Origin: an uncultured virus (IMG/VR IMGVR_UViG_3300044701_002219)
Taxonomy: Duplodnaviria > Heunggongvirae > Uroviricota > Caudoviricetes
Reading direction: 5' to 3' (one strand)
DNA length: 64,000 bases
Virus record (IMG/VR): IMGVR_UViG_3300044701_002219
In this document: piece after piece, positions 1-64,000 of the stretch
Position numbering within the stretch: the stretch's first letter is position 1
Layout: the number at the start of each line of letters is the position of its first letter
Made by a program: the position numbers and the translations under genes
Notes under the pieces: model-generated
Database searches by the model: none
What the model was told of the DNA's origin: nothing
The model's input: the letters and a program-made list of their open reading frames with translations, nothing else

Positions 1-2
1 CA

Positions 3-110
3 AGTGAAGGTAGTACTCTCCTAGATGAGATGTATGAGGATGCTTTTAAAAAGATCCGGGATAAGTTCTCTATAGATGAGGTAGAAGCATTTTTAAAAAG
101 TAAACTATGA
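3..110 (+). CDS. Partial hypothetical protein (5' end outside window)
   Basis: Frame open from nt 3 (SEGSTLLDEMYEDAFKKIRDKFSIDEVEAFLKSKL*). Its TGA overlaps the ATG of the next gene (ATGA at 107-110). Confidence 0.6.
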   Translation, partial: SEGSTLLDEMYEDAFKKIRDKFSIDEVEAFLKSKL

Positions 111-328
111 CACCAAAAGAAAAAGCAGAAGAATTATTTGTAAAGATTAACAAAGAAGGACTACATCAAATATCAAGTGTCATAGCCAGACATGTTCGAA
201 AACAAATGATTAAACAATGTGCATTAATAGCAGTTGATGAGGTATTGAACTTTATAAACACAGATGCATTTAGCTATACTAATGAAGAATATTGGCAAGA
301 AGTTAAACAAGAAATAGAAAAGCTATGA
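107..328 (+). CDS. Small hypothetical phage protein (MTPKEKA...YWQEVKQEIEKL type)
   Basis: 73-aa ORF, ATGA-coupled on both sides. Resembles small early proteins of Bacteroidota phages. Confidence 0.75.
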   Translation: MTPKEKAEELFVKINKEGLHQISSVIARHVRKQMIKQCALIAVDEVLNFINTDAFSYTNEEYWQEVKQEIEKL

Positions 329-570
329 AAACAGTAGATGAAATAAGAGCAAAACTTGTAGATCTTGTAGCAGAGTATGACCACATCAAAGAGTGGTATA
401 ACAAAGCTTCTGAAAAATACCAAAAAGATAAAGACTTCTGGGGTAGAGATCAAGCTGATAGAGGTGAGATGGATTATGCTTCTGATGAACTAAGCAAATG
501 TGGTCATAAAATACACATACTAAAGTGGGTTCTTGATGAGGAAGAAAAAACTGAAGGAGGTGGGCTATGA
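325..570 (+). CDS. Small hypothetical protein
   Basis: 81-aa ORF, ATGA-coupled on both sides. Confidence 0.7.
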   Translation: MKTVDEIRAKLVDLVAEYDHIKEWYNKASEKYQKDKDFWGRDQADRGEMDYASDELSKCGHKIHILKWVLDEEEKTEGGGL

Positions 571-662
571 CAGCATTGTCTATAATAATTGCTAGTATGT
601 GGGTAACATACTGGCTTAAAGAAATAGTAGTAGAACTTAAAAAAATGAATAATAAACTATGA
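567..662 (+). CDS. 31-aa single-TM microprotein (not in ORF track)
   Basis: MTALSIIIASMWVTYWLKEIVVELKKMNNKL*. It exactly fills the gap with ATGA overlaps at both ends and has a hydrophobic N-terminus. Confidence 0.65.
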   Translation: MTALSIIIASMWVTYWLKEIVVELKKMNNKL

Positions 663-910
663 AAAAACTATTATTAATATTAACAGTAAGCCTCACTCTT
701 ACAGGATGTAGGAGTTGTGTGGCAGATTATGAACAGAGAAGAGCTGGGGTACAAAAAGTATGTCCTAAGTGTATCTACACAGTAAGTGAGGGTATGCACA
801 TAGCTCAGGATACTAGTAAGCAACCCAACATTATTTATAAAGTATACTTCTGCAACGGAGGTTTTTACTATAATGCATGGGATGTAGATCACCTAACTAA
901 AATACAGTAG
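659..910 (+). CDS. Putative lipoprotein
   Basis: Basic N-terminus, hydrophobic stretch and lipobox LTGC (MKKLLLILTVSLTLTG-C); internal CPKC. Confidence 0.7.
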   Translation: MKKLLLILTVSLTLTGCRSCVADYEQRRAGVQKVCPKCIYTVSEGMHIAQDTSKQPNIIYKVYFCNGGFYYNAWDVDHLTKIQ

Positions 911-911
911 T

Positions 912-1064
912 ATGATGATACTACTTTTAGTAATAGTAGCTATCTTTCTAATCTGTGTTTTTACTGAAAAATCAGATTGGGATAGAATGAAAGAAGCTGA
1001 AAAGCTACCACCTTTTACAAAAGAAGAAGCAGAACAGTATTATAAAGAAAACTATGGAAAATAA
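912..1064 (+). CDS. 50-aa single-TM microprotein (not in ORF track)
   Basis: MMILLLVIVAIFLICVFTEKSDWDRMKEAEKLPPFTKEEAEQYYKENYGK*. It fills the gap between neighbours and has an N-terminal TM segment. Confidence 0.65.
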   Translation: MMILLLVIVAIFLICVFTEKSDWDRMKEAEKLPPFTKEEAEQYYKENYGK

Positions 1065-1266
1065 AACAGCAGTAGAATACCTAATCAGTGTGGTAAAGAG
1101 TCCTGAGTGGCAAGACATGTATATCTGGCACAAGGAAGAAGTCTTTAAGACTGCTCTTGCTATGGGAGAGAAAGATATGCTTAATGCTTTTAGTGCAGGT
1201 ATAAACTGTGAGTTTGGTAATGGTCCAAACTTTGAACAATGGATTAAAAAATATAAACAAGAATAA
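1054..1266 (+). CDS. Small hypothetical protein
   Basis: 70-aa ORF (MENKTAVEYL...) in the tightly packed cluster. Confidence 0.7.
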   Translation: MENKTAVEYLISVVKSPEWQDMYIWHKEEVFKTALAMGEKDMLNAFSAGINCEFGNGPNFEQWIKKYKQE

Positions 1267-1267
1267 T

Positions 1268-1537
1268 ATGAAAACACAAGAAGAAATAGAACAGTTAGCT
1301 GAAAACTTTTACTCACCTACAACAACAGATCTAATATGTTCACCTAAGTTAGTAAGAGATGCTTATGTAAGAGGCTATACACAGTGTCAAGAAGATATGG
1401 GTGAAAAGAAGTATACAGAAGAACAGATCCTATTTGCTTTTGTACATGGAGGAACTAAGGCTGAGGAAAATAAAGATGCTAAGAAGCTAGCTGAAAACTT
1501 TAAAGACGTTATGAAGATACTAAACAGAGAAGAGTAA
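1268..1537 (+). CDS. Small hypothetical protein
   Basis: Start reassigned to ATG 1268 (MKTQEEIEQLAE), 1 nt after the upstream stop. Confidence 0.7.
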   Translation: MKTQEEIEQLAENFYSPTTTDLICSPKLVRDAYVRGYTQCQEDMGEKKYTEEQILFAFVHGGTKAEENKDAKKLAENFKDVMKILNREE

Positions 1538-1561
1538 TGGTAGAAAAAATAACTAGAAAGT

Positions 1562-1795
1562 ATGGCAAAAACAGTATTAAAATGTAAAGGTAATGAGCTT
1601 TATTCTTATAACAGTGACTGGTTTCCTAAGGTAAATATAGGTGAGACCTTACAGTTTGAAGAAGCTTATCCAGAAACCACGGTACAAAGAGGCTTGTATA
1701 TAATAGAAAGTATAAGACATGTTTTTACTAAAAACTCTAAAGGTATGCATGGATCTACAGATATTACCACAATAATAGAATTAAGAACATGGTAG
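1562..1795 (+). CDS. Small hypothetical protein
   Basis: 77-aa ORF overlapping the start of the radical SAM gene. Confidence 0.6.
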   Translation: MAKTVLKCKGNELYSYNSDWFPKVNIGETLQFEEAYPETTVQRGLYIIESIRHVFTKNSKGMHGSTDITTIIELRTW

Positions 1796-2643
1796 AGAAA
1801 GTAATCAGAAAGTCTATGCTTATAAGACCTAGTGGTAGAAGCACGGACTTTATTAGTCCTAGCTTTGGCCACGGGTGTTTGTATAACTGTACTTACTGCT
1901 ACATGAAAAGACATAAGCCTGAGGGATTAGATATAGCAACTAATACTGAGGAGATACTTACTGAGATAGATCATCACGTATGGTTTGCAGATGTGTGGAA
2001 ACCTAATCAAACACACGATAAGTATATTACTTATGATATATCTTGCAACGAGGACTTTGTTTTACATCTAAAGTATCACGAGTGGCAAAAGATCTTTGAC
2101 TTCTTTAAGAATCATGAAAGAGCTATGGGTAGTTTTGCTACTAAGTATGTAAACCCTGAGCTCTTAACTTATAATCCACATGAGAAGATTAGAGTAAGAT
2201 TCAGCCTTATGCCACAGTTTTATGCTGATCAGTTAGAACCTAATACTAGTTCTATAGAAGAAAGAATAAAAGCTATAAACTGGCTAATAGGATCCGGCTA
2301 TGATGTGCATATAAACTTTTCTCCTGTAATAGTAACTCATGGTTGGTTACAAAATTATAGAGCTCTATTCCAGCTGATAGATAGACACGTAAAGTTTAAA
2401 AAGAAAGTAAAGGCTGAGGTTATATTCCTCACCCACAATGAAGCAAAGCATGAGTATAACATAGATAATAATTTACCAGGGGAAGACCTGCTATGGATGC
2501 CTGAGATTCAGGAGTCTAAAGTATCTCAGTATGGTGGAGAAAATCTTAGGTACAAACACGATCTCAAAGCTCAGTACATAGAAGAATGGACAAAGCTACA
2601 CGACGAGATTATACCGTGGAATACTATACGTTATTGCTTCTGA
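1789..2643 (+). CDS. splB: Spore photoproduct lyase (SplB)-like radical SAM protein
   Basis: CxxxCxxC (GCLYNCTYCY). ISCNED, FATK, RFSL and TSSIEERIKA...GYDV...SPVI correspond to SplB-family motifs recalled from memory. Confidence 0.8.
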   Translation: MVEKVIRKSMLIRPSGRSTDFISPSFGHGCLYNCTYCYMKRHKPEGLDIATNTEEILTEIDHHVWFADVWKPNQTHDKYITYDISCNEDFVLHLKYHEWQKIFDFFKNHERAMGSFATKYVNPELLTYNPHEKIRVRFSLMPQFYADQLEPNTSSIEERIKAINWLIGSGYDVHINFSPVIVTHGWLQNYRALFQLIDRHVKFKKKVKAEVIFLTHNEAKHEYNIDNNLPGEDLLWMPEIQESKVSQYGGENLRYKHDLKAQYIEEWTKLHDEIIPWNTIRYCF

Positions 2644-2676
2644 GTAAACTAGTATAAACAATTAAAACAAAACAAA

Positions 2677-3012
2677 ATGGTAATGGATATTTTTTATTTA
2701 ATAGGGTTGATATTTCTATATCACACCTTCACGCTCATATTTAATCCTAAAAGAAACGTAGATATAATGATGCGAAGAGCTAACACGGGCATCATAGATA
2801 TTGCTTATTTCTTTTGGATATTAGTGGGCTTAGCTATATCCCATGATAGACTGTTATTTTTTATAATAATATTGATGGGGTTATTTAGCTATATCTTTAT
2901 AAAGAAAGCTGGTAATGATGAGAAGGAAATCCGTAAGGTGATTATTGCAGACGCTGTAGTATCCGCGATAATTTTAACTATGATTTGTTTACGTAACTTA
3001 GCAGGAATATGA
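2677..3012 (+). CDS. Small multi-pass membrane protein
   Basis: 111 aa with about four hydrophobic segments. Confidence 0.7.
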   Translation: MVMDIFYLIGLIFLYHTFTLIFNPKRNVDIMMRRANTGIIDIAYFFWILVGLAISHDRLLFFIIILMGLFSYIFIKKAGNDEKEIRKVIIADAVVSAIILTMICLRNLAGI

Positions 3013-3257
3013 ATATAAATCTTAAACATTTAGCACAGCAGAAAGCTTCTCTAATCTATGCACAGAAGCAGTTATCTGGAGCTGGTAGAACCAGCCGTTA
3101 TTTAAAAGATCTAGTAAGATTGCTAGAAGAAATAGAGGTAGATTTAGAAATAGGCGGGGAGTCTATTGTAGAACTAGACATGCCTAGACTAGAAGCTATA
3201 GAAGAACGTAACAAGTTCTTAGCTTTCTCTAAAGAATCAGATGAAGATCACAACTAA
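3009..3257 (+). CDS. Hypothetical protein
   Basis: 82-aa ORF, ATGA-coupled to the upstream gene. Confidence 0.65.
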   Translation: MNINLKHLAQQKASLIYAQKQLSGAGRTSRYLKDLVRLLEEIEVDLEIGGESIVELDMPRLEAIEERNKFLAFSKESDEDHN

Positions 3258-3263
3258 AAGCTT

Positions 3264-3668
3264 ATGAGTGAGAAACATAACATATTTCACGGGCAGTTTG
3301 TAAAGCATCCTGATGGATATCTTCAGCCTATAAGCTCCACATTACCTAGGTATATGGAGTTTATAGCTAGCTTGCAAGATGACCAAAAGGTAGAGATCTT
3401 TATGGAAGCCAATGAGGATAGCGGTACCGTGCCTCAGCTAGCAAAGATACATGTGTGTATCAGAGAGTTAGCAAAAGAACTAGGTTATACTTTTGAGGAT
3501 ATGAAGCTGGAAGTAAAAAGAAAAGCCGGCCTTTGTATTAAGAAAGGATTAGGAGGAGAAGTATTTATGATATGCAAATCTTTTGCAGACTGTTCTAAAG
3601 ATGAACTAGGTCTAACAATAGAAGCTATTAATGAAATAGGAGATACTGTAGGTATAAACTTTAGGTAG
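3264..3668 (+). CDS. Hypothetical protein, possibly NinB/YbcN-like
   Basis: TVPQLAKIHVCIRELAKELGYTFEDMK...SFADCSKDEL resembles the NinB-like pattern. Family call is tentative. Confidence 0.55.
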   Translation: MSEKHNIFHGQFVKHPDGYLQPISSTLPRYMEFIASLQDDQKVEIFMEANEDSGTVPQLAKIHVCIRELAKELGYTFEDMKLEVKRKAGLCIKKGLGGEVFMICKSFADCSKDELGLTIEAINEIGDTVGINFR

Positions 3669-3969
3669 GATCCTGATTAGCTTCGGGATCTGGTACCTCT
3701 ATCTCTCTTTTTTCTAGGAGATTCTGTTCTTTAGCAGCCATTTCGATTTCGTACATAAGCGAAGTAAGAGTTTGTATATGATATTCGAACTCTGTCTTTG
3801 CTTGTTCTTTATCGGACATGCGCTTCATAGCCTCTAGGATTTCTTCCTTAGTAGACTTAGAAGTATAGTGAATAGTAAGTTGCTGAAGTCTAGCATAGAA
3901 AGATCCTGTGATCTCCAGTTTAATCTTAGACTCAAAAGGTATAACTTCGATTTCGTGTTTTGTTCCCAT
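3661..3969 (-). CDS. Hypothetical protein transcribed against the + block
   Basis: 102 aa from ATG 3969 (MGTKHEIEV...). An exact Bacteroidota promoter lies immediately upstream. Confidence 0.7.
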   Translation of the reverse strand: MGTKHEIEVIPFESKIKLEITGSFYARLQQLTIHYTSKSTKEEILEAMKRMSDKEQAKTEFEYHIQTLTSLMYEIEMAAKEQNLLEKREIEVPDPEANQDPT

Positions 3970-3974
3970 TGGGA

Positions 3975-4006
3975 CAAAGCTAAATAAAAAAACAAAATAA
4001 ACCAAA
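3975..4006 (-). promoter_or_regulatory. Bacteroidota sigma-type promoter (-33 TTTG / -7 TAGCTTTG)
   Basis: Minus strand reads TTTG (4006-4003), 20 nt, TAGCTTTG (3982-3975), then 5 nt to the ATG. Confidence 0.75.
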
Positions 4007-4009
4007 CAG

Positions 4010-4729
4010 ATGAGTACGATAAACAATGTAGATTTACAAGAGATACAGCATAAACTTTATGAACGATTAAAGCCTTCGGGCTGGGCGGATAAACTAAAAG
4101 GATTTATTCTAAGTGATGACTTCATGAAGATACTGCAGACTCTACATAAAGAAGCTACAGAAAACAAAAGGTTTACTCCTCCTCTTAAGCAAGTCTTTAG
4201 AGCATTTGAAGAGTGCCCTTACAACGATCTAAAGGTAGTAATGATTGGACAAGATCCTTATCCATACCAAGGAACGGCAGATGGTATAGCATTCTCCTGT
4301 AGTAATGACGGGAAGATACAAGCATCTCTAAGGTATATGTTTAAGGAAATAGAAGACACAGTCTATCCTACAGAAGGATACACGTGGGATCCTGATTTAT
4401 CTAGATGGTCTAAGCAAGGTATGCTGATAATTAATACAGCTTTCACGACCACGATAAATAAAGTAGGACAACATTATACTTTGTGGCAACCGTTTGTTGC
4501 TTATTTATTGGATATATTATCCTTTAATAACCCCGGACTAACCTATGTCTTTATGGGAAACAAAGCAAAAGAGTGGATGAAATCTGTACCGGATAACAAC
4601 TATAAGTTGATGTGTTTACATCCTGCAGCAGCAGCGCATGCATATCAGGAGAAGTGGGACTCTGGTGATATCTTTAACAAGGTATCCGATGTAGTAAAGA
4701 AAAGCTTTAACTATGATATAAAGTGGTGA
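4010..4729 (+). CDS. ung: Uracil-DNA glycosylase (family 1)
   Basis: VKVVMIGQDPY-type catalytic motif (LKVVMIGQDPYP), ADGIAFS, SLRYMFKEI, QGMLIINTA, HP motif. Confidence 0.92.
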   Translation: MSTINNVDLQEIQHKLYERLKPSGWADKLKGFILSDDFMKILQTLHKEATENKRFTPPLKQVFRAFEECPYNDLKVVMIGQDPYPYQGTADGIAFSCSNDGKIQASLRYMFKEIEDTVYPTEGYTWDPDLSRWSKQGMLIINTAFTTTINKVGQHYTLWQPFVAYLLDILSFNNPGLTYVFMGNKAKEWMKSVPDNNYKLMCLHPAAAAHAYQEKWDSGDIFNKVSDVVKKSFNYDIKW

Positions 4730-5143
4730 TTATCTTCCTAAGATAATAGATAGGACAAGGACAGCACCTGTGCTTATCCATCCTATCTTAAGCCACTTGT
4801 TAGCATTGGTAGCGTTATCAAGTTTAAGATTAAGATCTTTGATATCAGAATCCTTAGAAGAGATTATCTTTTCTTTGAGGATAAGCTGGTTAGATAATCC
4901 AAATATCTCTACATCCTTTTCTACAATCATAGAATCTCTATTAGCCAACATCAGTTTGCTAGTAGCAAGTAATGTATCACAAGCTTCTAGTTCGATCATA
5001 GACGCAGCAATCAAACGTAGTTCTGTTATACCGTAACACTTAACGGTATCTTGAGCGGGTTTTCCACTTTGTGCGAATGATGCTGTCCAACTGGCTAGGA
5101 CTAGCAGCACCAAAAATAAACTTGATTTTTTCACGTGTGACAT
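4730..5143 (-). CDS. Secreted coiled-coil protein with C-terminal TM (spanin-like partner)
   Basis: Signal peptide ending ASFA|Q, heptad-rich middle and C-terminal TM (IGWISTGAVLVLSIILG). Overlaps the upstream gene by 104 nt. Confidence 0.6.
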   Translation of the reverse strand: MSHVKKSSLFLVLLVLASWTASFAQSGKPAQDTVKCYGITELRLIAASMIELEACDTLLATSKLMLANRDSMIVEKDVEIFGLSNQLILKEKIISSKDSDIKDLNLKLDNATNANKWLKIGWISTGAVLVLSIILGR

Positions 5144-5396
5144 ATATTACTCTGGGTTCAACATTAAGGAGGGAATCATATGATACTTGCAACCGCGATT
5201 GCCTGACACGGCTAGAATCAATCTGCTTCTGTAGTAAAGAAATAGAATCTCTAAGTCTTTGCTCAGTATCAGACTTGATAATTGTCTCAGGCTTTTTATA
5301 AATGATGTATGCTATAAGGCCTATGATGATCAGCAACATCGCTGATATCAAAGCTATATTAGTAGCAAAGCTTTTGTTGTTTGTTTCTTGTGTCAT
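5040..5396 (-). CDS. N-terminally anchored coiled-coil protein (i-spanin/Rz-like)
   Basis: Start at ATG 5396 (MTQETNNK). TM IALISAMLLIIIGLIAYIIY is followed by a coiled coil. Confidence 0.6.
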   Translation of the reverse strand: MTQETNNKSFATNIALISAMLLIIIGLIAYIIYKKPETIIKSDTEQRLRDSISLLQKQIDSSRVRQSRLQVSYDSLLNVEPRVIYVTREKIKFIFGAASPSQLDSIIRTKWKTRSRYR

Positions 5397-5431
5397 ATAT
5401 TTGCTCCCCTTTTGCAATAATACAAAATAAA

Positions 5432-5998
5432 ATGAATAAAACAGAAAACCATAAGCATGATTCTAGATACACAGACGTTAAACAAAACAGAATGAAAGAA
5501 GCAGATAAGATGATTAACGAGTTTAAGCTAAGCTTCAAAGAAACATTTGGTGTAGAACCTTTAGTGGTTTACTCTTTTGAAGAACATTATGTACCTAAGA
5601 TAACTCTTGATGAGTTAGTAGAACTAGCGTCAGACTGTTTAAAAGAAAATTATAAAAGCGAAATCTTCGAAGGAGGAATCCGTAATAGAAGAAGAGAAAG
5701 AATACTGGTCTTATATAGACAGTTGTTTTTAAAGATTGCTCAGCAGATAGGTTATACTACAACCCGAGCTGCAAAAGTTATAGGTTACAAACACTGTACA
5801 GCAATCTATTCTAGAAGAAAGGTAGAAGATTTTATAAGACTAAAAGATGAATTAGTACTAACCCATTACAAACTTTTAATAGATGCCTACGAAAAACGAT
5901 ATGGCGATGCTGGAATTTTTCCAAAAGATCGTAGATTCAACATTGAGCCCGAATCAGTTTTACCTTCTGTATTCGATGAAAGAAAGCATATCTCCTAA
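5432..5998 (+). CDS. DnaA C-terminal (domain IV)-like HTH DNA-binding protein
   Basis: RRRERILVLYRQLFLKIA...AAKVIGYKHCTAIYSRRKV resembles the DnaA domain IV pattern R...RQ...IG..DHTTV....K. Start reassigned to ATG 5432. Confidence 0.7.
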   Translation: MNKTENHKHDSRYTDVKQNRMKEADKMINEFKLSFKETFGVEPLVVYSFEEHYVPKITLDELVELASDCLKENYKSEIFEGGIRNRRRERILVLYRQLFLKIAQQIGYTTTRAAKVIGYKHCTAIYSRRKVEDFIRLKDELVLTHYKLLIDAYEKRYGDAGIFPKDRRFNIEPESVLPSVFDERKHIS

Positions 5999-6503
5999 GA
6001 AGATAAACATACATCAAGAGATAAGAAACTTATTAGCAGATGGATGGATTAAAGAAGGAGATTATCAAGAATACGAGTTAGAACCTAAAGCTTATAGTAT
6101 ACTACATCAAGTAGAAACATTCTTTAAAGTACACAAGAAGAAGACTAGTTCTCAGATACTGGGTAAAGAATTTGTAGAAAGCATGACGAAGTACAACGAG
6201 CTTTTCCCCCGGAAGAAAGCAGGAAGCAACAAATATATGCGCTCTAACATTAAAAATGTAGAGACAAATTTTAGATGGTTCTTTGCAAACTATCAATACT
6301 CCTGGGAAACAATACTAGAAGCAACATCTCGCTACATAAAAGATCAGGAAGCAGATAACTATAAATACACTAGAACATCTATGTATTTTATACATAAGAA
6401 AGATAAAGGTGTAGAGTCATCTGACCTAGCAGATTGGTGTGAGATGGTTGTTGGTGGAGAAGATAACTCTGATAATCAAGCCTTTAAAGAAAAAGTTGTA
6501 TGA
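5883..6503 (+). CDS. Putative replication initiator / helicase-loader-like protein
   Basis: N-terminal winged-HTH-like segment (LSPNQFYLL...IRNLLADGWIK) and YNELFPRK motif; lies upstream of the helicase. Exact start is uncertain. Confidence 0.55.
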   Translation: MPTKNDMAMLEFFQKIVDSTLSPNQFYLLYSMKESISPKKINIHQEIRNLLADGWIKEGDYQEYELEPKAYSILHQVETFFKVHKKKTSSQILGKEFVESMTKYNELFPRKKAGSNKYMRSNIKNVETNFRWFFANYQYSWETILEATSRYIKDQEADNYKYTRTSMYFIHKKDKGVESSDLADWCEMVVGGEDNSDNQAFKEKVV

Positions 6504-6640
6504 GCCTGAGTATGAGAACAATAAAGATGCTGAAAAGTTTGTTTGAAGATAGCAAATGTATTAGCTTTGCACGTAATCCTAATCCTTGCTACCATCTCAT
6601 TAGTGTAAAAAAGTTACGCTCGGGAGATCGTCGCCTTTAG
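6500..6640 (+). CDS. Possible 46-aa upstream ORF before the helicase
   Basis: ATGA-coupled to the previous gene; stops 3 nt before the helicase ATG. May be non-coding. Confidence 0.3.
   Translation: MSLSMRTIKMLKSLFEDSKCISFARNPNPCYHLISVKKLRSGDRRL
6538..6569 (+). promoter_or_regulatory. Bacteroidota sigma-type promoter upstream of the helicase
   Basis: TTTG (6538-6541), 20 nt, TAGCTTTG (6562-6569). Confidence 0.75.
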
Positions 6641-6643
6641 TGT

Positions 6644-7660
6644 ATGACTCAAACCAACTATAGAAAGCGAAGATGGCGCTCGCAAAAAGACTCTTATCAA
6701 GATGCTTTAGACTACATGCATGGTAGAAAAAGCGGGAAGATAACTAGTATAAAAACGCCATGGACAAAGTTTAATGATGCCACTGCTGATGGCATAGAGT
6801 GGAACTCTACAACAGTAATAGCAGCTAGACCTGCAACAGGTAAGACTCTAGTAAAAGATCAGATCATTAGAGAAGCTTTTAAACTTAATCCTAATATGCA
6901 CTTTCGCGTATTAGAGTTTAGCCTAGAGATGGTGGGAAGAGTTTCCGCCATGAGATCCTTCTCATCATTTATAGGCAGAACCTATAAATACTTGTGTAGT
7001 GCAGACGGTACTATATCCGATTCTGATATGCACAAGTGTTTTGATTATGCAAAGCAGATGAAAGATCTACCTATAGATGTTATAGAAGATCCCTGTACTG
7101 TAAACGAGTTCCGCGAAACGATAGCCGAGTATATGGATGCCCACTCTGTGCAGAAGATGGACAAAGATGGAAAGAGCTACCGTGAGTACACCAAAACAAT
7201 TGTCACCCTAGATCACTCACTATTACTTAAGAAAGCGCCCTTTGAGAAAGACAGAATGGATACTCTATTTGCACTCGGAGAAGCACTCACAGATCTCAAA
7301 CGCAAATATCCAATAGCATTTATAGTGCTAAGTCAGCTCAACAGAGACATCGATAGACCAGAAAGAAACGAGAATGGTAAATACGGAAACCATATCTTGG
7401 AGTCTGATATCTATGGATCCGATGCTTTACTCCAACATGCAGATACCCTTATTGGAATAAATCGTCCGGGCAAACAGAAGATTAGATTCTATGGTGTAGA
7501 AAGATATATCATAGACAGTCTGGATGTACTGGTATTCCACTTTATCAAAGCTCGTAATGGTGATACTCGTATGAGTTTCATGAAAGCCGAGTTTGATAAG
7601 ATGAAGGTATCAGAGATGGAACCACCCGCAACTCAGAGTAATAACGTAACAATAAAGTAA
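6644..7660 (+). CDS. dnaB: SF4 (DnaB-like) replicative helicase
   Basis: Walker A ARPATGKT, FSLEM, SQLNR, QHAD, KARNG. Confidence 0.92.
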   Translation: MTQTNYRKRRWRSQKDSYQDALDYMHGRKSGKITSIKTPWTKFNDATADGIEWNSTTVIAARPATGKTLVKDQIIREAFKLNPNMHFRVLEFSLEMVGRVSAMRSFSSFIGRTYKYLCSADGTISDSDMHKCFDYAKQMKDLPIDVIEDPCTVNEFRETIAEYMDAHSVQKMDKDGKSYREYTKTIVTLDHSLLLKKAPFEKDRMDTLFALGEALTDLKRKYPIAFIVLSQLNRDIDRPERNENGKYGNHILESDIYGSDALLQHADTLIGINRPGKQKIRFYGVERYIIDSLDVLVFHFIKARNGDTRMSFMKAEFDKMKVSEMEPPATQSNNVTIK

Positions 7661-7661
7661 T

Positions 7662-8219
7662 ATGAGTATCAGCACAGTGCAAAGAACAGAAGAAAAGAAA
7701 GAACGCGAGAGACTTATGAAACTATTTCATAAGCCTACTTTCGATGCTCTTGGTCTTAGTGAGAAAGACTATGAGTTTATCCCTAAACTTGCGTACAAGC
7801 CAAAAGAAATCGAAGCTACAGAACCGCACATCGGTTTGTTTGCTAGCGAAATCAGTAAAGGAAAAGATATCTATATCGAGTTTGCCGATAGAGATGGTAT
7901 TCCACAGGATGCGGAGAGAAGGCTATATAAGTGGCGCTTTAATCCTAACTTCCGTGAGGAGTATGTCTGTATAGACAACACGACTAGTATCAGATATTTT
8001 ATTCCTACATCAGAGTTGGTTCTTATTAAGACAAACTCTCCTGAGGTTCTAGTAGAACAATCTGAGAAGCCTAAGAAAGCTGTTGATTTATTTACTCTAT
8101 CTAGTGATGATGTATCCTTAAACGATGCAACGATCAGAGATCTTGCAGCAGTACTATGGAAACAGCCAGTAAGTAATAAAGAATGGCTTAATGATTTAAT
8201 CAAAATAAATAAGATATGA
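7662..8219 (+). CDS. Hypothetical protein in the replication module
   Basis: 185-aa ORF tightly packed between the helicase and the ATPase. Confidence 0.75.
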   Translation: MSISTVQRTEEKKERERLMKLFHKPTFDALGLSEKDYEFIPKLAYKPKEIEATEPHIGLFASEISKGKDIYIEFADRDGIPQDAERRLYKWRFNPNFREEYVCIDNTTSIRYFIPTSELVLIKTNSPEVLVEQSEKPKKAVDLFTLSSDDVSLNDATIRDLAAVLWKQPVSNKEWLNDLIKINKI

Positions 8220-8974
8220 GCGAAGAAAGTAAACCTAAGATCATCCTACCAAAGGCCAAGGTTTCCGCAGAGAACAAAAGCCCAAAGAACATGATTATCT
8301 TTTCCAAGCCTAAGGTTGGTAAGACAAGCATGTTTGCACAACTAGATAACTGTTTAATAATAGATCTAGAAGATGGTAGCGATTACGTAGAAGCTATGAA
8401 GATTAAAGCTAAATCTGTAAAGGATATTGTAGATATAGCAAATGCTATTGTAGCTGAGGGTAAACCTTACAAGTACATAGCTATAGATACGATAACAGCT
8501 TTAGAAGAAATGTGTGTTCCATATGCAGAGAAGATTTATTCTGAGACTTCTATGGGGAAACATTGGTTTACAAAGCTCAAGCCGGAGTATGGAACGATCT
8601 TGAATCTTCCTAACGGCGCAGGTTATCCCTATCTTCGCGAAGCTTTTACCAGGATAATAGAGATGCTAAAAACGTGCGCACCAAGAATCATTCTAATAGG
8701 ACACATTAAAGATGTGATGTTAGAGAAAGCTGGAGCAGACTTTAATAGCATGGATCTAGATCTAACTGGTAAGCTGAAGAGAATAACTACTTCGCAGTCA
8801 GATGCTATTGGTTATTTGTATCGTAAGGGTAACCAAAATATCTTAAGCTTTAAAACTAACGATCAGGTTTCATGTGGTGCTAGACCAGACCATCTTAAGA
8901 ATCAGGAGATAGTTATCTCTGAGATGACAGATGACGGACTAGTAACCTACTGGGATAGGATTTATATTGATTAA
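8216..8974 (+). CDS. AAA_24/Sak4-like P-loop ATPase (recombination)
   Basis: SKPKVGKT Walker A variant, IIDLEDG, IAIDTIT, LIGH, DAIGY. Confidence 0.8.
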   Translation: MSEESKPKIILPKAKVSAENKSPKNMIIFSKPKVGKTSMFAQLDNCLIIDLEDGSDYVEAMKIKAKSVKDIVDIANAIVAEGKPYKYIAIDTITALEEMCVPYAEKIYSETSMGKHWFTKLKPEYGTILNLPNGAGYPYLREAFTRIIEMLKTCAPRIILIGHIKDVMLEKAGADFNSMDLDLTGKLKRITTSQSDAIGYLYRKGNQNILSFKTNDQVSCGARPDHLKNQEIVISEMTDDGLVTYWDRIYID

Positions 8975-8993
8975 TCATTAAAAGTAAAACAAA

Positions 8994-9686
8994 ATGTTAA
9001 ACACAAAAGACATCAAAACAGATGGAGGCTCGAACGTACCGAAGACTCTACAGCCTGGTAATCATACGGTTACCATCTACAAAGTAACACTAGAAGAATT
9101 TAAGTTTAAACCAGGAGGTCTGCATGTGCTATTACATGTGCAAGGTCCTGATATGGGAGAAGACTTTGAAGGTTTCTGGATAGATAAGAACAACGAGTCT
9201 CTAGGTAGATTCAGAGGTCAGGTTGGTAGAGTAAAGGCTAGTGAGTGGGCTTTCGCAGATGGTACTACCAAGACAGGTATACAGGTAAGCAGAGATAATG
9301 ATATGCTTAAATTCTTAAAGAATCTATGCGTAGAAATTGGTGCTCTCAAATGGTTGGAAGATCAAGATGGAAAGCATGCGACTATCGAGTCCTTGTTCGA
9401 AGCCTTTGATAATGATAAGCCTTTTGCAAATGTAGAACTAAACGCATGTCTAGCTGGTAAAGAGTATCTTAACAAAGAAGGATATACTAACTATGATATG
9501 TTCTTCCCTAAGCCTAACAAGCAGACAGGTGTACCATTCGAAGGAACAAACAAAAAGATAAGCAAAGTAATTACCTTTAACGATAAGGAACATATCCGTA
9601 AGAAAGCTGTAGAAGAAGTTAGTAGCTTCGGAGCAGACTCTACTGAAGGAGGAGCTCCTATTGTAAATAGTGATTTTAAGCTTTAA
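8994..9686 (+). CDS. Putative single-stranded DNA-binding protein
   Basis: Position between the Sak4-like ATPase and primase; beta-rich core; flexible tail ending DFKL. Function inferred from synteny. Confidence 0.5.
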   Translation: MLNTKDIKTDGGSNVPKTLQPGNHTVTIYKVTLEEFKFKPGGLHVLLHVQGPDMGEDFEGFWIDKNNESLGRFRGQVGRVKASEWAFADGTTKTGIQVSRDNDMLKFLKNLCVEIGALKWLEDQDGKHATIESLFEAFDNDKPFANVELNACLAGKEYLNKEGYTNYDMFFPKPNKQTGVPFEGTNKKISKVITFNDKEHIRKKAVEEVSSFGADSTEGGAPIVNSDFKL

Positions 9687-9702
9687 GTCTAACCCAATAA
9701 AC

Positions 9703-9733
9703 AAAGGGGTAGGCTAAGGCTTACCCCTTTTTT
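9703..9733 (+). terminator. Intrinsic terminator
   Basis: AAAGGGGTAGGC-TAAG-GCTTACCCCTTT followed by a T-rich tail. Confidence 0.8.
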
Positions 9734-9738
9734 ATTTT

Positions 9739-10752
9739 ATGATAAGAACAAAATCGTTAATCTCCGATCTAAAGGAGATACCAGCAGAATGGGCATTTGA
9801 GTATTATCTAAAGTTAAAAGAAAAGCTAACAGGACAAAACGTAAGGATAACATCCGTGTTTAATCCAGGTGAGAAGAATCCATCTATGTATGTATACTAT
9901 GATGAGAAAGCTTCTAAGTATAAGTTTAAAGATTTTTCTGTGCAAGATAAATCTGGCGACGCTATACATCTTGTTATGCTAATATTTGACTTAGATAGCA
10001 GAGGCAAAGGCGCACAGAAAATAATAGAAGATTATAATCAATGGAACCTAACAAACAAAGGAGACTATGATATTAGAGAGTTTAAAGTACGTGCCCGTTA
10101 TAAGGTAACAGAATTTAAGACTCGAGCATGGAATACTTTGGATAAGAACTATTGGACTAAGTATGGCATTACTTCTAAGATACTAGACTTTTATAATGTG
10201 GTAGCTCTTGAGTCTTATAAGATGAGTAAGGAAGAAGATGGAGAACTCAAAGAACTAGTTATAACAGGACAGTTTATCTATGGTTATTTTAGAAACGACG
10301 GAACACTATTTAAGATTTACCAACCTAAAGTAAAGGACAGAAAGTTTATAAAGATAAAAGATTATATCCAGGGATCGGATCAGCTTAGCTATAAAGAAGA
10401 TTACCTAGTTATATGCAGCTCTTTAAAAGATATGATGTCTCTAAAACGAATGGGTATTACGAATCTAGAATCAGTAGCTCCGGATAGTGAGAATACTATA
10501 ATCAGTAAACCAGTAATAGACGCCTACAAATTTAAGTATAAGAAGATCATTACCCTGATGGATAATGATGGAGCCGGCATAGACTCTATGAAAAAGTATG
10601 AGGAGTTATATAATATTCCTTATGTACATCTAGAGTTAGATAAAGATTTGTCCGACTCTATCGCATCAAGAGGACTAGACAAAGTAAGAGAAACATTAAT
10701 CCCGTTATTAAAACAAGCAGTAAATGTACAAAGTACCACACAAAATCCTTAA
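9739..10752 (+). CDS. dnaG: DNA primase (crAss-type TOPRIM)
   Basis: Degenerate N-terminal ZBD-like segment (SVFNPGEKNPS...FKDFS...GD), KIYQP, SSLKDMM, MDNDGAG, KDLSD. Confidence 0.85.
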   Translation: MIRTKSLISDLKEIPAEWAFEYYLKLKEKLTGQNVRITSVFNPGEKNPSMYVYYDEKASKYKFKDFSVQDKSGDAIHLVMLIFDLDSRGKGAQKIIEDYNQWNLTNKGDYDIREFKVRARYKVTEFKTRAWNTLDKNYWTKYGITSKILDFYNVVALESYKMSKEEDGELKELVITGQFIYGYFRNDGTLFKIYQPKVKDRKFIKIKDYIQGSDQLSYKEDYLVICSSLKDMMSLKRMGITNLESVAPDSENTIISKPVIDAYKFKYKKIITLMDNDGAGIDSMKKYEELYNIPYVHLELDKDLSDSIASRGLDKVRETLIPLLKQAVNVQSTTQNP

Positions 10753-10906
10753 GGCTATTAAGGATAACATCAGCTCTTCCAAGATATTGATAGAGCTCTT
10801 ATCTAAAGGATCTAAGGTAGATCCTAAACAGATAAAATCAACAATCAAGAAACTAGAAAAAGATTTGAAAATTCTTAACCAATACGATATAGATGGAGGA
10901 ATTTGA
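10724..10906 (+). CDS. Small basic hypothetical protein
   Basis: 60-aa ORF overlapping the primase end. Confidence 0.45.
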   Translation: MYKVPHKILKAIKDNISSSKILIELLSKGSKVDPKQIKSTIKKLEKDLKILNQYDIDGGI

Positions 10907-11018
10907 AAAGTGGTTATATAGTTTGCCATTGCAGACACTAACCGACGAATTAAAAGAAGATATAATAGTAGCTGTGCACAACATGCTAGACCAAATAAAA
11001 ATAAAAGAAAATGAGTAA
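10893..11018 (+). CDS. 41-aa hypothetical protein (not in ORF track)
   Basis: MEEFEKWLYSLPLQTLTDELKEDIIVAVHNMLDQIKIKENE*. It bridges the gap and overlaps the ruvC start. Confidence 0.55.
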   Translation: MEEFEKWLYSLPLQTLTDELKEDIIVAVHNMLDQIKIKENE

Positions 11019-11517
11019 GATCTATGTAGGCATAGACATCGGTAAGTCCGGTGCTATAGCTGTTCTATCTGGCAACAGTATTGTTACCTATGAGATGCCT
11101 AAGATAGCTAATGAGTTAGACTACCACACTTTAAATAAATTACTAAGACAGTTCTGCAGTAATGCTGAGAAACCTTATGTAGTATTTGAAAAGCTAGGAG
11201 TAATCTTTGGCTCAGGTAAATCTACAGCATTTTCTATGGGTCATCAATCTGGTGCCGTAGAAATGTCTTGTGTAGCCAACGATATCCCTTACACAAAAGT
11301 AAGAGCTGTAGATTGGCAGAAGCAGATGTTTCAAGGAGTACAGGAGATAACTAAAACAGGATCTTCCAAGAAAGATACCAAGGCTATGGCACTGGTAGCT
11401 ATCAAAAGAATCTTTCCTGATCTTAAGCTAACTTTTGGAACAAGAGCAACCAAGGCTCACGATGGATTAGTAGATGCAGTATTAATGGCGGAATACGCCA
11501 GAAGAAATAATTTATGA
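11011..11517 (+). CDS. ruvC: RuvC-like Holliday junction resolvase
   Basis: VGIDIGKSGAIA, VVFEK, WQK, DGLVDAVLMA. Confidence 0.85.
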   Translation: MSKIYVGIDIGKSGAIAVLSGNSIVTYEMPKIANELDYHTLNKLLRQFCSNAEKPYVVFEKLGVIFGSGKSTAFSMGHQSGAVEMSCVANDIPYTKVRAVDWQKQMFQGVQEITKTGSSKKDTKAMALVAIKRIFPDLKLTFGTRATKAHDGLVDAVLMAEYARRNNL

Positions 11518-11957
11518 GAAAAGATACTTTAACATTAGGTCAAACCTTTATCCTATATGATATGGGAGTAAGAAAGATTGAGGTAAGATATAGCGGAGGT
11601 GGAGACAGCGGCGCTATTGATGAGGTGATCTTTCTTAACGAAGAAGAGGATGATATAACAGAGTTTGTAAAAGATAAATTAGATGCATTAGATGTAGAGC
11701 TTTCTGTAGACTGTATAGAGAACGTAGCATATGCTCAGATCCTAAACCATCACATCAGTGATTGGTATAACAACGGAGGAGGAGCAGGGAATCTATACAT
11801 AGAAATCCCTAGCTTAAAAGCTTATGGAACTACAGAGTACTATGAAGAGTCGGAAGGAGTATACGATGAAGAAACAAACTCATGGGAATATCCTGATGAT
11901 GACGAAAGAAATCGCTGGGAAGAAGACTTCGAAGAGAATCTAGAAACAAACTTTTAA
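11514..11957 (+). CDS. Acidic hypothetical protein (DUF6878-like)
   Basis: YSGGGDSGAIDEV and DWYNNGGGAG motifs; usually adjacent to the next family. Recalled from memory. Confidence 0.6.
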   Translation: MRKDTLTLGQTFILYDMGVRKIEVRYSGGGDSGAIDEVIFLNEEEDDITEFVKDKLDALDVELSVDCIENVAYAQILNHHISDWYNNGGGAGNLYIEIPSLKAYGTTEYYEESEGVYDEETNSWEYPDDDERNRWEEDFEENLETNF

Positions 11958-12298
11958 TGGCACATCCTTGGCAACATGCTAAATCTAGTGCTAAGAAATT
12001 CGGCGGTATACCCGACGACTATTTACATATACACACATGGTTTGACGAGACTAAAGCCTGGGTAGGTCATAGTGTTCACAGAATGTTTAGACATCACTCA
12101 GAAGGTATCTTCGAGTGTGAAAAGATATTTGGCGAATTCTTTACTAACTCAGATGGTAAGACTGTCTATACCAGATATGTAGGGGAACAGCACGTAAGAG
12201 AAGACTGCAATGGACATATTCCTTGCGCAAAAGAATGGATTGATAATTTTAAAGAACCAAAAGAATGGATGATCAAAGTACAAAAACTGGAGGATTAG
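11957..12298 (+). CDS. His-rich hypothetical protein (DUF6915-like)
   Basis: MAHPWQHAKSSAKKFGG...IHTWFDETK...HRMFRHHSEGIF...EQHVRED. Confidence 0.7.
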   Translation: MAHPWQHAKSSAKKFGGIPDDYLHIHTWFDETKAWVGHSVHRMFRHHSEGIFECEKIFGEFFTNSDGKTVYTRYVGEQHVREDCNGHIPCAKEWIDNFKEPKEWMIKVQKLED

Positions 12299-12717
12299 TA
12301 TCAGAAGATATTAATTATAATAACCTGCTAAACATGCTTAACTCTTCAGACAGAGAGAATGCTGTAGTAGCACTTACCTGCATAGAGAACATAGACTTTA
12401 AACTGTTTATGCTTAAGATAATGCTTTTATATAAAGAATCAAAAGTCGAGCTAGGTATGTGGAAAGAACATGCTCCCAAGGCTCATGCTAAATTGATGAA
12501 GGCTATCTATTCAACTAAACATGCGCAGACACAACCTCATGACTATGTAACATTTGATGAAATAGTAAGAGCTTGTGCTAAAGAAACTATCTCAGAAGAA
12601 GATACTCAGTTATTAGTATCTGTTATATGCAAGAAGATGCAAGATTCTTTTGAGGCATACGGTTTATCTTGTATAGAAAGCTTAGATGTAAAAATAAACT
12701 TTAAACCAAATGATTAA
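12265..12717 (+). CDS. Hypothetical helical protein
   Basis: 150-aa ORF; shares the MxxSxDxxNxxxA motif with 15443..16549. Confidence 0.7.
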   Translation: MDDQSTKTGGLVSEDINYNNLLNMLNSSDRENAVVALTCIENIDFKLFMLKIMLLYKESKVELGMWKEHAPKAHAKLMKAIYSTKHAQTQPHDYVTFDEIVRACAKETISEEDTQLLVSVICKKMQDSFEAYGLSCIESLDVKINFKPND

Positions 12718-13927
12718 TAAGAAAGATCAACTAGCGAAAGCTTGTAAAGATCTTATGCTTAAAGAACCTTTCTATGGTTTGTTCTTAATTATGCTTAATA
12801 AAGAATGGACTAAGACAAGAGTTCCTACAGCCGGCGTATGGTTATCAGGTATAAACTATAACCTTACAATCAATGAAGACTTCTGGGCCCAACTCCCAGA
12901 AGCTCATCGTACTGGTCTGTTGAAGCATGAGTTACTGCACATAGCTTTCTTCCATCTAACAGGATTCTCTCATCTAGGAGATAAGAGACTAGCTAATATC
13001 GCTATGGATTTAGAAATAAATCAGTATATAGATAGGGCTACTCTTCCGGAAGATGGGATGTTCTTAGAACTGTTCCCTGAACTAAATCTAGAACCTAAGA
13101 AAGGTACTCAGTATTATTATGATAAGCTAACAGAAGCCGCAAAGAAAGGTAGCTGTAGCAATCTAAATAAGATACTAGAAGCAGATAAGAATGGTCAGGT
13201 TGCAGTAAAAGTAACTATAAACGATAAGGGAGAAATAGAAGTAAAGCTTCCTGATCACGGTACTTGGGAAGACTCTGGTGCAGAACCTAACGAAGCACAG
13301 AAGAAGCTGATGGAAAATCAGCTGAAGCATATCCTTAATGAAATTAAAGATCAGGTAGAGAAAAGCCGTGGTACAGTACCTGGAGAAATGGTAGCTATCA
13401 TACAAAAGATAAATCATCAAGAGCCTCCGAAATTTGACTGGCGAGGATATCTAAGAAGATTTGCTGGCGGATCTGTTAAGGTTTATACTAAGAAGACTCG
13501 TAGAAAATACAACAAAAGATATGAAGATAATCCTGGTCTAAAGATCAAGCAGAAGAAACATATCCTAGTTGCTATTGATACATCCGGATCTGTAAGTAAT
13601 GATGAGCTCAAAGAGTTCATGCAAGAGATAAACCATATCCATAAAACAGGTGCAGAAGTAACTATTGCGCATGCAGATACTGCAATCAAGAAGATCCATA
13701 GTTATAACCCTAGGGATAAGTATGAGATTTATGGTCGTGGAGGAACTGATTTTGATCCGGTAATTGAGTATTATAACGCTAATACTCGTAAGTATAGCTG
13801 TCTAATTTATATGACAGATGGTGAGGCTCCTGAGCCTGTGAAACCAAAAGGTAGAGTACTCTGGACTCTATCGTCCACTTCGAATAAGTGTGATCATTTA
13901 CCAGGTGTAACTATAAAACTAAATTAA
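12710..13927 (+). CDS. HExxH metallopeptidase-like + vWA domain protein (DUF2201 type)
   Basis: LKHELLH, NIAMDLEINQ; MIDAS DTSGS, GRGGTDF, YMTDG. Confidence 0.88.
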   Translation: MINKKDQLAKACKDLMLKEPFYGLFLIMLNKEWTKTRVPTAGVWLSGINYNLTINEDFWAQLPEAHRTGLLKHELLHIAFFHLTGFSHLGDKRLANIAMDLEINQYIDRATLPEDGMFLELFPELNLEPKKGTQYYYDKLTEAAKKGSCSNLNKILEADKNGQVAVKVTINDKGEIEVKLPDHGTWEDSGAEPNEAQKKLMENQLKHILNEIKDQVEKSRGTVPGEMVAIIQKINHQEPPKFDWRGYLRRFAGGSVKVYTKKTRRKYNKRYEDNPGLKIKQKKHILVAIDTSGSVSNDELKEFMQEINHIHKTGAEVTIAHADTAIKKIHSYNPRDKYEIYGRGGTDFDPVIEYYNANTRKYSCLIYMTDGEAPEPVKPKGRVLWTLSSTSNKCDHLPGVTIKLN

Positions 13928-13928
13928 A

Positions 13929-15398
13929 ATGAGTAATCAAGTAAATCTAAACATCGACGAGCTTAAAGATTTCGTTAAGCATATTGTAAACAACAATCGA
14001 TATCTACAAGCACGGGGTAAGAATCCTGTATCTATAGAAGTGATTGGTGAATCGGGTATTGGTAAGACAAGTTCTATCTTACAACTAGGTGATGAGCTAG
14101 GTTTAAACATAGTAAAGTTAAACTTAGCACAGATCGAAGAGCTAGGTGACTTAGTAGGTTTTCCTGTTAGACAGTTCCAGCTATGTAAAAACTCTGGCGC
14201 CGGAAGTAAGACCTCTCTTGTTCAAGAGTATGAAGAAAGACTAGTAAAGACCACCGTACCTAGAGAAGTGGTAAATAAAGTGATCAAGCAGGTAGAAGAA
14301 TTCGAGACCAAAGTAACTAAGAAACAAGTATTTAAGGATGGTAAGTTTGTTACTGAAGAAGTAGAAACTAAGATTCCAAAGATGGTTGAGAAGGAAGTGG
14401 AAGAGATAACTATCGTAATGGAAGAGATAGAAACTATCGAGCAAGTTCCTGTTGTAAAACAAGTAGTTACTCAAGACGATAGCGGATACGAATGTTTGTG
14501 GGTAGATGAGCAAGCTGTTGAAGAATATATCAAACGCGGCTATGAGTTTACTGGTAACAAGCAGATGGCTTATTGTCCGCCGCAGTGGATTGCAGACAAG
14601 CAAGGCGGTGGTATCCTAATCCTTGACGACTGGAATCGTGCAGACATCAGGTTCATCCAAGCTGTGATGGAATTGGTTGACAGACAAGAGTATATCTCAT
14701 GGAAGCTACCAAAGGACTGGCACATTATCTTAACTGCAAATCCTGATAACGGAGACTATCTTGTAAACTCTATCGACACAGCTCAGCGTACCAGGTTCAT
14801 CAGCGTGAATCTAAAGTATGATGTAGATGTGTGGGCTAAGTGGGCAGAGAAAACAGAGATAGATAATCGTTGTATCAACTTTATGTTGATGCATCCGGAG
14901 CTAGTAACTAGCAATGTAAATGCTAGGTCTATTACTAATTTCTTTAACAGTATTAGTTCTATAGAAAGCTTTGAGGATAATCTTCCTCTTATACAGATGA
15001 TTGGCGAAGGTTCTGTAGGGACAGAATTCTCTAGTCTATTTACTATGTTTATCAACAACAAACTAGATAAGATGCTATCTCCAAAAGATATCGTTCACCA
15101 CGATAACGAAGCATATATCATTGGTGAGTTGAGAAACATTATTGGTAGAGATGATGCGTATCGCGCAGACATCGCTAGTATTCTTACAACAAGGATTGTA
15201 AACTATAGTCTCTATTATGCAGAATCTAATCCTGTAAATAAGAAGACTATAGATAGATTAATTCGTTTGGCGACAGATGAAGAAACCTTCACAAACGATC
15301 TTAAATATCACATGGTAAAGGGTATTCTAAATGGTAACAAGCAAAAGTTCCAGAAGATGCTTACTAATCCAGAGGTGATAAAGATGGCTTCTAAGTAA
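13929..15398 (+). CDS. MoxR-like AAA+ ATPase with a ~100-aa insertion
   Basis: GESGIGKT, ELGDLVGFP, ILILDDWNRA, TANP, RTRF; adjacent to the vWA gene. Confidence 0.88.
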   Translation: MSNQVNLNIDELKDFVKHIVNNNRYLQARGKNPVSIEVIGESGIGKTSSILQLGDELGLNIVKLNLAQIEELGDLVGFPVRQFQLCKNSGAGSKTSLVQEYEERLVKTTVPREVVNKVIKQVEEFETKVTKKQVFKDGKFVTEEVETKIPKMVEKEVEEITIVMEEIETIEQVPVVKQVVTQDDSGYECLWVDEQAVEEYIKRGYEFTGNKQMAYCPPQWIADKQGGGILILDDWNRADIRFIQAVMELVDRQEYISWKLPKDWHIILTANPDNGDYLVNSIDTAQRTRFISVNLKYDVDVWAKWAEKTEIDNRCINFMLMHPELVTSNVNARSITNFFNSISSIESFEDNLPLIQMIGEGSVGTEFSSLFTMFINNKLDKMLSPKDIVHHDNEAYIIGELRNIIGRDDAYRADIASILTTRIVNYSLYYAESNPVNKKTIDRLIRLATDEETFTNDLKYHMVKGILNGNKQKFQKMLTNPEVIKMASK

Positions 15399-15404
15399 TA
15401 ACAA

Positions 15405-15428
15405 GAGGGCTCTGGAAACAGAGTCCTC
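15405..15428 (+). promoter_or_regulatory. Intergenic stem-loop (GAAA tetraloop); weak terminator or RNA stability element
   Basis: GAGGGCTCTG-GAAA-CAGAGTCCTC, without a direct U-run. Confidence 0.55.
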
Positions 15429-15442
15429 ATAATTTTAAAAAC

Positions 15443-16549
15443 ATGATAAAAGAAATTTTTAAGAAACAAATTGTAGTCACAGAGATTGCTGATGATACTT
15501 TTGACTTTGAGGTAAGGATGGTTGCAAAGCAGGAGCAACTAAAAGATGGAGCTCTGAGTTCGTTGTTCTCTTCTGAGGATAATTCTTATCAGTTTACTGG
15601 TAACGAAAAACTATTCTTTATGCCGGGTTGTACTGTTCCAAGGTTTAAGATTAAGCAGATGAATGAGAACGAAGGAAAAGGTATATGCACTGTGAAATCT
15701 GCAACAAAAGCTGACGTAATAATTTACGGATCTGAAACGTCTAAGAGTATCATAGGTAATGTGTATGATTATTACACAGCGCCTATGTCAGAACTAGAGA
15801 CTTACCTTGAACAAAACTATGAAATAGGAAACTCTTTAGTTCTAAAGATTAGGAACTATATAGAACAAAACAGAGAAGAACTTTCGGAAGACTTTGTTAT
15901 AGGAGGATACAGTCTTAGAAATCATATGTATAGTCCTCATAGAACCTATGCTATAGATAATATTACTAGCAAAAGATTCTGGGCATCAGATGAAAAGAAG
16001 CTAAACGATCTAGAAGATATGTTAGCTTTAAACAAACCAGTAGTAAGTCAGGACGAGCTTATTCCTTTTCTAAACTCTGGTGTAGTAATGAACGAAGATA
16101 TGTATAACGAGGTAAGAAAGATGTTTGATTCTAAAGATGCTAACAATCACGTGCTAGCGATGGAGCTTATGTCTAACTGTGATACTAAAAGATCTCTAGT
16201 ATATCTTTTGTTCTTATTTACAGAGTATCATTATGAGATTAATTGTCGTAGCGAACGTAAGCACGTAAACTTTAAATCTTTGATAAGTGCTATAGGATCT
16301 GAGCCTGGTGATTTTCGTGGAGATACAGATAGTGTAATAGAGGAACTTATAAAAAGAAAAGCTATTAGTTCTGAGGAGCTACCTTTTATAATGAAGAAAT
16401 ATGAGGAAGAAGTAATAGATAACATAGGTTCTGATTATATAAAGCACGCTGGTATTAAACCTAACAGTCGTTTACTTGACGCAGTAAAAGAAGCAGACGC
16501 ATTAAAAGCACCTCAAACAGTAGAAGAACATGTCGGATCAGACGAGTAA
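15443..16549 (+). CDS. Hypothetical protein (possible BRCT-like N-terminal fold)
   Basis: 368-aa ORF. The LFFMPGCTVPRFKIK...KADVIIYG pattern is weakly BRCT-like. Confidence 0.7.
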   Translation: MIKEIFKKQIVVTEIADDTFDFEVRMVAKQEQLKDGALSSLFSSEDNSYQFTGNEKLFFMPGCTVPRFKIKQMNENEGKGICTVKSATKADVIIYGSETSKSIIGNVYDYYTAPMSELETYLEQNYEIGNSLVLKIRNYIEQNREELSEDFVIGGYSLRNHMYSPHRTYAIDNITSKRFWASDEKKLNDLEDMLALNKPVVSQDELIPFLNSGVVMNEDMYNEVRKMFDSKDANNHVLAMELMSNCDTKRSLVYLLFLFTEYHYEINCRSERKHVNFKSLISAIGSEPGDFRGDTDSVIEELIKRKAISSEELPFIMKKYEEEVIDNIGSDYIKHAGIKPNSRLLDAVKEADALKAPQTVEEHVGSDE

Positions 16550-17549
16550 CCAATTGCTAGAGACGGAGTTCTTCGGGACTCCGTTCTTCTTTAGCTACAG
16601 TAGTTTAAACAAACTAGTATATTCCCCTAAGCTTTTCTATAGGCACTACGTGCTTAAGCAAAGAGAAGAAGAGATGGGAACGGCCTTGGTAGAGGGCAAA
16701 CTAATACATTGCCTACTACTAGATAAGGATTCTTTTGATAAGAATTTTCTATTATTACCAGGAAACATTCCAAGCGACAACCCAAAAAAGGTGGTATATA
16801 CAGTCTATCAGTATCATAGAAGTGAGCCTGTGGTACCGCAAGACCCTAATCTAGAACACTATAAGACTAAGATCTTAGAAGTTCTTAAGGAAATAAATCT
16901 ATACCAATCACTCAAGACAGACGAGCAGAGACTAGAGAAGATACTCACAGATTCTAATAAGGAATACTTCTCCTTCCTTACAAAACGTGAGGGTAAAACC
17001 ATCGTAGATGTTTCTACTCTAGACTATTGTTTATCTGTTGTAGAGCAACTAGAAAATCACGCAAACATACCATCTCTAATCGGGATAAAGAATTCCGATG
17101 AAAACGTGCAAGTCTTTAACGAGCTGCCGATGCAAATAGATTTGGAAGAGTATCCTTTTGGAATAAAAGGTATCGTCGATAATCTAGTTATAGATGCTAG
17201 CAAGAAAGTTATCCGTATTAATGATCTCAAGACTACATCTAAAACGATTAGCGAGTTTAAGGATACGGTAGATTTCTATAATCTATGGTTGCAAGCAGCT
17301 TTGTATAGAAAGATGGTCATCAAAGAATTTATAGAAAATAATAACCTTGATGCAGATATGTGGAAAGTAAGTTTTACTTTTATCGTTGTTGATAAGTATA
17401 ATCAGATGTATCCTTTCGAGGTGTCTGATGCTACGATGCAACAATGGGAGTATCAAACTAACATAACACTAGAAGCAGCCAAGTGGCATTATGAGAATAG
17501 AAACTTTGATCTACCATTTGAGTTTGCACAAAGCCGAGTGTTTCTTTAA
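16530..17549 (+). CDS. PD-(D/E)xK exonuclease (RecE/ExoVIII-like)
   Basis: FSYSSLN, GKLIHCLLL, KGIVDNL...INDLKTT, QAALY. Confidence 0.85.
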   Translation: MSDQTSNQLLETEFFGTPFFFSYSSLNKLVYSPKLFYRHYVLKQREEEMGTALVEGKLIHCLLLDKDSFDKNFLLLPGNIPSDNPKKVVYTVYQYHRSEPVVPQDPNLEHYKTKILEVLKEINLYQSLKTDEQRLEKILTDSNKEYFSFLTKREGKTIVDVSTLDYCLSVVEQLENHANIPSLIGIKNSDENVQVFNELPMQIDLEEYPFGIKGIVDNLVIDASKKVIRINDLKTTSKTISEFKDTVDFYNLWLQAALYRKMVIKEFIENNNLDADMWKVSFTFIVVDKYNQMYPFEVSDATMQQWEYQTNITLEAAKWHYENRNFDLPFEFAQSRVFL

Positions 17550-17566
17550 TAAAGTAATGATGATCT

Positions 17567-18151
17567 ATGTCTAAACTACAATCTTTGTACAAAGACTATG
17601 TGCAGAAAAGTAGGATGTTCCTATATCCAGCCTTGGATATAATGCGTGGAGTAAGTGTAACACCTATTCAAACTTATGCAGCATGGGAAGATATGTATGA
17701 CTTTCAGAGTAGAAAGCTAGTATGTGTTTACCATATGCGTGAGGATGAAGAGTTTAGGAATTTTGAAAGAGTGAAGCTTTTGGGTAATAAGCTGTATCAC
17801 GACTTCAGAATGACCGAAGACGACAAAGGTGTTTACATATTCGATTGTAGCAAGTTAGGTGCTGATTGGGATTTCTTTATAGAGGGTAGATACTCGAAAC
17901 TAAGTCCTGCTCTTAAGTCTAAGATCAGAAACTTTTTTAACGGTAGCAACCTTGGCTATATAGACAGTTTTCTGTTTCCTGAAAGATACTTTAAGTTATA
18001 CGCAGAGCTTTTGTCCGGTGACCGCAAGGACGAAGACAACATGCTTAAACTCTTAAAAGAAGTAGGAGAGCTATGCTCTAAGCCAGATCTAGAAAAAGAA
18101 ATATTAACAGCTAAGGTGAAATATTTGCACCTTGGCAAAAAATTAGTTTAA
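17567..18151 (+). CDS. Hypothetical protein
   Basis: 194-aa ORF in operon context. Confidence 0.75.
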   Translation: MSKLQSLYKDYVQKSRMFLYPALDIMRGVSVTPIQTYAAWEDMYDFQSRKLVCVYHMREDEEFRNFERVKLLGNKLYHDFRMTEDDKGVYIFDCSKLGADWDFFIEGRYSKLSPALKSKIRNFFNGSNLGYIDSFLFPERYFKLYAELLSGDRKDEDNMLKLLKEVGELCSKPDLEKEILTAKVKYLHLGKKLV

Positions 18152-18155
18152 TTTG
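18124..18155 (+). promoter_or_regulatory. Near-consensus Bacteroidota promoter
   Basis: TTTG (18124-18127), 20 nt, TTAATTTG (18148-18155; one mismatch), upstream of 18178. Confidence 0.5.
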
Positions 18156-18177
18156 CACAAACCAACTTTTATACACT

Positions 18178-18588
18178 ATGTCACAGAAATCGATGACGTT
18201 ATACACGTCTACCTGGGGAGAACGTAAGACGTTTCGCCTCATGCCCTTTACAGCAGATTGTCCTTATCTAGAAGGAATATTCGATGTGGAAACACAGCGC
18301 TTAGTATTTATCATGAAGGATAAGAAAGAAACTTTTCACATGCTAGCTAAGCTAGATGAACAAGGAGATCCTGTAAGACCGAAGAAGCCTAGGGTAAATC
18401 TAAAACCTTATGCTGAAGAACGTAAAACACTGGAGACATATCAAGAACATTACTATACGGAAAAAGAAGAGATAGAAAGACTAGTATCGATCATCGCGGA
18501 GAACTCTGATAGCTTTAATTTCAAACAGTATATCACAGGAGAACTGTATGTACCTGAGAAACCAAACATCAGTTTGATAACTCCGTAA
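18178..18588 (+). CDS. Hypothetical protein
   Basis: 136-aa ORF bracketed by a promoter and a terminator. Confidence 0.75.
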   Translation: MSQKSMTLYTSTWGERKTFRLMPFTADCPYLEGIFDVETQRLVFIMKDKKETFHMLAKLDEQGDPVRPKKPRVNLKPYAEERKTLETYQEHYYTEKEEIERLVSIIAENSDSFNFKQYITGELYVPEKPNISLITP

Positions 18589-18610
18589 AGTTAAAACAAC
18601 TGAGTAGAAG

Positions 18611-18639
18611 AGGCAGGAGATTATTCTCCTGCTTTTTTT
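18611..18639 (+). terminator. Intrinsic terminator
   Basis: AGGCAGGAGA-TTAT-TCTCCTGC followed by TTTTTTT. Confidence 0.8.
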
Positions 18640-18678
18640 ATCTCATAACTGGGGGAACGGCTTAACCGAACGCAGACT

Positions 18679-20595
18679 ATGACTAGACCGAAGACGCATT
18701 GGGTAATGGATTACGAAACTCTATCTAATTGTTTCGTAGCCGTATTTGAAGATTACAAAACTGATTCCAGAAAGATCTTCACAATATATGAGAAGCTGAA
18801 TCATATTAAAGAACTAATCACTTTTCTAGAAGAGAATAGGGACAACGGCGAATGGCATATCTCCTTTAATGGTTTGAGCTTTGACGCGCAGATTACCGAG
18901 TACATACTTAGAGAAAAGGATATACTTCTACAATCTAGTGGAAAAGATATCGCAGAATTCTTATATGAGAAAGCTCAGAACATAATCTCTAGGCAAGATG
19001 TCGGCGAGTTTCCGGAGTTTAGTGAAAGAGATCTACAGATAAAACAAGTAGATGTTTTTAAACTAAATCACTGGGACAATAACGCAAAGAGATCTTCTCT
19101 AAAGTGGATACAGTTTTCCACTGATTGGATGAATCTACAAGAGATGCCTATACATCATAGCACTAGTATAACTTCGTTTAAGGAGATAAACCTTATCGTA
19201 GACTATTGTATTAATGATGTAAAGTCTACTAAAAATATTATGAAGCTAAGCTCCGAGCAAATTAATCTACGGGCAACACTTACAGCGGAATATAATATCC
19301 CGTTATATAGTGCATCAGAGCCACGGATTTCTAAAGAGCTATTCTTATTATTTTTAAGTAAACGCACAGGTATCAAGAAGTATGACCTTAAACAACTTAG
19401 GACTAAGCGTGAATATATAAAGGTGAGTGATATACTCTTACCTTATATAGACTTTAAAACTCCAGAGTTCAAAGGACTATTAGAAGCATATCAGAAACTG
19501 AGGATTAATCCTAATCAGATAAAAGGTGCTTTTAAATATAAGCTTGAACACAAAGGAGTAAAAACAGAATATGGTCTCGGCGGCCTGCATGGTGCAACAA
19601 AGAGCGGGATATATCAGGCAAAAGACGGCATGATAATAATGACGTCGGACGTTACTAGTTTCTATCCTAATCTAGCCATCAGAAATAAATGGTCTCCGGC
19701 ACATCTTCCTAAGGAAGAATTCTGTGAGCTGTACGAATGGTTCTTTGAAGAAAGAAAGAAGATACCAAAGAAGGATCCTAAGAATTATGTATATAAGATT
19801 ATTCTTAATGCTACTTACGGTCTATCGATCGAACCTAACTCTTTCTTATATGATCCGCAGTTTGGTATGCAGATTACCATCAATGGTCAGATGCTACTAA
19901 GCTTACTCTATGAAATGTTATCTCTAGGAATTCCAGGATCTATACCACTGATGCAAAATACAGATGGTCTCGAGATGATGATACCTGAACAGTATAGAGA
20001 TAAATATCTAGAGATATGCTCAGAGTGGGAGAAGCTAACGCTTCTACAACTAGAACACGACGAGTATAGCAAGATGATTATTGCCGATGTAAATAACTAC
20101 ATCGCCGTGCACAAAAATGGTAAGACTAAATGTAAAGGTAGATTTGAGTTCGAAGGGCTTGCTCTACATAAGAACAAAAGTCACCTGATTATTCCTAAGG
20201 CTATCTATAACTATTTTGTAAATGACATTCCACCAGAAAAATATCTAGCAGAAAATAGAAACATCTTCGATTACTGCGCAGGTGTAAAGATTAAGGGGGA
20301 CTGGAAATTTAGACAAACATACGTGAAAGAAGGAACTTTGGGATATGAAGATTTACAAAGTACTATCCGGTATTACATCTCCAACACAGGTTGTAAGATA
20401 ATAAAAGTAAACAAAACTGATGGTAGAGAGATACAGGTAGAGTCTGGCCAGTGGATGCAGACAGTGTTTAATAAAGCAGAAAAGAAAAAATGGGAAGACT
20501 ATGATGTGAACGATGATTATTATCTAAGCTATATCTATAGAGAGATAAGTAACGTCATACCCAAAGAAAGTAATCAAACAAAACTAGAATTATGA
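18679..20595 (+). CDS. polB: Family B DNA polymerase with 3'-5' exonuclease
   Basis: Exo motifs MDYET, SFNGLSFD and YCINDV; Pol motifs SDVTSFYPN, KIILNATYG and QNTDG. Confidence 0.93.
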   Translation: MTRPKTHWVMDYETLSNCFVAVFEDYKTDSRKIFTIYEKLNHIKELITFLEENRDNGEWHISFNGLSFDAQITEYILREKDILLQSSGKDIAEFLYEKAQNIISRQDVGEFPEFSERDLQIKQVDVFKLNHWDNNAKRSSLKWIQFSTDWMNLQEMPIHHSTSITSFKEINLIVDYCINDVKSTKNIMKLSSEQINLRATLTAEYNIPLYSASEPRISKELFLLFLSKRTGIKKYDLKQLRTKREYIKVSDILLPYIDFKTPEFKGLLEAYQKLRINPNQIKGAFKYKLEHKGVKTEYGLGGLHGATKSGIYQAKDGMIIMTSDVTSFYPNLAIRNKWSPAHLPKEEFCELYEWFFEERKKIPKKDPKNYVYKIILNATYGLSIEPNSFLYDPQFGMQITINGQMLLSLLYEMLSLGIPGSIPLMQNTDGLEMMIPEQYRDKYLEICSEWEKLTLLQLEHDEYSKMIIADVNNYIAVHKNGKTKCKGRFEFEGLALHKNKSHLIIPKAIYNYFVNDIPPEKYLAENRNIFDYCAGVKIKGDWKFRQTYVKEGTLGYEDLQSTIRYYISNTGCKIIKVNKTDGREIQVESGQWMQTVFNKAEKKKWEDYDVNDDYYLSYIYREISNVIPKESNQTKLEL

Positions 20596-21191
20596 TTAAA
20601 GAAGTAACTCTCCCCGGAGATAGAATATTTAGAATAACACAAGATGATTATCCCGATAGCCCACGCGAGTGGGATAATCTAGGAACAATGGCCTGCTTTC
20701 ATAACCGCTATAGTCTAGGTGATTCTAATATACCTTTTAGTAGTGGAGAATTTGATAATTGGTTAGAGATGGAAAACCATATATGGAAAGAACTAGATGC
20801 AGCCGTTGTGCTGCCTCTATTCTTATATGACCATAGTGGTATTACCATAAGCACTAGTTCGTTCTCTTGCAGATGGGATTCTGGACAGATAGGTTTTATC
20901 TATGTAACTAAGGATACTCTTAAGAAAGAGTTTAATGTAAAACGTATTACTGAACAGATAAAAGAAAAAGCTACTAAAATTTTAGAAGGAGAAGTAGAAA
21001 CGTATGACCAGTATATCACCGGAGATGTTTACAGTTATGAGATTGTAAAAATAAACAAGTGTGAGCATGGTCATAAACACGAAGAAACAGAAGGCTCTTG
21101 CTCTGGATTCTACGGTGACGATTGGAAAAATAATGGTATCTTAGACGACTTAAGTAAAGAAGAAGCAGAAATAATTTTAGGACAACTATGA
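20592..21191 (+). CDS. Conserved phage hypothetical protein
   Basis: SPREWDNLGTM...LYDHSG...WDSGQIGFIY...CSGFYG; function unknown. Confidence 0.75.
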   Translation: MIKEVTLPGDRIFRITQDDYPDSPREWDNLGTMACFHNRYSLGDSNIPFSSGEFDNWLEMENHIWKELDAAVVLPLFLYDHSGITISTSSFSCRWDSGQIGFIYVTKDTLKKEFNVKRITEQIKEKATKILEGEVETYDQYITGDVYSYEIVKINKCEHGHKHEETEGSCSGFYGDDWKNNGILDDLSKEEAEIILGQL

Positions 21192-21565
21192 AAGAACAAC
21201 TGAAACATGTAGAAGATTTCCACAAAGCTTTTGAAGAAAGCAACGGAGAAGAACCGCAACTGGTTCATGAAGATGTGTTTATGCTAAGGTATAGACTGAT
21301 GAATGAAGAAAACAGCGAGTACTTAGATGCGTGCTGGGATGGAGACATAGTAGGTATTGCTGATGCCCTAGGTGATCAGCTCTATATATTGTGTGGGACT
21401 ATCCTGAAACACGGGTTGCAACATAAAATTGAGGAAGTCTTTAACGAGATTCAGAGATCTAACATGAGTAAGTTAGGTGAAGATGGAAAGCCTATAAGGA
21501 GAGGTGATGGAAAGATTTTGAAGGGACCAGGATACACACCTCCTGATATCGAAAAGATAATATAA
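21188..21565 (+). CDS. MazG-like / PRA-PH nucleoside triphosphate pyrophosphohydrolase
   Basis: LMNEENSEY, IADALGDQLY, EIQRSNMSK, DGKILKGPGY. Confidence 0.88.
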   Translation: MKEQLKHVEDFHKAFEESNGEEPQLVHEDVFMLRYRLMNEENSEYLDACWDGDIVGIADALGDQLYILCGTILKHGLQHKIEEVFNEIQRSNMSKLGEDGKPIRRGDGKILKGPGYTPPDIEKII

Positions 21566-21617
21566 AAAAAAAATAAGAGTTAAATCTTTTTTGATTTGGT
21601 TAAGATATAATTCTTAT

Positions 21618-21645
21618 AAGAGGGACTTCGGTCCCTCTTTTTTTT
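21618..21645 (+). terminator. Intrinsic terminator at the convergence point of the two blocks
   Basis: AAGAGGGAC-TTCG-GTCCCTCTT followed by a T-run; C(UUCG)G tetraloop. Confidence 0.88.
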
Positions 21646-21659
21646 CTCTAGTCGGTGAA

Positions 21660-24600
21660 TTAATCTTTTGGTTTCTCTTCTTTGGACTTACCTCCACCAC
21701 TACCTTGGAACTGAGGATTCTTTTTCACAGCCACAGCTGGATCAAGAGTACTTCCTGTAAGACCAATAGATTTCATAAACTCTGCTAACCACTTAGATCC
21801 TCCTTCTCTCTGCCAAGTATATGGTCCAGAATCTTTTTTGTATCTAGCACGCGGATCTCCGGTAGCTTCCATATACATAAGCTCTAGCATATCCTTATAT
21901 GTTTCTAGAGTAGGACCAAATCCAAGAGAACTTACATCTGTGAAAGTTTCGTAGTAGTTATCCAAACCAAATCCCATCCATGGAACAAAGGCTTCGTTCT
22001 CAGAACGTACCTGTAAAGCCATCATCAGTGCGTGGTTACTCATCCATCCACCTAAATCAAAAGGACGATCGCGATCTTCTTCTACCCAAGGGAAAGGTAA
22101 TGATCCAGATTTCTGACGAAGTTTTTCATAACGCTCATCATCAGCAGGATCCCATCCAAACATTGGAGCAACAACAGCTAACAACGCTATCAAAGCAATT
22201 ACTTCTATAACAGTTTTCTTCACAGAAGCTTTTTCTTCTGATGTAAGGTGAGGCCAGTTCTTACCCGCAAATTCTACAGTTCTCCATAGAACTTTTAGAG
22301 TAGTAGTATAGTATCCTTCTTGAACATCTCCTAGACCGAAGTTTACCCTTCCACGTTTTCTTCCTAGTAAAGTTCCGGAGTAACCCCATCTATTTACAAA
22401 CATAGGAATGAAGAATCTTTTTAGATAGGACATCATTCTATATGCTAGATATCTCTGCGCTTCTGGCTGATCAAACTTAGCATAGGCTCCGTTTAGATTT
22501 GCGGATACAGCATGTACTTTATTTCTAAAAGCTTTATATAATCTGTTATCTATTTTTATTTCTTTACCTTCTACAAAGCGTACTCCGGATAACTCTTGCT
22601 TAAGATCTTCTACTGGCATATTAAACTTCTTAGCTAGAGATTCCATAGTATCACCTTCCTGTATAGTATATTCTGTAGGAGTATTTCCATATCTAACATC
22701 TATACCACTCTTTAGAGTAAGCTGTCCATCGATAGATTCCCATGCATCCATGTAGCTAATCTCTTTACCATCGCGCATGATTTGTTTTTTATACATCATC
22801 GCACCGAATAGCTGTAAGGCTGCTTGATTCTCAGTCCACTGTCTGAAGTTACTAAACCAGGACAAGCTTGCTAAGTCGTGAGCAAACGTACGGGACATTC
22901 CTTCAGGAAGTTTTTTCTCTGCTCTTTCACGAATAGCATCAAAGCTATCAGCAAGCTGCATACTTAAAGGCTTTGCTCCTCTAGTATATAAGTTGTTGCT
23001 AATCTGAAACATGGTATTAGCTGCCCACATCTCACCTCTAGCCATGCTAGGAACATCAGTATCCACACCTCCAACCGCATGCAACATAGCTTGCCACTTA
23101 GCTCCAATCGCATTCTTAATAGCAGAAGGGAAGTTAAAAGCAAAGTAAGCAAATGAAGCTCGACCGAGTATCATGTTAGCTGCGTTCTGTAAGAATGGTA
23201 AGTCTTTAGTAAAGCCGGCATCAGTCTGGCCTTCAAACTCTCTTTCTATAAAGTTGTTTACAGCGGCTTGTCTAGTATATCTACCTTTTTTAGTTAGGTA
23301 GGTAATGATACCTCTATGGATAAAGTTAAACTTATTGATCTTGTCCAACTGCTTAGTTAAGTTAGCAGGATCATTTACTGTAGTCTTCAAAGCTTGAGCA
23401 ACAGGAGATATCTCTATCAACTTCTTCTGACGCTCAGCAGAAAACATATAACGCATCAAAGACTGTGTAACATCAGGAGATGTATCCGTTAGATCTAGAT
23501 CTGTAAGACCTGAGATAGGAACAGAAACAGATTCGTTATCAAACATATCCGCACGTACGAGCATTGCATCATCTTCCCAGTTATACTCTCCACCAGCTTT
23601 TTCATCTTTAGCTTTTCTAAAGAAGTTTTTAAAACGCTCTATCAAAAGCTGAAGCATAGGAGCTTTTTCATCTCCAACATCTTTAGCTATACCACGTAAA
23701 CTCTTGGTTCTCAGTACTTCTAGATTATTCTTTCTGTATCTAGGAATATCAAGATATAAACGAGATTTATATCCTAGCCCTTCCTGGTTGCGTAGGTGGT
23801 GCTCCTTCATCTTTTCTAGAACAGCAAAGTGAGCAGGATCATTCTTAGACATCTCTAGATATTCTTTATCTATGAAAGGACTATCTGCAATGTCTGTTCT
23901 AGGTAAGAAGTTACCTTGGTTATCTACGGTTTTACCAACAATACGCTCTGTTCTATACTGAGGCTTTACAACCCTAGCATAATATTTAAGAGCAGGTAAT
24001 CCTTTGATTACTTCTTCGGTACCATCTTCTTTTTTAATAGTAGTAGTTTCATAATACGCATCGCTAGTAGGTCTAACTACATTCCATGCGTATATTCTTT
24101 CCCATATTGATTTTCTAGTACCGGACTCTGTATCATATATTTCTTTACGAATATGGTTTTTCATAAACCATTTCTTAAACTCTTCGCTCTGTTCTAACAA
24201 AGGATCGATGATATAATCATCTAAGATTAGATTAGCACTAGATTTAGTAATGGTATTTGTGTTAAGCTCGTTCATCATCAGAGTAGTATTAAGCTTACTC
24301 AAATGATGATTCATAATCATAACGTAGTAATCAGTAGCCTCTTTCTTTTGTAGACCCTGGAGTTTAGCAAACAGACCAAATAGTTTTTTCTTATCTGTTT
24401 TAGATAAGCCAGAATTAGAACTCTTATCCATAAGAACATTGAATCTAACTTGCTCATCATCAGTAAGTTCTCTTTCTTTAGCATTAATGATTTCCCAATA
24501 GCTCTGATACTCTTGGGATTCTATAGGAGTTAAACCATTCAACCCGCTAAACTCATTCATAGCTTCGGTAAGCTCTTCCTGTCTAGTCTTTATAAAGTTT

Positions 24601-27600
24601 ATACCACCATCGCTAAAGTTCATACCATTAGGCTGGCCATCCTCATCTCGGTTACCGGCAACAAGATCTAAGATCTCAGTCCATATCTGTCCTATACGCT
24701 TAGCTTTCCTAGCAGAATCTGGAAGCTTATTCATGATCTTGTTGATCTCATCTAAGATCCTAGCTCTCTCTTCATAGAACTCTTTTTTAAGAACTGTTCT
24801 AGTATTCTTAGCTATCCAGTTTGCACGGTGAAAAGTATACTCATCACTAGGGTATCCATATTTTTCAGCAAGCTCTTGCTCAAACTTTTCTAGGTTGCTC
24901 TCAAAGATTCCGAATCTAGGTTTCCAATCAAAGAAAGATTCTCCTGTAGCCGGATCGATAGCAGCATTTCTGTGTTCTTTCAAACGCATAGCTACTTTGT
25001 AGTCCATGCTATTGACATCCTTCATGTTACCGTTAAGATCTACTAAAGAGTACAGCTGGTGATATTCTCTCCAAAGCTGTTCCATTCTCTCAGAGATCTC
25101 ATAGTCATCCATCATACTATTTAGAGGATTACTAATCTCCTCCATCTGTTCAAAGATCTTATCTCTACGGTATTGGGCTTCTTCTCCTACGGCATCTCCA
25201 TCAAACTTTTTAAACACCTCATCTCTAGCATAAACCTTAGGATCATACTCTTGATAGAAATAATCTCTAAGAAGTTTCTTTTTAGCAGCTATTGCAGCAA
25301 TAAGATTCTTATGGTTTTGATCAGAGTTATTCTCACTATAAAGACGCTGAGCTTCATCTATATCTCTGCGTAATCTATCTAAAGCAATCCTCCAATCTTT
25401 ATGAGCACTCTTTAAAGTATACACCTGTCTTTCTACCCAGTTACCATCTTCATCAATCTTACCTACAAGTTCTACTCTAGCTATTTTATCTATAAGTTGA
25501 TTTACATTAGACGGAGTATAGCCGGCTCTTTCTAATAAAGGCTTAAGATCAGAAGCAAAGCTGTTAAACTTTTGCATAGCGATATTCGTAACATCGGCCA
25601 TCTGATTCTTAACATATAAAGCAAAACTTCCTACAACAGGATCGGTGTTATATAAGTAACCCTCAAAGAAAGAGTTAAAGACATTAGAGTCACGGAACTC
25701 TCCGTTAAGAGCCATCTCCATTTTCTCTTTAGTAATCTGGGCGCCATCCATAGACTTCTTATTTAAAGAGTCTAACTCAAGCTTGCCCTTCTGAGTAATG
25801 GTACCAAGTCTTTGTTGAGAAAGTAAACTGTCTCTACGCTCAACTTCTTTTTCAGTAAGACCATAGTATTCCTGAGTCCAAAGTTCTATTAGATTCTGAG
25901 GAGCTTTATCTCTCTTAAGTTTTTCTATAATATTTCTATACTTCTCATCTATAGCTTTAGCCATAGGAGATATCTCGTTAAATAATGCATCACGAGCTCC
26001 TGTTTTATACATCTGCTTAGTATAAACCTCAGCATTCTTTATACCTCTTTCTATAGTACCAACAAGATTGGAAAGAGGACTAGCCTCATCAATCTGGGAT
26101 TCCTGCATGGTTCTCTGAACCTCCTGGATGTACTGACTCCAATAGCGTAGTAAGTAATCATAGTAGTACGCCTTATGCATATTGTCTATACTGTCCGTAT
26201 CTTCAGAAAGATCTTTAAGATGTTCTTTAACCTTACCAACCATGTTCTGCAGACGGAAGAGAGTACTAACCATAGCTTCTGCGTGGGCTTTCTCATACTG
26301 CAGTTTGTCACGTTTAGCTAGGATCTTATCCTCCAAAGGTTTAGCAAACTTAGATAGGTTACGCTTAATCTCATCTAGTTCCCCGCGCTTAAACTGATCA
26401 CTAAGGATATTAGCAATCTCTCGGTAGTTCTTGTTTCTAAGAACAGTATCAATCTGTTTAACAGCAATATCATAAGCCTTAACCGTAATACCAAATAACT
26501 CCGGTTTAGAAATGCGGTTGATATCCTTTACATATTGGTCAAAATCTTTTATATAAGATACAGTATCTACATTATTAGCAACAGCTTCGTTGAGTACTAC
26601 ATCTTCAGACTCTCCAAGGATAGATAACAAATCATCTATAGAAGTAACAGAGTCTAGTTTAGATACCTTAATATTCTGACCAAAGAATTTTCTAAGCATC
26701 TGCTTGATAGCATATAGCAAGTTCTTAAGAGCTTTAGCAAAACCAGTTGTAGGCTTTAGCTCAAAGTTCTTCATCTCCGCAGCCTTTGTTAAAGTTCTTA
26801 CTATCATCTCCTCAGCAAACAACGGATCAGACTCACTAAGCTCGGGGTATGCAGCTTTTACATCTCTATATAACTGCTGACCTTCTTCACTCTTTAGTAT
26901 GTCATTATAGATACTCCAAAAGGCTTTTGGGTTATCTAAGAATAAGCTTCTTACAAACGGGTGTGAGAATTCGTGAAACACGTCCTCCATAGATATGTTA
27001 TCTCCTACAAAGTATACGGTGTCTCCTACAAAGAAAGCTTTCTGTCCGGTCCACGGGTTACGAGTATTCTCTGTTATTCTCTTTGCTTCTCCAGCTGTTA
27101 CAAACTGATACTTAAAGCTCTTATTATTTAGGATAAGTTTGCCGGCCAAAGACTTTGCAAAGGCTTTTACTGTACCTACACCGTTAGAGTTGTTTATGGT
27201 TTCCTGACTTACGCTGATAGCTGGCTTAGCTGCTTCTATTCCTACAGTAGCCATAGAGCCTTCTGTAGATTGCTCAAACCCATCTATAGAACTAACCGAG
27301 TCTCCTTTTTGGAAAAGATCCTGGCTTATAGTCATCATGTTCTTTAAAAACTGGGGCACAATAAGCTTAGTTACATTACCTGAAGTATTTGTTGCCCATT
27401 TACCAAAGGTTCTTTTAAACATATCATTATAGGATCCTAGGCGCATTTCGTTTCCAGTACGCTTAGGACCACCTCCAGATATAGGAGAAAAAGTAATAGC
27501 ATCTACCGGTACGTCTTTATACATAACGTATATAGTATCTATTACTCCATTTAAAACTTTTATACTTCTGTTTTCAAAATAAGATACTGCAGATAATTCG

Positions 27601-29855
27601 CTTATATCTACTGTTTTAGTTGCTCCTCTAGACAAACCTCCATAGGGCTCAATAGTAACTTGATTACCATTTATCTCCCTAACTATATACATAGCATCAG
27701 ACCATTTAGAAGAACTAATTTTGTCTTTGTGTTCTTGCATTCCAGCATTCTGTTGCAAAAGAGATTCTCCTATTTTGTATAAAGGCTTTCCTGATTTTTC
27801 AAAAATAACAACGCTCAGATCTTTTCTAAGTTTTACCCCTGTTGCAGGTACTAGATAAGCAGGCTGATCCATGTACCAAACATCACTACTAAAAGTTACA
27901 TATACTTCGTTATTGTTCAAACTACCCGTTACATTAATTTTTTCTTCTTCTATATCTCCTTCATATCTTATCTTACCATCCACCATTATGGGTTTCCTAA
28001 TCTTATATATAAACTGGTGTGATCGAGAAGTTTTAGGAGTAGTAATAACTGATGAAACAGAGTTTTGAAGCTCTGCAATACTCGTATCTATAACGCTAAC
28101 AAAACTTGCAGCATCTTGAGAGTTTGATAAATCTAAAGTGTTTCCGGTGGTATTAAAATTACGATTAGTGTAGTCTTGAGAAGCTCTACTAGTAGGTACT
28201 GTAGTAAGTCTTCCTACAGTATTTATCCTAAATAAACGAGATGTAGCAGGAGTGTTTCTACCAGAAAAAATCTGATTTAAAACATTTTGATAAGAAGTGA
28301 TAGCCGTTGTTCTGTCTACTATTTTTCCAGGAGTTGTGGTTGTAATAGCTAAGTCGTTTAATCTAGCAAATTCTCTAGCATAACCAACAGCCATTGCTCT
28401 TGCTGATGATTCAAACTTATAAGAAGGACTATTTGCAACGAGCCAATTTTTTCTTTTATAATAGTCTGCCTTATTTAATATATCTTGAACAAATTTTTCA
28501 CCAGCACTAGAATGAAGGCTTGTGTTATTAACATTAACAATCGCCATAAAGCGAGTATTAGAAAATCTACTTTCTAACTCTGATCCAATCTCTTGCATTA
28601 AACGAGATCTATCTGTAGCAGTAAAACTAGTTTGATAATATTTTTTTAGGATATAGTCTACAACAGGACTTAAAGCATTTACAAAGTTTTTAGTGTTAGG
28701 ATCCTTATCGGTATTATAGAAATAATTATTAAAATCTTGGTACCTTCTTTCAAAGTTTCTTAGTTCTTCAATAACATCTTCTGTAGCATAAACTAGTTTA
28801 CTACTACGAGGATTATAGATTATCTTAGAATTAGGATGAGAAAGTATAGCATTTTTTAAAGTTTGATAATCTTGTATACTAGATGTAACACTGCTTTGAG
28901 AAACTCTCGAAGTACTTTCCACACGATCGGTAAAGTCTTCTGGCTTAGTAAAAAGTATTTTAGGATTAGAGATTAACGTAGCAAGAGTTTGGATATCTGC
29001 TCCAGGAGAAAGTTCTTGGATATTTATTTTAATCTCTTCTCCAAATAGTATACCCTTTATAGCTTCCCATATTTTAGTTAAGGCTGTAGCCAAAGTTTTT
29101 AATAAACCTTCATCTGGTTTCCAGTCCTCTCTAAACTTTCCAGTCTCAGGATTGAATAAGTTAGAACCGTATTTACCAAGCATTTCTGCTAGAGTTTCTT
29201 CTAGTAACTCTTCTGTAGTATAATCAGGATATAAAGGTTTTAATCTTTTTATCTCCTCTCCAAAAGCTAAACCATTTACAGTATCTTTAAGCTCATAATC
29301 TACAATAACACTTTCTTCTTTTTCTACACCTGTATTAGGATCTGTAACTTTTCTTTTCTCAGTCTTTACATTAAACAGACTATTCATCAAAGACATGTAA
29401 GCCCTTATGTTTTCTGTTCTAAGAAGATGTATAAAGATGTGAGAAAACTCATGGATCGGCGTATCTAAACCAGCTTTAGCTGTGTTTATTACTATAGTAG
29501 GTTTTCCTTCGATAGCATCAGGACTTGTTGGAGCAGCAACTTTACCTTTAAAGTTTTTATCCGGAGCATTTACTAGCTTGTAAGCGTATCCTTCTGGAAA
29601 CTTTTTAATAAGATCCTTACACATAGTTTCTAAAACCTCAACAGAAGCAACAGAAGGATTATTTTCTGAAGAACCAATCTGATACTGGTCTTTCATCTGA
29701 ACAGGTCTCATCGAAGACTGCGTAGCAAGCTTAGCCATTACTAACTCAGGGCTACGGATCTCTCCGTTAAACTGCATATAATCTTTGTAGGCTTGGAATT
29801 TACCTACAGCTTTAACTAGGTTATCCCAGTCTTTTCCATAAGGACATGCTATCAT
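21660..29855 (-). CDS. Giant virion ejection/cargo protein (two zincin-like HEFSH domains, LysM, C-terminal TM)
   Basis: 2731 aa. HEFSH at 29439-29453 and 26961-26975; LysM-like YTIQEGDTMESLAKKFNMPVEDLK; hydrophobic VIALIALLAVVAPMFGW; adjacent to the vRNAP. Confidence 0.8.
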   Translation of the reverse strand: MIACPYGKDWDNLVKAVGKFQAYKDYMQFNGEIRSPELVMAKLATQSSMRPVQMKDQYQIGSSENNPSVASVEVLETMCKDLIKKFPEGYAYKLVNAPDKNFKGKVAAPTSPDAIEGKPTIVINTAKAGLDTPIHEFSHIFIHLLRTENIRAYMSLMNSLFNVKTEKRKVTDPNTGVEKEESVIVDYELKDTVNGLAFGEEIKRLKPLYPDYTTEELLEETLAEMLGKYGSNLFNPETGKFREDWKPDEGLLKTLATALTKIWEAIKGILFGEEIKINIQELSPGADIQTLATLISNPKILFTKPEDFTDRVESTSRVSQSSVTSSIQDYQTLKNAILSHPNSKIIYNPRSSKLVYATEDVIEELRNFERRYQDFNNYFYNTDKDPNTKNFVNALSPVVDYILKKYYQTSFTATDRSRLMQEIGSELESRFSNTRFMAIVNVNNTSLHSSAGEKFVQDILNKADYYKRKNWLVANSPSYKFESSARAMAVGYAREFARLNDLAITTTTPGKIVDRTTAITSYQNVLNQIFSGRNTPATSRLFRINTVGRLTTVPTSRASQDYTNRNFNTTGNTLDLSNSQDAASFVSVIDTSIAELQNSVSSVITTPKTSRSHQFIYKIRKPIMVDGKIRYEGDIEEEKINVTGSLNNNEVYVTFSSDVWYMDQPAYLVPATGVKLRKDLSVVIFEKSGKPLYKIGESLLQQNAGMQEHKDKISSSKWSDAMYIVREINGNQVTIEPYGGLSRGATKTVDISELSAVSYFENRSIKVLNGVIDTIYVMYKDVPVDAITFSPISGGGPKRTGNEMRLGSYNDMFKRTFGKWATNTSGNVTKLIVPQFLKNMMTISQDLFQKGDSVSSIDGFEQSTEGSMATVGIEAAKPAISVSQETINNSNGVGTVKAFAKSLAGKLILNNKSFKYQFVTAGEAKRITENTRNPWTGQKAFFVGDTVYFVGDNISMEDVFHEFSHPFVRSLFLDNPKAFWSIYNDILKSEEGQQLYRDVKAAYPELSESDPLFAEEMIVRTLTKAAEMKNFELKPTTGFAKALKNLLYAIKQMLRKFFGQNIKVSKLDSVTSIDDLLSILGESEDVVLNEAVANNVDTVSYIKDFDQYVKDINRISKPELFGITVKAYDIAVKQIDTVLRNKNYREIANILSDQFKRGELDEIKRNLSKFAKPLEDKILAKRDKLQYEKAHAEAMVSTLFRLQNMVGKVKEHLKDLSEDTDSIDNMHKAYYYDYLLRYWSQYIQEVQRTMQESQIDEASPLSNLVGTIERGIKNAEVYTKQMYKTGARDALFNEISPMAKAIDEKYRNIIEKLKRDKAPQNLIELWTQEYYGLTEKEVERRDSLLSQQRLGTITQKGKLELDSLNKKSMDGAQITKEKMEMALNGEFRDSNVFNSFFEGYLYNTDPVVGSFALYVKNQMADVTNIAMQKFNSFASDLKPLLERAGYTPSNVNQLIDKIARVELVGKIDEDGNWVERQVYTLKSAHKDWRIALDRLRRDIDEAQRLYSENNSDQNHKNLIAAIAAKKKLLRDYFYQEYDPKVYARDEVFKKFDGDAVGEEAQYRRDKIFEQMEEISNPLNSMMDDYEISERMEQLWREYHQLYSLVDLNGNMKDVNSMDYKVAMRLKEHRNAAIDPATGESFFDWKPRFGIFESNLEKFEQELAEKYGYPSDEYTFHRANWIAKNTRTVLKKEFYEERARILDEINKIMNKLPDSARKAKRIGQIWTEILDLVAGNRDEDGQPNGMNFSDGGINFIKTRQEELTEAMNEFSGLNGLTPIESQEYQSYWEIINAKERELTDDEQVRFNVLMDKSSNSGLSKTDKKKLFGLFAKLQGLQKKEATDYYVMIMNHHLSKLNTTLMMNELNTNTITKSSANLILDDYIIDPLLEQSEEFKKWFMKNHIRKEIYDTESGTRKSIWERIYAWNVVRPTSDAYYETTTIKKEDGTEEVIKGLPALKYYARVVKPQYRTERIVGKTVDNQGNFLPRTDIADSPFIDKEYLEMSKNDPAHFAVLEKMKEHHLRNQEGLGYKSRLYLDIPRYRKNNLEVLRTKSLRGIAKDVGDEKAPMLQLLIERFKNFFRKAKDEKAGGEYNWEDDAMLVRADMFDNESVSVPISGLTDLDLTDTSPDVTQSLMRYMFSAERQKKLIEISPVAQALKTTVNDPANLTKQLDKINKFNFIHRGIITYLTKKGRYTRQAAVNNFIEREFEGQTDAGFTKDLPFLQNAANMILGRASFAYFAFNFPSAIKNAIGAKWQAMLHAVGGVDTDVPSMARGEMWAANTMFQISNNLYTRGAKPLSMQLADSFDAIRERAEKKLPEGMSRTFAHDLASLSWFSNFRQWTENQAALQLFGAMMYKKQIMRDGKEISYMDAWESIDGQLTLKSGIDVRYGNTPTEYTIQEGDTMESLAKKFNMPVEDLKQELSGVRFVEGKEIKIDNRLYKAFRNKVHAVSANLNGAYAKFDQPEAQRYLAYRMMSYLKRFFIPMFVNRWGYSGTLLGRKRGRVNFGLGDVQEGYYTTTLKVLWRTVEFAGKNWPHLTSEEKASVKKTVIEVIALIALLAVVAPMFGWDPADDERYEKLRQKSGSLPFPWVEEDRDRPFDLGGWMSNHALMMALQVRSENEAFVPWMGFGLDNYYETFTDVSSLGFGPTLETYKDMLELMYMEATGDPRARYKKDSGPYTWQREGGSKWLAEFMKSIGLTGSTLDPAVAVKKNPQFQGSGGGKSKEEKPKD

Positions 29856-29860
29856 TTTAT

Positions 29861-32800
29861 TTATCTATAACAGTAAGACATATATTCTCTAACCTGATCA
29901 TCAGTTATCTCCTGAGCTTCTTGTATTACTACTCTGCCTTCAGGCTTCATCTGATAACCAGGATTTACATATCCAAAGTTACGATAAAGTTGCTCAGATA
30001 AGTATAAAAAAGTTTGGGGAGCACCTATTTTTGCATTTTCTGGAAGCGCTTTTACATAAGGTTCTGGGAAATAAGTTTTGTTCCACTCTTGACCATATCC
30101 AAGACTAGAGAAAACTAAAGTTTTTCCCATATCAACTTGCTCCTTCATTCTTCTTATAGCTTCATCTATTTTGCTTCTCATATTTTTTGCCGGATCTGGA
30201 CTATCCAAATCTTCATCCTTTATAGCACTCTGAGCGTTTATGTTATACTGTCTATAACTAGGTATACCTAAAGTGTTAGCAGCATTACCATACTCTTTAA
30301 ACATCCTATCTAACGCAGTATTAGCAACAGCTCTGGATTCAAAAGCATCATTAAACACAAACGTAAAGTTGTCGTTAGAAGTAAGCGCTTCAACTCTTTC
30401 TTTAGTAAGATCTGCTGCGCTAAACTTTGCAGCAGTACCTTCCGATTGAGTAACTAGATCCATAGCATTTTCTATAATCTTGCTTCCATAAGGATTAGGA
30501 TTATATTCTTTTGCTCCTTTATTGGCTAAATACTTAGATACCTTAACATTAAAACCGGGTATATAGTAATCCTTTGTTCTTAATCTTAGTTTGCTATTCT
30601 TTACATCGTTTACTTTTAAAAACTTCTCATAGTAAAGGTTTAAAGCTAAAGGATTCATATTCTCTATAAACTCTTTAACCGGACCTTCCATGATACGTAT
30701 AATAGAATCTTGTGGAAGAATTCTATTAATAGAAAACATAGAGCTAGTATTTAGACCAGACTGTAAGAATCCTACAATAGGTAGATTAGCAAAGAACTCG
30801 CTGATCATCTGGTTAGCCTTAGCATTAGGAACTTTTAAAACAGTAGGATCCATAAGTTCTACCATGTTCTCATAGTAAAGATTTATTAGATCCGGATCTT
30901 TAAGAGGATCTAATATTTTAATATTACTATAAGTACCTGATGTATCATTCATAGAATGAGGAGCTAGTTTTTCAAGAACAGAATACTTATCTAAAAGCTT
31001 TGGATATAACTGCTTTATTTTGGCAAGCTTGTCAGCAACAGTGTCTTCTCCTATAAACATCTTAGTTTTATTAAAGATGTTTTCTAAAGCTCTGTCTTTG
31101 ATAAACTCCTCGAAAGCCATACGGTCCATGCGCTTAAGATAATCCTCTTGCGTTTCATCGGTGTTTAATGGTGTCTCCTTTATTAAATCGTGTTTTTTCC
31201 ATTCGAAATCCGGCCTACCGGAAAGATTAGAAACATTCTTATACAAGCTTCTTAAGTATTCTCTTTCTACTATAAAGTGAGAGAACTCATCAAAGCTTTC
31301 GAATGTACCGTCTTTTACTATGGCAAGACCTCCTTCGTTCCAATAGTTATCTTTAGAATATACTTTATCTTTATAGTGACGTCTTAGAGTATTCTTATCT
31401 ACGAACATCTTACCGTCCTTAAAGAATACTCCAACTTTTAAGAAACCTACGTCTTGCTTTATAGCAAGTTGAGAAGCCTCTCCAGTTTCAGCAGGGATTC
31501 CTTTATAGTACTTTACATCATCTATGTTAAAACTCTTAAGAGCATTTTGGAAGATAAAGCTTACTAGATCGTTTCTTAAAGTAGAAGAAAACCTTTCTGT
31601 ATCACCAAAAGTATTCTCAACATTTTCTAAAAAGGATTTATCTTTTATAGCGCTTAATAACCAATCATTAAGCTTATCATTATTACGTAGAGGGAACAGC
31701 TTATCCCAAACTTTTACTTGGAACTTTTGAATATAGAAACTTCCTATAGGAGATTCGTTTAATAGTTTGTCTACCATAAACTCTGGTAAACGATTACTAG
31801 AACGCATCTCTTCTAAAAGAGCAGTCTTATTAAGAGCATCGAATATACTAGTAGACTTACCAGTATCAAAATTGGTGCGCATCTTAAAGTCTCTAGTAGC
31901 TTTTGCCATGTCTTCTATTTCTAAGAAGTGCATGAATACAGCATCTTCATAAAGAGTATTCTTATTACTTTCCTCTTCGCTTAAAGGTGTAGTAACTTTA
32001 CCACTAGCTCTTTGTATGATTTCTAAAAGTTTGTCCTGGTTTACATATCCGCCGTTATCAGCAAAAGCTTTTGTAGTAGCTTCTTTAGCAGCCCTAAAGA
32101 ATGCTGGCTTATTATTTTTTTCTATGTCTTCAGAATTGATATCTATACCAGTTTCATATTCACCTCTAATAGATATCTTCTGAAGGATTCTCTTACGAGC
32201 TTCGTTTCTGAAAAACATAGGACTAGAAGCTTCTTTACCAGTCATGATACCAAAACTACTCTTAGCGTCTCTTTGAGCTTCTACATATTCTCTTATAATA
32301 GGTAGAGAAGCAAAGTATATAGCAGTTTTTAAAGGTACACCGGATTCTATCATGAACTCTAGAACAGGTGCAACTTCTTTATTACCCTGGATATTAAATA
32401 ACCAGGTATCTTTAGCAACGTCTACAGAACCATTTATAAGCTGAGAAAGAATATCAGAAATCTTTTGATTCTCAGTATTATAAATATTGGAAATTGATAT
32501 AGCACTCTTACCGTTGATTGTTCTTATGTTATGAGGCATCAAAAGAGTTTGACGTACAGTCAAAGTATCTCTTCCTTTGTTGATAGATAGATTAGCCTCC
32601 GGATTTAGGTATGCTCCAATACGGTTAAATATAGTATTGTAAGTGTTACCTACAGCTAATAAACCAAGAACATCTTTACCAATGCTATTAGACTGATGCT
32701 TGTATAAGTTATAGCCTATTTCTAATATTCTTGTACCAGATATAGATTTTAGATCTTCTCCAAGTTCCGCACGTTCTTCTTTACTAAGGTCAGAATCAGT

Positions 32801-35800
32801 AGATAATCTAGCTTTAGGATCATACTCTACAACATCATCAGCAAGTTCATCTGCAATAGGCTTAACTAAATCTGTACCATTAGGTGTAACCAAAGATGTA
32901 TAGTTACTAGAAAGAGATAAGATGTTTTTCATATTCCAGATAAGGTCATTTTCCAAAGCCTTAGATCCAAAATATTTTTTATCAAACTCTTCTTCAGACA
33001 TAAGCTTTCCTTCTTCCATAAGAAGAGAGACAAACTCATCATCCATGTTAAACGCTTCTTCTCCAAAGATTCTGTAAAGAGAACTACTGAAAAGAGAGTT
33101 AAGTATCTCGTTAGCTGCAGCTGCTTTTACAGACTTAGTTTTACGGAACTCTCCTACATCTTTTAGGAACTCTTCATCAGTTACTGCTTTCTTATATAAA
33201 TCGTATAGATCTTTCTTTTCTTTCTTGCTTAGTTGCTTAGATATTGTTACTCCTAACTTAGGTATACGTGATATGTTAGGCATCATCACGGTGAGCTTAT
33301 CAATATCAAAGTCACCACCAGACTTAGCTACAATCTCAGAAGGTGTTACTATTATAGCACCAGCTTCTTCTGGTAAGAATTCGTATACTTCCATAAACTC
33401 CATAGAGTTCATACCCTGAACCGGGATACGACATCCTACCATAGTAATCATCCTACGGTTGTCTGCAATATTCAACCACTCCTCATCTCTAAGTAACTCG
33501 TTAAGTTTTTCTCTTGTACCTATGGTTCTTCCTTCTTTATCTTTTAACTGGAGTAATAACTTAAACTTACCTTGTAAAGCAATCTTTACCTTCATTGCTT
33601 TAGTATCCTTTCCTTCTTCTCTTCTGTAGAAAGGTAGGTCGTTTGTTCCGTATTTCTCTAGATCTTCTTTTGTAGGATTGGTATAGCTTCTACCTGTAGA
33701 GTTTTTATTTTCAAACACAGCATTAGATACTTGCACTAAGCTTTCTCCGTTTACTTTTTGTTTGATTAACCTACGAGTAACTATGGCATTAAGAACCTTC
33801 TCTATTTTTTCAGCTGATAAAGAAAGAGATAAGTCATGCTTCATAGTCTTACCACCATAGCCAAGATCTATAAAGTCTATCTCATGATCTGCCATATCCT
33901 GGCGAGTCATCTCTTTACGAACAAACTCTAATAGATCTTTTAGATTACCTTCCGGTTCTCCATTGACCATCTTCCAGTTCATCTCGTCCAAAAGCTCTTG
34001 CATCTTATATTCTGTAAGAGCTCTAATATTCTTTTCGTATTCTTTGTATAATCTGTATTTCTTAGAACGGTTTTTCTCTTCAGGTGAAGCAGCTTCCCAT
34101 GCGGCTACTCTCTCATCTAAAGAAAGATCCATTCTAAAATCTGTAGGAACTCCTCCTTCAACAAGACCTTCTTCTATCAACTTTCTCATCTGAGTAGAGA
34201 AGATAACCTTGTTCTTATACTTAGGAGCAATGTATAACTGATTCTTTAAATAGTTTACAAATATGGTGTTCTTTGTAAACGGTTCTTTAGATATTTTTCT
34301 GTCGTTATCGGATTGATAAAGCTTATCGTATTCTCCGTACTTAGTAATGTTACCTACTTTAGAACCAGAGTTAAACGTAGCATAATCAATATTCTCGGAT
34401 ACCATCTTATCGTGTAGCTCTAAAAGATTTTTATCTGTTATAACAGATGGTATTAATGGCATCAAAGAAAACTTATGGAAAGCTGTAATAGGCAATCCTT
34501 TAGTATCCAAAGTTCCGAAGTACTGTAACTTTTGAGGAGGGAATGTTTGAGCAACATCTGCTGCTGACACAGGTTCTTCGTTTACTATTTTTTGGTAAAG
34601 AGCTTCTTGCTCATTAGACCACTGACCTTCTAGATTAAGTAAGATTCTGTATGAGTCAAAAGTTATCCAACCTTGACCATCACCCTCATTCATCTCGGTA
34701 TAAGCTTTAGCAGGGCTACCTTTTAACGGTTCCTTTATAGTACCTTTAGTTTGAGTTTTGCTATCGTAACCTAATATTTTTCTTTCTGCTTTTTCTCTAT
34801 CGTTACCGTTAGCCTCAGTTTCTGCTTTTATCAAATCTTTAATAATCTGTTCAGAATAAGCAGATGGTATCTCATTATCTTTTAAGATAGCTGTATTAAG
34901 TCTACCGGTAAAAGGTTCTAATGTAGTATTAGAGAACTTTGATTCTTTATGTTTTTGATAATATCCTCTACCTAAAACATTGTTTACAAAATCTAAAGCG
35001 GCTCTATCAGTACGGAATAAAGTACCCGTAGAACCTACACCGGCATTACGTTTATGGAACTCTTCCTTAGCCATGTTATACTGAGCAAGATCTCCGTAAA
35101 TCATAGATAAAGACTCAACATTATGTACCCAGCTATTAACTACAAAAGATCTCATCAAAGCATCTTTTGCCATAGTCATTCCTTCTTGCTTCTGTTCTGC
35201 TGTAGTAGCTTTCTTAATCTTTAAGTTTATATTCTTATTTCTAGCATCTCCTTCTAGTTTCTCATAAAGATTATCAGAAATAATCGGCTGACCATTTCTA
35301 CTCTTGATCTTGAAGAAAGTATCAGATACTCTCTTAGTTTCTTTATTGAAGTAATCAACTATGTCTTTTTCTACAAGTTCCCTTAAAGAGTTTGCTTCTG
35401 CTGTTTCTGTTTTAAAGAACTCCATCAGATCTCCCTTTACTTCTCTAAGTAACCTAAGTTTAGTCTTAGGCATAAGGACATCAGAGAACTGTACAAAAGC
35501 CTGTCCCTTCTTTATATAGTTAAAGTCTTGATTAGTAACTGTTTTAGGATCCTGTTCGATAGCCTTAGCGAAAGAACGCATGGTTCTAATCCTAGATAAC
35601 TCAGCATTAAGATGAGGTAATAAGATATTGTCTATAAGCTTTCTATCTCCTTTAGACATTCCTGGCTTATCGTTTTGTAAGAAGCTAACAGTATCTACAT
35701 AAGTTGTACTACCTTTTTCTCCTGCACCATATATCTCACTTAAGTAAGCTGAGAAAGATGTTCCCTTATCAGCATGGCGCATTAGTTCAGGAGCTCCTTT

Positions 35801-38800
35801 TAGTAGAACCTGGTGAAAGTCCATAATTAGTTTAGTGGCAGCGTCAGCAGAAGCAGAAGAAGTACCGCGATCGTAATCGTAGTCTCCATCTAATTGCATA
35901 GCTACACCACTAAGATTTTGAAGGTTTATCTTAACTGGTAAACCTTTAGTATATCTCTTGTTTCCAAAATTAGTATTAGGCATCCCGTTCTCATCCTTCT
36001 CACGCATATCAAATATGGAGTTTAACCATATAGAAGCTTTTGCAAAAGGATTTCTTCTTATATCTAGATAGTTCATCCACGGCAAGCTTATTAACTCTTG
36101 ATAAGTCTTACACTCATTGATAGCATTTATCATTACTGATAAAGAGTTATTTAAAGATTGCTCATACTGGGTGTTACCTTCAGCGTTAGTAGACATGAAG
36201 TTACCCATAGTCTCAGAGTATCTAGCCTGCAGCTTAAGGATCTGATTATAAGTACTACCCTCATCTGGTATAGCAGCATATTTGATTTGATCAGTACCAT
36301 CTTTGTAGATAGGGCCATAACCTTTCTTTATATCTTTTATGCTAGTGATTTTTATAGGCTCAATAGACCCGTCAGCATTTCTCCTTCTTATCTGAGTAAG
36401 TACATTCCAGAATCTAGAAATATTTATCTTACCGCTTCTTATCGGTTCTTCTATATCTTCATTATCAGCATCTAAGTTGTATCCTATTGCTCTTAAGAAA
36501 TCTAACTCCATTCCAGGTTTAAACTCCGGAATAATATGGTTTGCTGTACCAGGTTTAGAAAAAGCATTTATTACAGCATTTATATCTAAAGTACGAATAC
36601 CAAAAGCATCAGGTTTAATAAACGCTGTAGTCTTATTAGCAAACTCAGTATCCCAAGCTGTAGCTACTTTGTTATGAGGAGCTCCAGCTTCTCCAGGTCT
36701 AACCTCAAACTTCCAGTTCTCAAAAGTTAAAGCTGTTTTATTACTATTCTTAGTAACAATCTCTACTGTCGTTTGTAATAGAGGAATATTGGATTTATTA
36801 AACGTCTGGAAAAACTCTGTCCAAAGTTTAAACTCGTCAGTGCCTCTTGTATTTACAGGGCCCAACTTTGCAAGAAGTTGCTTCATAGGAAACTGAGGAT
36901 GCGTATCCCCAAAAGCAATCATCTTGTTATACATCGTTTCCGCATCTAAAGTACCCTGAAGTAACTTTGATAAGACGTTCCATACTTTATCAAAGTTTTC
37001 TAACTGAGGAATACCAGAAACAGATTTTACTCCATCCCTTTCTACGGTAGTAAGAGTACCTGGAACATAATCCATGTTACCTCTCTCATCTAGTTTATGC
37101 AAACTTCTTAGTACGAATATGATCTCTGCACTAGCTAAATCTAGCTGAGAAATTTCGTTACCAGCTTTACCGTGACCCTCTCTTCCTTTGTTTGCCGTAA
37201 GCTCTTCTTCTGTAAATAAGTCTCCTTCAAAAAAGTCTTCTTTAACAGAAGCATCAACTATCTGAGACTTTAGCATATGGTACCCAATCAAACCTTTAGG
37301 ATAATCTCCTTTTGCAGGTCTGTTGTTTACAAAGTTTTGGATGTCTCCAAAGTTTTCTATAGCCCAGTCTAATCTGTTTATTTCTTTCTGTACGCTATCT
37401 TTTACAGGACCATCGTCCATCTGTTGATACTGCTTGTACAAACCGTTTCTTATTAAAGCGATTTCTTGAAGAACCTCTTCATAAGCAGCCATCAAACCTT
37501 TTGGCTTCTTTAGTAAAAGACTAGTCCACTTATAAGTACCTTTTGCATTGTTTAGTTTATCTACAGCTTTAGATAATAAAGAGTCTACAGTATCAACTAA
37601 GAACTTAGAATCTTCGTATCCTAAAGATTTTGTAACTGATTCAGGATCTATAGCTTGAATCCCTTTATCTAGTCCTGAGAAGGTTACATTGCTTTCTGAG
37701 AAACTATACTCGTTTATATTACCTACTCTAAGTTTTTCATATATCTCATGAATAGTAGAGATGGCTTTATCAGACGCAACTACTTCATTAAGAGTAGCGT
37801 TGCTAAATAAAACTTTAAGGATATCAAGAATCTTTTGGAAGATGCTTCTCTTAACCGGCTTAGCTATCTCAGCTTTTGCTCCGGATACCATCCACTTTCT
37901 AAAATCTTCAGCTAAGTATTCTTCTAACTGTTTTTCATCTGCTTTGTCAAAGTTTACACGGTTTCCTTTATAGTCTATAAAACTACCCGGCATCTTAGCA
38001 GCCTCTTTATATAAAGCTTCTTTTTCTGCTTTTGTAAGAAAGGCTTGAGTAAACCCGTGCCAAGCTTCGTGATAGATATCAGAGTAATCTGCTCCTTTGA
38101 AAAGAGTTATACCCTGAAGATTCCAGTTAGCAATAGCTTTTACATTCTTAGTATTAACCAAGTTAAACATTACTTGGATAGGAATATGCTTAGCTAAAGG
38201 ATGAGACTTTTCATCAAACTTCTTTTTAAGTTCTTTGTATCTAGCGCTAGAAGTTTTCTTTTCTTCTCTAAGCTTTTGCATCTCCTCAAATTCTTTAGAG
38301 CTAAGTCCAGTATACCAAGTAACAGCTCTTTCTACTTGTTCTTTAGTAGCTTTCTTTTCTGCGCCTTTCTGATCTAGGTTTTTGTTAAAATCTGGATCAT
38401 CAAACAATGAGTCTATACCTTTCTTAACAGGAGTTTCTGAGTTGTCCGATTGAGCAACTGTAGGTGCTGGAACAGGATTCTCTACTTTAGTTTCTCTGCG
38501 AGGATTAATCTGCTCTAAATCTTCTGCTAATGGAGTAAAGGTAAAGTAAGAATTAAGGTTAGATATCTTACCTTGACCATTAACAGGATAGTTAACAAAA
38601 GTATTTTGAGCAACAAAAGTATTATAGGATTTTAGAGAAGTAGTTAGAACTATCTGGCCATTTTGATTTGATAAAGAAACATCTTTAAAGTCTAAGTTTA
38701 AAGTCGAAGCTTCTATATTAATCTTAGGATAGCTAACAGTATAAAACTGATCAGTACCTTCTTTTATAAATATAGATCCTACTTGTAAGTTGTTTCTAAC

Positions 38801-40813
38801 TCCTGGAGCATTTATATCAGTGCCGGTTATAGATCTACTTCTTTGAGAAGGAGTAATATCGCTTAAAGGATACGGAGCATCTTGAATACCTAAAGTATTA
38901 AAGAATCTTTCGATATCAGCTTTAGCTTGTGTTTTGTTTGCAACATCTTGTTGTTTCTCTTCTGCAGTAAGAGTTGCCCCTTCTGCTGGAGAAGTATATA
39001 TAGTTCTACCAAAAATACTTACTTTATACTGTTGAGTTGTAGAATCAAATTTTATATCTAAAGACTGAGGCCTAGCCATAAAATAATTCTTGATGTAAGC
39101 TCTTCTTTCATCAAAGCTTAGAGGAACAAGTTCTGTCCCAGACTTTACTTTTATATCATCTAAGAATAAACTAGTAAGCTTTTCTACCAATCCTTCTACA
39201 CTGTTTACAGGATTTCTTTCTAGCTTTATAGATAAGTCTCCTGTTTCAGGAGTCTTAACATAAGTAAATCCTGCTAGTTGTTGGTTGGCTGGATTATCAA
39301 TAGTTGGAATATCTAGTATCAGAGTAACGCCTTCTCTATCATATGCTTCTTTTATTTTAGAAAAAGGAGTTTTTACATCATAGCTAAAAGCAGCATAGCC
39401 AAACGTACCTCCATCAATATTCATCCGGAAGGTTTTGTTTGGATCATTCTTTAAAGCTTGTCTTATTTCGTATATAGTTTGTAGCTCTTTTCTAATCTCA
39501 GATAGAGCTTGTTCTATAGAAATCTTTTTGTTACGAGAACGAGCAAGAGCTCTCTCGTATTCCATATCTCCTTGCTGTATAGGTTTTACTTTACCATTCT
39601 GCAACATGCTAGGATAAATATCTCTTAGCAAGTAATAAGCAGGCTTTCCGTTAGGATCATAAGCACCATCTTCGTTTAGAGGTATTATATTACCATCTAC
39701 ATCCGTAAGAACTAAGACAGGTTCATTAGAATCCCATATAGAAGGTTTAGTAAAAGTACCACCGTCTTTTTTTCTATATACTCGAGTTTCTCTAGATTCA
39801 CTTCTAATCTTATCTATAGAAAGTTTTGTAATAGGCATTGCTGTAAGCCTAACACCTCTTTTGTAGTAACCTTCGATATTTATATTAGAACCATCTTGAC
39901 TAGCCCCTGGAGCAAAAAGTTTACTAAGTATTAATCTTTTCATCTTAAAGTACCAAGCTACAACTGGATTAGGTACATTATAGTTAGGAGATGTTTTATC
40001 CACCCATTCTATAGCCTCTTGATCCTGATCAGCAAACACGCTAGGCTTTACTGCTTCAAACTCTTTACTAGATCTTTGATAAGAAAAATTTGTTGCGGGT
40101 GCCGGATCTGTAACTGTAATATCTTCTACATCTTCTAACCCATCTATGTTTTCTTTTTCTTTGTTGTAGTAATCAGCTATCTTCTGTTTAATTTCTTCGT
40201 AAGCATTCTCACCTTTAGTTTCGATATTAACCTTAGTCCCGTTCTTTTTATGAATCTGCGCTTTATATATTGATTGGTTTTCTGCTGTAGAAAAAGAATA
40301 CTCTATAGAGTCTAAACTCTTTTGTCTTCTCTCTTCTAACTCATCTTTAGGGTTTTCAGATTCTTCTTTACCTTCAGGTTTTTCCTGAGGAAATTCTTGA
40401 TCCATTTGATCTCCAGCTAGATTTTTATTTGCTTCTCTAATCTCAAGAGCTATATCTCCTTCAGATAAACCTAAATCTTTTTTTATTTCTGCTATGCCCG
40501 TATTAGGATCAGAGTATTTAATAATAGTTTCTTCTAACTGGTTAAAGTCTACTCCTTTCTCAACTAGTCTTTTTCTAATCTCTCTAGTAGGACTAGGATC
40601 AGCCGCTTTAATCTGATCTATAAATAAAGGAACTAATGCCGCATAAGCAAGAGCTAATTCCGCATCACCAGAGTTATCTAAAATAAAATCGTGTATAGAT
40701 TTAGTATAGTCTTTTACAGAAAAAGGTTCTGTACTCGCAAGAGCTGTAGATAAATCTTTTGAAACTTTTTTACGAAGACTTCGTTGTTGTTCGTTAGTAA
40801 GAGCACAAATCAT
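29861..40813 (-). CDS. Virion-packaged RNA polymerase (crAss/phi14:2 gp66 type) with zincin-like domain
   Basis: 3650 aa. Catalytic GGDFDIDKL (DFDID at 33299-33313), RIPVQG, DGQGW, STQMRK, VDVAKD; HEAWH...EEYLAE at 38057-38071. Confidence 0.9.
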   Translation of the reverse strand: MICALTNEQQRSLRKKVSKDLSTALASTEPFSVKDYTKSIHDFILDNSGDAELALAYAALVPLFIDQIKAADPSPTREIRKRLVEKGVDFNQLEETIIKYSDPNTGIAEIKKDLGLSEGDIALEIREANKNLAGDQMDQEFPQEKPEGKEESENPKDELEERRQKSLDSIEYSFSTAENQSIYKAQIHKKNGTKVNIETKGENAYEEIKQKIADYYNKEKENIDGLEDVEDITVTDPAPATNFSYQRSSKEFEAVKPSVFADQDQEAIEWVDKTSPNYNVPNPVVAWYFKMKRLILSKLFAPGASQDGSNINIEGYYKRGVRLTAMPITKLSIDKIRSESRETRVYRKKDGGTFTKPSIWDSNEPVLVLTDVDGNIIPLNEDGAYDPNGKPAYYLLRDIYPSMLQNGKVKPIQQGDMEYERALARSRNKKISIEQALSEIRKELQTIYEIRQALKNDPNKTFRMNIDGGTFGYAAFSYDVKTPFSKIKEAYDREGVTLILDIPTIDNPANQQLAGFTYVKTPETGDLSIKLERNPVNSVEGLVEKLTSLFLDDIKVKSGTELVPLSFDERRAYIKNYFMARPQSLDIKFDSTTQQYKVSIFGRTIYTSPAEGATLTAEEKQQDVANKTQAKADIERFFNTLGIQDAPYPLSDITPSQRSRSITGTDINAPGVRNNLQVGSIFIKEGTDQFYTVSYPKINIEASTLNLDFKDVSLSNQNGQIVLTTSLKSYNTFVAQNTFVNYPVNGQGKISNLNSYFTFTPLAEDLEQINPRRETKVENPVPAPTVAQSDNSETPVKKGIDSLFDDPDFNKNLDQKGAEKKATKEQVERAVTWYTGLSSKEFEEMQKLREEKKTSSARYKELKKKFDEKSHPLAKHIPIQVMFNLVNTKNVKAIANWNLQGITLFKGADYSDIYHEAWHGFTQAFLTKAEKEALYKEAAKMPGSFIDYKGNRVNFDKADEKQLEEYLAEDFRKWMVSGAKAEIAKPVKRSIFQKILDILKVLFSNATLNEVVASDKAISTIHEIYEKLRVGNINEYSFSESNVTFSGLDKGIQAIDPESVTKSLGYEDSKFLVDTVDSLLSKAVDKLNNAKGTYKWTSLLLKKPKGLMAAYEEVLQEIALIRNGLYKQYQQMDDGPVKDSVQKEINRLDWAIENFGDIQNFVNNRPAKGDYPKGLIGYHMLKSQIVDASVKEDFFEGDLFTEEELTANKGREGHGKAGNEISQLDLASAEIIFVLRSLHKLDERGNMDYVPGTLTTVERDGVKSVSGIPQLENFDKVWNVLSKLLQGTLDAETMYNKMIAFGDTHPQFPMKQLLAKLGPVNTRGTDEFKLWTEFFQTFNKSNIPLLQTTVEIVTKNSNKTALTFENWKFEVRPGEAGAPHNKVATAWDTEFANKTTAFIKPDAFGIRTLDINAVINAFSKPGTANHIIPEFKPGMELDFLRAIGYNLDADNEDIEEPIRSGKINISRFWNVLTQIRRRNADGSIEPIKITSIKDIKKGYGPIYKDGTDQIKYAAIPDEGSTYNQILKLQARYSETMGNFMSTNAEGNTQYEQSLNNSLSVMINAINECKTYQELISLPWMNYLDIRRNPFAKASIWLNSIFDMREKDENGMPNTNFGNKRYTKGLPVKINLQNLSGVAMQLDGDYDYDRGTSSASADAATKLIMDFHQVLLKGAPELMRHADKGTSFSAYLSEIYGAGEKGSTTYVDTVSFLQNDKPGMSKGDRKLIDNILLPHLNAELSRIRTMRSFAKAIEQDPKTVTNQDFNYIKKGQAFVQFSDVLMPKTKLRLLREVKGDLMEFFKTETAEANSLRELVEKDIVDYFNKETKRVSDTFFKIKSRNGQPIISDNLYEKLEGDARNKNINLKIKKATTAEQKQEGMTMAKDALMRSFVVNSWVHNVESLSMIYGDLAQYNMAKEEFHKRNAGVGSTGTLFRTDRAALDFVNNVLGRGYYQKHKESKFSNTTLEPFTGRLNTAILKDNEIPSAYSEQIIKDLIKAETEANGNDREKAERKILGYDSKTQTKGTIKEPLKGSPAKAYTEMNEGDGQGWITFDSYRILLNLEGQWSNEQEALYQKIVNEEPVSAADVAQTFPPQKLQYFGTLDTKGLPITAFHKFSLMPLIPSVITDKNLLELHDKMVSENIDYATFNSGSKVGNITKYGEYDKLYQSDNDRKISKEPFTKNTIFVNYLKNQLYIAPKYKNKVIFSTQMRKLIEEGLVEGGVPTDFRMDLSLDERVAAWEAASPEEKNRSKKYRLYKEYEKNIRALTEYKMQELLDEMNWKMVNGEPEGNLKDLLEFVRKEMTRQDMADHEIDFIDLGYGGKTMKHDLSLSLSAEKIEKVLNAIVTRRLIKQKVNGESLVQVSNAVFENKNSTGRSYTNPTKEDLEKYGTNDLPFYRREEGKDTKAMKVKIALQGKFKLLLQLKDKEGRTIGTREKLNELLRDEEWLNIADNRRMITMVGCRIPVQGMNSMEFMEVYEFLPEEAGAIIVTPSEIVAKSGGDFDIDKLTVMMPNISRIPKLGVTISKQLSKKEKKDLYDLYKKAVTDEEFLKDVGEFRKTKSVKAAAANEILNSLFSSSLYRIFGEEAFNMDDEFVSLLMEEGKLMSEEEFDKKYFGSKALENDLIWNMKNILSLSSNYTSLVTPNGTDLVKPIADELADDVVEYDPKARLSTDSDLSKEERAELGEDLKSISGTRILEIGYNLYKHQSNSIGKDVLGLLAVGNTYNTIFNRIGAYLNPEANLSINKGRDTLTVRQTLLMPHNIRTINGKSAISISNIYNTENQKISDILSQLINGSVDVAKDTWLFNIQGNKEVAPVLEFMIESGVPLKTAIYFASLPIIREYVEAQRDAKSSFGIMTGKEASSPMFFRNEARKRILQKISIRGEYETGIDINSEDIEKNNKPAFFRAAKEATTKAFADNGGYVNQDKLLEIIQRASGKVTTPLSEEESNKNTLYEDAVFMHFLEIEDMAKATRDFKMRTNFDTGKSTSIFDALNKTALLEEMRSSNRLPEFMVDKLLNESPIGSFYIQKFQVKVWDKLFPLRNNDKLNDWLLSAIKDKSFLENVENTFGDTERFSSTLRNDLVSFIFQNALKSFNIDDVKYYKGIPAETGEASQLAIKQDVGFLKVGVFFKDGKMFVDKNTLRRHYKDKVYSKDNYWNEGGLAIVKDGTFESFDEFSHFIVEREYLRSLYKNVSNLSGRPDFEWKKHDLIKETPLNTDETQEDYLKRMDRMAFEEFIKDRALENIFNKTKMFIGEDTVADKLAKIKQLYPKLLDKYSVLEKLAPHSMNDTSGTYSNIKILDPLKDPDLINLYYENMVELMDPTVLKVPNAKANQMISEFFANLPIVGFLQSGLNTSSMFSINRILPQDSIIRIMEGPVKEFIENMNPLALNLYYEKFLKVNDVKNSKLRLRTKDYYIPGFNVKVSKYLANKGAKEYNPNPYGSKIIENAMDLVTQSEGTAAKFSAADLTKERVEALTSNDNFTFVFNDAFESRAVANTALDRMFKEYGNAANTLGIPSYRQYNINAQSAIKDEDLDSPDPAKNMRSKIDEAIRRMKEQVDMGKTLVFSSLGYGQEWNKTYFPEPYVKALPENAKIGAPQTFLYLSEQLYRNFGYVNPGYQMKPEGRVVIQEAQEITDDQVREYMSYCYR

Positions 40814-40817
40814 AATA

Positions 40818-43800
40818 TTATCTTTTACAGCCTAAACTATTTATTAATTCATCATCTACTTCTTCCTGAGTCATATTCTGAGCAGAGGCAATATCTTCTC
40901 TAACACTGTCTGTACTGTTTAACTCTTGGGCAGTAGCAACATTTTCATTAGAAGTTTCTTGCACTTGCTGTTCTACTTCCGGATCTGTTTTTGTAAGTGT
41001 TTCCACGAATGGTTGATCTTTATAAAGGACTTTGTTTTTAAACTCTGATTTCTTGATGTCAAAAGTAGAACTATCTGGCGATTCTCCATACTTTCTAACC
41101 ACTAATTTATTATCAGTTTTTTCTACAACTACAACTATTCCACCAGACTTAAGTTTCAAAGCTTCGTTTACTCTAACATCATCAAAGTCTACTTCTAGAG
41201 CAAGCTGTGCAAGTCTTGTTTCTACAGCTCTATCTAGTCTATCGCTATCCACGTTAAGAGGATCTGCGCTTATAGCCTCATTTACAATAGCTTCGATCTC
41301 AGACTTAAAGCCAGCTCTGGCAATCATTTCTTCTACCTCAACCATTCTAGCTTCTTTAGATTGAGCTTCTCTAAGCTTAGCTTGTTCTGCTTCTCTCTGA
41401 GCTTCTTGATCTCTTCTAGACTTAATGATGTTACCGTCTATTAATCTCTGAGCTTCTTCAGAACTCATGTTATTAAGTTCTACCCAGTCTGTATAACCAA
41501 GATCTCTACTTAGGATACGTTTCTGAGCATTAGAAGCTTTAGGACCTGTACCAGTTCTAGAAGGAGCTTGCGTTTCTTTTGAAGAAGCTGGAGGATACTT
41601 TGCAGTAAGTTCTGCTACATCTTCTTTAGAAGATGCTTGACGAACAACATCTCTTTCTTCAGCAGTCATAGCTTTAAGTTGTTCAGCAGTAAATCCTAAA
41701 CGCTGACCTTTTGCTATAAGAGCTGCGGACGGAGCTGTTTCTATTTGAGGTCTTTTTGTAGACGCATCTTCTAAAGCAGCTAGTTCTGCGTCATACTTAG
41801 CATTAATTTTGTTAGTAACATCTTCTACAGAAGAACCTGTTATTCTTTCGGTTATTGGTGCACCATTAGAGTCAACCTTTCCGGAAACATATAATCCACC
41901 AATGTTTTTATCTACGCCTTCTGTAATACCTAATTCATTAATGCTATAATTTTTTCTTGTTTCTATATCAGTAATAGCTTTAAACAAAGCTGGATACTTT
42001 GTAACAACACTTCCTGCTACAGTAGGCTCTTTAGGATTTTCTAAAAAGAACTTAGCAAGCCTTTTTAACTCAGTAAACTCTGAAGCTGTGATAGCAGCTT
42101 TTTCTTTTTCTATCTCAGTTCTAGTATCTGTAGAAACAGGAGGTTGTTTAGCTGTAACTGAAGGTCTGGTAGCTTTAGTACGCTGCACCTTATCGTTATG
42201 ATCTGCAATGATTTTAGATGCAGAAGTAAGTCCTAGATTTAAGAAGTCTCTAAAGTACTTGCTACGCTTGATCTCATCATCTGTTTTTTCTAAAGCAAAC
42301 TCATCCGGCCATTCTGAAGCAGATGTTCTATCTGGACCTATCTGTGTCTTTACAAATTCTTTGTAAGCATTGATAAGACCTGGAAGAAGTCCTGCTTGTT
42401 CAAACTCATCTATACTAGATCCTAGGTTTAGAACCTGTCCTGTACCAGCAACTGTTTGAGTAGTTGTGGTTTGCGGTTCTATTCCAAGCTGAGTCTTATC
42501 TATAAAGGTTGTAGCAATATATAAGGCTTCATCTAGTAAAGAACTATCTTTTGATACACCAAGAAAACGCTGTAAGAATCTTCTAAGAGCATCTTTAAAC
42601 TCTGTCCATAAAGACTTGCCGGTTCCTTTTACCTTAATGGTATCTAACCACATGGCAAATCTATCATTGGTAAATAACTCACTAAGAAACTCTTGTTCGT
42701 TCTTTAATCCATAGAAAGGTTTTTTTGTACCGTCTTTATAAAGAGTCTGATCTGTAGGAGGATTATTCTCAAACTCATCACGAGCTATCTGCAATAACTT
42801 AGTTATCTCTGCTTTAAAAGCAGCATCCTTACTCATCTCGAAAGAAGTAAGCTCGTGGATAAGTTCATGAAGAACTACATATTCAAATGCTGTTGTTCCA
42901 CCACCTCTATAGTCACGAGACATATATCTAGGATCTATAGAAACTCCTATTTTAGCTTCGTCAGAATACTCAAATACTCCTGGAGTAGGAAGCTTCTTAA
43001 AGGTGATTTCGCTTTCTTCTTTAACTAATCCTAATAATCTTCTAGCTAAAGCTTTCTCTCTATAGGTAGCAAAAGGACTATCTATAATCTTTTTTAAAAC
43101 ATCTTTGGTTTTTACTTTACTAGCAGAATCTAAATTTACATCGAAGCCAAACTCCTTAGCAAAATCTTTTAAAGTTCTTGTATCATTATTAATCTTATTT
43201 CTACGAGCCGTAGCGTAAAGCATAGCCGTTGTATAGTCTGCTTCTTCTATAGGCTTTTCCTCAAACTCCATATTTCTGGCTTGCTCATATTTTTCTATGA
43301 GATCCATGATTTGTTTATACTTCTCAGAGTTCTCGGGTATTCTTTCTTTTTTAGATATAGAATAAAAATCTGATGGTACTCTCTTTTCGATAACAGCATC
43401 CATACCAGCTTCATCTAAAAAGACGTCCATCTTATAAAGCTCTACAAATAAATCGTTTACATTAAGATTATCAACAAACTTAGTATAAGCTTTTTCTAAG
43501 TTTTCTTTATTCTGTTTCTTAGCTTCTTTTTCTAGATCGGCATATCTCTTAGCATAAGCTAACATTCCTTTTGGATTATGTAGCATATCCACAGCCAAGG
43601 CCATATCTTTAGCATCATGTTTAAGATCCTGATAATCCATCATATCATTAAAAGAATCTTCTATAGATTGCTCAGATATATTAATACCCATTTGCTTAGC
43701 CCTAAGTTTTAAGATGTTAGAGTAAGCTTCTCTAACCATCTGCTCTGCGTTACCTAATACAGATACTTCTTCAGGAGCTACTTCACCTGAAACTATTTCT

Positions 43801-46568
43801 AAATTTTTTAGGTTACCTATCTTTTCTCCTTTGCTGTTATAAGCATTAAATTTTGAAATATAGTCTACAGTATGCTCCTTACCGTTTTTATCTTTTACAA
43901 CAGTACCTTTTTGTATAGAGGCTTGTCTTTCAGACTCTGCTACTTTTTCTTTTTGTATACCAGCTTCTTTGTAGCTATTGACTTGTTTAGCAGCGGCATA
44001 GGCATCTAGAGTAGTTTTGTAATCTTTTAAAAAGTTAAGGTACTCTTCTTTTTCTTCGCCTTGTTTTTTAGTCTTCGCATCCCCAGACTCTTTATAAGTT
44101 TTAACTTCGTTTTCTAAAAGATCTATTTCCCTTTCTACTTTATCAGATTCTAAGAGCATCGTAAACTGTGACTGAGCACTTTCTCCGTAAGCACTGTCTT
44201 TACCAAACCGTTCTGATATAGACTTCATTCTTTCTACAGCTCTTTGGAAACCGTATTTAGAATAGGCTGCAGCTTTCTTTGCTTTTTCCCAAGAGTTATA
44301 AGAAGCTACTTCCCAAGCATGTTCTTCAGGATTCTTTTTAGGATCATAGAATCCTGGATTAAATGGATTACCAAATCTATTTTCTATATCTTGAACATTG
44401 TCTTCTATAAGCTTTAACTTACGAGACATGCCGTTAAGTTTATCTTGATAATAAGTTTCAGACTTTTCTCCAGGAGGAACCGGACCAAAGGCTTCTTGTA
44501 AAGCATTTTGATCCAACCTTTTAAAATCATCAATCATATCTTTTAACAAAGGAAGTTTTCCTGTAGTCATTAGAGTATGAATATGATTGTAGGTGCTTTC
44601 ATCTGTTATATCATAGAAAGCTTTTTTGTTATTTGTAGATCTAGCTTTATCTGCTTCTACTTGGTTATTTAACTGTACACCGGCATTCTCAGTAATACTA
44701 TCCCAAAAGTTCTCGTTCATAGTAGCCTCATTTAAAGCCTCTACTACTTTTTGAGTTCTTATCTTTTCTTCATCTCTAGCTTTTTGATATTCTTCAGCTC
44801 TAAATATTTGATTAAACTTTTTTGGAGCTATTTCAAAAGCAAGCTTCTGAGGAAACTGCACCATAGATCCCATAAAAAATCCGGATCCAAATGTAGACCA
44901 GCCCTCAGTAGTAGTTACAGTTTTTCCTATATTATCTGCAAATGCTCCTAAGAAAGATCTAGAACCTATTACATTAGGATTATAGAAATTACTAGTATAG
45001 TAATCCTTCATAGTATTGGATACAGCATCTTGATACATCTCTTGCAAACCTTCTGTAAGATTTGCATTAGTATAAGTTGCAAACTTTCCTACTAGGTTCT
45101 TATATAAGTTTCTTGGAGCAAAAGTAGTTCTAAAGTTTTTTACAGCTTTTAGTTTATCCATAAAGCTTTCTTCTACTACACTCCAAGCTTTTCCTCCAGC
45201 TTTTTTCCAAGCTTCGTTATAAGTAAGTTTACCAGCAAGACCTTTCTCTAGTTCTTCTCTAAAAGCTGCAGCAGGTCCGAAACCTCTTAGTGCTTTATCA
45301 AATACTATTTTATTAGATAAAAATAAAACAGGTATGTTAAATAAATAAGTTTGCCTACCGGCATCAGCCGCTTGCCTATAAATTTCTTGAAGAGCTTTTT
45401 CATCAGGTTGTTTTCCTCCATTAGCATTTATATACTGATCAATAAGCTTATCTCTAACATCAAGTTCTGTAGAACCTCCTTCTACTTTAGCTTCTGACAT
45501 TACTCCAGAATATAAACGAGCATCTCTGTAGAAAGCTCCAAAGCCCTTAGAGGCTTTAGCCATGTCTACCATAAGCTGACCTTGTCTAACTCCGATACCA
45601 CTTTTATACATATCGGCCATCCAATCTATAGATTCTGGCATAGCTTGCTTACCTACCCATTTTGCTCCAGTCTTTGCGTAATCATAAAAATTAGAAAGCT
45701 TCATACCTCCTTTTAACCAAGAAGCTGTGTTGCTTAAATATTTATATGTATCTTTTATCTTATCGTATTTAGTATACCCTCTTAAGGAAGAAACTAGCTT
45801 TCCTAAATTCTGAAGGGTTCCTCCGATGGCTTCTCCTAATACAAGTGGACCTGAACCTTTTCCTAAAGCTTTATTTGCTTTAGATCCTACAAACATAGAT
45901 ATTTCTTCTGCTGCAAATTCTCCTAACATACCCATGGTATATCCAGAATCTAGAGTCATATTGTTTATCCAAGATCCAGCACCTCCTCTATTATCATGAC
46001 CGATAGCGTGAGCTCTTTGCATTTCTACAGCAGCTTCCATATCAGACTGTTTACCATCCCAAGCATTCCAAGGAAGCGCTTCGTTAAAGGAGCTTTTAGC
46101 TAAATCAAAAGATGCGCCCGCACTACGCTTATAATAATCCCACCAGCTAGATTCTTTATCATAAATAGCCTCGTTATTTCTATAAGGACTAAAACCATGC
46201 TTTTTAAAAGTACTGGATACTCTAGCATATCTTGCAAAGTTTGCTCCATCATAGTCTGCATTGTAAGCACTTACCTTACCATAGTGGTAAGGATTTTTTG
46301 CAAAATTTTGCGGATTGCTTAATTTTTCTTTTAGAGCATCGGCATAGGCATTTGCTTGCGTTACCGAAGCAGATGTTGGAGTAATATCTTTTTGAGTAGG
46401 TACAAAAGTTGGAGATGACACTCCTGCAGGATAACTCCTAGGAGGAGGTGGCATTTCTATTTTAACTTCTCTTAAACTTCCTGGATCTATAACCCCACCT
46501 GTAAGAGAAACGTCTGGAGCTAATTTTGAAGGATCTATTTGCGGTTCTTCCATTTTATTTTTTACCAA
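40818..46568 (-). CDS. Giant virion ejection/cargo protein with zincin-like domain
   Basis: 1916 aa. EGLQEMYQ motif; LHELIH...EFLSE at 42855-42869; immediately upstream of the vRNAP. Confidence 0.8.
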   Translation of the reverse strand: MVKNKMEEPQIDPSKLAPDVSLTGGVIDPGSLREVKIEMPPPPRSYPAGVSSPTFVPTQKDITPTSASVTQANAYADALKEKLSNPQNFAKNPYHYGKVSAYNADYDGANFARYARVSSTFKKHGFSPYRNNEAIYDKESSWWDYYKRSAGASFDLAKSSFNEALPWNAWDGKQSDMEAAVEMQRAHAIGHDNRGGAGSWINNMTLDSGYTMGMLGEFAAEEISMFVGSKANKALGKGSGPLVLGEAIGGTLQNLGKLVSSLRGYTKYDKIKDTYKYLSNTASWLKGGMKLSNFYDYAKTGAKWVGKQAMPESIDWMADMYKSGIGVRQGQLMVDMAKASKGFGAFYRDARLYSGVMSEAKVEGGSTELDVRDKLIDQYINANGGKQPDEKALQEIYRQAADAGRQTYLFNIPVLFLSNKIVFDKALRGFGPAAAFREELEKGLAGKLTYNEAWKKAGGKAWSVVEESFMDKLKAVKNFRTTFAPRNLYKNLVGKFATYTNANLTEGLQEMYQDAVSNTMKDYYTSNFYNPNVIGSRSFLGAFADNIGKTVTTTEGWSTFGSGFFMGSMVQFPQKLAFEIAPKKFNQIFRAEEYQKARDEEKIRTQKVVEALNEATMNENFWDSITENAGVQLNNQVEADKARSTNNKKAFYDITDESTYNHIHTLMTTGKLPLLKDMIDDFKRLDQNALQEAFGPVPPGEKSETYYQDKLNGMSRKLKLIEDNVQDIENRFGNPFNPGFYDPKKNPEEHAWEVASYNSWEKAKKAAAYSKYGFQRAVERMKSISERFGKDSAYGESAQSQFTMLLESDKVEREIDLLENEVKTYKESGDAKTKKQGEEKEEYLNFLKDYKTTLDAYAAAKQVNSYKEAGIQKEKVAESERQASIQKGTVVKDKNGKEHTVDYISKFNAYNSKGEKIGNLKNLEIVSGEVAPEEVSVLGNAEQMVREAYSNILKLRAKQMGINISEQSIEDSFNDMMDYQDLKHDAKDMALAVDMLHNPKGMLAYAKRYADLEKEAKKQNKENLEKAYTKFVDNLNVNDLFVELYKMDVFLDEAGMDAVIEKRVPSDFYSISKKERIPENSEKYKQIMDLIEKYEQARNMEFEEKPIEEADYTTAMLYATARRNKINNDTRTLKDFAKEFGFDVNLDSASKVKTKDVLKKIIDSPFATYREKALARRLLGLVKEESEITFKKLPTPGVFEYSDEAKIGVSIDPRYMSRDYRGGGTTAFEYVVLHELIHELTSFEMSKDAAFKAEITKLLQIARDEFENNPPTDQTLYKDGTKKPFYGLKNEQEFLSELFTNDRFAMWLDTIKVKGTGKSLWTEFKDALRRFLQRFLGVSKDSSLLDEALYIATTFIDKTQLGIEPQTTTTQTVAGTGQVLNLGSSIDEFEQAGLLPGLINAYKEFVKTQIGPDRTSASEWPDEFALEKTDDEIKRSKYFRDFLNLGLTSASKIIADHNDKVQRTKATRPSVTAKQPPVSTDTRTEIEKEKAAITASEFTELKRLAKFFLENPKEPTVAGSVVTKYPALFKAITDIETRKNYSINELGITEGVDKNIGGLYVSGKVDSNGAPITERITGSSVEDVTNKINAKYDAELAALEDASTKRPQIETAPSAALIAKGQRLGFTAEQLKAMTAEERDVVRQASSKEDVAELTAKYPPASSKETQAPSRTGTGPKASNAQKRILSRDLGYTDWVELNNMSSEEAQRLIDGNIIKSRRDQEAQREAEQAKLREAQSKEARMVEVEEMIARAGFKSEIEAIVNEAISADPLNVDSDRLDRAVETRLAQLALEVDFDDVRVNEALKLKSGGIVVVVEKTDNKLVVRKYGESPDSSTFDIKKSEFKNKVLYKDQPFVETLTKTDPEVEQQVQETSNENVATAQELNSTDSVREDIASAQNMTQEEVDDELINSLGCKR

Positions 46569-49500
46569 AAAGTTGATTAGGATCTTTTATACCTTTTTCT
46601 TGACTAAGGGCTTGTAAAGCATTAGTATTTATAGTAGCCATATAGTCAAAGTCGTTTTCAAAAGCTGTTTTAAAATCTTTAAGGATAAGATCTGGACCTT
46701 GGTAAGAAGTTGTCATATCGTAATATGTTTTACCGGTTTGCGGATCTATCTTAACTATACCCATATTTAAACGATAACCTAAGCCTTCTTTAGCTAGAGT
46801 TGCTGTACCTCCCATAGGATTTTCTATAGTAATAGATCCTTTTTGTTGCATAACAAAATCTAAGTCTGTAGTTTCAAACTTATCTATGATATTTTGAGGA
46901 ACAGCATCTTTTGGTAAAAATACTACTATACCCTCTTCATTATACTTTGTATCATTTTCAGGAATAGTTCTAGTTTTATTTTCAGTACTAGTATGCTGTT
47001 CTCCCCATGTCATTCCTGGAACAACTCTAAAGCCTATAAGGTTGGGATCATGAGCTGCTATACCGGTTATTTCAAAATTTCCAAGAGCTCGATCTTCTTT
47101 AGTAGGTATGCCATCTTTGTTGATAGGAGAACCCGTTGCCATAGTAGTTCTAAATAAATCTAATATTTTTTTAGCTGTAGCATTGCTAGATTCGGGAACC
47201 TCTACAAAATCACCATAAGTAACAACCGCTCTATCTCCAGCAATATCCATAGCTTTAGAAAACTCAAAGAAGTCTTTAGCCCCAATACTATTTAAGTTAG
47301 CCGCATCTATATCAGATGCTAAAGCCATGCCCTTCATACCAGTAGTTTTTCCTCCTTCTAGATTATTCCAAGAAGATGCGTTTTCTCTATAGTTATGTTT
47401 AAATAACTTAAAATCGCTTTCTATATTTTTAGCTACAAAAGCTAAAGCATTTTGATAAGAATCTCTTGAAAAATCTTTAACAGACATATCAGCATCTCTT
47501 TGAGGACGGCCTACAAGCTCACCAAAATGCTGCTTATTTTCATTAGCAAAGTTTTTTATAAAGTTTGCTATTCTAATAGCATTAGCTGTTATTGGAACTG
47601 CTCTTAAATAAGGATTTTTTGGATCATACGCAGTAGTAAAAGTAGTTATTCCTTTTCTTTTTAATAGATCTATAGATTGTCTTTCTTGAGGAGTTAGTAT
47701 AAGTTCTCCATCCTTAGTATTTGTACTAGAATCTAAATATTGTATAGCACCTACTATATCAGAGTATTTAGGCATAAAACCTTTATTACCCGCTTTATCT
47801 AAAAGCTGAGCCATAAGATTTTTTCTTAACTCTGGTTCTGAGATTTGTCCTTCAGCCAAGAAAGATCCAGAATCTCTTAATGGAGTCTGAACATTATCGT
47901 TTGTTTCTAGATCTCCTTTATAAGCTAAATTATCTACTTCAGCATTAAACTTTTCTTTTGTTATTAAAGCTTGTTTTTCATTGTGGGCCTCAATAGCTTC
48001 TTTTACCTGAAGCTTTTCTTTATAAACATTAGCAATATTGTTAGATGCCTGCTCTAATCCTTCAGTCCATTTCTTATATAAATTGTAAGAATATGATTTA
48101 GGATTAGTAATAGCTCTAGCAGCATCGTATCCGCCTTTTAGATTACCTGATTCGTTTAGAGCATCGTTAAACTTTTTAGCTTCATCTGTAGAACCTTGTA
48201 TAAGATTTTTAATATCTACGTATCCTTTTTTACTAGGATCTGTTACGTTTATACCAGCCCCTTTAGCTATATCATAAATAGCAGGAGCAATTTCTTCTGT
48301 TGATGCTTTTTCTCCTTTGTAAGCTATTTTCGCAGTATTAATTACTTCATTAATCATTTGCCTTTGGGTTTGATTAAGAGTATTAATAACCTCGTTATGT
48401 TTATTAATATTAGCTTCTTCTGCTACATTTTTAGTTTGACCAAAAAGCGCATTTTTAACTACATTTTTTGAAAGATCCCAAAGATTACCTGTTGCGGTAC
48501 CACCTTTAACTACTGGAGTATACCCTTCCTGGCCTATACGAGACTGAGCTTCTTTAGCTTGCTTCTTTTCAAACTCTTGCTCCATCTCTTTAATCTTAAC
48601 CTTAGACATATGATCTGTACCAGGTACATAAACATTCTGTTTAGTTACAGGATCATAAACTATATAACCTTCACGGTTTTTAGCAAGTCTTTCTGTAGAA
48701 GCTATTTGTTTATTTTGTAAGGCTACCTGATTAGCTTTATATTCTACCTCCATAGTATTAGCAGCATAGAGGCTGGCTGAGTTAAGAGCTTCTTGTTTTA
48801 ACATAGCTATAGCTACGTTGTTATCCATGTTATCAAGAACAAAGTCTATGTTGTCTCTATTTATACCTAAAGATTTTAGACCCTCAAAGTTCTTATCATA
48901 TATTTGTTTCTTCTGTTCGATTACCGGTTCTTCACCTTTCATATCTAACCAGGCATCTAACCAGCCAGAGCTTTCTAGGTATCCGTCTTCCTTAACAGTT
49001 TTATCTATGAGCTTGCTTTTAGCTTTTACTATATCTAGTTCTTTCTGTGTTTTGTTTTTATCTTTTTCAGCATCTTCTAAAGATTTAGCATAAAGACTAC
49101 TTACGTAAGCCATATTAGCTTCTTTCTCATCGTTGTTGTATTCTCCAAGATTTTGACCAACCCAATCCTTACGTTTTACATAAGCACTAGCTTTTAGGTA
49201 ATCCATTACTTTAGGATCTTGTCCATATTTAGAGATGTACCATTCTGCTAAGCTACCAACCATATCTGTACCATTAGTTGTAGTAACAATATAGTCTCCC
49301 TGAACCTTATCCATCTTAACTTTAAAGCCGGCATCTTTTGCTGCTTTAATAGCATCATCTGTAAAGTTCTGAGCCGCAACGTAACTAACATCCTTCATAT
49401 TCATAGTTTGCTCTCTGCTAGCATTAGCAAACTCTTGTCTTTTATAATCTAAATATTTATCTCCACCTTCCCACCAAGAACCTCCGCATTTTTTAGGATC

Positions 49501-49887
49501 TGTACAAAGCTTCAACATCTCTCCTCTACTCTTCTGATTCATCCAGTTCTTTGTATAAGCCATATCCTTTAGGATATACTTATCCTCATACAAACCTTTA
49601 AAAACATTCATAGCCTGATCTACATTCTGCTGCAAGGATAAATCCATACCAGCCATTTTGTTGATATCTTGTTCTATAGACTTAAAGAAATCTTCTCTTG
49701 CTGTAATATTATCTTGATGGGTAAGAGGCGAGTTTAACAAAGTACCATAGACACTACTAAGTTGTTTCTTATTAGCATCATATCTACTCTGTTTAGTTTG
49801 AAGAATATTACCTAAGAAATTAAAGTCTGGTTGAAACGGTTGTATCTGAGGAATGTATGTTGTTACGCCTTGTATGTATGTTGCCAT
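46555..49887 (-). CDS. Putative virion cargo/internal protein
   Basis: 1110 aa, helical, begins MATYIQGVTTYIPQIQPFQPD; crAss-like cargo gene position. Confidence 0.7.
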   Translation of the reverse strand: MATYIQGVTTYIPQIQPFQPDFNFLGNILQTKQSRYDANKKQLSSVYGTLLNSPLTHQDNITAREDFFKSIEQDINKMAGMDLSLQQNVDQAMNVFKGLYEDKYILKDMAYTKNWMNQKSRGEMLKLCTDPKKCGGSWWEGGDKYLDYKRQEFANASREQTMNMKDVSYVAAQNFTDDAIKAAKDAGFKVKMDKVQGDYIVTTTNGTDMVGSLAEWYISKYGQDPKVMDYLKASAYVKRKDWVGQNLGEYNNDEKEANMAYVSSLYAKSLEDAEKDKNKTQKELDIVKAKSKLIDKTVKEDGYLESSGWLDAWLDMKGEEPVIEQKKQIYDKNFEGLKSLGINRDNIDFVLDNMDNNVAIAMLKQEALNSASLYAANTMEVEYKANQVALQNKQIASTERLAKNREGYIVYDPVTKQNVYVPGTDHMSKVKIKEMEQEFEKKQAKEAQSRIGQEGYTPVVKGGTATGNLWDLSKNVVKNALFGQTKNVAEEANINKHNEVINTLNQTQRQMINEVINTAKIAYKGEKASTEEIAPAIYDIAKGAGINVTDPSKKGYVDIKNLIQGSTDEAKKFNDALNESGNLKGGYDAARAITNPKSYSYNLYKKWTEGLEQASNNIANVYKEKLQVKEAIEAHNEKQALITKEKFNAEVDNLAYKGDLETNDNVQTPLRDSGSFLAEGQISEPELRKNLMAQLLDKAGNKGFMPKYSDIVGAIQYLDSSTNTKDGELILTPQERQSIDLLKRKGITTFTTAYDPKNPYLRAVPITANAIRIANFIKNFANENKQHFGELVGRPQRDADMSVKDFSRDSYQNALAFVAKNIESDFKLFKHNYRENASSWNNLEGGKTTGMKGMALASDIDAANLNSIGAKDFFEFSKAMDIAGDRAVVTYGDFVEVPESSNATAKKILDLFRTTMATGSPINKDGIPTKEDRALGNFEITGIAAHDPNLIGFRVVPGMTWGEQHTSTENKTRTIPENDTKYNEEGIVVFLPKDAVPQNIIDKFETTDLDFVMQQKGSITIENPMGGTATLAKEGLGYRLNMGIVKIDPQTGKTYYDMTTSYQGPDLILKDFKTAFENDFDYMATINTNALQALSQEKGIKDPNQLFGKK

Positions 49888-49897
49888 TTTATTCTAA

Positions 49898-49944
49898 AAG
49901 TTTATACAAAAATATTATAAGTTTATTAAACCTCGTAAGTTTAT
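49898..49944. repeat. Three AAGTTTAT direct repeats in a short intergenic spacer
   Basis: Copies at 49898-49905, 49919-49926 and 49937-49944. Confidence 0.6.
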
Positions 49945-52484
49945 GAGATCATTCCTTGGGTATTTTGAATCATACCTTCTAGCTCTTGATTTTTAGATCT
50001 GCTACTAGATTTACCTTGGATCATATCCCAAATAACCTTATCATCAGTACCGGGTAACATCTCTTTATATGTTTTAAACTTTTCGATTACAGAATCTGTA
50101 CCATCGTAAGCATCCGGAACAATTGGTCCAGTAGCTCCTGTAAACACAATCTGACCTCCAGACTCTGGAGTAATCTGATAGTTCTCTGACAATAAGTTTG
50201 TGTTATAAGCATTAACTTTATTAGTAAGAGCTGTTGTATAAGCGTTTGTAAAATTCTGTAAAGCGGCGCGTCTATCGTTCTCTAACTGTTGATTAAACAT
50301 TGTTTGCTTATCGTATAAGTTTGTAGCTAAACCTGCTCTTTCTCTAGATGCTTGATTTAGTAAATTATTCTTTTGAGCTAAGTAGTTATTCATAATACCT
50401 ACATTAGTATTAGCATAGTTAGCTATCTCAGCAGAAGATTGTGCAGCAAGCTTTCCAAGAATATCACTAGCCTGAGAAGAAAGTTTCTTTCCTCCGGCAA
50501 ACGTACCTAGCTGACGACCTAAAGTATTAGCCATACTAGTAGTTGCTGCTATGGATTGACTAGGATCAACTAAAACAGCTTCGTTCATATATGTAGCAGG
50601 AGCTGCTTGCCAAGGAGGTGTGCCAGTTATAGTAGCCCAATCACCAAAAGCTTTTGATACTCCTAAAATATCTTGCGCAAAGAAAGGAGCTCTAGTACTT
50701 TTAGCAAAAGGAATAAGCTGTTGTTTTTTTCTTTTTTGTTGTTCTTCTATTTCCGTCTCAGCAAGAAGATCTTCTTTAGGAGTCATACCTGTAATACCAG
50801 CAACTTGTCCAGCTGTAGTATTTGTATAAAAATCATCCGCTCCAGAGATCTTACTTTTCTTACCACCTCTTCCGATATCTTCATCAGATACTCCAAGTTG
50901 CTCTACCTCAAATCCTTCTAGCTTAGTATTTATATCAGCATCTTTAATCTTACCTGCTTTCTTATCATTGATTAATCCTTCGTAACCAAGATATATTAAT
51001 TGCTGTAAAGCAGCTTTACCTCCAGATCCTGTTGCACTGATTGGTAATCCTACTTCTTTATAAATAGTATCTAGATTAGGATATTTTTTACCAGTCTCAG
51101 CATCGCAACCTCCTTTTCCTTTAATAAAGTTTCCTTTGTTATCATAACAGTTATAACCTTCTTTGCCTAAGATTTGAGCAACCTTAAGGTTACGCTCATT
51201 CATCTCTAAAAACTGGTCAACAATTTCCTCAGGCTTCATAGCATTAATCTTAGCTTCTGTTAAACCTTTTTTGTTTGCAGCTTTATCTTTAGATAGCTCT
51301 ATTACTTTTTGCTTAAGAGCTTCAGCAACTTTAGGATCGGATATTCTTTCTTTTAAATACTCTAATCTTCCTGCAACATCTTTTCCTTCTAGAACAGATT
51401 TTTCTCCTACTGTATAATACTTACCATCAGAAGCTTTAGTATAAACTTTATATTTACCATTAGCTTCTTTAAAGGCGGCATCTCTAGCAGCAGTATATTC
51501 TTCATCAGTTTTATATTGACTTCTGTCTATCACCTTAGCATTCTTTGGAAGCACTTGCTTCTTGACTTTAGTTTTAGTAGTAGTCTCAGAAGTAGTTGTC
51601 GGATCTCCCTGAAAGATATTCGGATTCATTGGTATATTATAATCTTGTCCAGGGTTGCCTATGCCTATTACATTACCATCTCTATCTAGTACTTCATATA
51701 CACCAGTAGTAGAATTAAATCTCATACCAGCAGGTCTAGCTGAACGGTTTCCAAATAAACCTTTTCTTGCTTTAGGTAAAGATCCTTTTACTTCTTTACC
51801 GTATCTAGCCATATTATCACCATCTGGTTGTTCCGGCTGTCCTTGAGTTTGAGTATAACCTTGGATAGGATCCATGTTAATAGACTCTATATAAGGCATA
51901 GCTATTTTAGGAACACCCTGTGGGAAACCTTTTAATGACTCTTGTGCTAAAGATAATTTACCTAACTTTAGATTGTAGTTAGCAATCATCATTTCCGCAG
52001 TCTTCCTTTGTAGATCATCGCTATCCGGATCAGCTAACACTTCACGGAATTTATTGATATCGTATTGTTTAGCCAAATCAGCCGGCGTGTATCCAGATCT
52101 TCTATATGTTTTATTAAACATCTTTAGAACATCCTCATCTTTAATCTTCATAGATCTATCTCTAGAAAAGATAAAAGAATCTTCCGGAAGATTTAAAGGA
52201 GTGCCTCCTTCGTAGTGTCTCTTCCCACCTATTCTATAGTGTTCAGTAATACCGTCTTGGTTAAGATCTGTAACAACGGTTTCTCCTTTTTCTGCTTCTA
52301 GATTAGCTCCTTCCCAAGAAGAAGGTAATATAGTAGATCTTGTTTTTATATCTTTTGCAGAAAACTCACCAGCCATTACAGGCCAAGAAAGCTGGTTAGC
52401 ATTAAAGCCCATACCAGCATTCATCTTAATCTCAAAGCCTGACTGAGCTTTGGGCATAGAGGTTATTCTAACTTTTCTTTTCAT
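49941..52484 (-). CDS. Putative virion cargo protein
   Basis: 847 aa. ANLEAEKGETV...GKRHYEGG...FIFS domain typical of crAss-like cargo proteins; Gln/Asn/Ala-rich helical C-terminus. Confidence 0.7.
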   Translation of the reverse strand: MKRKVRITSMPKAQSGFEIKMNAGMGFNANQLSWPVMAGEFSAKDIKTRSTILPSSWEGANLEAEKGETVVTDLNQDGITEHYRIGGKRHYEGGTPLNLPEDSFIFSRDRSMKIKDEDVLKMFNKTYRRSGYTPADLAKQYDINKFREVLADPDSDDLQRKTAEMMIANYNLKLGKLSLAQESLKGFPQGVPKIAMPYIESINMDPIQGYTQTQGQPEQPDGDNMARYGKEVKGSLPKARKGLFGNRSARPAGMRFNSTTGVYEVLDRDGNVIGIGNPGQDYNIPMNPNIFQGDPTTTSETTTKTKVKKQVLPKNAKVIDRSQYKTDEEYTAARDAAFKEANGKYKVYTKASDGKYYTVGEKSVLEGKDVAGRLEYLKERISDPKVAEALKQKVIELSKDKAANKKGLTEAKINAMKPEEIVDQFLEMNERNLKVAQILGKEGYNCYDNKGNFIKGKGGCDAETGKKYPNLDTIYKEVGLPISATGSGGKAALQQLIYLGYEGLINDKKAGKIKDADINTKLEGFEVEQLGVSDEDIGRGGKKSKISGADDFYTNTTAGQVAGITGMTPKEDLLAETEIEEQQKRKKQQLIPFAKSTRAPFFAQDILGVSKAFGDWATITGTPPWQAAPATYMNEAVLVDPSQSIAATTSMANTLGRQLGTFAGGKKLSSQASDILGKLAAQSSAEIANYANTNVGIMNNYLAQKNNLLNQASRERAGLATNLYDKQTMFNQQLENDRRAALQNFTNAYTTALTNKVNAYNTNLLSENYQITPESGGQIVFTGATGPIVPDAYDGTDSVIEKFKTYKEMLPGTDDKVIWDMIQGKSSSRSKNQELEGMIQNTQGMIS

Positions 52485-52485
52485 A

Positions 52486-54861
52486 TTAATCTATATATTC
52501 GATAGTACCACCCATAGCCATAAACTGATCTATGTCGTCTTCTGTCATTTCGTAAACTCCACCTAAGTTATACATACCTCCACCGTATTTAGCACCGTAG
52601 GTTGTAACATTCATATCTCTAGGAGATGCTGGTCCAGATCCCCATGGAGTAGTTGTTAAACCTTTAGTAGGATCGCCAGGTAATACTTGATTATATGGAT
52701 CAAAAGTATTATAACCTTTACTCATAGAAGACGCCATATTCCAATTCATAGGATCTTTCTTACCCTCCATCCAGTCTTCATAAGCAGCTCTTTGACTAAA
52801 GTTAGAACCTAAGAATCTGTTACCAAAAGCTGTAGCAGCATTCATATAGTTCATAGCACGATAAGGATCTATACCCATCTTACCTTTAGTATCAATATCC
52901 CATTGCTCACCTCCATCATCATACATAGGTGCTACATCGTCAGAGTAATCTGTATCTCCACCTAAAGCTTTAGTATTACCAAACATTCCTGCAGGACCTG
53001 TATATCCAAAAGGTCTTGTTGAAATATTACCAAATGGTGTAGATAGCATAGCTGGAATATTTTTATTTTGTGGAGCAGGTGGAGTCTGAATAAAATCTGA
53101 TATACCATCGTTATTAGCATCTAACATTGGCCCAGACATAAAACTAGGAGCTTGCTTTGCTGCAGCTGGAGGAGTATATGGTTGAATAAAATCAGATATC
53201 TGATCCATATTCCTATCTAACATTGGTCCTGCTGTAGAAGTAGATGATCCTATGGAACGATCTCCTGCAGATCCTGCTCCAGGTTTTCCTTGATTATAAG
53301 CTTGTAACAACTGAGATGTAGATGGAATGTTTATATCTCCCATAGGAGTATTTACAGTAGTTGGGAAACCAGGTTTATCGCCATCTTTCTTTTCAACTGG
53401 TACTGTTTGTCCAGAAGGAAGTGTTCTTAGTTCCATGTGAGTCTTAACTCTCTTAGGTCCAAGTTTAGGAAACAACCATCTATTTTTTACCTCTTGATTA
53501 AACTTAAGCTCTAAACCTTGATCTCTGTATTTCTTAATAAGTTCTGCTTTTTGTTCTGGACTAAGTTCTCTGTTAAACATGTTAGGATCAAATCCTGAAG
53601 GTACTCCTTCAGAGAACACTTTTCCTCTATCATTTCCGCCAGGACCAGTATGTCTAAACTTACTTACGTAATAAGGATTAAAAAAAGGATTATTATTGGG
53701 AACAAAATAATTAAGATTAGGATAGCTGCCATAAGGATAGCCAGTATTTTGACCATAGTTTTGCGCAATGTTTCCATAGTACTGTTCTAACATCTGTTGT
53801 CTCTGAGCGTTCCTTTGTTTCTCATACTCTCCCATCATAGTGTTAAAAGTATTTTGATCAAAAGGATTTGAAGCAGGTGCTTGGTTAGCATTTTTTGTAG
53901 GAGTAGAAAACTTAGGCATCATTACGGTACCCATCGGAGTGTTCAAAGGATTTGCTTCTACAACACCTTGGATCTGATGCTTAGGTAGACTACCACCTTT
54001 TTTACCAAAATATTTCTTGTAAGTATTTACAGCTTTTCCTAAAAGCTCCTGACCGACCGGTCTCATCATGCTCATATCTCTCTGATCCATCTCATCAATC
54101 TGATTCTGCATCTGATTCATCTGTAGACCATATGGGTTTTGCATTCCACCATAGGCAGCCATAGGCATTCCCATCTCAGGTGATTGCATAACCTGATTAG
54201 CATAATCCTGTGCTTCGTTTACATCTTGAATAAGTTGGTTCTGAGCTTCTTCTTGGATAGCAGATTGAGTCTGGTTAGTTAGAAACTCCTGGAAACGATT
54301 TTTATAATCACTTATATAGTTAGATGTATCATATCCTTGAGGAGCGCTTCCGCCGTTATTATATTTTGCTTTTCCTTTTGTAGGAAGTAGTACATCGTTA
54401 AGAGCAGACATAGCCAAGTCTCCGCCAATGTTATACATAGCTAGATTCTCAGATGGATCTTGCATAGTCATTCCACCGTATTGAGGCATAGGAAAAGAAC
54501 CGTAACCAAAAGCACTACCACCAACATCGTATTTCATACCGCCGCAGTTATAACAAGGTTGACCGCCTTTAGCAAAAGAAGGTTCGAAAGGATACCCAGA
54601 AAAGAACATATTTTCAGGAGGTTGTTGAGGAAACGCTATCCCTCCTTCTGCATAATAAGCTCTTTGAGTAGTAGGTATATGACCTCTAGAAAAAAAAGTA
54701 TTTTCATCTGGTTGCTGAGGAAAAGCTGTTCCATCAGTAGATCCACCTATACCAAACTTCTTTTTAAAAGAGGCTTCTGTAGGATATTCTTTATAGAAAG
54801 CTTCTATACCTTCTTTAGTATTAGAAAAACCTCCCATTTTTAACATTTGTGCGGCTGTCAT
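52486..54861 (-). CDS. Low-complexity cargo protein with about 16 xxxGG motifs
   Basis: 791 aa, rich in G/M/P/Q; repeated YAEGG, FAKGG, YDVGG, YNIGG, YNNGG, YDDGG, YNLGG and similar. Confidence 0.75.
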   Translation of the reverse strand: MTAAQMLKMGGFSNTKEGIEAFYKEYPTEASFKKKFGIGGSTDGTAFPQQPDENTFFSRGHIPTTQRAYYAEGGIAFPQQPPENMFFSGYPFEPSFAKGGQPCYNCGGMKYDVGGSAFGYGSFPMPQYGGMTMQDPSENLAMYNIGGDLAMSALNDVLLPTKGKAKYNNGGSAPQGYDTSNYISDYKNRFQEFLTNQTQSAIQEEAQNQLIQDVNEAQDYANQVMQSPEMGMPMAAYGGMQNPYGLQMNQMQNQIDEMDQRDMSMMRPVGQELLGKAVNTYKKYFGKKGGSLPKHQIQGVVEANPLNTPMGTVMMPKFSTPTKNANQAPASNPFDQNTFNTMMGEYEKQRNAQRQQMLEQYYGNIAQNYGQNTGYPYGSYPNLNYFVPNNNPFFNPYYVSKFRHTGPGGNDRGKVFSEGVPSGFDPNMFNRELSPEQKAELIKKYRDQGLELKFNQEVKNRWLFPKLGPKRVKTHMELRTLPSGQTVPVEKKDGDKPGFPTTVNTPMGDINIPSTSQLLQAYNQGKPGAGSAGDRSIGSSTSTAGPMLDRNMDQISDFIQPYTPPAAAKQAPSFMSGPMLDANNDGISDFIQTPPAPQNKNIPAMLSTPFGNISTRPFGYTGPAGMFGNTKALGGDTDYSDDVAPMYDDGGEQWDIDTKGKMGIDPYRAMNYMNAATAFGNRFLGSNFSQRAAYEDWMEGKKDPMNWNMASSMSKGYNTFDPYNQVLPGDPTKGLTTTPWGSGPASPRDMNVTTYGAKYGGGMYNLGGVYEMTEDDIDQFMAMGGTIEYID

Positions 54862-54896
54862 GTTTGTAGTTGTTTACGCTGTTAATATACGAAAAA

Positions 54897-57800
54897 TTAT
54901 TGATATTTGTTTAGCCAGTTAGGCTGACCACCCTTTTTATATTCTCCTGGCCAACCTGTATTGTAGTTTTCAAAAAGTTTTTTAGCATATTCAAGATAAG
55001 AATCTTTTTCTTGAGGTGTCATATTACTATAAGACTTACCGTAAAAAGGATACGATTTATCTGCTTCTAATATTTTTTCTCCTCTTTTACCAATTAAAGC
55101 ACGATTAGTTTTTTTCCATTGAATAGCTTCTTTGGGTAAAAAATCGAAACGTGTTTTTCCTGGATTTTCTTTTAACCAGTTCTTTAAAGTTTCTTCGTAA
55201 TAAGGTTTATTTTTATAATATTGCTTGTACCAATCTTCATAGCTACCTTGGGTGTAATCGTGTTTAGGAGCAAACCTAAATTCAAAAGGACCGTATTCTG
55301 CAAACGGATCTGGAGCTTGCGCTTGAAATAAAAAATCGTAATAAGGACTGGATGATTGACCTGTGGCTCTATATCCATAATCTTGCATAGGAACATGAGT
55401 AGCTTGGTACTCTGCTATAGAAAAAGGATCGTTACGGTCTACTCCGGCTAAATCCATGTTTTCAAACTCTGATCTTGGTCTCCACCACGCTTTTTTACTC
55501 ATATCATAAGAATAGCCTGTATATGATTGTTTTCCTTTACCACCTGCTGGAAGTTCACCTTTTACTCTTCTATATGTAGTACCAAATTCATCAAGAGCTT
55601 TTTTAGTTAGAGTTTCTGTTTTAGCTGTAGAAAGTGCTGCGCGGTTTAAATCTTTAACACTAAGTTTTTCACCAATAAGGCCTTCCTTTTGCAAATCTTT
55701 TATAAACTGTCTTCTTCTTAAGAAGCCCATAAGATCTTTCTGTTTTTCCGGATCCATCTTTTGAAGGTTAGATGTTTCTGATCCAGGAAGATTAGAAGAA
55801 CTAGTATTAGGAATTTCTTTTAATTTAGTAAAAGGTTTTTTAGCTATGTTTTTTACTCCAGATTTTAACCCCGCTCTTATAGCTTGAGGAAGTTTTGTTA
55901 TTTCGGCACCGATTAAATTTGCAGGATCTAAGATGGCATCAACAGCAAAAGCTCCGTAAGGATTCTCAATGTTCATAGCTTCCGATGGAGTTTGCACTTT
56001 ATCGGTTAACCCATATACAGTACTAAGCTGAGGTGTAGTAAAAGGTATCATAGCTACATCATACAAAGCTTTTCCAAAACCTTGGCTAGGATCTTTATAC
56101 CAGTCTTTTCCTCCAGATGCTTCGGCTAATCTTTCTGTTAGCTGATCCGCAAAGCCTCTAGGTTTTACATCTGTAATATCAACCTCAGGTAAAGTAGTAG
56201 CAACGTAACTTGTGGGCTGTCCTTCTCTATTAAACTCTCTTGTTAGATTTCCTGATTTATAAAGCTCAGCATACTCTTTAGGAGTTACCTCCCTTACAGT
56301 ACCATCCGGCATTTTTACTTTAGCTTTTACCTCGCCTTTCTTTTGATAGTTATCTAACCATCCTCCGGTAGACATCTTAGCAGCTTCTGTATCAGGCTCA
56401 AACTGAGGTTCAAAACCCGCAGGAGGTGCTGCTGTACTACTAGGTATATTTTTGTTATAGATTCTTCTACCCATACTTGCTGGAGTATTCCAAGACTCTA
56501 CATAAACAGGCTCATACAATCTAGTCTCAGGATTAAACCTTTGCTTAACAAATCCTTGTGGTACTTTAATCTTAGCAGTAATATCAAGTTCTTGTTTAGT
56601 AGGCTCTGGCATAGACACCTGCCTCATCTCCATGTACTCAGGCTTTTCTTTTATTGGCTCATATACATTATGAATTACTGGTTTTTTAAAATGTCCAAAA
56701 TAAGCAGTATTACGATATCTTGGATCATATTCAGCAAGATAAGGAGCTAAACCAGTTTTTTCATCTTTCCAGTATTCTTTTTCTTGTTGTGTTAAAGGTC
56801 TTGTTTTAAGACCTGGTGTAAAAGTTTGATCATTTGTTTTTCTTACATATAAACTATCCATTTCAGCTTTATGAGCTTTGTCATATAAATCTTTATCAGT
56901 ATAAGTAACTACTCTAGGTGCTATACCAGCCTTTTGATATTTATCTAACCACCCGCCTTGCTTTTTGCTAGGCAGCTTTTTAGCAAACTCTAAAATGTTT
57001 TTTCTTTCTTGATCTGTAACCGTATTTTTGGAAGAAGACTTTTTCATAGGAAGTACTAGCCCAGATTTTGTTGCTTTTTCTTCTGCAAGTTTAGAAAGAG
57101 CTGTTTGTTCTTTTGGTTTTCCTTGTACCTCATAAACAGGAATCTCGCTATTTACATCCTTTACATAATCTATCTCATTATTTTTTAGATAAAAATCTAC
57201 GTACTCTCTAGTTAAAGCTTTTGACGGAGAGTTGTGCATTAGAGTAGTAAGCTCAACTAATTCTTGAGGTTCTAAATCCGGGTACTTTTTTTCTAGAAGA
57301 TGGTAGTTGTCTATAGCTAAATTAATAGAAGATAAAAACTGGTTCTCTAAATTATCAAATCCTGTTTTATGAAACCTTCCTCTTTTAGATAATTCTTTTT
57401 GCTGGAAAGCTCCTTTACTAGAAGGACTGTTATATTTTAAATATTCTCTGGCTTCTTTATCTAGTTTACGGTCTTTATATATTTCTTCTATAAAGTGTTC
57501 TTTGCTTCTGTATTTATTTTTTACATTGTTTGCGTTTCTAGACCAGTAATCTTCTATCCAGTTATCTTCTGCGTTTATACCTAGACTATCTGCAAGTTTT
57601 CTAGCTATAGATACCGCACCTTCAGGAACTAAAGATTTTGCCAAGGATCTTGGACCAGAAGAAGATTCTTTTTCTTTTATACCAAGCTGTTTTAAAAATA
57701 ACTGATCTAAAACTTCTGGAGGAAGATTAGATGACTTACCTATCTTCTCATAGTTTTTATTATAATAATCATAAAGCTTAATATCATCTTGACGAAGATA

Positions 57801-59426
57801 AGGAGTAATAAAAGACTGACCAGACTGATCAGCGGCTTTATAACCGGTTAGTTTTATAGCAGGTTTTTTCTTCTCGTATAGTTTTGCATAAGGATTATCT
57901 CCCTTTAAGATTTTTAAGTCTTCTTCTTTTTCTCTTTCTTGTTCTTCTAGTTTATCAGGATCAAATCTACTAACAAACATTTTATCCATAGGAAGTGAAG
58001 CTGTGGCTTTTCCTTTTTGAGACCATTCTATTAAATCGGACTCTGGAAACTCATCAACATCTACAGTTTCTTCACCATGGTTATTAGCTATTGTATACCA
58101 GTTGTTACCATCCTCATCTTTTCTTTTACCTATGATAAGTGAAGTATGCTGAGGAACATACTCATTTTTATTTAGTGGAGTAACGCTACCATCAAACCTA
58201 CCTATAGTTTTAGCATTTTGTTTGGTTCTAGAAAATCTTAAGTAGTCTCCTACTTCAAAACCTTCAGAAATAGGGTCTGCTTGGTAGAAACCTTCTTTCT
58301 TCATGTTGTCATCAAACATCATGTTACCAAAGTATTCTTGACCAAACTTCTTAGCACCGGATTTTTCTACTATCTGACAAACACCATGTATACAGTTCAT
58401 CTCTTGACCTAAATCTGTAATAGTCTTACCTGGTACGTGAGGTGTTTTATAACCAACACTTTCTAGATAAGGAATAACATTCTTAGCTATACTTTCTCTA
58501 TACTCTTGTGCTTTAGATTTTTGAGACGGTGGTGGAGCTGAAGGACTTTCATTACCACCTCCTACATCAAATCTACTCAACCATCCTTTTGGCATCAACA
58601 ACTGAGGAGAATTGGAAACGGGAACTGTATACTCATTAGGCTCATTATGATAATCTTTAACAGCTTTACCTTTTGGTGTAGTTTCTCTCCAACGCTTATA
58701 ATCATTAAGCTTATTCTGTAGCTGATTATAGTTATCCCAGTTCCACTGAGAAGGATTTCCTATTTTACTTTCTATATCTCTTATTTCTCTTTCCCATGCT
58801 TCAGGTGTTTCTGCCTCACCTCCAGGTTGATAACTATCTAACCATCCACCAGTAGCAAAAGGTTTGTAATACTGTCTACCACCAGGGCCATATAGAGTTT
58901 CGTTTCTTCTGTATAAAGCTTCGTTTATACTGCTCTTTATATTCTTGTTAGTGTATCTACCTTTTCTAAGACCTTTAGTAGGTCCTCCTTTTTTAGAGTA
59001 GTCTTCTTCTAGTTCTTCCTCTTCTTCCTCATACTCACCGAATAAATTAGTCCCAGCTTTTTGAGCAAACTTTTGTCTTTGAGAATCTGTAAGTGGATAG
59101 CCTTTTATACTACCTGATTGTAATACTTCTATAATAGTAGGTATACTAAGATTAATAGGACCACCTTTAGCAAACTTCTCATACTTCATAGCAGCTCCTT
59201 TAGGTATAGCCATCTCTAATACTGCAGAATAATCAGGGAAGTAATAGTTTTCTCCAGTCTTTCCTAAAATAGGACTACCAACTTTATTAGGACCAATAGG
59301 AAACATTAATACATCTTTTCCGGTAACTCCTTCCATAGTTATCCGGTTATCAGGTATTAGATTAGTAGGATTAAATCTATCCGGAGAATTATCTAAGTAT
59401 CCTGTAGTAGAGACTTTTGTTTTCAT
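54897..59426 (-). CDS. Modular cargo polyprotein with GGWLDxYQ linkers; CHAP-like and lysozyme-like module
   Basis: 1509 aa. Repeats GGWLDSYQ, GWLSRFD, GGWLDKYQ, GGWLDNYQ and terminal WLNKYQ; NC...GD...HT and E-S...GAFQ...HN motifs. Confidence 0.75.
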   Translation of the reverse strand: MKTKVSTTGYLDNSPDRFNPTNLIPDNRITMEGVTGKDVLMFPIGPNKVGSPILGKTGENYYFPDYSAVLEMAIPKGAAMKYEKFAKGGPINLSIPTIIEVLQSGSIKGYPLTDSQRQKFAQKAGTNLFGEYEEEEEELEEDYSKKGGPTKGLRKGRYTNKNIKSSINEALYRRNETLYGPGGRQYYKPFATGGWLDSYQPGGEAETPEAWEREIRDIESKIGNPSQWNWDNYNQLQNKLNDYKRWRETTPKGKAVKDYHNEPNEYTVPVSNSPQLLMPKGWLSRFDVGGGNESPSAPPPSQKSKAQEYRESIAKNVIPYLESVGYKTPHVPGKTITDLGQEMNCIHGVCQIVEKSGAKKFGQEYFGNMMFDDNMKKEGFYQADPISEGFEVGDYLRFSRTKQNAKTIGRFDGSVTPLNKNEYVPQHTSLIIGKRKDEDGNNWYTIANNHGEETVDVDEFPESDLIEWSQKGKATASLPMDKMFVSRFDPDKLEEQEREKEEDLKILKGDNPYAKLYEKKKPAIKLTGYKAADQSGQSFITPYLRQDDIKLYDYYNKNYEKIGKSSNLPPEVLDQLFLKQLGIKEKESSSGPRSLAKSLVPEGAVSIARKLADSLGINAEDNWIEDYWSRNANNVKNKYRSKEHFIEEIYKDRKLDKEAREYLKYNSPSSKGAFQQKELSKRGRFHKTGFDNLENQFLSSINLAIDNYHLLEKKYPDLEPQELVELTTLMHNSPSKALTREYVDFYLKNNEIDYVKDVNSEIPVYEVQGKPKEQTALSKLAEEKATKSGLVLPMKKSSSKNTVTDQERKNILEFAKKLPSKKQGGWLDKYQKAGIAPRVVTYTDKDLYDKAHKAEMDSLYVRKTNDQTFTPGLKTRPLTQQEKEYWKDEKTGLAPYLAEYDPRYRNTAYFGHFKKPVIHNVYEPIKEKPEYMEMRQVSMPEPTKQELDITAKIKVPQGFVKQRFNPETRLYEPVYVESWNTPASMGRRIYNKNIPSSTAAPPAGFEPQFEPDTEAAKMSTGGWLDNYQKKGEVKAKVKMPDGTVREVTPKEYAELYKSGNLTREFNREGQPTSYVATTLPEVDITDVKPRGFADQLTERLAEASGGKDWYKDPSQGFGKALYDVAMIPFTTPQLSTVYGLTDKVQTPSEAMNIENPYGAFAVDAILDPANLIGAEITKLPQAIRAGLKSGVKNIAKKPFTKLKEIPNTSSSNLPGSETSNLQKMDPEKQKDLMGFLRRRQFIKDLQKEGLIGEKLSVKDLNRAALSTAKTETLTKKALDEFGTTYRRVKGELPAGGKGKQSYTGYSYDMSKKAWWRPRSEFENMDLAGVDRNDPFSIAEYQATHVPMQDYGYRATGQSSSPYYDFLFQAQAPDPFAEYGPFEFRFAPKHDYTQGSYEDWYKQYYKNKPYYEETLKNWLKENPGKTRFDFLPKEAIQWKKTNRALIGKRGEKILEADKSYPFYGKSYSNMTPQEKDSYLEYAKKLFENYNTGWPGEYKKGGQPNWLNKYQ

Positions 59427-62400
59427 TATCTAGGCGAATAAAGATTTTTATTAGTTGCTAGCATTACTAGCATTTTTCTATCCCCACTAACTAACCTGCG
59501 CAAAAATACAAAATTTACATAATGGCGAAACTTCTTTCTTTCTAACTGATCTTTCTGATAGTTAAGATTGTTAGGATTAAGTGTTCTAACATATCCATTA
59601 GGAGATGTGTTCCATATCATTCTTTGAGCATATGTACCTGCGATTGGAGGAGGCGGAGGATAAGTCAAACCTATAGGGAATTCTCCTCTGCTATCTGTGA
59701 TATCCCAGAACTGGTTGAATCTATATTTCTGTTCTTCTTTAGAATAGAGTATAGAAATATTAGTAGGATTTATCTGTGGATAGTTAAGAATTACCGGCGC
59801 GTTATTCTTAGGATTAAGATTAAGCTTTAGTAATCCTGAACACTGCTCCGTGTTATATACTACAGCTTCATCAAAGTTATAGTCTAGAACATGGAAACGA
59901 TCGTAGCAATTATCTGCATATTTATATACTTCCATCACATACTCTACAGACCTTAAAGAGTTTACTTGGTTCGCAGTATGAACCATCCACTCTACTTCAA
60001 ACGGGTAATCTATTCCATAATAGTTACAATATAAATCGCATCTATCATTATGTACCCAGATGCCATTATTTAAAGCGGGATTTGTATTTGTGTTCTTAAT
60101 AGTTAAGAAAGTATTTTTACCCGGCAACATCAGATCCGGATGCCAGTCGTGCCAGCTAATCCATGATGCTGTTTTAGGATCATAACTTACTGTCCAAGAT
60201 GCGTCATCAAAAAACATAGGATCTCCTAGTTTTATAGGAAGCGTATCGTTTACAAGGAAGTTATCTCTATCTACATATGTAAGAACCGTATTAGGAGGAA
60301 GAGTACTTTTTACAACGTAATCCTTCTTTGAGAAATATAATAACTGATTAGTGTTATCATAAGTACTCTGGCAGCCGATACCTATTACTGGATTATCCAA
60401 AAGCTCAAAGTTTTCTATATTATTAATACCCTGTTTAAGTAATCGATAAGGTAAGTAATTCGCAAACCACCACTTTAAATCTTGGCCGCTAAGATCTTTT
60501 AAGCCTCCTGCAATACTGAAAATTTTACCTTGGTTTTGACTCATCCAATAAATACCCATAGGGGTATTAATTACGGATAATCTGTTTTGACAAGACGCAT
60601 ATTCATATGGTCTATCAGCATTCATCAAAGACTGCATAGGTTGTGAAAACAAACCTCCATCACCAATAGTAAGCTTGGTGCCGGCAGTAGTTTGCAACTC
60701 ATCTACACCTAAAAACTGAGTAGGACTATCAGATTCAAAAAGTATTAAAGCACCATTTCTGTTAATAGGTTTTATACAGGTTACCCTAGATAAAAACTCA
60801 TAATAGTTATTAGCTAAGAAAAAGTACCAGTTATCTTTACCTGATTCAAAATCTGTCGGTAAAGAATATATAACCTGATTAGGTTTGTAAACATAGCAAC
60901 TAGAAGCTAATCCTGGATCATAAGTTCTTGGTTGCATCTTTGCCCAAGAAGTATAATTAAGATACGTCTTAGATATACCTAAGCTAGGATCATATCTATA
61001 GAAGTTTCCGTCTTTTATAAGAGCCGTGTTAAACAGTTCTTTAACTCCAAGAATTGGATAGTGTTTTTGATTATCAAAATCTCCATAGTCTCTAAGATCT
61101 ACGTTTATCTCTGATTCTACAAAGAAGTACTTTACTCCAGAATTAAATAAATAGAAGTAACAGTTTCTAACTGCAAAACTTAAAGAATTAAGAAGACCTG
61201 TAATACCAGAGTTGTTATAACCATCTAAACAGAATCTTTCTGTAGGTAAAAAGTTATCTAACTGAGATAGTACTGTGTTTACAGGGTTACCTGAAAAAAC
61301 AGAAGAAAGACCTGTAAACATTCCTGTTATAGCATCGCTTAACTCAAAAGGCTGACTGCTCATCCAGAACCTTGGATAAGGTAACATTCTATTTTCTAGA
61401 TAGTCAAAACCAAATCCATCCGGTTGATCATACAACCACTCATAGAAATAAAAGAAAGTATCTTTTTCTGCAAAGCGTCCTACATAAGTATCTCCGCTAA
61501 ACATACTATCTGTTTTTCCTGGACCAAATCTATTTATGTTATGGTAACACTGACCTACTGGTACTTGGATAATACCATCTACTTGACCATACTGATTACG
61601 AAGACGTTGTTTATAAGCAACATAATAGTTTGCAGCAGTAGTTTCAAATTCTTTAGCAGTAGGTCTTCTTACAACAGGAGGCGCTGTAGGATCCCAATCA
61701 AGTTGAGCAAGATTTGCTACAGGAGATGTTGCGAGTTGCCTAGTGTTATCTACAAATGTTATAGGATCTCCTAATGCAGAATCTAGCTCTAAGACTACTT
61801 TATTAGATCTGTATAAGTTATTTATAGTATAGTTACTACCAAAATTAAGTACGTTGTTAGATAAGTAACTTTGTTCTGTAATAGTTCTTCTTCTTTCGTT
61901 AGATCTAGAAGGTGCTGAAAAAGTATACTTTCCAACAGAGTTATATTTTAAAGCATAATCTCTAAAACGTATAAAAGCTTTTATAAGATTAAGAGTTGTA
62001 TCAGCTCCTTGAGACCAGAAGTTTAAGAAAGTAGGGATACCTTGAGCTTGTCTAAGTAATAAAGGAATATCTGCATAGACACCACCTACAATATTTAGAT
62101 CTCTTATAAACTGACTATTAGTTGGAAAAGTAGCTGGTATAGCTGTAGCAAGAGATATCAATCCTAACAAAGGACCTAACCCATTTCCTAATACGTTATT
62201 TAAAATCTGACCACCACCTGGAAATGCTGCGGCAAGAGCTGCGGCTATCGATCCATTCATCACACTGACTGCAGCATCGCCACCAGCCCAAGTAGCCATG
62301 AATGCTGGTTCTAAGTAACCAAATAATCCAGAAGGCGCTGGTCCTAAGAAACCAGAACTTGTAACAGGATTTGCTGAAGGAAATTTATATGTCCATCTTC

Positions 62401-64000
62401 TTTCTCCATTTATAGATTGTGATGCTAAACCTATACCTACAATTACAGCTGTAAAGAATGCGGTATTAGAAATAAGTTTTGCTCTAGGATGTTTTTCAGA
62501 ATACTCAAACTTTCCTACAACAGTACTAGCCATTTCTTCTACAACCTTTAGTTCTTTACCGGATAAGAAAGGTTGGAAGAAGTTAGTATCTGGAGAATGA
62601 AAAGTAAATATGTCCCTTCTAAAAGTTCCCATAGGAGTATAGTTACCATTACCCGGCAACGGTACACCTAAGAAAGTATTAGGCTGATCTGTTTGTGTAG
62701 TAGATAAAAACGGATCTATTCTAAGATCATTATACGGATAGTTAGGATAAAGACCGGTTCTAGAGTTACCTTCTATTGTATACTCGGCCATGTTAGATAT
62801 AAGACCTTTAGCTAAAACAGTTCTATTACCTTGGCGAGATCCTCTAAGTATCTCATAACCAATTATTCCTGGGATAGGTTTACCATCATTATCTACAGGA
62901 GGTCTTACGTTTTCAAACTTTACACCCATTATTCTTATAGCAGGAGTATTTGCAAAGTTTGGAGAAGCTCCTATAAAGTGATTAGTCAAACTACTATTTC
63001 CAATAAAACAATCCGGAAACTTATGGTGACGAATCTTTTCCCCGCACAAATCATAATCATCAAGATTTGTTGTTACATACGGAATTGATGGCGTAAGCTG
63101 TCCTGGACAAGTAATAGGTGAAGGTGATAAAGTTGACCAACAATGTGCAGACGCATTCCATATCTCCGGCATTTTATCTGGATATTCTTCTGTGGATTCC
63201 CAGTATCCCATGTAACCTTCTGCTATTTGGAAACCACCATCTCCTGTCGGAATTATAGCATTAGAAGTAATACTAGCTGTATTTTCTACTTGCCACCTAA
63301 AGTTAAAACCTCCGGATACTTCAGAAATTAAAGCATCCGTAACTTGTAAAGCTGTTTCACCAGCAAATGCGGGTCTACCCGGAATATGATAGCTAGGAGT
63401 TTTATCGCCAGTGTCGTATATCCAACGGATAAAGAAAGCGTAAACCTCATCTCTCATGTAACCTACATTGCTTCCTCCATTTTTGTAGTAGTCTTCTGGA
63501 TACTCTGTAGAAATCCACTTTGTAACTATCTGATTAGCTAGAGGTTGATAATTAAAGTCTAACTTAGACGTAGGACCTACGCGAAGAAGATACGTGTTTA
63601 CATTATACATCGCATCAGACTTGTTATAAACTGTGGTCAGTATAGGTACGCTTTCTATAGGAATAGTGTCCCAAGTAGGGCTAATAATATCAAGATTGAT
63701 AATCTTTTGATTAGTAGAATAAACGCCAACGCGTCTAGCTACAGTCTGTAGATTTACAATAGAAACTAAAACTATTTCTATCTCGTCGTAATCTGGGTCT
63801 GTATTTTCTATAAATATGTTTAGAGAAGAAGCTATATTCTGATGCTCAAACAAGGGCTGAACATTAGAAGGAGTAAAGTAATCACTGATTTTCTCTCCAC
63901 CTATGCAGTAAGCAGCTACTATAAAGTAAGAACCGTTAGGAAGAGTCCCGCCGTTAGTTCCTTTTTCTACTCTATAACAAGCAGGCTGTATAAGTCTAGC
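59426..64000 (-). CDS. Large tail structural protein (crAss tail-stabilisation/muzzle-like), 5'-truncated
   Basis: Frame is open to the window edge (ARLIQP...GGTLPNGSYF... upstream of the track start). Motifs GYMRDEVY, IRHHKFP, GYEILRG, FTFHSPD, GDTYVGRF, WTVSYD...WISWHDW. Confidence 0.75.
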   Translation of the reverse strand, partial: ARLIQPACYRVEKGTNGGTLPNGSYFIVAAYCIGGEKISDYFTPSNVQPLFEHQNIASSLNIFIENTDPDYDEIEIVLVSIVNLQTVARRVGVYSTNQKIINLDIISPTWDTIPIESVPILTTVYNKSDAMYNVNTYLLRVGPTSKLDFNYQPLANQIVTKWISTEYPEDYYKNGGSNVGYMRDEVYAFFIRWIYDTGDKTPSYHIPGRPAFAGETALQVTDALISEVSGGFNFRWQVENTASITSNAIIPTGDGGFQIAEGYMGYWESTEEYPDKMPEIWNASAHCWSTLSPSPITCPGQLTPSIPYVTTNLDDYDLCGEKIRHHKFPDCFIGNSSLTNHFIGASPNFANTPAIRIMGVKFENVRPPVDNDGKPIPGIIGYEILRGSRQGNRTVLAKGLISNMAEYTIEGNSRTGLYPNYPYNDLRIDPFLSTTQTDQPNTFLGVPLPGNGNYTPMGTFRRDIFTFHSPDTNFFQPFLSGKELKVVEEMASTVVGKFEYSEKHPRAKLISNTAFFTAVIVGIGLASQSINGERRWTYKFPSANPVTSSGFLGPAPSGLFGYLEPAFMATWAGGDAAVSVMNGSIAAALAAAFPGGGQILNNVLGNGLGPLLGLISLATAIPATFPTNSQFIRDLNIVGGVYADIPLLLRQAQGIPTFLNFWSQGADTTLNLIKAFIRFRDYALKYNSVGKYTFSAPSRSNERRRTITEQSYLSNNVLNFGSNYTINNLYRSNKVVLELDSALGDPITFVDNTRQLATSPVANLAQLDWDPTAPPVVRRPTAKEFETTAANYYVAYKQRLRNQYGQVDGIIQVPVGQCYHNINRFGPGKTDSMFSGDTYVGRFAEKDTFFYFYEWLYDQPDGFGFDYLENRMLPYPRFWMSSQPFELSDAITGMFTGLSSVFSGNPVNTVLSQLDNFLPTERFCLDGYNNSGITGLLNSLSFAVRNCYFYLFNSGVKYFFVESEINVDLRDYGDFDNQKHYPILGVKELFNTALIKDGNFYRYDPSLGISKTYLNYTSWAKMQPRTYDPGLASSCYVYKPNQVIYSLPTDFESGKDNWYFFLANNYYEFLSRVTCIKPINRNGALILFESDSPTQFLGVDELQTTAGTKLTIGDGGLFSQPMQSLMNADRPYEYASCQNRLSVINTPMGIYWMSQNQGKIFSIAGGLKDLSGQDLKWWFANYLPYRLLKQGINNIENFELLDNPVIGIGCQSTYDNTNQLLYFSKKDYVVKSTLPPNTVLTYVDRDNFLVNDTLPIKLGDPMFFDDASWTVSYDPKTASWISWHDWHPDLMLPGKNTFLTIKNTNTNPALNNGIWVHNDRCDLYCNYYGIDYPFEVEWMVHTANQVNSLRSVEYVMEVYKYADNCYDRFHVLDYNFDEAVVYNTEQCSGLLKLNLNPKNNAPVILNYPQINPTNISILYSKEEQKYRFNQFWDITDSRGEFPIGLTYPPPPPIAGTYAQRMIWNTSPNGYVRTLNPNNLNYQKDQLERKKFRHYVNFVFLRRLVSGDRKMLVMLATNKNLYSPR

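What the first reader, a model, noticed from the sequence alone, without database searches (positions are those of the whole stretch)
29844..40829. Terminal cysteines link the three giant ejection proteins head-to-tail in gene order
Seen: by eye the three proteins (~8300 aa in total) contain only about 7 Cys, and four of these are at termini. The 1916-aa protein ends ...TQEEVDDELINSLGCKR (its only Cys, 40827-40829). The vRNAP starts MIC (40805-40807) and ends ...TDDQVREYMSYCYR (29870-29872). The 2731-aa protein starts MIACP (29844-29846). The first protein lacks an N-terminal Cys and the last lacks a C-terminal Cys, which is the topology of a linear A-B-C chain. Both C-termini look like a short amphipathic helix plus C-x-R. 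Inference: disulfide or metal-bridged end-to-end coupling lets the unfolded proteins be threaded out of the tail in fixed order. Any disulfide would have to form after lysis or in the periplasm.
Basis: partly seen in the sequence, partly recalled or inferred. Interest (0 to 1): 0.82.

Follow-up and report, generated by a model that had tools for sequence, protein, structure and literature searches.

The report
Cysteine-tipped docks chain crAss cargo proteins
Three giant proteins that this crAss-like phage most likely packs and injects, with its RNA polymerase in the middle, each have a cysteine at the end that faces the next protein, and relatives keep such a pair at nearly every gene break and lack it where the genes are fused, which points to end-to-end docking sealed by disulfide bonds that nobody has yet shown.

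Summary
Observation confirmed: 7 Cys in about 8,300 aa, four at the facing termini, at the stated codons. The middle gene is a crAss-type virion RNA polymerase. In 93 non-redundant related loci, 168 of 171 junctions inside the block carry both cysteines, free ends carry none (0 of 53, 0 of 9), and internal Cys is 33 in 577,183. In 17 named phages, 23 of 25 junctions do, also where the first gene is inverted, so gene order is not required. Extra split genes carry Cys at both ends where fused relatives have none. A model docks A's tail on the polymerase's first helix with both Cys in the interface: 0.71, best control 0.01. Best reading: two different tail-head docking pairs, locked by disulfides, make one reducible chain. 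The precedent is the cryo-EM bond gp27 Cys1715-gp26 Cys5 of cyanophage A4, with no detectable homology. The bond and its role in ejection are not shown. This scan has noted the pattern before in at least 10 other genomes.

The parts
40818..46553 (-). Gene A, 1911 aa (1916 from TTG 46568): first chain member, one HExxH motif at 1229, single Cys near the C-end; positional counterpart of phi14:2 gp67 / crAss001 gp47
   Evidence: position in the block, (no direct sequence hit to gp67/gp47)
40821..40934 (-). A tail dock, last 38 aa: acidic amphipathic segment ending in Cys (codon 40827-40829)
   Evidence: Cys invariant in 46 of 46 selected rows; partner in the complex model
40460..40813 (-). B head dock, residues 1-118: all-helical domain, Cys3 (40805-40807) before helix 7-26
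   Evidence: pLDDT 91.7; no clear fold match
29861..40813 (-). Gene B, 3650 aa: crAss-type virion RNA polymerase, Cys at both ends
   Evidence: phi14:2 g066 by tblastn E 1e-18; PDB 6VR4 E 3e-20
33299..33313 (-). DFDID catalytic motif of B (residues 2501-2505)
29864..29923 (-). B tail dock: short amphipathic segment ending in Cys3648 (29870-29872)
29712..29855 (-). C head dock, residues 1-48: three short helices after Cys4 (29844-29846), C-P..W..L..G pattern
   Evidence: pLDDT about 70-86 over residues 1-50
21660..29855 (-). Gene C, 2731 aa: last chain member, two HExxH motifs, partial LysM (2396-2420), hydrophobic segment 2549-2567, no C-terminal Cys
46555..49887 (-). Upstream 1110-aa gene: outside the chain, Cys only at 128 and 134 (internal control)

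Best explanation
A, B (RNA polymerase) and C form one long cargo chain made from three genes. Each break carries a docking pair: a short helical tail ending in Cys on the upstream protein and a small helical head starting M-x(1-5)-C on the downstream one. The two pairs differ in sequence, so A joins B and B joins C. Shown: the sequence rule (pair at breaks, none at free ends or fused seams). Predicted: A's tail wraps round B's first helix with both Cys at the interface. Inferred: docking happens during capsid assembly; the Cys pair oxidises after lysis or in the periplasm; the bond keeps the partly unfolded proteins tied while they pass the narrow tail, fixing 1:1:1 delivery and order; the reducing cytoplasm opens it and frees the polymerase; purging other Cys avoids wrong cross-links. 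My odds: functional pairing of facing ends 0.95, direct docking 0.85, disulfide 0.75, ordered threading as the main purpose 0.5.
For: 168 of 171 in-block junctions in 93 clusters (90% core identity) have both Cys: 167 by script plus L007, whose head lies in another frame. Free C-end 0 of 53, free N-start 0 of 9, internal Cys 33 of 577,183. Control ORFs: 12 and 19 of 139 have Cys in the first or last 10 aa. Named phages 23 of 25 junctions, free ends 0 of 17 each (my count). Two-gene phages keep only the remaining pair: second gene with RNAP and no C-terminal Cys (p-crAssphage, cr110, cr3, cr271, crAss002), first gene with RNAP and no N-terminal Cys (cr118, cr4, Fpv3, cr108). Three kinds of extra gene (266, 579, 291 aa) have Cys at both ends and match parts of B or C that are fused and mostly Cys-free in relatives. 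TGT and TGC are both used, spacing is 8-181 nt in all frames, and the pair survives inversion: selection is on protein. Complex model: 0.71, best of 3 controls 0.01; the mark was reached by 116 of 157 solved and 2 of 215 mismatched pairs (rough here: own alignments); runs agree in at least 86% of contacts, partner pLDDT at least 77; B Cys3 and A residues 45-48 (Cys is 48) are in the interface. Heads do not align with each other, nor tails; cognate tail-head similarity covaries beyond the core (0.24, 0.31) and non-cognate does not (0.005, -0.06). Precedent: A4 gp27 C-terminal helix inserted in gp26 with a Cys1715-Cys5 bond inside the capsid (PMC12002296); these are the only Cys of both proteins and 4 of 4 relatives keep the pair.
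Against: No experiment shows the bond in a crAss-like phage. The crAss001 structure paper ran reduced and untreated virion samples and, in the passages seen, reports disulfides only in gp57 and the tail. The model output does not list a Cys-Cys pair or distance; only the A-B junction was modelled. Exceptions: cr273_1 has its last Cys 49 aa from the end; IAS gp55|gp56 is one-sided in an N-rich stretch; three mid-gene breaks lack Cys and a Met start, one with a 1-nt deletion against an 80%-identical relative (L058), two unresolved (L161, L077). Named faecal phages carry many internal Cys (cr271 gp68: 15), so purity is not essential. Covariation is confounded by kinship and DNA linkage, and one non-tail window of A scored as high as the tail (0.185 against 0.167). 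The 161 loci were the best hits of one lineage, so they are not independent events.
Confidence: 0.72

Rival explanations
1. The link serves capsid packing, not ejection order: docking and disulfide staple the cargo into a pre-ejection assembly or load it in fixed ratio, and the chain comes apart before or during exit.
For: In A4 the bond sits in the outer ring of the packed pre-ejectosome. crAss001 has room for about 6 copies of each of the three proteins. All sequence evidence fits this too.
Against: Interchange with gene fusion suggests that continuity must last as long as a peptide bond would (inference). Not exclusive of the best reading.
Confidence: 0.3
2. The cysteines bind a metal ion (for example Zn shared by two junctions of neighbouring chains) rather than forming a disulfide.
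For: Would work in a reducing cytoplasm during assembly and in an anoxic gut (general knowledge). Acidic residues are common in the tails.
Against: No conserved His (at most 9% at any position) and no second Cys near any of the four sites, so one junction gives two ligands only. The solved analogue is a disulfide.
Confidence: 0.1
3. Peptide-level ligation (trans-splicing or thioester chemistry) joins the proteins into a true polyprotein.
For: Split and fused forms are interchangeable.
Against: Head Cys is at position 3-7, never 2, no intein domain in Pfam scans, and reducing SDS-PAGE of crAss001 virions gave bands near 150 and 270 kDa, the monomer sizes, besides one above 300 kDa (PMC6235969; the figure was not seen).
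Confidence: 0.03
4. B closes on itself (Cys3-Cys3648) and A pairs with C, or each end pairs with its own kind in oligomers.
For: B has two terminal Cys; termini are unresolved in the gp66 crystal.
Against: In two-gene phages the polymerase protein has one terminal Cys, facing the neighbour. The model supports A tail on B head. B tail does not covary with the start of the B head (-0.12).
Confidence: 0.04
5. A DNA-level by-product of overlapping stop and start signals in AT-rich DNA.
For: TGT dominates (66-72 of 74-85 per class) and the genes abut.
Against: Both codons occur, spacing and frame vary, neighbouring junctions lack it, and it persists when the genes are far apart and inverted.
Confidence: 0.01

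Closest known systems
Cyanopodophage A4 (Anabaena phage A-4L, Saffermanviridae) ejection proteins gp27-gp26 (PMC12002296; passages seen)
   Same: Adjacent giant ejection genes; sole Cys two residues from gp27's C-end and at position 5 of gp26; C-terminal helix inserted into the partner; disulfide seen by cryo-EM.
   Different: One junction, no RNA polymerase, no detectable sequence similarity to the crAss-like ORFs (phmmer E below 1: none). Here two distinct junctions, three in some relatives, and interchange with fusion.
Crassvirales RNA-polymerase cargo block: phi14:2 gp67-gp66-gp65, crAss001 gp47/gp50/gp49 (bioRxiv 2020.03.07.982082, PMC10172136; passages and one section seen)
   Same: Homologous polymerase, flanking giant virion proteins, fusion in some phages; the same terminal Cys are present in their sequences.
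   Different: The texts searched contain no 'cystein', and mention no disulfide for these proteins; the order of extrusion is left to packing and mutual interactions.
N4 / Schitoviridae virion RNA polymerase (PMC13434306; passages seen)
   Same: A giant ejected chain of loosely linked N-terminal part, polymerase and C-terminal part; the authors ask how the three crAss proteins relate to these.
   Different: One polypeptide with a T7-like polymerase; no disulfide or cysteine mentioned in that text.
Docking domains of modular polyketide synthases (recalled, no call)
   Same: Short terminal helical modules that join separately encoded giant proteins in fixed order and vanish on fusion.
   Different: Non-covalent, no terminal Cys, cytoplasmic enzymes; no homology found or expected.

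Membership tests
crAss-like virion RNA polymerase cargo block | Large protein with DFDxD motif homologous to phi14:2 gp66 | tested here: met
   DFDID 2501-2505
crAss-like virion RNA polymerase cargo block | Giant flanking genes with zincin-like HExxH motifs, downstream of the muzzle gene | tested here: met
   HExxH in A, B, C; crAss_MUZ E 5e-17 at 59426-63853
crAss-like virion RNA polymerase cargo block | Proteins present in the virion | not testable with these tools
   Shown by MS for crAss001 and phi14:2 counterparts
Order Crassvirales (formal) | Placement by capsid, terminase and portal phylogeny | not tested
   These genes were not identified in the window and no genome is held
A4-type disulfide-linked ejection proteins | Cys at facing termini of otherwise Cys-poor adjacent ejection proteins | tested here: met
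A4-type disulfide-linked ejection proteins | C-terminal helix docks on the next protein | tested here: met
   Prediction only, A-B junction: 0.71 against best control 0.01
A4-type disulfide-linked ejection proteins | Disulfide bond observed in virions | not testable with these tools
   Needs gels, MS or cryo-EM
A4-type disulfide-linked ejection proteins | Sequence homology to gp27 / gp26 | tested here: not met
   No phmmer hit of gp26-gp29 to the window proteins or ORFs of the related loci
Split intein / protein trans-splicing | Intein domain with Cys1 and terminal His-Asn | tested here: not met
   No Pfam hit; no such residues at the ends
Zinc hook or zinc finger | CxxC or Cys/His ligand set | tested here: not met
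   Single Cys, no conserved His; a site shared by two chains is not excluded
Bacterial lipoprotein | Signal peptide and lipobox before the Cys | tested here: not met
   Cys at position 3-7 after Met
Known fold for the B head domain | Clear structural match | tested here: inconclusive
   Best Z 5.7, rmsd 3.8 over 94 residues; no viral match at E 0.001

The most novel reading that the evidence does not exclude
crAss-like phages build a redox-switched virtual polyprotein: separately encoded cargo proteins are joined by an expandable code of orthogonal Cys-tipped docking pairs into one thread of about 8,300 residues. The thread is pulled through the tail in fixed order, held at the inner membrane by the last member, and cut by cytoplasmic reduction, which releases and activates the self-inhibited RNA polymerase. 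The same solution would have arisen separately in cyanopodophages.
Probability: 0.35. Interest if true: 0.88.

Novelty: new variant of a known kind. Interest (0 to 1): 0.72.

Why it matters
How crAss-like phages, the most abundant viruses of the human gut, deliver several very large proteins in order through a channel under 50 A wide is stated as open (PMC10172136). This reading names four residues per phage and a one-day test on cultured phages (crAss001, phi14:2). It also explains why the block appears as three genes, two genes or one across the group, gives a simple marker for true gene breaks versus frameshift errors, and offers small candidate docking pairs.

Tried and rejected
Pfam and PHROGs name no family for A or B and only a partial LysM in C. 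Fold searches of the B head gave no clear match, which shows neither novelty nor difference. Profile searches found no Cys-less copies of the four modules inside cargo ORFs (terminal hits 89, 132, 112, 64; internal 0, 0, 1 weak, 0), so fused seams keep no detectable remnant. Seams in the named two-gene phages could not be mapped by homology for p-crAssphage, cr110 or the A part of cr118 and cr4; their fusion is inferred from size and position. A first pass missed 23 of 161 loci through a too-strict rule and was redone on all 161. Five loci (L007, L032, L058, L059, L161) were left out of the motif, codon and covariation sets; the alignments for modelling used the 45 or 39 loci closest to the window, so invariance there is partly by selection. 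Two breaks inside the catalytic motif (cr108_1, cr116_1; probably introns, inference) were left out of the 25 named junctions. L032 and L059 breaks are indels against near-identical loci. No genome is held for the window, so a phage-encoded thiol oxidase or thioredoxin outside the window could not be sought; none was found among the window genes scanned. Not in print as far as searched: and term look-ups. The Yutin papers on crAss genomics were not read; Extended Data tables and supplement file 1 of PMC10172136, and bioRxiv supplements, could not be seen and may bear on this.
Full report
Observation. The three minus-strand genes are A 40818-46553 (1911 aa; 1916 from an upstream TTG), B 29861-40813 (3650 aa) and C 21660-29855 (2731 aa). 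At the rate of the 23 non-cargo genes (66 in 5,787 aa) about 95 would be expected; random placement fills the four terminal windows with P about 1e-10. The three internal Cys are not conserved (0 of 82, 0 of 93, 0 of 3).

Identity. B carries DFDID and matches phi14:2 gp66. A muzzle gene lies upstream. A, B and C carry HExxH motifs and C has a partial LysM and one hydrophobic segment. This is the RNA-polymerase cargo block of a crAss-like phage; its counterparts in crAss001 and phi14:2 are virion proteins.

Conservation in close relatives. 161 loci were fetched through the polymerase core and fall into 93 clusters at 90% identity. Of 178 junctions between adjacent long ORFs, 7 lie outside the block (3 upstream, 4 downstream) and none of these has both Cys. 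Of the 171 inside, 167 have both by script; L007 has both once a frameshift is allowed for; 3 are mid-gene breaks with neither Cys nor a Met start, of which L058 shows a 1-nt deletion against a relative and L161 and L077 are unresolved. Free ends: 0 of 53 last C-ends and 0 of 9 first N-starts. Internal Cys: 33 in 577,183 residues.

Named phages. In 17 records (Steigviridae, Intestiviridae, Suoliviridae, Fpv3, Dulem virus 41) 23 of 25 junctions have the pair, two after reading the start at a downstream Met (cr110_1, crAss002); free ends 0 of 17 each (my count). Misses: IAS gp55|gp56 in an N-rich stretch and cr273_1, whose last Cys is 49 aa from the end. Where the block has two genes, only the remaining junction has Cys. 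In crAss001, cr128_1, IAS, DAC15 and cr116_1 the first gene is on the other strand and the Cys remain, so the rule concerns protein order, not gene order.

Splits. Three kinds of extra gene lie between B and C in some loci, each with Cys at both ends: 266 aa (L005, L006, L007, L010), whose second half matches the C-terminus of B in L050, L119 and L162; 579 aa (L044), whose body is the front part of C in L151, L038, L167 and others (the 11 other rows listed have one N-terminal Cys, two of them one more far inside); and 291 aa (L171), matching both. A new break comes with a new pair.

Protein, not DNA. Both Cys codons occur and the distance between the two codons runs from 8 to 181 nt in all three frames.

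Anatomy of the junctions. Tails are acidic segments with hydrophobic periodicity; heads are small helical domains. No His or second Cys is conserved. B head and C head do not align (2% probability), nor do the tails, and sequences sort to their own class in 72 of 74, 82 of 85, 74 of 74 and 85 of 85 cases. Tail similarity follows that of the cognate head after allowing for the core (0.24, 0.31) and not the other head (0.005, -0.06); among distant pairs the B-C signal peaks at tail by head (0.196) while for A-B another window equals it. Kinship and linkage are not excluded, so this is weak support.

Docking model. B 1-118 with A's last 38 residues scored 0.71 against a best control of 0.01; the mark was reached by 116 of 157 solved complexes and 2 of 215 mismatched pairs, counts that hold only roughly with my own alignments; runs agreed in at least 86% of contacts and partner pLDDT was at least 77. 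The tail wraps round B helix 7-26. B Cys3 and A residues 45-48 of the 50-aa piece (Cys is 48) are listed in the interface, but no Cys-Cys pair is among the 25 printed. No like solved complex was found. This supports binding; it does not show it.

Mechanism. Shown: the sequence rule. Predicted: A-B docking. Inferred: a disulfide at each dock, formed after lysis or in the periplasm; a continuous thread during exit through constrictions under 50 A, for which the proteins must partly unfold (PMC10172136, section 11 read); release by reduction in the cytoplasm, in line with gp66 being assayed alone in DTT. crAss001 virions do form disulfides elsewhere, and reducing gels give monomer-sized bands plus one above 300 kDa (PMC6235969, passages). 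The most hydrophobic segment of C lies 132-189 aa from its end in 49 of 53 relatives (Kyte-Doolittle 1.8 or more in 33 of 53; B 0 of 74), a possible membrane anchor at the far end of the chain. The main rival is that the link serves packing only.

Comparison. The closest solved case is phage A4: gp27's C-terminal helix inserts into gp26 with a Cys1715-Cys5 bond (PMC12002296, passages). These are their only Cys and 4 of 4 relatives examined (of 20 records matched) keep the pair, but no homology to the crAss proteins was found. So the window works like A4 without belonging to its protein families. The crAss papers searched do not describe the terminal Cys, although the crAss001 study ran reduced and untreated samples. 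PMC13434306 (passages) names the relation of the three proteins to the N4 polymerase domains as open; PMC5512222 has no 'cysteine' (term look-up); PMC10136315 was seen in passages.

Earlier notes. The scan holds 10 such findings on at least 10 other genomes, 8 shown, none on this one. They are not independent support.

Verdict. A real, group-wide feature with a specific, cheap test; a multi-link variant of a kind solved once. Interest 0.72.

Noticed in passing
window:22155-22211 (-), C residues 2549-2567: Hydrophobic segment near the C-end of C, at a like position in 49 of 53 relatives, with a partial LysM about 130 aa before it: possible membrane anchor of the chain.
   Followed up: partly
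window:46555-59426 (-): The four upstream genes (1110, 847, 791, 1509 aa) each have exactly two Cys, close together (spacing 3-14), three of the pairs including a CGG or GGC context; crAss001 gp45 and phi14:2 g69 also have one close pair.
   Followed up: no
L012:21824-22115 and L183:17165-18006: The polymerase gene of cr108_1 and cr116_1 is interrupted inside the catalytic GSD-x-D motif, in cr116_1 with a small gene in the gap; probably introns.
   Followed up: no
L014, L020, L021, L180, L183: In five Steigviridae the polymerase and last cargo gene lie on the opposite strand to the first, at the end of the replication module, yet keep the Cys pair with it.
   Followed up: yes
L179, L182, L021, L183: Named phages from faeces carry far more internal Cys in the cargo proteins (10-15 in some) than the 93 clusters near this window (33 in 577,183 aa), as if the purge relaxes in anoxic habitats.
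   Followed up: no
window:21620-21650: GC-rich hairpin flanked by A and T runs just after C's stop, between the converging gene sets; looks like a two-way terminator (by eye).
   Followed up: no
window:1789-2643 (+): Radical-SAM gene of the spore photoproduct lyase family (E 5e-25) next to a uracil-DNA glycosylase gene (4010-4729).
   Followed up: no
window:12710-15398 (+): DUF2201 metallopeptidase/vWA gene followed by an AAA ATPase.
   Followed up: no
L173-L176: Pf-WMP3, Pf-WMP4, TR020 and CHP58 keep the A4-type terminal Cys pair at about 23-27% identity to A4 gp26.
   Followed up: yes

Follow-up and report, generated by a model that had tools for sequence, protein, structure and literature searches.

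A Gly-Gly motif repeated through a C1-like cargo block of a crAss-like phage and its possible reading as a cleavage site

The window, that is, the whole 64-kb stretch of viral DNA analysed here, is judged from its sequence to be a crAss-like phage. A match to the muzzle family PF25731 lies inside it, and Crass_capsid and Ring_1/2 matches are found in the close relative G002 (Pfam); the window's own capsid genes fall outside the stretch and its genome is incomplete. The features under consideration, all on the minus strand, are the following:

59426..63853, minus strand: tail muzzle protein (Pfam crAss_MUZ, E 4.9e-17), its frame open to the window end
54897..59426, minus strand: 1509-aa modular cargo protein, putative first piece of the C1 block
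56925..58556, minus strand: module aa 291-834 of the 1509-aa protein, one motif-bounded block in five homologues
54900..54917, minus strand: C-terminal WLNKYQ tag of the 1509-aa protein
52486..54861, minus strand: 791-aa cargo protein, rich in G/P/Q/N/M, with ten [YFM]xxGG
52489..52572, minus strand: acidic C-terminal tag of the 791-aa protein, GG-x-Y-E-M-T-xx-E/D-I...A-x-GG-x-I-E-Y/F-x-D (alignment of 19 rows)
49941..52484, minus strand: 847-aa protein, putative piece of the C1 block
51870..52352, minus strand: compact domain, aa 45-205 of the 847-aa protein (predicted structure, pLDDT 93)
46555..49887, minus strand: 1110-aa C2-like cargo protein, downstream landmark (by position and by N-terminal likeness to gp46, judged by eye)
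21660..46568, minus strand: three giant cargo ORFs (1916, 3650 and 2731 aa), candidate proteases (zincin-like motifs)

The true start of the muzzle protein lies beyond the window end, and its gene is the upstream landmark of the three-gene block. Gene order, from the muzzle through the three ORFs to the C2-like gene, places this block where a C1 gene is expected. Pfam and PHROGs gave nothing above cut-off for the 1509-, 791- and 847-aa ORFs, and neither did a PDB-sequence search for the 1509- and 847-aa ORFs. The nearest record, a 14-kb fragment (G001), has no match to the 791-aa protein, and the C2-like ORF shows no Pfam match and no motif enrichment.

The preliminary description of this DNA listed ten [YFM]xxGG pentapeptides in the 791-aa ORF and eight pentapeptides ending in GG in the 1509-aa ORF, and all of them are present. 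In the former, [YFM]xxGG occurs 10 times against 1.74 expected (none of 2000 composition shuffles reach it), and against 3.28 when every Gly is held fixed (1/2000 shuffles); seven copies are located in aa 36-171 (54349-54756) and three in aa 647-785. The latter has 7 copies against 0.91 expected (0/2000), or 1.48 with Gly fixed (1/2000), and its motifs end at aa 89, 183, 194, 203, 290, 825, 1022 and 1500. A frequency no higher than in composition-matched shuffles had been named beforehand as the result that would speak against the proposal; in both proteins it lies above them. The count of about 16 xxxGG given for the 791-aa protein was right as to richness and not as to number, there being 18 GG positions, with one GGG run, against 10.1 expected (p=0.0055). 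Plain GG is not enriched in the 1509-aa ORF (12 vs 7.6, p=0.07). The "related PKAxxG motifs" of the 847-aa protein are related by position, its PKAQSG and MARYGK..PKARKG aligning to sites that read as the motif elsewhere in the family, but they amount to no enrichment (1 vs 0.68 expected for [YFM]xxGG; 1 vs 0.39 for the refined pattern, 303/1000 shuffles). None of five other large minus-strand ORFs is enriched, and among the 37 ORFs tested the sole further outlier is a 147-aa plus-strand ORF at 11514-11957 (2 copies, p=0.0045).

The refined motif, [YFM]-[KQA]-x-G-G, is enriched in all 18 C1 blocks (loci) of the family. In the form [YFM][AQKN]xGG it has 161 copies in 46 C1-block proteins (44,237 aa) against 6 in 76 neighbouring proteins (67,577 aa). 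It is restricted to the C1 block and to small basic ORFs of 50-100 aa, which adjoin the capsid gene in G002 and G003, and it is placed at module, fusion and split points. Position -3 is Y/M/F in 46% and position -2 is K/Q/A in 55% of copies, with little information after GG. Such a distribution is typical of a protease site. Its Gly codons vary among copies, which places the signal at the protein level; a DNA-level repeat as its origin is rejected on the same ground. In the literature searched, which included few subscription papers, neither the motif nor cleavage of C1 is described.

The preliminary description had put the motifs of the 1509-aa protein at boundaries between unrelated segments, and the BLAST alignments agree: 22 of 36 internal segment ends fall no more than 15 aa from a motif, a zone that takes in 13.7% of positions, although the test is partly circular, the conserved motif itself lengthening the alignments. 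Modules move and duplicate between motifs. Relatives carry the three genes fused with the motif at the joints; for instance, L002 has a 1509-like part fused to a 791-like part (2104 aa), and long homologues have the 847-type part attached after a 791-type part. In the 15 long fusions inspected, GG/PxAxSG peptides resembling the motif stand just ahead of the compact domain. This location at exchange points, together with the phage DAC15, in which one module is duplicated between motifs, would suit motifs that are simply flexible hinges or helix caps, spread by cassette duplication and recombination and read by no enzyme or receptor. Some copies do look structural, such as MAMGG in the C-terminal tag of the 791-aa protein and the GG pairs within the compact domain. 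However, crAss001 and environmental phages have the specific -3 and -2 residues in common even though no similarity can be detected between their flanking modules, the codons vary, and the motif also occurs in unrelated small basic proteins, so that hinges alone seem an improbable explanation.

Within the motif-bounded module of the 1509-aa protein, aa 335-445 are possibly CHAP/NlpC-P60-like (Cys346, His427) and thus a candidate wall hydrolase. The ESM Atlas relates the region to CHAP/NlpC clusters at 0.92-0.93, a lead only, with DUF1989 in the top two rows, and Pfam has no match to the module. Where the block is split into genes, the end of one gene and the start of the next carry paired tags. 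The 1509-aa protein contains five WLxxY/F tags, and a WLNKYQ-type tail is accompanied by an LKxAG..FY..YP head of the next gene in 5 of 5 such tails (28 gene boundaries). The last 23 residues of the 791-aa protein (aa 769-791) include 7 acidic and no basic ones, and the last GG of this tag is perhaps a helix cap and not a site of cutting. When the 791-aa tail and the 847-aa head were modelled as a complex, the score was 0.25 against a mark of 0.32, with the controls not folded.

The 847-aa protein consists of a basic KRKVRI head, the degenerate PKAQSG, the conserved compact domain, a variable middle and a conserved C-terminal region. E63, E65, E68, H90 and S107 are invariant in the compact domain, and GG pairs are likewise invariant inside this fold. 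The domain is probably the counterpart of the portal-bound C1 domain, as suggested by a weak fold match and ESM likeness. Foldseek ranks 7qog_M first in the PDB (E 0.65), VIA ranks it second (Z 5.8, 89 aligned, rmsd 3.8), tied with helical bundles, and C1-labelled BFVD rows match at E 0.05-1; the ESM score to a PF25725 cluster is 0.92, with 181 shared features. By sequence, PF25725 has no Pfam match in the domain and BLAST reaches only E 0.09. An HMM of the compact-domain family finds phi17:2 gp41 (5.9e-6) and csAssE-Sib (1.9e-9) and misses crAss001 gp45, which is also not detected by a profile of the C-terminal region of the 847 family.

Gene order, this fold match and one shared module indicate that the three ORFs are most likely a split form of the C1 cargo protein, represented by crAss001 gp45 (PDB 7QOG, PF25725). 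The gp45 gene is likewise located between the muzzle and C2 genes. It carries 8 copies of the motif against 0.74 expected (GG at 209, 263, 332, 373, 391, 427, 562 and 828), with none in gp46, gp47, gp49 or gp50; it has E-x-G-E, His and FS elements in common with the compact domain, and a 56-aa module 59% identical to one in the 791-type protein of G002. There are also differences. The three genes total 3147 aa, whereas gp45 is one gene of 842 aa; the Glu- and His-bearing elements stand in swapped order; and the window block has extra enzyme-like modules and gene-end tags, unlike gp45. The correspondence to C1, a protein with cryo-EM and gel data, had been overlooked in the preliminary description. 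Among relatives, phi14:2 g069/g070 are annotated as detected by MS.

The structure of crAss001 gives gp45 as a 91-kDa protein in 12 portal-bound copies, with two modelled stretches, one on each side of the portal and some 420 A from each other, read by the authors as one stretched chain (Bayfield et al. 2023, PMC10172136; PDB 7QOG); the main text has no match for "cleav", "proteol", "protease" or "peptidase". One stretch, 214-245, lies wholly between the motifs ending at 210 and 264. The other modelled segment, 425-552, for which Foldseek lists 126 residues, begins at A425 and passes through GG 427, 434 and 447. These sites therefore look intact in portal-bound copies, unless the chain was cut before A425 or a nick was missed.

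As a proxy for a virion test, the published crAss001 MALDI peak lists of 13 gel bands were re-analysed. gp45 was identified in none of them, including the 70-100 kDa bands, while in the same gel the portal appears at full size (10 matches vs 1.5 decoy), as do gp47, gp49 and gp50. gp46, which has no motif, is likewise not clearly seen. Two band-7 peaks that gp22/gp25 do not account for fit gp45 and could be traces of the full-length protein. The 15-kDa band yielded no gp45 peptide match and the 35-kDa band a single one; GG-ended gp45 peptides did not exceed decoys, and the semi-specific matches (20 vs 13.5 decoys) are uninformative.

A mechanism may be proposed as follows. C1 would be a chain of swappable modules, here split over three genes. 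The compact domain of the 847-aa piece would fix this chain in the procapsid, and the paired end tags would keep it joined where one gene gives way to the next. [YFM]-[KQA]-x-G-G would be a recognition site, at or next to which a protease cuts after loading or on ejection, so that channel parts, wall hydrolases and small basic peptides would come free from one tethered chain. A zincin domain from among the proteins packaged in this cargo zone would be the most likely protease, or alternatively a host enzyme. Packaging, portal binding, the docking of tags, cleavage, the bond cut and the enzyme are all points that we infer, and the scheme as a whole, from split C1 to released pieces, has in our estimate an even chance of being right. 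The earlier suggestion of maturation-protease sites or capsid-loading tags keeps both its halves as candidate readings. It is supported in that the genes are of cargo type and the motif is family-wide and set at module, fusion and split points; cleavage, which would turn single genes into sets of small proteins, is a proposal.

The other half, a repeated short binding strand, is a realistic possibility, though not a probable one. The motif, often in tandem, would dock on the portal, a scaffold, the compact domain or other cargo, and the chain would be loaded and ejected whole. Motif peptides 6-10 aa apart make up 35 of 214 intervals against 8.9 at random, about four times chance; if cut, such pairs would yield scraps of 7-9 aa, which counts against cleavage. 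The ordered portal-bound segment of gp45 starts exactly with AFGG-WL, and the 1509-aa protein has five copies of this GG-WLxxY unit. The invariant GG pairs in the folded compact domain, the copies in small basic ORFs beside the capsid gene and the failure to find a protease point the same way. Docking is less easily reconciled with the missing full-length gp45 at 70-100 kDa, with a low-complexity protein that holds as many as ten copies and shows no conservation after GG, and with the lack of any identified binding partner.

The search for an enzyme covered the 28 window ORFs, 47 of 160 ORFs of G002 and 131 ORFs picked from 315 in G003, G004 and G006. No cognate protease was recognised in them and none common to the motif-bearing phages was identified; the Ulp1/adenain-like or prohead protease for which the preliminary description had advised looking did not turn up in the window or in the scanned ORFs of these four near-complete relatives, and no scanned ORF has a Pfam match to a clan CE cysteine protease (the window's genome being incomplete). 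From motif content, packaged zincins are the best candidates. The giant cargo ORFs hold four HExxH zincin-like motifs (42855-42869, 38057-38071, 29439-29453 and 26961-26975), an assignment by motif match only, with no Pfam peptidase match above noise. HExxH occurs in the neighbouring cargo of the window, of 4/4 relatives and in crAss001 gp47, and in none of the window's three motif-bearing ORFs; one C1-block protein of G003 has an HExxH string. The G002 counterpart of the 3650-aa ORF matches crAss001 gp50 at 23%.

Several other candidates were rejected or weakened. A CHAP-like module as the shared protease is present in only some homologues. A Peptidase_C92-like ORF of G002 is a weak match with no BLAST match in the other genomes. 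The conserved gene after the capsid gene (folded, 66 rows) matches in its C-terminal part the RecA C-terminal domain (Z 9.6, 63 aligned, rmsd 2.0), with no protease fold among the listed matches and its N-terminal half barely tested. A DUF2201 metallopeptidase-VWA gene (window 12710-13927) has BLAST counterparts in G002, G003 and G004 and none in G006 or crAss001, and is thereby a weakened candidate, not a rejected one. The compact domain shows no protease fold among the Foldseek and VIA matches listed.

JAB and E1 enzymes act at Gly-Gly ends, and in crAss001 the neighbour of a ThiF (gp76, E 8e-16) is gp77, which matches Prok-JAB weakly (E 5e-4, below cut-off). A ubiquitin-like pathway could be imagined, in which the JAB protease exposes a C-terminal Gly-Gly and the ThiF/E1 enzyme conjugates the pieces. 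PF14464/PF00899 are, however, found in none of five near-complete close relatives, all with an 847-type gene (controls positive in 11 and 14 of 14), nor in the 28 window proteins, and the modules have no ubiquitin-like family match, which makes such a pathway very improbable; for the same absence the pair was rejected as the protease. Motif-rich C1 blocks are present among the relatives tested for JAB/E1.

Adenain, ASFV pS273R and the SUMO/ubiquitin proteases (clan CE and deubiquitinases) have specificities that end in Gly-Gly with a hydrophobic residue upstream. The adenain pattern (M/I/L)xGG has this residue at -2, whereas the window motif has it at -3 with K/Q/A at -2, and adenain-type spacing, [YFM]xGG, is not enriched (1 vs 1.65 in the 791-aa and 0 vs 0.88 in the 1509-aa ORF; I/L at -2 not counted separately). 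The prohead-protease codes of SPN3US, phiKZ and T4 end in Glu. As far as the available part of the sources goes, these systems resemble the present one in a short code repeated in head-packed, ejected proteins; they differ in that the window motif ends in Gly-Gly and that no prohead protease is found in these crAss-like phages, with the capsid protein and polymerase cargo of crAss001 uncut. Capsid peptides span residues 8 to 493 of 504, so there is no large propeptide.

Polyvalent proteins are large injected mosaics of unrelated domains, for which self-processing by an HExxH zincin has been proposed (Iyer et al. 2017, PMC5512222); that paper has no match for "crAss" or "glycine", and the passages of it available give no cut-site motif. 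On this partial view, mosaic cargo and HExxH in neighbouring cargo are alike, but there the zincin is in the same polypeptide, whereas here the three motif ORFs lack HExxH and the four copies are in downstream cargo. Precedents for cut ejected proteins are lambda gpH and P22 gp7. About 14 kDa is removed from gpH, with neither the position of the cut nor its catalyst known (PMC12617516). The protein has FATGG (733-737) and YATGG (778-782), after which comes an HRGEFV element resembling the EQGEVV of C1; the two copies against 0.2 expected are weak (12/500 shuffles), a cut after 737 would release 12.2 kDa, not 14, and there is no profile match (E 0.2). gp7, in which the motif does not occur, is cut by OpdA of the host (database record note), one residue upstream of K-G-G.

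A broader conjecture, which we consider unlikely though worth stating, is that a hitherto undescribed maturation code ending in Gly-Gly is common to the ejected proteins of tailed phages, crassvirus C1 and the lambda tape measure both included. Its reader would be a virion-borne protease, either a cargo zincin or the C1 compact domain with its invariant Glu/Glu/His/Ser, and C1 would be a cassette rack whose code-flanked modules are loaded via one portal anchor, linked by docking tags and released as separate effectors at infection.

Crassviruses are, according to the available part of PMC10172136, the most abundant human gut phages, and the current model has a single C1 chain of 842 aa that passes through the portal alongside the DNA. 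If the cut code is true, separate pieces would replace this single chain, the way in which crassviruses add and swap injected enzymes would be explained, and a protease not yet known in crassviruses would be indicated. The motif gives exact predicted sites in gp45 of the cultured phage crAss001, where cuts at the main sites would be expected to yield pieces of about 19, 6, 7.5, 10, 15 and 29 kDa, and also a candidate site for the unmapped cut of lambda gpH. If it is a binding tag instead, the motif would be a short capsid-loading signal.

The three ORFs sit on the minus strand, with coordinates that agree with the preliminary description:
54897–59426, minus strand: ORF of 1509 aa
52486–54861, minus strand: ORF of 791 aa
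49941–52484, minus strand: ORF of 847 aa

The excess of [YFM]xxGG motifs claimed for the first two was confirmed. The 791-aa protein has 10 copies against a shuffle mean of 1.74 and the 1509-aa protein 7 against 0.91; none of 2000 shuffles reached either count, and only one of 2000 did for each protein when glycines were kept fixed. The 847-aa protein showed no enrichment of [YFM]xxGG in the shuffle test, and its PKAxxG motifs, described as related, were supported in one respect: PKAQSG corresponds to the second half of the junction preceding the compact domain (aa 45–205 of this protein) in long homologues. A 147-aa DUF6878 ORF (11514–11957, plus strand) also has GG at four positions, and [YFM]xxGG occurs in it twice; its p value of 0.0045 comes from a test of 37 ORFs. 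Since the pattern was picked post hoc, from the sequence itself, the relatives provide its independent test.

The locus set comprised 22 IMG/VR loci, from which the duplicates L001, L010, L014 and L015, as well as L006 (which ends at the muzzle), were excluded, while the close pairs L019/L020 and L023/L024 were kept. In 46 proteins of the block corresponding to the crassvirus cargo protein C1, the window's three counted, there are 161 copies of [YFM][AQKN]xGG (3.64 per 1000 aa), versus 6 (0.09 per 1000 aa) in 76 neighboring proteins. In 18 of 18 loci, 0 of 400 shuffles reached the observed count. Position −3 prefers Y, M or F and position −2 K, Q or A, with little preference after GG. In the four near-complete genomes, the only ORFs with at least two copies are genes of the C1 block and, for G002 and G003, basic ORFs of 50–100 aa near the capsid gene. 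Lys-rich ORFs of this size near the capsid gene, ending in [MFY]KKGG-x-x-K, are candidate internal head proteins:
L030, 10777–10953, plus strand: Lys-rich ORF
L052, 12419–12637, minus strand: Lys-rich ORF
L052, 13684–13986, minus strand: Lys-rich ORF
L052, 16964–17116, minus strand: Lys-rich ORF

Among the 91 proteins of phage crAss001, only gp45 (its C1) has more than one site. Copies are also present in phi17:2, csAssE-Sib, Lbo-JY46, DAC15, Dulem 41 and phi14:2, the strict-pattern enrichment being weak in DAC15 (27/500 shuffles) and phi14:2 (49/500 and 80/500). The record labelled Leptolyngbya phage Lbo-JY46 (L008), a host label unexpected for this group, shows a muzzle and a C1 block of crAss-like type.

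The three genes are likely C1. They occupy its position, because the crassvirus muzzle (PF25731) upstream and the 1110-aa ORF followed by three giant ORFs downstream match the order of crAss001 gp44–gp50. The compact domain (2017 homologues, 1570 clusters at 50% identity) has a confidently predicted fold (pLDDT 93); its best PDB match, a weak one, is the portal-bound C1 domain, among its viral matches a phi4:1 structural protein ranks best (E 8.5e-6), and its ESM features point toward the C1 family PF25725. The identity falls short of proof, because sequence profiles of the 847-aa family fail to reach gp45 and, compared with gp45, the elements bearing Glu and His come in the opposite order. 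A firmer sequence link to C1 is the 56-aa module common to the 791-type protein of G002 and gp45 (59% identity, E 4e-14).

Gene breaks vary among relatives; for instance, the 1509- and 791-aa counterparts form a single 2104-aa ORF in L002. In all 15 long homologues, chosen for a compact domain placed far inside the protein, motif-like peptides lie immediately N-terminal to it, and five match the 791-aa protein by BLAST. At 28 gene boundaries, a KVRI-type basic head follows 13/13 pattern-found acidic tails (p=8e-4) and an LKxAG..FY..YP head follows 5/5 WLxxY tails (p=6e-5), both p values overstating the significance owing to kinship of the loci. Six further KVRI-type heads stand without a tail pattern match, and for five the tail is present in the alignment of acidic C-terminal tags. 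We infer that the paired tags dock, rebuilding a single chain after gene splitting.

The placement of motifs at segment boundaries was borne out in the 1509-aa protein, where, of 36 internal alignment ends, 22 are no more than 15 aa from a motif against a 13.7% background; judged from these alignments, module exchange happens at motifs. Its aa 290–834 form a single block in five homologues and aa 139–198 are found at the C-terminus in three. Motif pairs 6–10 aa apart are frequent (35 of 214 intervals, 8.9 expected). That the motifs are hinges only appears improbable.

In crAss001 virions, gp45 214–245 is resolved in the tail and 425–552 on the portal, ~420 Å apart, and the authors interpret both as one chain in the part of the paper covered (Bayfield 2023, PMC10172136). 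The first stretch falls between motifs; the second starts at the A of AFGG and contains three GG sites. A repeated binding tag without cutting is a serious, if lesser, possibility. None of the four gp45 MS regions named in the text covered (PMC10172136) includes a motif. MALDI peaks of 13 gel bands, from the covered part of Shkoporov 2018 (PMC6235969), were matched to 41 proteins, with band sizes inferred from listed weights. The bands correspond, in listed order, to gp44 (with 34 and 40) twice, gp47+50, gp49+44, gp20, gp26+22, gp22+25, gp25, gp23, one without assignment, gp32, gp36 and gp29. In these data gp45 reached at most 5 matches versus 1.5 decoys (band 7), three being common to gp22/25, with 26 detectable peptides against 38 for the portal. 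This is consistent with precursor loss, but weakly: gp46 (C2) was also not clearly found, gp45 may be hidden by tail proteins that co-migrate, excision was confined to visible bands and cleavage products were not observed.

The maturation protease anticipated earlier did not emerge: no adenain, Ulp1 or prohead type turned up among 28 ORFs of the window, 47 of the 160 in G002 and 131 chosen from 315 listed for G003, G004 and G006. The conserved gene that follows the capsid gene (338 aa; L030 9560–10576, plus strand; 3608 homologues) was rejected as a protease; helices with SAP/CARD-like matches precede a RecA C-terminal-domain-like fold, and the protein is probably DNA-binding. The crAss001 ThiF and JAB-like genes were dismissed as a common processing system, being absent from 5/5 relatives, and ubiquitin-like conjugation through the motif is very improbable. 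In crAss001 itself, ThiF gp76 adjoins gp77, a weak Prok-JAB match (L056 17394–19792, minus strand), possibly forming a ubiquitin-like module. The remaining virus-coded candidates are zincin-like HExxH motifs, present in giant cargo of the window, of 4/4 relatives and in crAss001 gp47. The 2731-aa cargo ORF (window 21660–29855, minus strand) has two, plus a LysM match at aa 2396–2420. Zincins were proposed to process cargo, with cut sites not given in the parts covered, by Iyer 2017 and Drobysheva 2020 (bioRxiv 10.1101/2020.03.07.982082). By analogy with P22 gp7, a host enzyme may be the alternative cutter. In phiRIO-1, a related-tail phage, clear processing was not observed, according to the portion covered (PMC4819975).

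Among other genes, the replication block contains a DUF2201 metallopeptidase-VWA gene adjoining an AAA ATPase (window 12710–15398, plus strand); the former is conserved in G002, G003 and G004, with no BLAST match in G006 or crAss001. A spore photoproduct lyase-like radical SAM gene (window 1789–2643, plus strand; Pfam SPL E 5e-25) suggests UV repair. G006 clusters glycosyltransferases, UDP-glucose dehydrogenase, epimerase and NAD synthase (L046 12598 to L047 7763) and has a Gad1 anti-defence match (L044 4559–5215), and crAss-like G004 has reverse transcriptase-like and histidyl-tRNA synthetase-like ORFs (L038 2838–3476 and L039 8795–9424).

The motif was not described in the literature covered, which included part of a 2023 review (PMC10136315). 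Lambda gpH (L058 1543–4104, plus strand) carries FATGG and YATGG near its cut, whose site is unmapped according to the text covered (PMC12617516); this possible link is a lead only. Lambda gpK (L058 5277–5876, plus strand) gives a weak Prok-JAB match and also one to NlpC/P60. In the way it works, the system resembles the codes of prohead proteases and the processing of polyvalent proteins, but as tested it showed the defining features of neither. Adenain, ASFV, SUMO and JAB enzyme specificities and the T4 and phiKZ codes are general knowledge. We give an even chance to the reading in which C1 would be loaded as a single tethered chain and then cut after loading. Cutting and binding may both hold, because some copies are probably structural.
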